Of a stretch of DNA of 19,523 nt, positions 1 through 19,523 are shown piece after piece (positions within the stretch are counted from its first letter, which is position 1; every line of letters starts with the position of its first letter). The translations under genes were made by a program, and so were the position numbers. The notes beneath the pieces were generated by a model. The model did no database searches. It was given only the letters and a program-made list of their open reading frames with translations, and was not told the origin of the DNA. Source of the DNA: a virus (Duplodnaviria > Heunggongvirae > Uroviricota > Caudoviricetes); the IMG/VR virus record IMGVR_UViG_2740892229_000016; one strand, given 5' to 3'.

Positions 1-176
1 AACAATTTGAAAACAAGAACCTCGCTTAGGCCTGTGTCCATATTACGTGGGTAGGATCAGACTGCATTGGTTTAATAAAAACCATCAACAATTGTGATTT
101 AGATATTCGGAACCATTCAAATATAACAAAACCCCGTAAAAACGAGGTTTATGGATAAATTTTATTATTGAATACA

Positions 177-350
177 TCAGATTAAATTAATCTTGACATC
201 ATAGCTTTCAAGACCCGTCATTTTTTCCCGTGCGGTAAACTGAATACTGGTAACTTCTTTCCCGGTCTTTTTCTTAAGTTCAATAATTTTTTTTGTTATA
301 TATTCAGAAATATCTGCTTCTGCTTTTGTTTTTAAGTTTTCAATATTCAT
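177..350 (-). CDS. gnsB: GnsB-like small protein (57 aa)
   Basis: Hand translation gives MNIENLKTKAEADISEYITKKIIELKKKTGKEVTSIQFTAREKMTGLESYDVKINLI. SD AGAGGA precedes the ATG. Length and position (beyond cspI) match Qin gnsB. Below the 60-aa cutoff of the ORF track. Confidence 0.6.
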   Translation of the reverse strand: MNIENLKTKAEADISEYITKKIIELKKKTGKEVTSIQFTAREKMTGLESYDVKINLI

Positions 351-521
351 CATTTCCTCTTTTAGTCTGTTATGACTTTCCAGTTACACAGTAAGTCGAT
401 TATATGGTGCAAACGTGTAAAAGATAAGATGAAACATCGCAATAATCAACATACGATAGTCTAAATTTTACACAAACAGACAAAGAGAATTTTCCTGAAT
501 TATCAATGCAATAGCATCAAA

Positions 522-752
522 TCAACTCAAGAGCCTTATTGCTGCTTCCAGAATTTCTTCTGAAGTAACATGTCGATCCGCGGCTACATAAATGACTTTA
601 TGATCTCCGGTCAGAGATGGAAACCCTGCGGCCATTACAGTAAGGTGTGTTTTTTCGCCATTTGGATATTCACGCATGATGGTGTTAACTCCAGTCATCG
701 CTGGCACTACCACTGCTGGTTCAGAGTTAAAAAAAACTATGATTTTTTTCAT
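522..752 (-). CDS. hypothetical protein, 76 aa from internal ATG (MKKIIVFFNSEPAVV...)
   Basis: Track ORF 522..794; the first ATG is at 752. Non-repetitive globular-looking sequence. No recognisable family; weak SD. Confidence 0.4.
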   Translation of the reverse strand: MKKIIVFFNSEPAVVVPAMTGVNTIMREYPNGEKTHLTVMAAGFPSLTGDHKVIYVAADRHVTSEEILEAAIRLLS

Positions 753-794
753 GATGTTACCGTAGTATGTGAGTATCCATCGAATAGACACCAA

Positions 795-816
795 GCAAAA
801 AAGCTCCCGAAGGAGC
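795..816 (-). terminator. Rho-independent terminator downstream of cspI
   Basis: GCTCC-TTCG-GGAGC hairpin followed by a T-run on the minus strand (A-run 795-802 on plus). Confidence 0.5.
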
Positions 817-1023
817 CTTCATTTTCACTTTTTTAAATCCAACGACAGACGGCTGGCATTTAAGTATTGTGAAATATTATCAAATGTAATCATCATTGAT
901 TTACAAAAGATACATTTTGCCCCGAAAGGATTCATGTCAGAAACATCAAAAGATGATGTTCTATACTGGGAACCATGACAACACGGGCATCTAAAGTGAA
1001 TATGGTTTGTAATATTGTCTACC

Positions 1024-1236
1024 TCAAAGCGCCACTACATGAACAGCGGCAGGACCTTTAGGTCCGTTCTCAATACCAAATTCAACTTCCTGATTCTCAG
1101 TTAATGTTTTGAAATCGTTGCTCTGAATTGCTGAGAAATGGACAAACACATCTTTGCTGCCATCTTTCGGCGTGATGAAACCAAAACCTTTTTCAGGGTT
1201 AAACCATTTCACTAAACCAGTCATTTTGTTAGACAT
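1024..1236 (-). CDS. cspI: cold-shock protein, CspA family (CspI-like)
   Basis: 70 aa [38 protein letters not shown]... with RNP1/RNP2 motifs; ATG start confirmed. Confidence 0.9.
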
Positions 1237-1598
1237 AATTATTACCTTTTGAAGAAATTAGCCCTTGGGCAGAATGGTCCGAAAAAAAATATCAGAGAGA
1301 AAAACCAACAAGGAAATCTCAAGAGGTACAAATAATAAAATTATAACAATGACTGCTTCAGATAAATTTGTAACAAACCAGAACACCATTAACGCATGAT
1401 TAACCACCCATAGCAAGGATTACTTTTGTAAAGAAAAACACAGCAATGAAAGAATAGCTTTATTTATTAATAAAACGTGTCATTCTGATTAAGACCTTTT
1501 ATCTTACCCTTAAGATTTCAGGAATTTTGGCTCATGGAAGAGTCCTTTTTATTTAAATTTTACATTCCGCGATGTAAATGTTCCGATTTAATATTACC

Positions 1599-2622
<1,024 letters not shown>

Positions 2623-2626
<4 letters not shown>

Positions 2627-2934
2627 AGATATTTATGATGAGGACGCTCGTGCTTATTGGCAGGATTTTCAATCTTAAAGGAGTACTGATGCTGCAGATA
2701 AGACTCAACTTTTTCTGACAATTTTTCTGCTACTTCCAGGAAGACTTGCCGGACGCTCCTTCTGGCTGCTGCCTCATAAAACTCCAGCGCAGCTCCTTCA
2801 ACACGGTCCATGGCGACATCCAGGTCAAAAATTTCACCGTCAAAGCGTTCTTTGTCCTGTAAGGCTACAGTTACCGTAACTTTATTCTCAAAATTACGGA
2901 CTCCTTTCACAACCAGTTCATAGTCTTGAGTCAT
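2623..2934 (-). CDS. ydfR: YdfR-like protein (DUF1327-type)
   Basis: 103 aa ORF between holin and endolysin; its stop overlaps the rrrQ start (ATGA). Confidence 0.7.
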
Positions 2935-2938
2935 TGGA

Positions 2939-3154
2939 TTACTCTCCTCTCGCAGCCTTACGCCTGTCTTCTTTAATCTTGAAATAAAGATTTGTCAGAT
3001 ACGTCAGCAGGCCAAAAACCAGGCTACCCAGCACACCGATTGCAGCCCACTGTGACGGAGTTACTTTATCGAGTAACTGCAATGCCCAGAAACCAGCATT
3101 ACCCGCCGATGTGCCATAGGCAACACCTGTTGTTAACTTATCCATTGATTTCAT
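2939..3154 (-). CDS. essQ: S21-type pinholin with dual start (MKSM...)
   Basis: 71 aa from the ATG at 3154: [26 protein letters not shown]...[15 protein letters not shown]. Two TM segments, dual-start Met1/Met4 motif, SD GGTGAGGA upstream. Confidence 0.85.
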
Positions 3155-3373
3155 ATCCTCACCCCGATGTACACGGATGGTGCAATATGTTTGAAAAGAT
3201 CGGAGTCTACGGGGTAGTTTTGACAGCACACGTTGTTCTCAACGGCGCTAAAAAAACATACACATTAAAAATGTGGGTAATTATTTTGAAAGAAAGTCAT
3301 ATATAAAATAATAATACGAGAAATGTTTTCATATTTAGTGTACTGTATACGGCCATTTATACAGGAAAAGCCT

Positions 3374-3544
3374 ATGTCAGAACGTAAAAACTCAAAATCA
3401 CGCCGTAATTATCTCGTTAAATGTTCCTGCCCAAACTGCACCCAAGAGTCAGAACACAGTTTTTCAAGAGTACAAAAAGGTGCCCTTTTGATCTGCCCTC
3501 ATTGCAACAAAGTATTCCAGACAAATCTTAAAGCTGTAGCCTGA
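3374..3544 (+). CDS. small zinc-ribbon protein (56 aa; CPNC...CPHC)
   Basis: MSERKNSKSRRNYLVKCSCPNCTQ...LICPHCNKVF with AGGAAA SD 6 nt upstream. Recalls small Qin zinc-ribbon proteins such as YnfU, but this is from memory only. Confidence 0.45.
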   Translation: MSERKNSKSRRNYLVKCSCPNCTQESEHSFSRVQKGALLICPHCNKVFQTNLKAVA

Positions 3545-3602
3545 TTGATTTTATTAGTAACAAGTATTTTTTATATTTTAATAATATATTTAAAGCAGAT
3601 AA

Positions 3603-3626
3603 TAAAAAACCCGCCTGAGCGGGTTT
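3603..3626 (-). terminator. Rho-independent terminator (hairpin ACCCGC-CTGA-GCGGGT, T-run on minus strand)
   Basis: GC-rich hairpin plus U-run about 280 nt downstream of the cspB stop on the minus strand. Confidence 0.5.
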
Positions 3627-3907
3627 GAGATTGTGGTGCTTTTTGTGGGAGTCATCCACTTACGCACTTTGTTTTGCCATGCCAGCAGTTAGCTTCTGCT
3701 GTAAAACTATTCATGCAGCAAACCTGCACTTCACCACAATGGTTAGCATACTTTTCCTGATTAAGATTTTGCCAAATATGCTAGCCATTGTTTCATGTAT
3801 TGGACCTCCTTACTTTTTATTAAAGAGATCCAATATTCACTACTCTGTCCGTATCTCTACTCAGGCATCAGCCTTCTTCGTTATCGTATACAGACGAGCG
3901 ATGAATT

Positions 3908-4123
3908 TTAATCAGTAATGATGACATTTGCTGCTGCAGGACCTTTAGCACCACTCTCTATAGAGAAGGTAACCTTTTGACCTTCAAATAAGGTTCGATA
4001 ATTATCATTCTGAATCGCAGAAAAATGCACAAACACATCTTTACTACCATCAACAGGAGAAATAAAGCCGAAACCTTTATCAGCGTTAAACCATTTTACT
4101 AAACCAGTCATTTTATTTGACAT
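3908..4123 (-). CDS. cspB: cold-shock protein CspB-like
   Basis: 71 aa [45 protein letters not shown]...; CspA family. Confidence 0.9.
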
Positions 4124-4423
4124 TCTACATTCCTTAACTTGAGCCTTTCGGCATAAATGGTTTGCATAACAGAAACGACTTCGTACTTAATTGGAGAGAC
4201 TCAAAGAAGGAATAAGTGAATAACACCTGAAATGAGAACTGCTTTAGTAAACTACTTCGTATATCGTCTGTTCTTCAAACCGACGCAATCATTAACGCAT
4301 AGTTGAACATATGAAGCAATGTTTATTTTAGACATCCAGCCATCTTCAACCCCATCAAAAAACTATAGCTTTCTTCAGGAACGTGTGTATAGTGCGCCAA
4401 GTTATCAGTATTAAGGAATTTTT

Positions 4424-4636
4424 TTGTCCCGTAAAATGACAGGAATTGTCAAAACCTTTGACGGCAAAAGCGGCAAGGGTCTTATCACCCCATCCGATGG
4501 TCGTATCGATGTCCAGCTTCATGTTTCAGCGCTCAATCTCCGCGATGCAGAAGAAATTACCACCGGATTACGCGTGGAATTTTGCCGGATAAATGGTCTG
4601 CGTGGCCCTTCAGCTGCCAATGTTTACCTTTCATGA
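4424..4636 (+). CDS. cspF: CspA-family paralog (CspF/CspH-like), TTG start
   Basis: 70 aa (M)[36 protein letters not shown]...; AAGGAA SD 5 nt before the TTG. Divergent from cspB. Confidence 0.8.
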
Positions 4637-4690
4637 GCTATATTAAAGCTTTAATTTCAGGCCCCATCGGATCACACATGGAGAGTTTTT

Positions 4691-4780
4691 ATGAATAACC
4701 CCGTCTGTCTTGATGACTGGTTGATTGGCTTTAAAAGCTTATGCTGTACTTTGGCCGTAATAGCTCTGCTAATAATATAA
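4691..4780 (+). CDS. candidate 29-aa hydrophobic small protein
   Basis: GGAGAG SD 5 nt before ATG; [29 protein letters not shown]. Sequence signal only. Confidence 0.25.
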
Positions 4781-4925
4781 TAAGCAGACTCATTGTGTTT
4801 AGGGACATTGTACTGGAAGAAAACATTTTAAACATCAGGCAAATAACCAAGTCACCAGCTAAATAATAAGTTAACAGACATGAGTCCCGGGATGAGATTC
4901 AACATTACCATTGCCCCATTTAAAG

Positions 4926-4962
4926 CACAAAACCCGCTCATCAGCGGGTTTTCTACTTTTTC
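4926..4962. terminator. bidirectional Rho-independent terminator
   Basis: AACCCGCT-CATC-AGCGGGTT hairpin with T-rich tracts on both strands; sits between the convergent cspF and quuQ. Confidence 0.5.
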
Positions 4963-5057
4963 TTAACGTCGGGTATACAAAGCCCATCGTTGAAAAAATT
5001 TTATCCATATTTTTTGAAAAATGCAAACATCATGTCGCCATCTTCAGCAAAAATCAT

Positions 5058-5810
5058 TTATCTCGTCACCTTCCTCAATTGCGCTTCCGCGTATGCTTCT
5101 TCCTGCCAGCACTTTGTTACCAGTTTACCAATGACGTCCGCATACCCCTTATACCACTGATAATCGGTCAGGTCTGGTACCAGCTTCTGGACATGACGTC
5201 GTGCCAGCGTGGTCGGTAAACGACTAAACCGGTTTCCATTACAACGCCCACAAATCTTATATACCGGTACGCCATGAAACCGGGTTCTTTTTTCATCCAG
5301 AACAATCCCTTTACCCTTACACCCTCTGCACGCTGTGCTGGCTTCGCCCTTACCATGGCAATGCTGACATAGTTCCTTCACCCATTCTTCCTTGATTACA
5401 GATTCCCCGCGTCTGTAGTGTTTCACCACTTCGCGCAATACATTATAAAATCCCGTACCTGAACAATGCTCACAGCGAGCCTTACTTGCCGCAGACCTGG
5501 AGTAATCAGCAAAGGCAAAACTCACGAGGTAAGGAATAATCTGTAACCGGATTTCTTCACTCAATTTGTTCAATGTCGGGTTATCCAGTGCCATCGCGTA
5601 ATTTAGCAGGCCTTCAATCGCAAACTGAGGGTCCTGAACACCAACTTTTGCCAGAAATAAGGCCAACCCAAGTGGTGCTTTCGACTGCACCATCCCCTGC
5701 GCTGCCATTACATCCGTAATTGTTAAACAACCGGTGCCTGTCGCTGGAGCGTCATCGCTCAATTTTGGAGATTTTGGGGAGTAATATTTTGGTAAGGCTT
5801 CAAGGTTCAT
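5058..5810 (-). CDS. quuQ: Q-family late-gene antiterminator
   Basis: 250 aa from the ATG at 5810 (GGAGAA SD). Cys-rich zinc-finger region (CEHCSGTG...CQHCHGKG...CRGCKGKG). Position upstream of the lysis genes. Confidence 0.85.
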   Translation of the reverse strand: MNLEALPKYYSPKSPKLSDDAPATGTGCLTITDVMAAQGMVQSKAPLGLALFLAKVGVQDPQFAIEGLLNYAMALDNPTLNKLSEEIRLQIIPYLVSFAFADYSRSAASKARCEHCSGTGFYNVLREVVKHYRRGESVIKEEWVKELCQHCHGKGEASTACRGCKGKGIVLDEKRTRFHGVPVYKICGRCNGNRFSRLPTTLARRHVQKLVPDLTDYQWYKGYADVIGKLVTKCWQEEAYAEAQLRKVTR

Positions 5811-5823
5811 GCTCGTTCTCCAC

Positions 5824-6873
5824 TTACGCCAGTACGCCAATTGCCAGCGCGCGATCGATAAAACGAAATATCAGCTCCAGTTGGGAGCCATACTTATCTT
5901 CAAATGCCACTGTATCCGTATGCAGCTCGTTGTGATGCTTTCTGCACAAAGGCAACACAAAGAGATCATGTGCTTTTGTTCCCATTCCGCCCTGCCCGTG
6001 ACCAATCAGATGATGCGGATCGTCGGCTGGCATACCGCAGCAAGCACACGGCTGTGTCTTAACCCAACGTGTGTATTTCTCCTTAACCCAGCGGCGACGT
6101 TTAGGCAGCTTCATGAAAGATTCCGGAGACTCTGGATCAACGGTGATGCTTACCACCGTCTTTTCCTGTGGTGATTTTTGTTGCTGGTGGGCGTAAGGCA
6201 ACGGTGCAAGATTTTTTGTGCGTTGTTTCAATATGCTGGTGGCGGTCTGCTCTCCCGGTACGATGTCGCTTTCGCGGTACACCGAGCAGATTTTTTCCGC
6301 TGGTAATCCCAGCGAACGACGCGATACAGCCTCAGGTAGTGCATCCACCACCTGATTGCAGACCGCCCACCAGGATAATTCAGCCAAAGATAATTCCCGC
6401 TCCTGCGTACCGCTTATTGCGTGACGGATGACGTCAATCACCCATGCTGTCAGATTTTGTTGAGCAAGCAGCTCCAGTGATTCCGATGTCTGGTCACGCA
6501 GTTGGTTGTCGCAGTGCCAGCACAACACCATTGCGCCGGTACCATAACGGTGAATGACTGTTTCAGTGTGATGGTAATCGCCATTAGGCCACTGGCAGGA
6601 TGTAACATGACGTAATAGCCAGTCGGACAATGCGCCAACGCCGCCAGCAGCACGAATCACCCGTTCGTTACTAAAAAACGGCAGCAATGTTTTGTCTTCC
6701 GCCAGCGGCTGGCGAACGGCAGGAACGACTCCGGATGGCAGATTACGCATGCTTTTTGGTTCCGGTTCCACCAGCACTCGAGGATTATGAAATATCTGTA
6801 TGGATTCACGGCCCGGCTTAAGGACCACCAGCCCAAGCTCAGGCACCAGAACAGGTCTAAGTAATACCCGCAC
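5824..6873 (-). CDS. ydfU: DUF968-family protein with C-terminal HNH-like Cys/His motif
   Basis: 349 aa from a GTG at 6873. C-terminus CACCGMPADDPHHLIGHG...CRKHHNELH. The frame stays open upstream to 6912. Confidence 0.7.
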   Translation of the reverse strand: MRVLLRPVLVPELGLVVLKPGRESIQIFHNPRVLVEPEPKSMRNLPSGVVPAVRQPLAEDKTLLPFFSNERVIRAAGGVGALSDWLLRHVTSCQWPNGDYHHTETVIHRYGTGAMVLCWHCDNQLRDQTSESLELLAQQNLTAWVIDVIRHAISGTQERELSLAELSWWAVCNQVVDALPEAVSRRSLGLPAEKICSVYRESDIVPGEQTATSILKQRTKNLAPLPYAHQQQKSPQEKTVVSITVDPESPESFMKLPKRRRWVKEKYTRWVKTQPCACCGMPADDPHHLIGHGQGGMGTKAHDLFVLPLCRKHHNELHTDTVAFEDKYGSQLELIFRFIDRALAIGVLA

Positions 6874-6874
6874 G

Positions 6875-7153
6875 TTACCTCCAGATCCGTTGCTGGAAAG
6901 TGCGGGACGCACGTGGTGGGCGTTCGGAATAAGGCAGCCTGACAGAGATTATCCAGTGCCGATAGTCGAGACTGAGAGCTTTCTTAACCTCGAACCCGCG
7001 CCTGCGGTAAGAATGAATCAGCCATTCGGCCTGTTCTGCAGTGCATGGAGGGTGCTGGAACCATTCAGACTTGAATGCGTGAGAATACCGCCCGTGCGTG
7101 CAGGCAAGAACGGGCGAATTATCAGAATTGTAATATTTTGCGTTGCGTGCCAT
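6875..7153 (-). CDS. 92-aa ORF abutting ydfU; possible N-terminal piece of a once-longer ydfU
   Basis: ATG with GGAGAA SD. Stop TAA lies 1 nt before the ydfU GTG, in a different frame. The last ~20 residues look like out-of-frame read. Confidence 0.4.
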   Translation of the reverse strand: MARNAKYYNSDNSPVLACTHGRYSHAFKSEWFQHPPCTAEQAEWLIHSYRRRGFEVKKALSLDYRHWIISVRLPYSERPPRASRTFQQRIWR

Positions 7154-7219
7154 CGGTTTTCTCCGGTGGCACGGTGTTACTCAGCGGGAGTTCAGCCCCG
7201 CGCAAGATTGTAGATGAGT

Positions 7220-7471
7220 TTATTCTCCTGAAAAAGCAGAAAAGCCAGCTTTTATTCCGATCTCTTTCAATGCCTGTAATGAAGTGACAAACTCACCTTC
7301 GCGCAAGATAAATCCGTCCGTGACCCGAGCATCCACAAAATTAATTAACGCAGCCCCATTCTTTCGCAAACACATAATGCGGTAATGACTAACAAGATTT
7401 CCATTTTCAACGCACACAGCATAGAGGCCATCTTCACAAAAAATTTTACGCAGTTCTTCGATGTTCATCAT
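7220..7471 (-). CDS. rem: Rem-like protein (83 aa)
   Basis: MMNIEELRKIFCEDGLYAVCVENG...; size and position (between ydfU and hokD) match Qin rem. Confidence 0.7.
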   Translation of the reverse strand: MMNIEELRKIFCEDGLYAVCVENGNLVSHYRIMCLRKNGAALINFVDARVTDGFILREGEFVTSLQALKEIGIKAGFSAFSGE

Positions 7472-7590
7472 CAGAATCCTTCCGGATAATTAGCTCTCCC
7501 CTTTAAGGGACCATCCCTCTTATCCCTGCGCGCTACTTAAGTATTTTTGATTCTATTCCGGCACCGTCCAGAACTTCAAACGCGTTGAAA

Positions 7591-7619
7591 ATAAAAACAA
7601 AAACCCGCCGAAGCGGGTT
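7591..7619 (-). terminator. Rho-independent terminator of the relB-relE-hokD operon
   Basis: AACCCGC-TTCG-GCGGGTT hairpin followed by TTTGTTTTTATTTT on the minus strand, about 70 nt past the hokD stop. Confidence 0.55.
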
Positions 7620-7687
7620 AAGTGCGGGTGCGTTGAGGATGCCTGCCACATCAGAGGTGGCGAGGGATTTCTCCCCCGCCGGGTCTC

Positions 7688-7843
7688 TTACTCCTCAGGT
7701 TCGTAAGCTGTGAAGACAGCGACCTCCGTCTGGCCGGTTCGGATTCGTACCTCGCAGAGGTCTTTCCTCGTTACCAGTGCCGTCACTATGACGGTTAAAC
7801 AGATGACGATCAGGGCGATTAACATCGCCTTTTGCTGCTTCAT
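7688..7843 (-). CDS. hokD: Hok-family type I toxin (51 aa)
   Basis: Hand translation MKQQKAMLIALIVICLTVIVTALVTRKDLCEVRIRTGQTEVAVFTAYEPEE. AGGAG SD. Not in the ORF track (<60 aa). Confidence 0.85.
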   Translation of the reverse strand: MKQQKAMLIALIVICLTVIVTALVTRKDLCEVRIRTGQTEVAVFTAYEPEE

Positions 7844-7914
7844 AGCCTGCTTCTCCTGTCAACGCAAAGCAGAAGTGTCACCTTCGGTGCGAAACAGAGA
7901 TGTCATGCTTTGGT

Positions 7915-8202
7915 TCAGAGAATGCGTTTGACCGCCTCGCTATATACTTCCGAGCGTTCTCTTTTCCCAACAGAAATCACGAAAACGACAACTTTCTCGT
8001 CTATAACCTGGTATACAAGGCGATAGCCTGAAGACCGGAGCTTAATCTTGTAACAATCAGGCATACCACGGAGCTTGTTTGCTTCAATCCGGGGTGACTC
8101 AAGTACTTCAACCAGCTTCTTTTTCAACTGTTCACGTACCGTCGAGCCCAGCTTTCGCCATTCCTTTAGTGCCCGCTCGTCAAAATCCAGAAAATACGCC
8201 AT
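7915..8202 (-). CDS. relE: RelE mRNA-interferase toxin
   Basis: 95 aa MAYFLDFDERALKEWRKLGSTVREQLKKKLVEVLESPRIEANKLRGMPDCYKIKLRSSGYRLVYQVIDE... Confidence 0.92.
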   Translation of the reverse strand: MAYFLDFDERALKEWRKLGSTVREQLKKKLVEVLESPRIEANKLRGMPDCYKIKLRSSGYRLVYQVIDEKVVVFVISVGKRERSEVYSEAVKRIL

Positions 8203-8441
8203 CAGAGTTCATCCAGCGTCACACGTACTGGCTTAGGATTACGAAGCCGTTCTTTCACTATCTCCACAAGTTCAGCATCTTCATCACTCAGGAGTGTCTG
8301 TTTGAACGGCAAGCGTTCATTGTCAGCGATATACTCGAGCATGAGACGAAGCGCTTCAGAAGGAGTTACACCCATTTTTTCAAGCGCGGCGTAAGAACGC
8401 GCTTTAAGTTCATCGTCAATACGCAGGTTAATGCTACCCAT
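8202..8441 (-). CDS. relB: RelB antitoxin
   Basis: 79 aa MGSINLRIDDELKARSYAALEKMGVTPSEALRLMLEYIADNERLPF...; its stop overlaps the relE ATG by 1 nt. Confidence 0.92.
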   Translation of the reverse strand: MGSINLRIDDELKARSYAALEKMGVTPSEALRLMLEYIADNERLPFKQTLLSDEDAELVEIVKERLRNPKPVRVTLDEL

Positions 8442-8444
8442 GTC

Positions 8445-8495
8445 TTACACCTCTTGTAATTACAAATGTCATTACAAGTATCGCACTACAACATG
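8445..8495 (-). promoter_or_regulatory. relBE promoter/operator region (relO-like inverted repeats)
   Basis: Nested palindromes CTTGTAATTACAA and TTGTAATGACATTTGTAATTACAAG immediately upstream of relB. Confidence 0.5.
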
Positions 8496-8771
8496 CTTAG
8501 GGCAAGTCACGAAGGAAGTCAGAAAGTAGTCGTAAGAACGGTGATCACTGTCCGCTTTGTGCCAGGAGCAGCCATTGCTAAGTCCATCCTGTATTGTGCA
8601 GGTCAGCTCGTTTTTAAAGAGTCCGGCCATCATCTTACTGGTACAGACACCATATACTTTGTGACGGTCAGGCTACATATGCACAACTCAACTTATTCAT
8701 CTATTTTTTGCTTTAGCATGTCAGTGTTGCTTTCTCGTCGGCGGGTGAGCGGTGACCTGACCTGTCGATAA
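8466..8771 (+). CDS. ydfV: YdfV-like ORF (101 aa)
   Basis: ORF length and position match my recollection of K-12 ydfV. It starts inside the relO region and has an odd composition, so a real product is doubtful. Confidence 0.3.
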   Translation: MSLQVSHYNMLRASHEGSQKVVVRTVITVRFVPGAAIAKSILYCAGQLVFKESGHHLTGTDTIYFVTVRLHMHNSTYSSIFCFSMSVLLSRRRVSGDLTCR

Positions 8772-8923
8772 AGGAACGTAACACGTTTTATGCAACACCC
8801 GCATGCGGCAGAAAATTATTGCCGAACGTTTACCCCTGTCAACAAGCTTTACTTTCTGAGGCGCGCCAGCCCGCGAGGAAAACAATCTGAACATCAAACA
8901 ATTAATGACACAAGAAATACGAT

Positions 8924-8950
8924 TAAAGATTTTTTTGTACATGCCGATAG
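8924..8950 (+). promoter_or_regulatory. sigma-28 (FliA) class promoter for flxA
   Basis: TAAAGATT-N11-GCCGATAG against consensus TAAAGTTT-N11-GCCGATAA, about 24 nt upstream of the flxA ATG. Confidence 0.6.
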
Positions 8951-8973
8951 TGCTTTTTTAAAAGGAGAAATCT

Positions 8974-9306
8974 ATGTCTGTCACAATTCAGGGAAATACC
9001 TCAACCGTTATTTCAAACAACTCCGCCCCGGAAGGAACATCAGAAATAGCCAAAATCACAAGACAAATTCAGGTGCTGACTGAAAAGCTTGGGAAAATCT
9101 CATCGGAAGAGGGGATGACGACACAGCAGAAAAAAGAAATGGCTGCATTGGTACAGAAGCAAATTGAAAGCCTCTGGGCTCAACTGGAGCAGTTGTTAAG
9201 GCAGCAGGCAGAGAAAAAGAATGAAGACGCGACAGTTCAGCCTGATAAAAAAGAAGAGAAAAAAGACGATACAAATACCGCTGGCACCATTGATATTTAC
9301 GTCTAA
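8974..9306 (+). CDS. flxA: FlxA (FliA-regulated protein)
   Basis: 110 aa MSVTIQGNTSTVISNNSAPEGTSEIAKITRQIQVLTEKLGKI...; strong SD AAAGGAGAAA. Confidence 0.85.
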   Translation: MSVTIQGNTSTVISNNSAPEGTSEIAKITRQIQVLTEKLGKISSEEGMTTQQKKEMAALVQKQIESLWAQLEQLLRQQAEKKNEDATVQPDKKEEKKDDTNTAGTIDIYV

Positions 9307-9320
9307 GTGACAGCCGTATT

Positions 9321-9344
9321 GTGGCCCTCATCGGGCCACTTTTC
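9321..9344 (+). terminator. Rho-independent terminator of flxA
   Basis: GTGGCCC-TCATC-GGGCCAC followed by TTTTC. Confidence 0.6.
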
Positions 9345-9699
9345 GCCATCAGCCTTTTCTTTAAAGACATATTATCTTTGTATCATTTCTGATAGTTAAC
9401 ATTACAAGATATAAGTAATGGACGCACTCCCAATTAGTCTATTTAAATCGCCACGAGTTTAACTGACAACCCATGATCAATTATGAATTGCAACTATTTC
9501 TGTAGTCACTTTTGTGGGGACAGTCCACAAAACTGCCAACTTCCGCTTCTTGCTCTTAGCGGACATTAGCATAGGCTATTTACCATAACGCCTCATTACG
9601 CACACCGCCCAGACTGACTCAGCGCGTTTCTGGCATATCCCCGGTAAAACAAGTAACAAACCACCCGAAAATGAACACCAGAAACGCGACTTAAGAATC

Positions 9700-11130
9700 T
9701 ACCCTATGAATGGATATGCACTCAACCGAATCGATCTTGGTTTCAATCTTTTTTATCGGGATCAGGCTTCTTTTTAGGTAACTTCGGGGGCTTAACTTGC
9801 TGATGACTTTGCGTTCGGCGCGTAAGCCAGGGATGGTCAGCTTTAGGTTTAACATAGTATTTTGAGCGTAAATCAATACGGGCATTATCCACTCGTTCAT
9901 GGACACTCTTTTCATCATCCAGTGGTATAGGCTCCGGGCCATCAACATACTTTTCCCAGCCCAGCGCTTTCCCGTCATACAGAACGTTAATTTCACCGTC
10001 AAAGTTCTCGCATACAGTAACAACCGAATGCCTAAGTCGATATCCCCGGCCCTCACTGCGTACCTGAAACGCACTGCTTTTGTACTGGAAAGTGAGATTT
10101 TTAGACAGAACGCGCTTCGCCTGTAGGCTGAAGATATAACCCAGTTCCTCTTCAGAATGGTGCACATCAAGATGAGCATTATCAGTAGTACGAGGCGACG
10201 TAGCGAACCGGTTGTTATAGGCTTCAATAAAGGTCGGCAACCATGCATTTGCTGTTTCAATATCACTGATATTCTGAAGCCGCATTTCTTTGACCAGCCT
10301 GTCCTGTAGTGTCTGATTGGCGCGCTCTACCCGCCCTTTTGCCTGCGGGCTGTTGGCATGGATTGGCTCGATGCCCAGTGTCTTTATCGCACGAGTGAAC
10401 TGGGTCAGCTCACCTTCCCGCTCTGGGTTATTTACCCTGAATATACTGTGTCTATCAGAGTAGAGAGCGAGCGGTACGCCATGATCATTAAGGTAACCCC
10501 GGAGGGTTTCCATGTAAGCCCGGGTTGTTTCAGCAGGCACAAAACGCAACGCCATCAACGCACTGGTGGCATCATCAATGAAAACGATCAGTGTACATCT
10601 GGGGCCTCGATTTTCAAACCAGTCATGAGGTGAGCCATCAATCTGGATCAGTTCACCGTAAGATGGTCGTCGCATGCGGCGTTGATATATACGGGCAATT
10701 TTACGACGGCGTTCACGCCATAACCCCTCTTCTATCACCCACTTTCTGAGAGTTTCAACGGATAAAGATAAACCGTGTATCTCGCGCAATTTTTCGCACG
10801 CAAACGTAGGTCCAAAATCAGCGTAACGGCCTTTGAGGAGTGAAATTACTGTTGCTCTGAATTCAGTAGAAAAGGAATTATTAGGACGCTTTCCACGTCG
10901 GTGGGAAACCAGACCAGAAGGCCCTTCATTTCTATACCGTTGCACCAGACGTTTAACCTGCCGAATAGAAATGCCAATGCGTGCCGCAGCTTGTTCCTGA
11001 ATAATCTGAAGTCGGTGGAGTTCCTTATGACTCATCGTAACAGTCTCTTTGATCATGAAAAATCCCCCAGAGAATTGTCTGGGGACATTTTAGAATGGTT
11101 CAAAGGGGACATTACAGCTTGGTGTTAACA
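9700..11130 (-). mobile_element. insertion sequence carrying a single-ORF DDE transposase (IS481-like architecture); ends not resolved
   Basis: Transposase ORF with no phage context, in a position where K-12 Qin has no such gene. I could not find convincing terminal inverted repeats, so the boundaries are approximate. Confidence 0.5.
9743..11056 (-). CDS. DDE transposase (N-terminal HTH plus rve integrase core)
   Basis: 437 aa. HTH segment GISIRQVKRLVQRY; D/D/E candidates in IQIDGSPHDW, LYSDRHSIF and GRVERANQTLQ. Alternative ATG at 11035 (MSHKEL...). Confidence 0.8.
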   Translation of the reverse strand: MIKETVTMSHKELHRLQIIQEQAAARIGISIRQVKRLVQRYRNEGPSGLVSHRRGKRPNNSFSTEFRATVISLLKGRYADFGPTFACEKLREIHGLSLSVETLRKWVIEEGLWRERRRKIARIYQRRMRRPSYGELIQIDGSPHDWFENRGPRCTLIVFIDDATSALMALRFVPAETTRAYMETLRGYLNDHGVPLALYSDRHSIFRVNNPEREGELTQFTRAIKTLGIEPIHANSPQAKGRVERANQTLQDRLVKEMRLQNISDIETANAWLPTFIEAYNNRFATSPRTTDNAHLDVHHSEEELGYIFSLQAKRVLSKNLTFQYKSSAFQVRSEGRGYRLRHSVVTVCENFDGEINVLYDGKALGWEKYVDGPEPIPLDDEKSVHERVDNARIDLRSKYYVKPKADHPWLTRRTQSHQQVKPPKLPKKKPDPDKKD

Positions 11131-11390
11131 ATAGCCTGCTTCTCCGTGCCTTTCGGCACGTAAGAGGCTAACCTACATGTGTCTAGCATGAAATTGGCCT
11201 CAGATTAATGTTAAGCGTCTTGCAGGACGCGTAATGTTAACTGGGGCTTTTCTCTATCTGCCGTTGGTGTCCATGCCCGAGGCAGATAGCCTCAAGCACC
11301 CGCAGTCATTCTACTTAACTAAGATTTCCCCGCAAACCGTTTTTGTCCAGCACAGTAAATATCCAACTAAACCAATGGAGTTCGCTGTAT

Positions 11391-11570
11391 TTACCGCCAG
11401 TATTCAATGCACATGACCGCCATGAACACCCCTAAAAAAAGGGCATTTATATATCCAAATATTAATATCAAAACATCAACTTTTTCCATATACCTTGCTG
11501 TGAAGATGATGGGCATACATGATGCGAACAACCAGAACGCAACAAACAAAAACTGCAATGCGTTTTTCAT
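11391..11570 (-). CDS. small hydrophobic membrane protein (59 aa)
   Basis: Strong SD AGGAGGAATA before the ATG at 11570; MKNALQFLFVAFWLFASCMPIIFTARYMEKVDVLILIFGYINALFLGVFMAVMCIEYWR has two predicted TM helices. Confidence 0.4.
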   Translation of the reverse strand: MKNALQFLFVAFWLFASCMPIIFTARYMEKVDVLILIFGYINALFLGVFMAVMCIEYWR

Positions 11571-11824
11571 TATTCCTCCTACAATCAATGTGCAATTACA
11601 TTTAAACACACCTCAATTTGGCCGGACATATAAATATCTAAACCAGAAAAAATCACTTACATAGCGTTACAAACTCTTTAGTCTAAAGGTTCATCGTAAA
11701 ACATTCCCCATACTTATCAGTCCGTTCCGCGCCAGGTAGCTCATTGCCTTATCTGGCAACCTGTAATCAGGTTTCCGCTTTTTCAGTTGGCTGGTCGTTT
11801 AACCGACATAGTTAATCCATTAAT

Positions 11825-12112
11825 CTAGTTGCCGGATGTTGGTGGATTTTCGCGTTTTAGTTGTTCATAAAAGTGCACAGCTTTAACCAGTTCTTCTGAT
11901 GTAACTGGGACTGGTGAGGCAGTGAATAAGGCCTGAATTTGATAGTTCGGCCTGTCGTTACAATCCTCTTTTTTCGGTACATATTTCCAGTCACCAGACC
12001 ACTACTTCCCCTGAAAGTCCGTAACGCCTTTTTTCACGTAGCGATATCGCCATGCCACTGGTTTTGCTTGCCCCGCCGTTTCATGCCCTTCCTGATAATT
12101 AATCTCGCTCAT
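11825..12112 (-). pseudogene. about 95-codon ORF interrupted by an in-frame TAG (amber) after codon 36
   Basis: MSEINYQEGHETAGQAKPVAWRYRYVKKGVTDFQGK-TAG-WSGDWKYVPKKEDCNDRPNYQIQALFTASPVPVTSEELVKAVHFYEQLKRENPPTSGN. The 58 codons after the TAG are open but contain no start codon. Confidence 0.35.
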
Positions 12113-12722
12113 TCATCGCCCCACTCATCACAATATGCTTCGACCGGAGTTTTTCCCGCTTCATAGTCATCACGCTAGGATTCGACATCAGCAGCACTTC
12201 CACCGCGTAACTCACCATAGTCCATTAATAGTTCATCCCGCTCTTCAAAACTGATGTTATATTTAGCTGAACAAAAATCAGCCACTTTGTTCTTCCTCAT
12301 CGTCTTTTATTTCGTGGTATGAGTAATTGCAGTAGTTAAAGAAAATTTCTTATGCTCCGTCATGAATTTCCTCAGGTGTTGCGTCATCGTCCACTTCGAA
12401 TACATCCTCAAAATCTCCACCAGCTATTCCCGTTTCAATAATAATTTTGAACTTTCGCATTTCACTACCGCCCTTTCGGGCGGCCTCCTGATGTTCTGAG
12501 GGTGCAGAAATCCATCCGGTTAAGGATTAAATTTTATTTACAGAACTGAATTTAATTATTCAGATATACGTATCTGTAGCCTTACGAATCTACTCACTGG
12601 ATGCCTCTTTCATAAAAATAATCCAGTGGGTTTTATCGTTTTTTCCCTGTTCGTTGACAGATAACAGGTTTTCTGTCTGTCAGTGCCAGAATCTGGCTTA
12701 CCGGTATTTGCGTTTCATTCCA

Positions 12723-13079
12723 TTAAAAAATCAGAACGCCGTGCGGCCTCAACACCCGAAAGGCTTCTTTAAATCTCTGTCGCGAATCATCACGCCAGGC
12801 ATCTTTATTCAGCCGTCCATATTTCTTTCCCATCCAGGCGTTATCACCAACACTCTCAAGATGCGGAGGGTCTAATACAACCATCGAAAAAGATGCGTCT
12901 GCAAATGATAATGCACGAAAATCTGCGATAATGTCAGGGCTGATAATCAAGCGTCTCCCATTGCGTAATGTGTATCCTTCTTTTCTGATATCGCTGAATA
13001 TCGCCCGTTCGTCAGACTTATCGAACCAGAACATGCGGCTGCCACAGCACATATCAAGAATGGTTGCCGGTGCACTCAC
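12723..13079 (-). CDS. methyltransferase-like fragment (motif I-like DMCCGSR and motif IV-like DPPH), probably truncated
   Basis: 118 aa; GTG start overlaps the upstream stop (GTGA). Too short for a complete DNA methyltransferase. 33 further codons stay open in-frame after the TAA. Confidence 0.4.
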   Translation of the reverse strand: MSAPATILDMCCGSRMFWFDKSDERAIFSDIRKEGYTLRNGRRLIISPDIIADFRALSFADASFSMVVLDPPHLESVGDNAWMGKKYGRLNKDAWRDDSRQRFKEAFRVLRPHGVLIF

Positions 13080-13498
13080 TGCGCCACGTCCTGAAAATTA
13101 CCCTGATAGAAAGCCAGTATGCGCTGCATAACTTCGCTCTTCCGGCACTCGCGACAGATTATGTTTAGGCGACTGTCGTAGCGACGTATTTCTCCGTCAG
13201 GTGATGACCAGATAAGGTCCGGATCAACCACAGCAGGTTTCTTCACCTTTGCCCTCGAGAGTTTTTTGCGGGCGTTTTGCCAGTCCTTACGCGCCTGTTC
13301 AGACGGGAATAACCCGTAACCAGAGCTGTATACATCGCCACTGGCAACCAGCTCTCTGGCCAGAACGCTCATCAGATATCTTGTTGCCCCAGTTTTAGCT
13401 TCCAGTTGTCGTAACGTCTCGCGCCCACTCTGGCGTACGAGTTCCACCACCTGCCCTTTAATTTTTTCCCGCTCTTCTTGTGTAAAAACTTTTGCCAC
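13076..13498 (-). CDS. hypothetical protein with winged-helix-like segment (140 aa)
   Basis: GTG start with strong SD AGGAGG. Segment RQLEAKTGATRYLMSVLARELVASG looks wHTH-like. Translationally coupled to the downstream methyltransferase-like ORF. Confidence 0.55.
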   Translation of the reverse strand: MAKVFTQEEREKIKGQVVELVRQSGRETLRQLEAKTGATRYLMSVLARELVASGDVYSSGYGLFPSEQARKDWQNARKKLSRAKVKKPAVVDPDLIWSSPDGEIRRYDSRLNIICRECRKSEVMQRILAFYQGNFQDVAQ

Positions 13499-13538
13499 AA
13501 GTCCTCCTGAACATTACTTTATGCCCTAAAATCAACAC

Positions 13539-14504
13539 TTATCCCCTGAAACCAGGCGGAATTTCTGTATCCGGTTCAGAAATATGATTCACACAACGCT
13601 GTACAGGTGAACGTCCCAGGCGGATGACCAGTTCGTCCCATTTTTCGCGGAGTTTTGACGGGCTCATGATGTTTTTTACCCAGAATTGATCTCGCTGTAC
13701 CCGACCAAACATTTCGCAAATTTGTCTGTGGCTTCTGCCATCCAGCATCCGCATTGTGCGCACGTCATTGGCCCAGGCTGTCCAGTTAGGCTCTTTTGGT
13801 CGCATGATCTCTCCATCGTCGCTGGCAGCCTGTTCGTAAAGGTTCACGATCCGCCCCCAAATCCACTGCGCACACGCCAAATCCTCCCTGCTACCCCACT
13901 GGCGTTTTTTCGCACTAAACACAACCGCGTCGGGGTTCCGGGTTAAAAAATCCTGTTCAGCGGTCTGCGGGTCCGGTTGCGAAGCTTCCGGACGAAAAGT
14001 GTTTTTATTCTCTGTAGTAATCTCTGTTGTATTCTCTGTAAGATCATCAGGCCATTTTGACCCGATGACATTGGGTCGTTTTGAACCAATGGAGCGTTTC
14101 ATTTTGACCTCTTCCATCGTGTCATTTTGACCTGATGGAGCGGCGCATTTTAAACCGATGGATTCGCTCAATTTGTCACCATCTAAAAGCTCGCTCCCGT
14201 AGTTGATCGTGTAGAAATTGGTCATATCGCGCTTTGATTTATTGAGCTTTTCACAACGCAAAAGCCCCAGCGTTTTCAGACTTGCAAACGCGCGCTTTAA
14301 CGTTGACTCTGACCAGAATGGGAACTGTTCCAGCCATTGTTCCGTTGTGTTGTAAATCCAGCGAACACCATCACATTCCATGCCGGAATTGGTATCTCTC
14401 AACCAGTAATGCAACTGCTGCAACACAATGGCTTCATTTAAGCCAATCTTCATCGCAAGCTGTGTGTTTATAACCAGTGGGCGTTCAGCAAAAAGAAGGC
14501 TCAT
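13539..14504 (-). CDS. phage replication initiator (O-like replisome organizer)
   Basis: 321 aa from the ATG at 14504 (the track ORF begins at a TTG at 14558). N-terminal DnaD/replisome-organizer-like segment; the coding sequence contains a direct-repeat iteron array, as in lambda O/ori. Confidence 0.7.
   Translation of the reverse strand: MSLLFAERPLVINTQLAMKIGLNEAIVLQQLHYWLRDTNSGMECDGVRWIYNTTEQWLEQFPFWSESTLKRAFASLKTLGLLRCEKLNKSKRDMTNFYTINYGSELLDGDKLSESIGLKCAAPSGQNDTMEEVKMKRSIGSKRPNVIGSKWPDDLTENTTEITTENKNTFRPEASQPDPQTAEQDFLTRNPDAVVFSAKKRQWGSREDLACAQWIWGRIVNLYEQAASDDGEIMRPKEPNWTAWANDVRTMRMLDGRSHRQICEMFGRVQRDQFWVKNIMSPSKLREKWDELVIRLGRSPVQRCVNHISEPDTEIPPGFRG
14053..14163. repeat. iteron array (5 direct repeats, about 23 bp period), candidate prophage origin
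   Basis: Five copies of CATTTTGACC-(N)-GATGGAG-like units starting at 14053, 14077, 14100, 14123 and 14146. Adjacent TCTCTGT x3 at 14009-14039. Confidence 0.55.
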
Positions 14505-15006
14505 AATTCCATCCAGCTTTTTGTTGGTATTGCTGTCGATACGCAAGTTTGAAAGCAATTGCTTTTTCTATAAGTTCGTCAGTTTCACGATCCACTACGG
14601 CAGGATCAGCAAAAAGCAGTCCGGACTCCACCACATCGCCATATTCTTTGTTTAACCCGGCGATCATGTACGTGATGCTTTTTCCGTCACTAATTTCACG
14701 ATACAACCTGAAATCATTAATCCGAATAGCCTCCATAATTGCAGGCACTAGCGCCGTGAACTTTTCACGCTTATCCCTGGTGTCGATAGCCTTCCAGCGT
14801 TCGAATATCTTCACTCGATTAACGCCAAGCGCTCGCTGATCAACCGCGCCACCTTCATCTGTGACACGCTGAACATCGATGTTCGGGCGCTCTTTCAAAG
14901 CCCAGAATGCTTCAGTGATTAATATCGTCGCCTGCTCCTGTGTCATTCCTGGTCGACATATCCAGGCATCCAGAGCCTCACGAGCCTGTTCAGGAGTGAT
15001 TTTCAT
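14485..15006 (-). CDS. hypothetical early-region protein (173 aa), cII/YdaT position
   Basis: First gene downstream of the cro-like dicC on the same strand; overlaps the O-like start by about 20 nt. Family assignment by position only. Confidence 0.55.
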   Translation of the reverse strand: MKITPEQAREALDAWICRPGMTQEQATILITEAFWALKERPNIDVQRVTDEGGAVDQRALGVNRVKIFERWKAIDTRDKREKFTALVPAIMEAIRINDFRLYREISDGKSITYMIAGLNKEYGDVVESGLLFADPAVVDRETDELIEKAIAFKLAYRQQYQQKAGWNYEPSFC

Positions 15007-15217
15007 TGTTCAACCGCCCCGCCCGCTTCGTCTTACGATATTCGTCATAAACCTTGGGATCATACAGAAGCTCGCCGCCAGATGCCTCCTGTAGACGCAT
15101 CGCGCGACCTTCAGGAACCAGCTCTTGCCATTGAGAAACAGCAGATGGGTCAACGCCAGCAGCTTTCGCTACTTTGGCTTTCGTACCGTAAAAATTAATT
15201 ACGTCTGATTTAAACAT
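14990..15217 (-). CDS. dicC: Cro-like repressor DicC homolog (75 aa from internal ATG)
   Basis: MFKSDVINFYGTKAKVAKAAGVDPSAVSQWQELVPEGRAMRL...; HTH; strong SD GGAGGTG. Divergent from dicA. Confidence 0.7.
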   Translation of the reverse strand: MFKSDVINFYGTKAKVAKAAGVDPSAVSQWQELVPEGRAMRLQEASGGELLYDPKVYDEYRKTKRAGRLNNENHS

Positions 15218-15230
15218 CGCACCTCCAATA

Positions 15231-15244
15231 TTGAGTTTTCTCAA
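15231..15244. promoter_or_regulatory. candidate DicA operator in the dicC/dicA divergent promoter region
   Basis: TTGAGTTTTCTCAA; the same 13-mer recurs at the dicB-operon promoter. Confidence 0.4.
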
Positions 15245-15294
15245 TGCTAATCACTCAAGGAATCTCAAGTCAAGGGTTATTAAGATATCTAAAT

Positions 15295-15702
15295 ATGAAC
15301 GAGAAAACTTTAGGTCAACGCATTAGAGAAAGACGTAAGCAGGTAGGCTTAAGTCAAAACGGTTTAAGCAAAGCTGCTGGCGTATCTGGCTCATCAATTT
15401 CATTATGGGAAAGTGACCATACAGCCCCGCGCGGGCAAAATTTGCATCGCCTCGCCGAGGTATTGCAATGTTCACCAACCTGGATACTGTTTGGCGACGA
15501 GGACAAAACACCAGCTCCCCCTGTTTCACTCGATAGTGCCTTAGACTTATCGGAAGATGAGTTAGAGATGCTGCGTTTGTATCGCGCACTTCCTAAATCA
15601 GAGCAACAAGCACAACTCAGCGAACTCCGCGCCCGCGTTGAGAATTTTAATCGCCTGTTCACCGAGCTATTAGAGGCTCGCAAACGCAACAAGCATCAAT
15701 AA
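15295..15702 (+). CDS. dicA: cI-like HTH_XRE repressor DicA homolog (135 aa)
   Basis: MNEKTLGQRIRERRKQVGLSQNGLSKAAGVSGSSISLWESDHTAPRGQNL...; the C-terminal half looks like a dimerization domain. An alternative leaderless ATG is at 15244. Confidence 0.75.
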   Translation: MNEKTLGQRIRERRKQVGLSQNGLSKAAGVSGSSISLWESDHTAPRGQNLHRLAEVLQCSPTWILFGDEDKTPAPPVSLDSALDLSEDELEMLRLYRALPKSEQQAQLSELRARVENFNRLFTELLEARKRNKHQ

Positions 15703-15766
15703 TCATCCCTTCACAAAATTTTAAAGCCTTACATTTCAATGTATTGGCTTTATCTTGCGCCAATAC

Positions 15767-15818
15767 TTGAGTTTTCTCACCAAAAAACCTTGACGAAAAA
15801 TAATGAGAAAACTAAATT
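15767..15818 (+). promoter_or_regulatory. dicB-operon promoter (TTGACG-N17-TAAATT) flanked by inverted operator copies
   Basis: -35 at 15790-15795, -10 at 15813-15818. TTGAGTTTTCTCA at 15767-15779 and its inverted partner TGAGAAAACT at 15804-15813. Confidence 0.5.
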
Positions 15819-15902
15819 ACCTCCATCAAGACACCGCACGGTGTTCTCAGCAAACAGTTCCGCTACCCCGCTACCCCGGCGTTAAGGGGAAATGAGGTCA
15901 GC

Positions 15903-16055
15903 ATGGATACTATCGATCTTGGCAACAGCGAATCTCTGGTATGTGGCGTGTTCCCCAACCAGGACGGTACGTTCACCGCGATGACGTATACCAAAAGCAA
16001 AACGTTTAAAACTGAAGCTGGCGCGCGTCGCTGGTTAACCAGAAACACTGACTGA
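15903..16055 (+). CDS. ydfA: YdfA-like small protein (50 aa)
   Basis: Hand translation MDTIDLGNSESLVCGVFPNQDGTFTAMTYTKSKTFKTEAGARRWLTRNTD; GAGG SD. First gene of the dicB operon. Confidence 0.65.
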   Translation: MDTIDLGNSESLVCGVFPNQDGTFTAMTYTKSKTFKTEAGARRWLTRNTD

Positions 16056-16066
16056 TGAGGTTGACG

Positions 16067-16186
16067 ATGGAATTTAAAGATTTACCAGTACCATTCCAGG
16101 AAATGGCATCGAATGTGGTTCGCTCTCAACTGGCGACTCTTGACCTGAGTACCGTAGAAAAAGAAACCATCGATACTATATCCGGT
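16067..16186 (+). CDS. ydfB: YdfB-like protein, 5' part only (runs into an N-gap)
   Basis: MEFKDLPVPFQEMASNVVRSQLATLDLSTVEKETIDTISG then NNNNNNNNNN at 16187-16196. GAGG SD upstream. Confidence 0.45.
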
Positions 16187-16384
16187 NNNNNNNNNNACCT
16201 TGCCGAAGGCGAAGAAGCTCTCAGCTTCAGTGAGTTTAAACAGGCACTCAGAATAAGAATGTGCTCTCACAATGACGCGGAGCACAAATATGAGAAGCAA
16301 AATCAGACCGCAGAAAATTTTGTTCTGGAACCCGGAGAAACGCTTTTCAAAATTCCCGTTACGTGCCCCATTTGCGGTTTTACA

Positions 16385-16705
16385 TCAGAAGAACTTGACG
16401 ACTCCTGTAACAATCAGGAAACAACCAAGTATGTCGAAGATGATACCGAGTGCGCACGAAGAACGATTATATCCACGAGTCCAAACTCCAGGACCAATAA
16501 ATCTCACTTTGAGAGGGTGATTAATCCACTCCCCCAAACCAATAAAAAAGATGCCGGAGGACAAAAAACCCAATGGAACAACGGGATATCTGTCAAAAAA
16601 AGACGTTCCATTAAAGACAAACAACGCAGCGCCAACAACTGTAAGCGCTTTATACCAGTAATCAATTTTCATGTTCTTAAGCGGATTTATTGGTGGTTGC
16701 GACAT
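16385..16705 (-). CDS. candidate 106-aa membrane protein antisense to the dicB operon
   Basis: Three hydrophobic helices (ALTVVGAALFVF, GFLSSGIFFIGLG, CALGIIFDILGCFLIVTGVV). The overlapping plus-strand ORF is polar and low-complexity, typical of an antisense read. SD is 13 nt from the ATG, which is far. Confidence 0.3.
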   Translation of the reverse strand: MSQPPINPLKNMKIDYWYKALTVVGAALFVFNGTSFFDRYPVVPLGFLSSGIFFIGLGEWINHPLKVRFIGPGVWTRGYNRSSCALGIIFDILGCFLIVTGVVKFF

Positions 16706-16759
16706 TGCTTAATGAATCCTTAAAACTGTGGTGATTTTAAGGATACCACCTCGCCTGAC

Positions 16760-16927
16760 GTGGTTAAAAGCAGGCACACAACACGAAAGCGCACGGCGAA
16801 GTTCGTCTCACTGTACGGTGTCGTTAAATTTAATTCGACCGTGCGCTTCCGGTTGTGGCAACCCGCAAAATGGCGCGGCGGTAAGTATGGCGGGGTTATT
16901 CCTTCCCCGTTGAGGACACCGGGTTGT
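16760..16927 (+). CDS. YdfC-like ORF (GTG start), truncated by an N-gap
   Basis: (M)VKSRHTTRKRTAKFVSLYGVVKFNSTVRFRLWQPAKWRGGKYGGVIPSPLRTPGC. The same sequence recurs in three more variant copies upstream of dicF, each with a stop or frameshift in this frame. Confidence 0.3.
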
Positions 16928-17070
16928 NNNNNNNNNNGCGAAGAGAAGCAGCTCTCTGATAACCAGAATTTACATGAAAAATACTTCCTGGAATTAATGA
17001 ACATCATTAATAAAGGATTTGGCTTGTTAATGAAAAAGAAAGGGATTCGAATAGCTCCCCNNNNNNNNNN

Positions 17071-17297
17071 ACGAAGAGAAGCAGCTCTCTGATAACCAGG
17101 ATTTACATGAAAAATACTTCATGGAATTAATGGACATCATTAATAAAGGATTTGGCTTGTTAATGAAAAAGAAAGGGATTCGAATAGCTCCCCTTGAAAA
17201 TCATTTTACAGCGAGCAGTATTAATTCCTGTGATTTAAAGCATCACACATCCGATGGGAAAGTTGAATCAAACAACAAAATATCAATTAATCATTAA
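17071..17297 (+). CDS. hypothetical ORF, 5'-incomplete at an N-gap (...MELMDIINKGFGLLMKKKGIRIAPLENHFTASSINSCDLKHHTSDGKVESNNKISINH)
   Basis: Open from the gap to a TAA at 17295-17297. A near-identical variant copy at 16938-17060 is truncated by the next gap. Confidence 0.25.
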
Positions 17298-17522
17298 TTT
17301 ATTCACAGGTGAGGTAGAGTGCGTGCGCCGGACACGGATAAGAATCCGGCACTGACAGTTTACTGAAAAGGATATATCCCTGAAAAGTCAGGGCATAACN
17401 NNNNNNNNNAGCTAAGGTTGGTAATTAAGGAGTTCTCCACGGGTGAGGTGGAGTGCGTGCGCCGGACATGGGTGAGCATCCGGCACTGACAGTTTACTGA
17501 AAGGATATTTCCATGAAAAGTC

Positions 17523-17990
17523 AGACCATAACGCGAAAGCGCACGGCGAGGTAGCTGGTTCATAGATAGCCTGTCGTTAAATTTTCGTCGACCGTGCGCT
17601 TCCGGTTGTGGCACTCCGCGAAATGGCGCGGCGGTAAGTATGGCGGGGTTATTCCTTCCCCGTTGAGGACACCGNNNNNNNNNNACGAAAGCGCCCGGCG
17701 AAGTTAGTCTCTCTGTATAGGTCGTCGTTAAATTTAATTCGATCGTGCGCTTCCGGTTGTGGCAATCCGCGAAATGGCGCGGCGGTAAGTATGGCGGGGT
17801 TATNNNNNNNNNNGCGAAAGCGCACGGCGAAGTTCGTCTCTCTGTAGGTAGTCGTTAAATTTAATTCGACCGTGCGCTTCCGGTTGTGGCAATCCGCGAA
17901 ATGGCGCGGCGGTAAGTATGGCGGGGTTATTCCTTCCCCGTTGAGGACACCGGGTTGTCAGGTTGACCATACGCTTAAGTGACAACCCCG
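17523..17990 (+). repeat. three consecutive variant copies of the structured element upstream of dicF, separated by 10-N gaps
   Basis: Copies at about 17523-17674, 17685-17803 and 17814-17990 share GCGCACGG...CCGTGCGC and GGGTTGTCA...TGACAACCC hairpins. Only the last is contiguous with dicF. Confidence 0.5.
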
Positions 17991-18013
17991 CTGCAACGCC
18001 CTCTGTTATCAAT

Positions 18014-18071
18014 TTTCTGGTGACGTTTGGCGGTATCAGTTTTACTCCGTGACTGCTCTGCCGCCCTTTTT
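18014..18071 (+). ncRNA. dicF: DicF small RNA (cell-division inhibitor sRNA)
   Basis: TTTCTGGTGACGTTTGGCGGTATCAGTTTTACTCCGTGACTGCTCTGCCGCCCTTTTT matches my recollection of DicF, including its 3' terminator hairpin. Lies just upstream of dicB. Confidence 0.85.
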
Positions 18072-18240
18072 AAAGTGAATTTTGTGATGCGGTGAATGCG
18101 GCTGAGCGCACGCGGAACAGTTAAAACCAAAAACAGTGTTATGGGTGGATTCTCTGTATCCGGCGTTAATTGTTAACTGGTTAACGTCACCTGGAGGCAC
18201 CAGGCACTGCATCACAAAATTCATTGTTGAGGACGCGATA

Positions 18241-18429
18241 ATGGAAACGTTATTACCAAACGTTAATACGTCTGAAGGTTGTTTTGAAATTGGTGTCACT
18301 ATCAGTAACCCAGTATTTACTGAAGATGCCATTAACAAGAGAAAACAAGAACGGGAGCTATTAAATAAAATATGCATTGTTTCAATGCTGGCTCGTTTAC
18401 GTCTGATGCCAAAAGGATGTGCACAATGA
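18241..18429 (+). CDS. dicB: DicB cell-division inhibitor (62 aa)
   Basis: METLLPNVNTSEGCFEIGVTISNPVFTEDAINKRKQERELLNKICIVSMLARLRLMPKGCAQ; GAGGA SD. Confidence 0.9.
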   Translation: METLLPNVNTSEGCFEIGVTISNPVFTEDAINKRKQERELLNKICIVSMLARLRLMPKGCAQ

Positions 18430-18503
18430 ATTCAGCATTTGTGCTTGTTCTGACAGTTTTTCTTGTTTCCGGAGAGCCAGTTGATATTGCAGTCAGTGTT
18501 CAC
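18426..18503 (+). CDS. ydfD: YdfD-like, copy 1 (5' part, truncated by an N-gap)
   Basis: MNSAFVLVLTVFLVSGEPVDIAVSVH...; its ATG overlaps the dicB stop (ATGA). Confidence 0.6.
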
Positions 18504-18513
18504 NNNNNNNNNN

Positions 18514-18627
18514 TGTATTTACTGAAGATGCCATTAACAAGAGAAAACACGAACGGGAGCTATTAAATAAAATATGCATTCTTTCAATGCTGGCCCGTTT
18601 ACGTCCGATACAAAAAGGATGCTGGCA
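18514..18627 (+). other. diverged second copy of the dicB 3' half
   Basis: Encodes ...VFTEDAINKRKHERELLNKICILSMLARLRPIQKGCWQ, with several substitutions relative to the 18241-18429 copy. Begins directly after an N-gap. Confidence 0.5.
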
Positions 18628-18890
18628 ATGAATACAGCATTTGCACTTGTTCTGACAGTTTTTCTTGTTTCCGGAGAGCCAGTTGATATTGCAGTCAGTG
18701 TTCACAGGACAATGCAGGAGTGTGTGACTGCAGCAACCGAACAGAAAATTCCCGGTAACNNNNNNNNNNCGTTCACAGGACAATGCAGGAGTGTGTGACT
18801 GCAGCAACCGAACAGAAAATTCCCGGTAACTGTTACCCGGTCGATAAAGTTATTCACCAGGATAATATCGAAATCCCGGCAGGTCTTTAA
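18628..18890 (+). CDS. ydfD: YdfD-like, copy 2; coordinates inflated by an N-gap and a duplicated 60-nt overlap
   Basis: MNTAFALVLTVFLVSGEPVDIAVSVHRTMQECVTAATEQKIPGN-[gap]-CYPVDKVIHQDNIEIPAGL. Removing the gap and the repeated 60 nt gives a 63-aa ORF. Confidence 0.6.
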
Positions 18891-18982
18891 AACAGTTCCG
18901 TAATAAACATCCGATTTCATTCTTATATGCCAGCAATGGCAGGGATTTGTTCACCCTTAAATCTGTAATGAGGTAAAACAAA

Positions 18983-19264
18983 ATGAGTAAAGTCTTTATT
19001 TGCGCCGCCATTCCGGACGAACAGGCAATAAAGGAAGAAGGTGCAGTCGCTGTAGCCACTGCCATTGAAGCTGGCGACGAACGCCGTGCTCGAGCAAAAT
19101 TTCACTGGCAATTCCTGGAACATTATCCGGCTGCTCAGGACTGCGCTTATAAATTTCTTGTTTGCGAGGATAAACCCGGTATACCCCGCCCTGCCCTCGA
19201 TTCCTGGGATGCTGAATATATGCAGGAAAACCGCTGGGATGAGGAGTCTGCTTCCTTTGTCCCG
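18983..19264 (+). CDS. hypothetical protein at the ydfE position, copy 1 (truncated by an N-gap)
   Basis: MSKVFICAAIPDEQAIKEEGAVAVATAIEAGDERRARAKFHWQFLEHYPAAQDCAYKF...; follows ydfD. Confidence 0.5.
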
Positions 19265-19349
19265 NNNNNNNNNNTATCCGGTTTCATTCTTATATGCCAG
19301 CAATGGCAGGGATTTGTTCATCCTTAAATCTGTCATGAGGTTAAAACAA

Positions 19350-19523
19350 ATGAGTAAAGTCTTTATTTGCGCCGCTATTCCTGACGAACTGGCAACAAGG
19401 GAAGAAGGCGCTGTGGCTGTAGCCACAGCCATTGAAGCTGGCGACGAACGCCGTGCTCGAGCAAAATTTCACTGGCAATTCCTGGAACATTATCCGGCTG
19501 CTCAGGACTGCGCTTATAAATTT
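19350..19523 (+). CDS. second, diverged copy of the same protein (runs off the window end)
   Basis: MSKVFICAAIPDELATREEGAVAVATAIEAGDERRARAKFHWQFLEHYPAAQDCAYKF; the upstream 75 nt is also a variant of 18908-18982. Confidence 0.5.
   Translation, partial: MSKVFICAAIPDELATREEGAVAVATAIEAGDERRARAKFHWQFLEHYPAAQDCAYKF

Follow-up and report, generated by a model that had tools for sequence, protein, structure and literature searches.

The early region and its O-like initiator

The window analysed here, a stretch of 19,523 nucleotides, includes the early region of a lambdoid Qin-type prophage. A cI/DicA-like repressor gene (15295..15702, plus strand; Pfam HTH_3, E 2e-15, and annotation) is divergent from a Cro-like gene of the DicC type (14990..15217, minus strand; Pfam P22_Cro, E 4.5e-16, and annotation). 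A candidate pR-like promoter at 15244..15273 (minus strand), TTGACT-18-TAGCAT, was picked by consensus match alone (9 of 12 positions) and would transcribe cro, ydaT and O, and run through the origin discussed below. The third gene encodes a YdaT/CII-like regulator (14485..15006, minus strand; Pfam YdaT_toxin, E 1.2e-5; phrog_163 'CII-like transcriptional activator', E 2e-40) and overlaps by 20 nt the start of a gene for a 321-aa O-like replication initiator (13539..14504, minus strand), which is annotated as 'phage O protein family' in NZ_CP027355 and in which the origin is embedded. O is immediately followed, where lambda has ren, by a DUF977/LygF/Ren-like gene (13076..13498, minus strand; Pfam DUF977, E 3.5e-29; phrog_142 'Ren-like exclusion protein', E 1.7e-46), whose last 20 amino acids are 50% identical to those of lambda Ren. 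The order cI, cro, cII-like, O and ren-like is shared with the ori-lambda region.

K-12 Qin lacks positions 9928-14726 of the window (4.8 kb) and thus lacks the origin. The gap begins within a DDE transposase gene, of which ydfW is the K-12 remnant, and ends within the YdaT-like gene, of which ydfX is the 5' remnant. The preliminary description had given the whole cro-to-Q interval as deleted in K-12 Qin; the loss of 9928-14726 with the origin stands, but the deletion does not extend over that entire interval. The absence of the origin would account for the inability of K-12 Qin to replicate. The segment 12700-15800 is retained to at least 80% in 549 of 5426 complete E. coli genomes, and Qin-type phages of full length that appear active do exist, as is shown by the complete 48.7-kb genome of PhiR42_1, which is Qin-like and has the full structural module. 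The prophage in the window carries IS elements (IS3), a truncated methyltransferase gene and pseudogenes, and the IS elements and pseudogenes may make it defective in other respects.

The O-like protein consists of an N-terminal winged-helix domain (aa 1-105; 14190..14504, minus strand), predicted to bind the iterons, a linker that is disordered in the AlphaFold model (aa 111-177) and whose coding sequence contains the repeat array, and a helical C-terminal domain (aa 179-297; 13614..13970, minus strand; pLDDT 77-96). A BLASTP alignment with lambda O (34% identity over 148 aa, E 3e-28) shows the C-domain to be homologous to that of lambda O (residues ~160-270). In contrast, the N-domain belongs to another winged-helix class than Phage_rep_O (PF04492), which lambda O matches at 5.7e-36 and which is absent here. 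Profile searches of the protein, suggested in the preliminary description as a check for an initiator domain, gave a divided answer. The protein matches phrog_391 over aa 17-321 (E 3.9e-93) as well as phrog_277 and phrog_9773, all of them 'O-like', whereas Pfam and NCBIfam scans found no initiator domain, with no Pfam match even at E 10. The latter result is uninformative, because the C-domain of lambda O itself has no Pfam model. The protein is 97.5-99.4% identical to O of phages mEp460_ev081, PhiR42_1 and HannyBb, and O of mEp460_4F5 (68% identical) has the same iterons and 12-mers. The family as a whole counts about 12,000 members.

Iterons and A/T-rich 12-mers within the initiator gene

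A repeat search located five direct repeats in the linker-coding part of the gene. The units are 23 nt long, in direct orientation and dyad-symmetric, with a spacing of 23/23/23/24 bp: iteron 1 (14138..14160, core GGTTTAAAATG), iteron 2 (14115..14137, CATCAGGTCAAAATGACACGATG), iteron 3 (14092..14114, core GGTCAAAATG), iteron 4 (14069..14091, CATTGGTTCAAAACGACCCAATG) and iteron 5 (14045..14067, CATCGGGTCAAAATGGCCTGATG), where iterons 2, 4 and 5 each have a dyad symmetry of 8/10. A further unit, iteron 0 (14161..14183, coding strand GATGGTGACAAATTGAGCGAATC), is degenerate in this prophage; in the alignment, mEp460_4F5 and the Klebsiella, Citrobacter and L091 homologs have good copies at this place (GAGGTCAAAGTGA). 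With iteron 0 the whole array spans 14045-14183. Iteron 1 differs from that of PhiR42_1 by a T in place of a C, and iterons 2-5 and the 12-mers are identical in mEp460_ev081 and PhiR42_1. The 10-mer GGTCAAAATG (minus strand) has three exact copies in the 19.5-kb window, all within the array, and two further iteron copies carry two mismatches each. Five same-strand sites of this type within 110 bp occurred in 0 of 300 first-order Markov simulations (maximum 3), and an unbiased scan of the whole window for self-match at period 23 ranked the array first (57 of 92 matches, z=6.9).

Read along the gene, the iterons are immediately followed by a local maximum of AT content (70%, 14000-14039). Here TRF found, at period 12, three purine-skewed 12-mers (14004..14041; coding strand ACAGAGAATACA / ACAGAGATTACT / ACAGAGAATAAA), which together with the iterons occupy codons 115-167 of the ORF. 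This tract aligns with the A-rich tract of ori-lambda, in the same position, and is the predicted unwinding region. DnaA boxes and IHF sites were not found near ori in a sequence search of 13400-14700, and a DnaA-assisted origin mechanism lacks sequence support, as there is no DnaA box near ori. The preliminary description had reported five direct repeats with a 23-24 bp period inside the O-like gene and a TCTCTGT x3 tract beside them. Both were recovered in place, the tract as a 12-bp tandem repeat at 14006-14041 (TRF and repeat search), and the likeness to lambda ori in gene O drawn at that time is borne out by the dyad iterons, the A/T tract, the position in the linker and the C-domain homology.

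Repeats at this place could also be nothing more than coding repeats for a linker of low complexity, without a role at the DNA level. The 12-mers do keep the reading frame (TENT/TEIT/TENK), and the protein alignment shows a conserved TE-rich linker. However, iterons 1 to 5 read in frames 1, 0, 2, 1 and 1, so that all three frames are used, and therefore they cannot be a peptide repeat. Synonymous codons were compared among six homologs with 50-72% protein identity. The two folded domains had a synonymous-codon identity of 0.29-0.65. The value was 0.67-0.84 for the iterons, which have the lowest amino-acid identity (0.40-0.52), and 0.95-1.00 over the last iteron and the 12-mers. The lowest amino-acid identity and the highest synonymous-codon identity thus coincide in this region. 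Across eight homologs with protein identity down to 50%, the DNA of the 12-mer tract is nearly invariant (synonymous-codon identity 1.00), and its ACA and GAG codons are fixed in 8/8. Selection appears to act on the DNA of the ori region itself. The coding-repeat explanation, named in the preliminary description as what would speak against an origin, is contradicted by the three frames and by the conservation of synonymous codons, and we regard it as extremely improbable.

Among IMG/VR genes whose C-domains are at least 93% identical, two alternative sets of N-domain and iterons occur. The first combines the N-domain found here with GGTCAAAATG at a 23-bp period and ACAGAGA x3; the second pairs an HTH_36 N-domain with 15-bp-period repeats of TTGACCCGTCAA and has none of the elements of the first (SfIV was compared). 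The iteron type switches together with the winged-helix N-domain of the initiator, and in ori-lambda, too, iterons and N-domain form one exchangeable specificity unit. This switching bears on another explanation, by which the repeats are operator-like regulatory sites, for O autorepression, handcuffing or the binding of YdaT or Cro, and not a replication start. Dyad symmetry is typical of operators, and plasmid iterons also control copy number. Still, the sites lie 340-460 nt into the gene and not at a promoter, they change with the initiator N-domain and not with the cro, cI or ydaT types (IMG/VR; SfIV and Citrobacter contexts), and a conserved A/T-rich tract comes next, in the same place as in ori-lambda. 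A purely regulatory role seems very unlikely.

We propose, with a probability of about 0.8, that this lambdoid Qin-type prophage has its replication origin at 14004-14183, inside the initiator gene, and that this origin depends on the host. Transcription from the pR-like promoter would pass through cro, ydaT and O. The O-like protein would bind the five or six 23-bp iterons as dimers, via the winged-helix N-domain, and the nucleoprotein complex would then destabilise the adjacent conserved, A/T-rich 3 x 12-mers. Taken alone, this is an ordinary lambda-style ori-in-O. It shares with ori-lambda the dyad iterons in direct orientation within the linker (codons ~117-144 of lambda O versus 115-153 here), the A-rich coding-strand tract that follows them and the homologous C-domain. 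Besides its N-domain, it differs in having five or six abutting 23-bp iterons instead of four of ~18 bp, and an A/T tract made of three 12-mers with exact period. RepA_N-type initiators of iteron plasmids (RepA of pSK41/pTZ2162) are unlike the O-like protein, as they have no detectable sequence similarity to it and their C-terminal domains differ. What is new is the lead provided by a DnaT-like C-terminal tail (see section "A DnaT-like tail at the C-terminus").

Helicase supply in a module without a loader gene

Since P, DnaC-like and DnaB-like proteins are all missing from the phage's coding capacity, the replicative helicase would have to be brought in by proteins of the host. The preliminary description had seen no P/DnaC-like loader, and homology searches of the window, of 37 kb of the same prophage (strain 2013C-4991) and of complete PhiR42_1 found no homologs of P, DnaC or DnaB. 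Four P proteins used as tblastn queries had no match in the window, L001 or the PhiR42_1 genome, and a whole-genome scan of PhiR42_1 found no YdaV homolog. The DUF977/LygF protein was considered as a hidden helicase loader and ruled out, as it is a small, Ren-like winged-HTH protein whose linkage to the O family is inconsistent.

Weigel and Seitz reportedly described 'initiator-solo' modules in 2006, and by its gene content the module in the window appears to belong to this loader-less 'O-only' lambdoid class. A survey published in Genome Research in 2025 counts 34 O-only phages among 314 lambdoid ones and calls their replication 'not yet understood' (PMC12315714). The O-only modules of phage LLS, mEp460_4F5 and SfII/SfIV resemble the present one in having a single O homolog and no helicase or loader in the phage genome. 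Unlike the account of the class in the accessible text of that paper, where the origin is not described, the present analysis adds the anatomy of the origin and the DnaT-like tail.

The preliminary description had considered the module to be either incomplete or host-dependent, with an origin that might be functional or recently functional. A module in decay would mean that origin and initiator are intact but dead: O-LygF would be a deletion derivative of O-YdaV-YdaW-LygF that is degenerating without its DnaC-type loader. Several observations fit, namely the YdaV gene 7 nt after O in 21 of 154 close relatives, some of them with the same N-domain, the YdaU-YdaV-YdaW order in Rac, and the IS3, truncated methyltransferase and pseudogenes of this prophage. 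However, the loader-less layout is that of the majority (133/154), and it occurs in complete PhiR42_1, in mEp460_ev081 and HannyBb, and in plaque-forming SfIV (PMC3851460). Furthermore, the O ORF is intact, the synonymous sites of ori are strongly constrained, and the segment is retained in the 549 E. coli genomes mentioned above. A dead origin is therefore considered improbable.

The phages in this comparison differ in how they are documented. SfIV is UV-inducible and forms plaques (PMC3851460); its O is GFRG-tailed, and no loader lies within the 6.8 kb examined around O. PhiR42_1, HannyBb and mEp460_ev081 are presumably viable, judging from their deposition as phage genomes, and a literature search found no publications showing plaque formation by them. 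The deposited phages have an O that is 98-99% identical and, where compared, identical core iterons, and P, DnaC and DnaB are missing from all of them; the module therefore looks functional and dependent on the host. Of the two options raised earlier, host dependence is favoured by the same loader-less layout in complete PhiR42_1, and the near-identical O and iterons in phage genomes agree with an origin that is functional or was so recently. We infer that the origin is probably active in this particular prophage.

A DnaT-like tail at the C-terminus

The end of the O-like protein (aa 301-321, VQRCVNHISEPDTEIPPGFRG; 13542..13604, minus strand) matches the C-terminus of E. coli DnaT. Aligned with DnaT 160-179, 14 of 20 residues are identical (70%; 90% similar), and the match ends where both proteins end. 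The tail has the pattern ...SEPDxxIPPGFRG-COOH, whereas lambda O ends in a tail of the NTDWIYGVDL type. DnaT 160-179 lies outside the Pfam DNA-binding domain of DnaT. The rest of DnaT, its N-terminal oligomerisation domain and a DNA-binding three-helix bundle (PF17948, residues 89-154), has no similarity in the O-like protein, which has no PF17948 match and scores 16 bits with the NCBIfam DnaT model against a cut-off of 201. The same tail (...VNTVSLPDSAIPPGFRG) ends YdaU of Rac, in the oriJ region, where the layout is likewise repressor, YdaS-Cro, YdaT and initiator. In contrast to the O-like protein, YdaU has an unrelated DUF1376 body, and it precedes Rac's own DnaC-family loader, the DnaC-like ATPase YdaV, which has no counterpart in this module.

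The tail is associated with the kind of gene that follows. Among 154 GFRG-tailed O genes with adequate flank, P is next in 0, YdaV lies 7 nt downstream in 21 and 133 have no loader. Among O genes with other tails P is next in 83/85, which represent only ~4 independent lineages; the contrast rests on few independent lineages because the IMG/VR scans (C-domain alignment; lambda O) returned mostly near-identical relatives, and the neighbourhood counts come from mosaic, non-independent contigs. In a sample of 107 viral ORFs ending in D..IP.GFRG*, a DnaC-family gene is directly next in ~55% and P in none. Single-linkage clustering of the tail-bearing ORFs gave one mosaic cluster, and their N-terminal and pre-tail parts were clustered separately, into 11 and 6 clusters, respectively. 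In viral contigs the tail thus occurs together with at least 11 different N-domains of initiators. A gap of 2 nt separates host dnaT from the dnaC gene downstream of it, and many relatives similarly have the tail-bearing gene directly upstream of a DnaC-family gene.

This could imply that the tail recruits DnaC-DnaB, to which we give close to an even chance. The last ~20 residues of the initiator, copying the tail of host DnaT, would recruit host DnaB-DnaC or, in relatives that encode one, the phage DnaC homolog (YdaV). More generally, we tentatively suggest, at somewhat under even odds, that the tail of DnaT and of many unrelated phage and prophage initiators may be a portable peptide on which DnaC-family loader-helicase complexes dock. 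Initiators of at least nine further N-domain classes carry it, besides the O-like protein and YdaU of Rac (DUF1376). The sole known role of DnaT 154-179 is to aid cooperative binding of ssDNA (PMC4132743), and a 2026 Nature Communications paper states that how DnaT recruits DnaB/DnaC 'remains unknown'. Structural work has placed the C-terminal domain of DnaT on PriA and proposed the N-terminal domain for recruitment of DnaB/DnaC (PMC13377028).

That placement suggests a different partner. The origin may be as proposed here, with a tail that docks on PriA (or PriB), so that the initiator would replace DnaT in a PriA-type preprimosome at the opened origin. In its favour, the contact of the C-terminal domain of DnaT with HD2/CTD of PriA is a conserved hydrophobic interface, PriB is bound by the linker of DnaT (PMC13377028), and the tail is itself hydrophobic (IPPGF). 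Yet residues 160-179 are not named as the interface in that study, and docking on PriA does not predict that tail genes should pair strongly with DnaC-family genes, and in no case with P, or that dnaT should adjoin dnaC. We consider this option unlikely, though less so than a dead origin.

A literature search for any published function of DnaT residues 160-179, or for the tail on phage O or YdaU, found nothing except DopC. DopC and DopE are a domesticated pair resembling lambda O and P (Brezellec et al., 2017, PMC5509034). Like the protein described here, DopC is an O-like HTH protein, for which a DnaT C-terminal motif has been reported (PDB 2ru8; PMC5509034). Unlike it, DopC is chromosomal, has no iterons and no O C-domain, and has a P-like partner (PMC5509034), whereas the present module has the O C-domain and iterons and lacks P. 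No other earlier connection of O-like proteins with DnaT came up in the literature, and DopC counts against the reading in which the tail serves DnaC, since DopC pairs with a P-like protein.

If recruitment of DnaC-DnaB by the tail is correct, O-only lambdoid phages would mimic DnaT and capture host DnaB-DnaC at their origin, and the tail would be the long-sought element by which DnaT passes DnaB-DnaC to the restart primosome. The host dnaT-dnaC pair would share with the phage pairs the layout of a tail-bearing gene followed by a DnaC-family gene, and may derive from such a pair. Two questions called open in 2025 and 2026 papers would then converge on one 20-residue peptide. Lastly, the name 'Primosomal protein I' that RAST gives to these phage proteins rests solely on this tail.

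A probable origin of replication inside the O-like gene

The O-like gene (321 aa, 13539-14504, minus strand) contains five iterons of 23 nt, located by repeat search at 14138-14160 (iteron 1), 14115-14137 (iteron 2), 14092-14114 (iteron 3), 14069-14091 (iteron 4) and 14045-14067 (iteron 5). Beside them, the same search placed three 12-mers at 14006-14041, which TRF confirmed as a 12-bp tandem. The preliminary description, made from the sequence alone, had reported five direct repeats at a 23-24 bp period and a threefold TCTCTGT tract, and both are confirmed. A sixth unit (iteron 0, 14161-14183) is degenerate in the window and has a good copy in diverged homologs. Three exact copies of the core GGTCAAAATG exist in the whole window, every one of them within the array, and no more than three same-strand cores fell within 110 bp in any of 300 Markov simulations, against five here. 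When the window was scanned for self-similarity at period 23 without use of a motif, the peak lay exactly at the array (z=6.9). Units 2, 4 and 5 are imperfect 10-3-10 palindromes (consensus CATCGGGTCA-AAA-TGACCCGATG), and the 12-mer tract is the local AT maximum (70%). No DnaA box or IHF site was found near the origin. A single GATC (Dam site) lies at 14042-14045, exactly between iteron 5 and the 12-mers, and is kept in six of eight homologs.

An ordinary coding repeat, the alternative named at the outset, is ruled out, since the five cores are read in frames 1, 0, 2, 1 and 1 and synonymous-codon identity is high where amino-acid identity is lowest. Six sequences, 50-72% identical as proteins, went into the codon alignment: those of the window, mEp460_4F5, two metagenomic contigs, a Klebsiella phage and a Citrobacter prophage. 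Over both folded domains synonymous-codon identity was 0.29-0.65, against 0.67-0.84 over the iterons and 0.95-1.00 over the last iteron and the 12-mers; amino-acid identity had its minimum, 0.40-0.52, over the iterons. The block TTACAGAGAATACAACAGAGATTACTACAGAGA was near-invariant in all eight sequences of a DNA alignment. Judged from these alignments, the pattern is characteristic of a DNA element that acts in cis and is superimposed on a protein linker tolerant of change.

The O-like initiator and its iterons

The proposed search for an initiator domain in the 321-aa protein gave a divided result: Pfam and NCBIfam returned no initiator-domain match, but PHROGs matched the full length (phrog_391, 'replication initiation O-like', E 4e-93). 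By BLASTP, aa 147-294 align with aa 135-270 of lambda O (34% identity, E 3e-28). Because lambda O itself matches only the N-terminal Pfam family Phage_rep_O, the C-domain common to both proteins has no Pfam model. AlphaFold confidently models a winged-helix N-domain (aa 1-105), and further predicts a disordered segment (aa 111-177), a helical C-domain (aa 179-297) and a flexible C-terminal tail.

Two N-domain types were present among 80 IMG/VR loci whose C-domain is at least 93% identical to that of the window. Fifty-three genes have the window-type N-domain, and those inspected all contain three exact GGTCAAAATG cores and three copies of ACAGAGA. The 25 genes with an HTH_36-type N-domain lack both and instead repeat TTGACCCGTCAA every 15 bp, a pattern also seen in phage SfIV. 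The recombination joint between the two types falls just past the origin. This joint switching indicates that the DNA-binding domain and its iterons move as one specificity unit, as is long established for lambda, 434, phi80 and phage 82. Together with the DNA-level constraint and the homology to lambda O, the co-variation supports the earlier reading of an origin within O, of the ordinary lambda ori-in-O kind and in a loader-less form.

A DnaT-like tail and no helicase loader

As had been noted at first reading, the module has no visible P- or DnaC-like loader: tblastn searches with DnaB, DnaC, Rac YdaV and four P proteins, lambda P among them, found nothing (E>0.1) in the window, the whole PhiR42_1 genome or 37 kb of the prophage. 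The Ren-like DUF977 gene occupies the position of lambda ren. The module is of the 'O-only' class; in a 2025 study, 34 of 314 Enterobacteriales lambdoid phages have an O homolog without helicase or loader, and its authors note that none has been studied so far and call their replication 'not yet understood' (PMC12315714).

PDB and NCBIfam signals in the O-like protein are confined to its extreme C-terminus. This tail of about 20 residues, QRCVNHISEPDTEIPPGFRG, is identical to E. coli DnaT at 14 of 20 positions and similar at 18, the alignment ending at the C-terminus of both proteins, and accounts for the RAST name 'Primosomal protein I' given to phage proteins. The matching segment lies outside the Pfam DNA-binding domain of DnaT (residues 89-154), and many members of the family, differing in their N-domains, share a conserved [D/Y]xxIPxGFRG motif. 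That the tail mimics DnaT, and that it pairs exclusively with loaders of the DnaC type or stands without a loader, was an unplanned result and gives the locus more than routine interest. In a comparison of relatives with 57-64% identical C-domains, those with a W-rich tail (lambda, NTDWIYGVDL; P0136; P0139) and P0268, with another tail type, have a Phage_lambda_P gene directly next. Among the fetched loci, which are not phylogenetically independent, GFRG-tailed O genes with at least 1.2 kb of flank (n=154) were followed by P in no case, by a DnaC-family gene in 21 and by no loader in 133. Other tails (n=85) were followed by P at 83 loci (for the most part lambda clones, with about four independent lineages in all), by a DnaC-family gene at one and by no loader at one. 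All 21 DnaC-family genes after a GFRG tail encode YdaV (79-96% identity to Rac YdaV), starting 7 nt past the O stop in all but one.

The DUF1376 initiator YdaU of K-12 Rac (L179, 2620-3477) has a body unrelated to the O-like protein; it ends in the same DnaT-like tail (...VNTVSLPDSAIPPGFRG; PDSAIPPGFRG) and is followed by DnaC-like YdaV. Host dnaT and dnaC, separated by 2 nt, have this layout too. We also scanned IMG/VR with a back-translated tail pattern for ORFs of 100 aa or more that have the tail at their end. The first 120 matching stretches gave at least 107 such ORFs, in at least 11 N-terminal and at least 6 pre-tail clusters; among those with enough flank, about 55% have a DnaC-family gene directly after and none has a P gene. 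At least four further initiator-like bodies bear the tail at these loci (L261-L380), for example a 356-aa 'MANAWLRLWHDMPNDPKWRT...' protein and proteins of 271-315 aa ('MAGDWIKMR...') with a body that also resembles that of DnaT.

From these gene pairings we infer that the tail may be a peptide on which DnaC-family loader-helicase complexes dock, in which case loader-less modules such as that of the window would use host DnaC-DnaB through it. The main rival is putative docking on PriA or PriB instead of a DnaC-family complex: one study places the DnaT C-terminal domain on PriA and calls the route of DnaB/DnaC to the DnaT-containing preprimosome unknown (PMC13377028). The contribution of DnaT residues 154-179 to cooperative ssDNA binding is reported to be only modest (PMC4132743). 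The sole prior link between O-like proteins and DnaT found in the literature is a DnaT_C motif in domesticated DopC (PMC5509034).

Prophage setting, related phages and the K-12 Qin deletion

Segment 12700-15800 is 100% identical in E. coli 2013C-4991 (NZ_CP027355), whose prophage adjoins rspB, the integration site of K-12 Qin, and has dicB, relBE, hokD, flxA, cspB/F/I and nohA in common with Qin. At least 80% of the segment is kept in 549 of 5426 complete E. coli genomes (~10%). The module's genes are all on the minus strand: Cro-like (14990-15217), YdaT/CII-like (14485-15006), O-like, DUF977/LygF (13076-13498) and truncated methyltransferase (12723-13079); the cI/DicA-like repressor gene (15295-15702) is on the plus strand. 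The 20-nt overlap of the YdaT-like and O-like genes (14485-14504) and the 7-nt O-YdaV spacing of YdaV-bearing relatives would both fit coupled translation of the genes in the operon. The methyltransferase ORF (118 aa) spans positions 52-165 of a 229-residue PHROG profile, and phage PhiR42_1 has the same truncated form.

The O protein is 99.4% identical in mEp460_ev081, 98.1% in PhiR42_1 and 97.5% in HannyBb, and the first two match the window exactly in iterons 2-5 and the 12-mers. The Qin-like genome of PhiR42_1 (48.7 kb) is complete, from int through side tail fibres, with flxA, relBE, transposase and truncated methyltransferase as in the window prophage. Since the literature search found no paper documenting its plaque formation, we infer its viability only from the fact that it was deposited as a phage and its host named. 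SfIV, which belongs to the same C-domain and tail family and shows no loader within the 6.8 kb around O that were examined, is inducible by UV and propagated as plaques (PMC3851460). Between mEp460_ev081 (LR597641) and mEp460_4F5 (LR595868) the whole immunity-replication block differs; the Qin-type block of ev081 (dicB, DicA-like repressor, window-type O, LygF) and the window share 98% identity, as though ev081 had gained the block from a Qin-type prophage by recombination.

MG1655 Qin matches the window over 2569-9927 and restarts at 14727, therefore K-12 lacks 9928-14726. This comprises most of a DDE transposase, a sok RNA, pseudogenes, the methyltransferase and DUF977 genes, the whole O gene with its origin and the 3' part of the YdaT-like gene, of which ydfX is the remnant. 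The loss of the cro-to-Q interval stated in the preliminary description thus holds in substance, but its extent is corrected to this segment. The transposase is an intact 437-aa ORF in the window (9743-11056, minus strand; HTH_32 and rve_3), annotated by PGAP as 'ydfW' plus a partial ISNCY transposase; ydfW in K-12 is its 3' remnant. The 4.8-kb deletion begins 35 nt inside this ORF (9927/9928), which suggests that a transposase-adjacent deletion joined ydfW to ydfX. The sok antitoxin RNA (Rfam, 104 bits; 11130-11301, minus strand), within the segment absent from K-12, marks a second hok/sok-type locus beside hokD.

Nine stretches of exactly 10 N occur in 16187-19274, a zone with the look of masking or scaffolding, not of genuine sequence. 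Its pieces 17410-17674, 17724-17803 and 17851-18503 all map to about 9057-9872 of the K-12 Qin locus (L006), as overlapping, partly duplicated Qin, and a 202-bp 'tandem repeat' (18313-18705) falls in it. As expected for Qin, the window encodes the DicF sRNA (18015-18066, plus strand) and two cspA-type thermoregulator leaders (997-1382 and 3892-4284, both minus strand), upstream of cspI and cspB.

Follow-up and report, generated by a model that had tools for sequence, protein, structure and literature searches.

A non-coding stretch upstream of dicF in lambdoid prophages carries a covarying RNA hairpin and is probably the structured leader of the DicF precursor

The small RNA DicF controls cell division, metabolism and, in EHEC, virulence, and many pathogenic strains carry several copies of it. 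Cleavage and termination of the operon transcript determine the DicF and DicB output of a prophage. The stretch upstream of dicF raises the question of what is selected there, a protein or an RNA. In the DNA analysed here, a 19,523-nt viral sequence (Caudoviricetes; IMG/VR record IMGVR_UViG_2740892229_000016; hereafter the window), a preliminary description of positions 16760-17990 proposed a structured RNA, on the premise that four variant copies keep two strong hairpins and a YdfC-like reading frame is intact in one copy only. This premise was partly wrong, and the conclusion of a structured non-coding RNA was largely right. Our best explanation, with a probability of about 0.6, is that the element serves as a structured, untranslated 5' leader in the DicF precursor. 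In the dicBF (ydfABC-dicF-dicB-ydfD) early-left operon of Qin-type lambdoid prophages, it occupies the spacer that separates dicF from the promoter-proximal small genes. This leader consists of a covarying hairpin (H3) on the transcribed strand, then a conserved three-hairpin domain (H4-H6), and lastly an unpaired, invariant linker running exactly up to the 5' end of DicF.

The window contains four related stretches (~16766-16927, 17516-17674, 17685-17803 and 17814-18014; repeat family D1, 144 nt, 67-96% gapless identity), but these do not form a tandem array. Runs of exactly 10 N (16928-16937, 17061-17070, 17400-17409, 17675-17684 and 17804-17813) join short fragments from different prophages, and the fragments between the gaps overlap each other once mapped onto a complete genome. 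Copy 1, the piece 17071-17399 and copy 2 match E. coli strain 2013C-4991 at 100% identity at ~0.966, 1.259 and 1.579 Mb, respectively. Since three fragments match loci up to ~600 kb apart in one complete genome, the tandem layout is an assembly artefact, in which the draft assembly has strung alleles from different prophages side by side. None of the loci retrieved for comparison carries two cores on one strand. The individual alleles are nevertheless genuine. The copy 1 region is 100% identical to a locus (L001 3610-4340) that runs on into H6 and DicF, the copy 2 piece is 100% identical to 2013C-4991 at 1,578,866, where ydfC is annotated upstream and the element is unannotated, and the copy 3 allele is found at 100% in complete genomes, for example E2855. 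The window copies are real sequences, namely paralogous, overlapping alleles of one locus, which can be used for comparison and are not a repeat array. Draft scaffolds can present the alleles of different prophages as tandem repeats, which is a trap for annotation.

The reading frame was traced through these alleles. When anchored on CGA-AAG-CGC, it is open up to the gap in copy 1, carries stops at codons 7 and 12 in copy 2 and TAG at codon 11 in copy 4, and is shifted by an indel in copy 3, in agreement with the earlier statement that it is intact only in copy 1, itself cut by a gap. Its description as YdfC-like did not hold up, since BLASTP of the element translation against K-12 YdfC (b1573), with E values up to 100 allowed, produced no alignment, and at the DNA level the element corresponds to K-12 sequence past the ydfC stop. 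In the K-12 locus (L122), ydfC stops at 2542, the element aligns to 2663-2882 and dicF begins at 2883, leaving 340 nt between the end of ydfC and the start of dicF. The gene ydfC is likewise annotated upstream of the element in another locus (L235), and in two complete-genome loci PGAP called ydfC upstream and nothing over the element. Among 69 distinct leaders, whose lengths range from 188 to 207 nt and in which 1-nt indels are common, the frame is open to ~codon 56 in 13-14 (~20%), and stops occur in every plus-strand frame. A kept frame with indels in multiples of three, as in a conserved protein-coding gene, was thus not found.

It is very improbable that the element encodes a protein, ydfC-like or otherwise and in either orientation, with an intact gene in some prophages and a pseudogene in others. 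Neither the GTG-initiated ORF that is open in copy 1, nor a frame -1 without stops in 23 of 70 variants, nor the minus-strand ORFs annotated over the region in some phage records outweighs the low fraction of open frames and a search of Pfam and NCBIfam in which the ORF translation, lacking similarity to YdfC, matched no family either. Moreover, H5 is polymorphic for a 1-nt indel that divides the population into roughly equal halves and would shift any frame on either strand, the indels in the H3 interior are not multiples of three, and the supposed start codon sits within a promoter-like motif of the opposite strand. The element is non-coding. The stretch does not represent frame decay in a ydfC-like gene, and the true ydfC is a separate gene further upstream. 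[quoted passage not shown] Chance ORFs over this G+C-rich structured RNA are sometimes called as genes, a second trap for annotation.

The motif that includes the 'GTG start' at 16760 is the conserved junction motif (AGG)ATACCACCnnGCCTGAnGTGGnnAAAAGnCAGGC (16740-16775, minus strand), which overlaps the first 16 nt of the region. Read on the minus strand, it holds an extended -10 promoter sequence, TGGTATCCT, for the divergent ORF 16385-16705. Minus-strand ORFs of 50 aa or more, with many unrelated sequences among them, begin ~27-39 nt away from the motif in 74 of 77 distinct contexts; TATnCT, with TGG before it, is conserved in 74/75 contexts, accompanied by TTnAC-like -35 sequences and a downstream AAGGA box. 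This arrangement suggests that the junction motif acts as a minus-strand promoter. On the plus strand, three small hairpins (CTCCAC/GTGGAG, CCGGA/TCCGG and CTGAC/GTCAG) are predicted by both MFE and centroid folds in a K-12-type spacer at 17435-17524, which aligns to the K-12 spacer (L122 2557-2662) at 97%. A variant of the latter two hairpins lies at 17306-17392, and between the two window versions (family D3) the stems are kept and the loops are variable.

Evidence for a selected RNA structure comes from H3. The first hairpin of the preliminary description, GCGCACGG/CCGTGCGC, belongs to an irregular ~22-bp stem with CACAAC/GUUGUG as its closing base. The sole complete H3 in the window is that of copy 1 (16777-16857, plus strand; -34.0 kcal/mol, z -4.68, 0/200 shuffles fold as well), which comprises the CACAAC/GUUGUG base, a bulged A, CG/CG, an A-C mismatch, AAGCGCACGG/CCGUGCGCUU, CGAA/UUCG and a variable interior. 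On the same strand, copy 2 (17527-17610; -33.0 kcal/mol, z -3.46) is of the K-12 type, with the base CAUAAC/GUUGUG containing one U-G pair, and copy 4 (17815-17888; -25.4 kcal/mol, z -3.08) has lost its 5' CACAAC arm to the gap 17804-17813. The hairpin is therefore strong in three copies, as had been claimed for all four, but not in copy 3 (17686-17761, plus strand; -16.2 kcal/mol, z -0.11). There the 5' base arm is lost to the gap, the stem is weakened to GCGCCCGG/TCGTGCGC, and the arms GCGCCCGG / UCGUGCGC contain one C-U mismatch and one G-U pair. This weakened form is a common allele, indicating that a perfect H3 is not indispensable.

Among the four copies, the stem differences are one-sided (wobble or mismatch) and none is compensatory. 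Compensatory changes, sought at the suggestion of the preliminary description, appeared once more distant prophages were added, with 6 of the 18 pairs changed on both sides in related prophages. This count is based on 26 hand-checked homologues in one register, because a permissive H3 regular expression picked up chance and reverse-strand matches as well. The covariation score is 0.262, compared with 0.141 in shuffles (0/500 reach 0.262) and no more than 0.10 with slid partners, and 98.1% of cells are paired. The cells include 23 G-U versus 6 A-C, favouring the DicF strand. When arms were swapped, cognate arms gave -19.1 kcal/mol versus -10.9 for non-cognate ones, and 0 of 10000 permutations were as good. 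Nucleotide diversity (pi) is 0.07-0.09 in the H3 arms versus 0.25 in the H3 interior. H3 is a selected, conserved RNA structure with compensatory changes. The non-coding nature of the stretch and the selection on the RNA structure of H3 agree with what was first proposed. The stem, with 6+2+10+4 pairs interrupted by bulges, spans the approximately two helical turns of an RNase III site. Hairpins of the H3 type also immediately precede other prophage sRNAs and a tRNA-Arg.

The second hairpin, GGGTTGTCA/TGACAACCC, corresponds to the arms of H6 (17952-17960/17980-17988). The claim that all four copies keep it failed, since it is complete in copy 4 only, copy 1 retains its 5' arm alone, and copies 2 and 3 end before it. 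In copy 1, the H4-H5 region and the H6 5' arm (16858-16927, plus strand) are cut by the N10 gap at 16928. The RNAalifold consensus of 63 distinct sequences places H6 (17952-17988) together with H4 (17894-17909) and H5 (17922-17940) in a three-hairpin domain (17883-17997, plus strand), which can be closed by pairing of GUUGUGGC (17883-17890) with GCUGCAAC (17990-17997) and whose single-sequence fold has -44.9 kcal/mol and z -2.29. In predicted folds, GUUGUG can pair either with the domain-closing arm or with CACAAC at the base of H3. Between this domain and DicF lies the linker (17998-18013, plus strand), UCAAU|UUUCUGG, which ends at the DicF 5' end as placed from the K-12 annotation. The linker is unpaired in the domain folds, A/U-rich and invariant, as in a maturation site of RNase E, the enzyme on which cleavage at the DicF 5' end depends according to the literature.

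The element is present in all 98 distinct DicF loci from IMG/VR. These loci, retrieved by an exact DicF pattern and hence biased towards close relatives, are 88-98% identical overall. A degenerate DicF pattern run over genome contigs yielded 8 loci only, and deep divergence was therefore taken from the junction-motif scan of viral contigs. Across H4, H6 and the long-range stem, whose sequences are very similar, 1 of 30 predicted pairs is changed on both sides (covariation term -0.24 kcal/mol), and this sole compensatory pair sits in the closing stem. H6 is near-invariant elsewhere and is thus conserved.

Such similarity with almost no covariation would also be expected if the DicF-proximal 150 nt (H4-H6 and the linker) were conserved by descent within a recently spread mosaic module, with selection acting on DicF alone and no function for any hairpin except H3. 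A Salmonella DicF-like locus, in which H3 is kept and H4-H6 is absent altogether, points the same way, its sRNA working without the domain. This explanation is unlikely, however, given that an H4-H6 domain of ~92% identity precedes a different sRNA, and follows a different upstream region, in the cdtI, Stx2c and 2H10 phages and Salmonella phage F1055. In some phages H5 is swapped for unrelated sequences that still form a hairpin, and the pi of H6 (0.009) and of the linker (0.002, the lowest measured) is below that of DicF itself and far below that of dicB third codon positions (0.25). The H4-H6 structure is predicted, and its conservation could reflect sequence-specific roles or recent spread.

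The 53-nt form of DicF (18014/18015-18066, plus strand) is identical to K-12 dicF and matches Rfam RF00039 with 76.7 bits (cut-off 48, E 1e-15). The match covers DicF proper only (18015-18066), and the upstream element lies outside the model. Rfam cmscan of 16650-18300 found DicF and a downstream STnc100-like match only, with nothing over the element (16760-18013) at the gathering score or at E up to 10. The stretch belongs to the dicBF transcript, the polycistronic RNA from which RNase E makes the 5' end of DicF (PMC5069750, PMC9438474), and the 3' end arises either through intrinsic termination (53-nt form) or through RNase III (72-nt form) (PMC5069750). The RNase E site at the 5' end is 25 nt past H6. 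The computed 72-nt end, 18085, falls within the 5' arm of a 17-bp stem, AAUUUUGUGAUGCGGUG / CACUGCAUCACAAAAUU, that closes the dicF-dicB spacer domain (18078-18222, plus strand, outside the originally described range; -55.9 kcal/mol, z -5.44). This stem, at the RNase III-dependent end, carries the same UUGUG/CACAA motif as the leader, and its domain gives a sub-threshold STnc100 match (35.7 bits, cut-off 47). Both the mapped 5' end and the 72-nt 3' end are outside the two hairpins. In the published work on dicBF and the RNase III maps examined, no cleavage is mapped inside H3-H6; the main texts of the maps cite DicF and report no site in H3 (PMC6212723, PMC5371410). A simple scan, which also missed the DicF terminator and the extended -10, returned no terminator-like site at H3 or H6, and by direct reading the two hairpins are followed by CCGGUUGUGG and CCGCUGCAAC, respectively, with no terminator-type U run.

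These positions suggest that the leader hairpins may serve as processing punctuation. They would prevent the A/U-rich RNase E site from pairing and keep its spacing from a stable stem constant. RNase III may cut within H3 or within the UUGUG/CACAA closing stems, which would leave a 5'-monophosphate end favouring RNase E, and the hairpins may also shield the 3' end of the upstream fragment. A role of the hairpins as the DicF processing substrate, as originally put forward, is plausible.

Two other functions were weighed. The leader might be a cis-acting antitermination or anti-pausing RNA like HK022 put, which acts via the beta-prime zinc-binding domain of RNA polymerase; it would modify the polymerase to read through the DicF terminator into dicB and ydfD. 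Because dicB is located behind the DicF intrinsic terminator, read-through is needed, and the prophage, a lambdoid one in which no N gene is recognised, has this RNA of several hairpins in its early-left operon. In addition, GGCGGUA in the leader is identical to the 5' arm of the DicF terminator, and GGCGCGGCGG pairs with the 3' arm in MFE folds, but the local terminator hairpin would win kinetically over such long-range pairing. With the element far from the promoter, no sequence similarity to the HK022 region holding putL/putR and no experimental hint in the published work examined, this function is improbable. Still less credible is a trans-acting by-product, in which the released leader fragment would be a sponge like the prophage anti-sRNA AgvB. 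CACAACA (16777-16783) equals the GcvB R1 seed target consensus quoted for AgvB (PMC4104026), and a second CA-rich copy, GCUGCAAC or, in other phages, CACCACAAC, is situated immediately 5' of the sRNA. A match of 7 nt carries little weight, however, CACAACA is base-paired in the most stable fold, and AgvB is located elsewhere in the prophage, downstream of PR' (PMC4104026).

The processing-leader reading can be extended, tentatively and with rather low confidence, to a wider class. H3-type hairpins and UUGUG/CACAA-closed multi-hairpin domains might be undescribed modular RNA 'punctuation' cassettes of lambdoid early-left operons, placed directly 5' (in Qin also 3') of DicF, UGCUGUGUGUAGUC-type sRNAs, STnc100/PasD-like RNAs and even a tRNA-Arg, where they would guide RNase III and RNase E in freeing such RNAs from the transcript. 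A switch could then arise from the two possible partners of GUUGUG, CACAAC upstream and CCACAAC downstream. The conserved, partly covarying leader offers targets at the step of cutting and termination, namely the H3 stem, H6 and the invariant linker.

RNase III processing hairpins are known in polycistronic early transcripts of phages, including the T7 early region and the lambda N leader. H3 resembles them in its irregular stem of ~20-22 bp with bulges and its position between early-operon cistrons; to our knowledge, it has no sequence relation to the T7 or lambda sites. The dicBF operon of K-12 Qin (Faubladier et al. 1990, via PMC5069750 and PMC9438474) is the same locus, and the positions of the DicF 5' end and of both 3' ends (53 and 72 nt) agree exactly with those in K-12. 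The leader secondary structure, the covarying hairpin and the modular relatives are not described in PMC5069750 and PMC9438474. In copy 1 of the window, unlike in K-12, a divergent ORF that has a promoter-like motif of its own takes the place of ydfC and of a part of ydfB. Compared with STnc100/PasD (Rfam RF02076; bioRxiv 10.64898/2026.05.13.724894), the domain after DicF (18064-18273) and its SfV and phiES15 equivalents score 34-41 bits, below threshold. These STnc100-like domains share with the leader a GUGAAUGCGGCU...CCnGGAGGCACCnGG layout and UUGUG/CACAA closing stems, whereas the element proper (16760-18013) has no Rfam match with E values of up to 10 allowed. An identity with AgvB, which has CACAACA in common with the leader, was rejected on its location (PMC4104026), and an identity with HK022 put was rejected because comparison with the HK022 immunity region gave only chance words of 8-11 nt. 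The leader and HK022 put (PMC9378689) are both RNAs of several stems from early operons of lambdoid phages without N, but the leader is much longer than put (~70 nt, two stems) and is not promoter-proximal. The sRNAs MicL, CpxQ and SroC, which RNase E cuts out of mRNAs in a stem-loop-guided maturation (PMC9438474), are similar to DicF in their release from a longer transcript and in having an A/U-rich unpaired cut site beside stable stems and a 3' end formed by an intrinsic terminator. In contrast to these sRNAs, the structures upstream of DicF are much larger (~240 nt, at least four hairpins) and recur as separable modules before several unrelated prophage sRNAs and a tRNA.

The window is E. 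coli-type lambdoid prophage DNA (Qin/dicB-type), in which Rfam matched DicF (18015-18066, +, 76.7 bits), two cspA-type thermoregulators (997-1382 and 3892-4284, both -, 112.8 and 158.8 bits) and the sok antitoxin RNA (11130-11301, -, 104.1 bits). Its right-hand 3.3 kb (16187-19274) consists of short fragments chained by runs of exactly 10 N, all nine of which lie in this interval (starting at 16187, 16928, 17061, 17400, 17675, 17804, 18504, 18760 and 19265). L001, the locus of complete genome 2013C-4991, is colinear with window 14001-16034 (99.7% identity) and 16197-16927 (100%), and every piece after 16927 maps back onto the same L001 interval: 17516-17674 to 4179-4334, 17685-17803 to 4196-4312 and 17815-18503 to 4197-4885. 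The pieces 18515-18759, 18771-19264 and 19275-19523 mutually overlap and represent dicB/ydfD/exonuclease-side alleles, 94-100% identical to L001 4695-5373. The four variant copies reported in the preliminary description of the element at 16760-17990 (~16766-16927, 17516-17674, 17685-17803 and 17814-18014) are real sequences. In 2013C-4991, the 100% matches to copy 1, to piece 17071-17399 and to copy 2 lie at ~0.966 Mb, 1,258,664 and 1,578,866, respectively, in three separate prophages that each have a dicB, and copy 3 matches loci of other complete genomes at 100%. Since the pieces overlap on L001 and the copies match separate prophages, the copies are paralogous alleles from different prophages, placed end to end by the draft assembly or scaffolder, and the tandem layout was discarded; two cores on one strand were found in no fetched locus. 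Any 'repeat' within 16187-19274 is an assembly product, and the copies are usable for comparison though they form no array. Fragments 16938-17060 and 17071-17297, 97% identical, are pieces of a hypothetical-protein gene that replaces ydfB/ydfC in a third prophage type; the window holds a 58-aa ORF of it (17121-17297), and the L236 annotation gives the gene as a hypothetical protein of 124 aa.

The YdfC-like frame formerly read in the element did not withstand comparison. In K-12 MG1655 (L122), the element aligns at 2663-2882, between ydfC (2324-2542) and dicF (2883-2935); the counterpart of window piece 17410-17674 is 2557-2821 (97%). In PMC5069750, this stretch is already given as a long untranslated region. 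BLASTP of the translated ORF against YdfC gave no alignment, Pfam and NCBIfam searches returned no match, and PGAP called ydfC upstream and no gene over the element. Of 69 distinct leaders (the untranslated spacer 5' of DicF, 188-207 nt long), 13-14 keep the frame open as far as about codon 56, and 31 reach a stop at codon 7. A 1-nt indel in the loop of H5, a small hairpin after the first hairpin (H3), is present in roughly half of the population and absent from the other half, so any frame on either strand would shift, and indels in the H3 interior come in lengths not divisible by three. Sequencing errors do not account for the stops in copies 2 and 3, since the same alleles recur at 100% in finished genomes. 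The element is thus non-coding, and a protein-coding gene is not favoured by the data. A ydfC-like gene losing its frame is ruled out by the position downstream of ydfC in K-12, the lack of YdfC similarity, and the indels and stops; our conclusion is that the element holds no gene that could decay. Minus-strand 'hypothetical proteins' are annotated over the leader/sRNA region in deposited phage records (L132 1545-2000, L232 484-1056 and L234 745-939), and are probably spurious, since homologues differ by indels that shift the frame.

The flagged range opens within a different kind of element, 16740-16775 on the minus strand, which covers its first 16 nt. Of 77 distinct contexts, 74 have a minus-strand start codon at ~27-39 nt from the motif of this element, ATACCACCnnGCCTGAnGTGGnnAAAAGnCAGGC; the spacing is fixed at ~35 nt, and the ORFs starting there are unrelated to one another. 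The minus-strand reading, TGG-TATnCT (74/75 contexts) with a TTnAC-like -35 and then an AAGGA box, suggests an extended -10 promoter signature for divergent "moron" genes. The GTG at 16760 previously taken as a start codon falls within this promoter-like motif. In the window prophage, ydfC and the ydfB 3' end have given way to the moron cassette; the protein of its divergent ORF (16385-16705, -) has 106 aa and belongs to no Pfam family.

Two strong hairpins had been described in all copies. The first (GCGCACGG/CCGTGCGC) lies at the core of H3, a longer and irregular stem with the layout 5' CACAAC-A-CG-A-AAGCGCACGG-CGAA ... UUCG-A-CCGUGCGCUU-C-CG-GUUGUG 3'. It is strong in copy 1 (16777-16857, -34.0 kcal/mol, z -4.68), copy 2 (17527-17610, -33.0 kcal/mol, z -3.46) and copy 4 (17815-17888, -25.4 kcal/mol, z -3.08), but weak in copy 3 (17686-17761, -16.2 kcal/mol, z -0.11) because of one C-U mismatch and one G-U pair; in copies 3 and 4 the 5' CACAAC arm is cut off by the preceding gaps. 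The second hairpin, H6, is complete in copy 4 only, copy 1 having a gap in the middle of the 5' arm and copies 2 and 3 ending before it. Stem differences among the four copies are one-sided throughout, so the window alone holds no compensatory evidence.

Across more distant prophages, H3 is a selected RNA hairpin, as had been proposed for the element. Searching with the exact DicF pattern gave 98 distinct IMG/VR loci, all containing the element (88-98% identity), and a conserved junction motif immediately 5' of H3 brought in another 90 distinct contexts, where the stem sequences of the equivalently placed hairpins differ. The arms are GAAAGCGCACGG/CCGUGCGCUUCC in E. coli, UGAAGCGCAUU/AAUGCGCUUCA in phiES15, GCACACUCC/GGAGUGCG in Salmonella, GCUAAG/CUUAGC in SfV and GAUGAGAGCAUU/(C)AGUGCUCUCUUC in F1055-type phages, and CA(C/U)AAC ... 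GUUGUG flanks all five types. For 26 homologues aligned in one register, 98.1% of H3 cells are paired and both sides changed in 6 of 18 pairs; the covariation score is 0.262 versus 0.141 ± 0.010 after shuffling (0/500 shuffles reach 0.262) and ≤0.10 with partners slid. The inner arms of ten hairpin types pair at -19.1 kcal/mol with cognate and -10.9 with non-cognate partners, none of 10,000 permutations being as good. G-U cells outnumber A-C cells (23 vs 6), placing the structure on the DicF strand. H3-type hairpins lie directly 5' of DicF (via the H4-H6 domain), UGCUGUGUGUAGUC-type sRNAs, STnc100-like domains and tRNA-Arg(UCU), as expected for processing punctuation; in IMG/VR contigs L177 and L193, the hairpin abuts the tRNA-Arg(TCT) 5' end, in the place held elsewhere by DicF or another sRNA.

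Between H3 and DicF, the RNAalifold consensus of 63 distinct sequences predicted H4 (CCGCG/CGCGG), H5 (GGGG/CCCC, inside a short CGGU/ACCG stem), H6 (17952-17988, z -2.56) and a stem closing H4-H6 (GUUGUGGC/GCUGCAAC). As only 1 of 30 pairs changed on both sides (in the closing stem, C-G in Qin vs U-A in cdtI, Stx2c and F1055), this structure counts as predicted, not demonstrated. H5 is swapped for GGGU...ACCC in F1055 and CUGGGG...CUCCAG in another group, both hairpin-forming. Nucleotide diversity supports purifying selection on the leader: it is 0.07-0.09 in the H3 arms, 0.04 and 0.06 in the H4 and H5 regions, 0.009 in H6, 0.002 in the linker to DicF and 0.016 in DicF (where the retrieval pattern fixed part of the sequence), and 0.25 both in the H3 interior and at dicB third codon positions. 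Constraint on H6 and the linker is strong. The H4-H6 domain (~92% identity) also precedes a different terminator-type sRNA, behind a different leader, in cdtI, Stx2c and 2H10 phages, which argues for a unit in its own right; it is also present in Salmonella phage F1055, and the DicF-like locus of the Salmonella chromosome has H3 but no H4-H6. Hitch-hiking conservation of H4-H6 and a put-like antiterminator are possible but less likely readings, neither of them favoured by the data.

GUUGUG is predicted to pair either with upstream CACAAC, closing H3, or with downstream CCACAAC/GCUGCAAC, closing H4-H6, the H3 pairing being preferred in full-length folds. CACAACA, the GcvB R1 target consensus as quoted for the prophage anti-sRNA AgvB (PMC4104026), occurs at 16777-16783, and the complementary GUUGUG (17883-17888) and UUGUGAUG (18082-18090) resemble GcvB R1 itself. 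A GcvB-mimic sponge is not favoured by the data, and these matches may have arisen by chance among simple stems rich in CA and GU. The leader GGCGGUA is the same as the DicF terminator 5' arm (17894-17926; 18028-18038), and leader GGCGCGGCGG pairs with the terminator 3' arm in MFE folds. Terminator-type sRNA candidates with a DicF-like hairpin (GGCGGNANCAG...) and a different 5' region ((A)UUGCUGUGUGUAGUC) hold the DicF position in many lambdoid prophages (L217, L218, L219, L148, L166, L195, L200, L161, L170 and others; L131 ~1708-1770; L132 ~1620-1680).

The annotated DicF 5' end (18014, UCAAU|UUUCUGG), made by RNase E from polycistronic dicBF RNA (PMC5069750, PMC9438474), lies 25 nt past H6 and 16 nt past the closing stem, within the invariant unpaired linker. 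The alternative 3' end, cut by RNase III to give a 72-nt form (PMC5069750), is at 18085, on the 5' arm of a stem of 17 bp formed by 18078-18094 and 18206-18222 (+, z -5.44 for the domain), in agreement with its reported origin; this stem has a UUGUG/CACAA motif, as in the leader stems. The mapped DicF ends coincide with a predicted accessible site and a predicted duplex site. In the literature consulted, including RNase III maps (PMC6212723, PMC5371410), no cut is mapped within H3-H6. The hairpins of the leader might hold the RNase E site in place and keep it accessible; RNase III may enter at H3 or at the closing stems, yielding a 5'-monophosphate, and the upstream fragment may gain stability from the stems. 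The dicF-dicB spacer (18064-18273, +) and the SfV and phiES15 regions (L131 1558-1773, L133 1595-1780) give sub-threshold Rfam STnc100 matches (34-41 bits, cut-off 47), and share a hairpin with a compensatory change between CCUGG-AGGCA-CCAGG in the window and CCGGG-AGGCA-CCCGG in the two phages.

In summary, a non-coding, structured RNA upstream of DicF stands, but the decaying YdfC frame given as its reason and the four tandem copies do not. The known picture of the dicBF operon is left in place and nothing in it is overturned; covariation support for one leader hairpin (H3), strong constraint on H6 and the linker, and modular recurrence of leader elements before other prophage small RNAs are modestly new additions to it.
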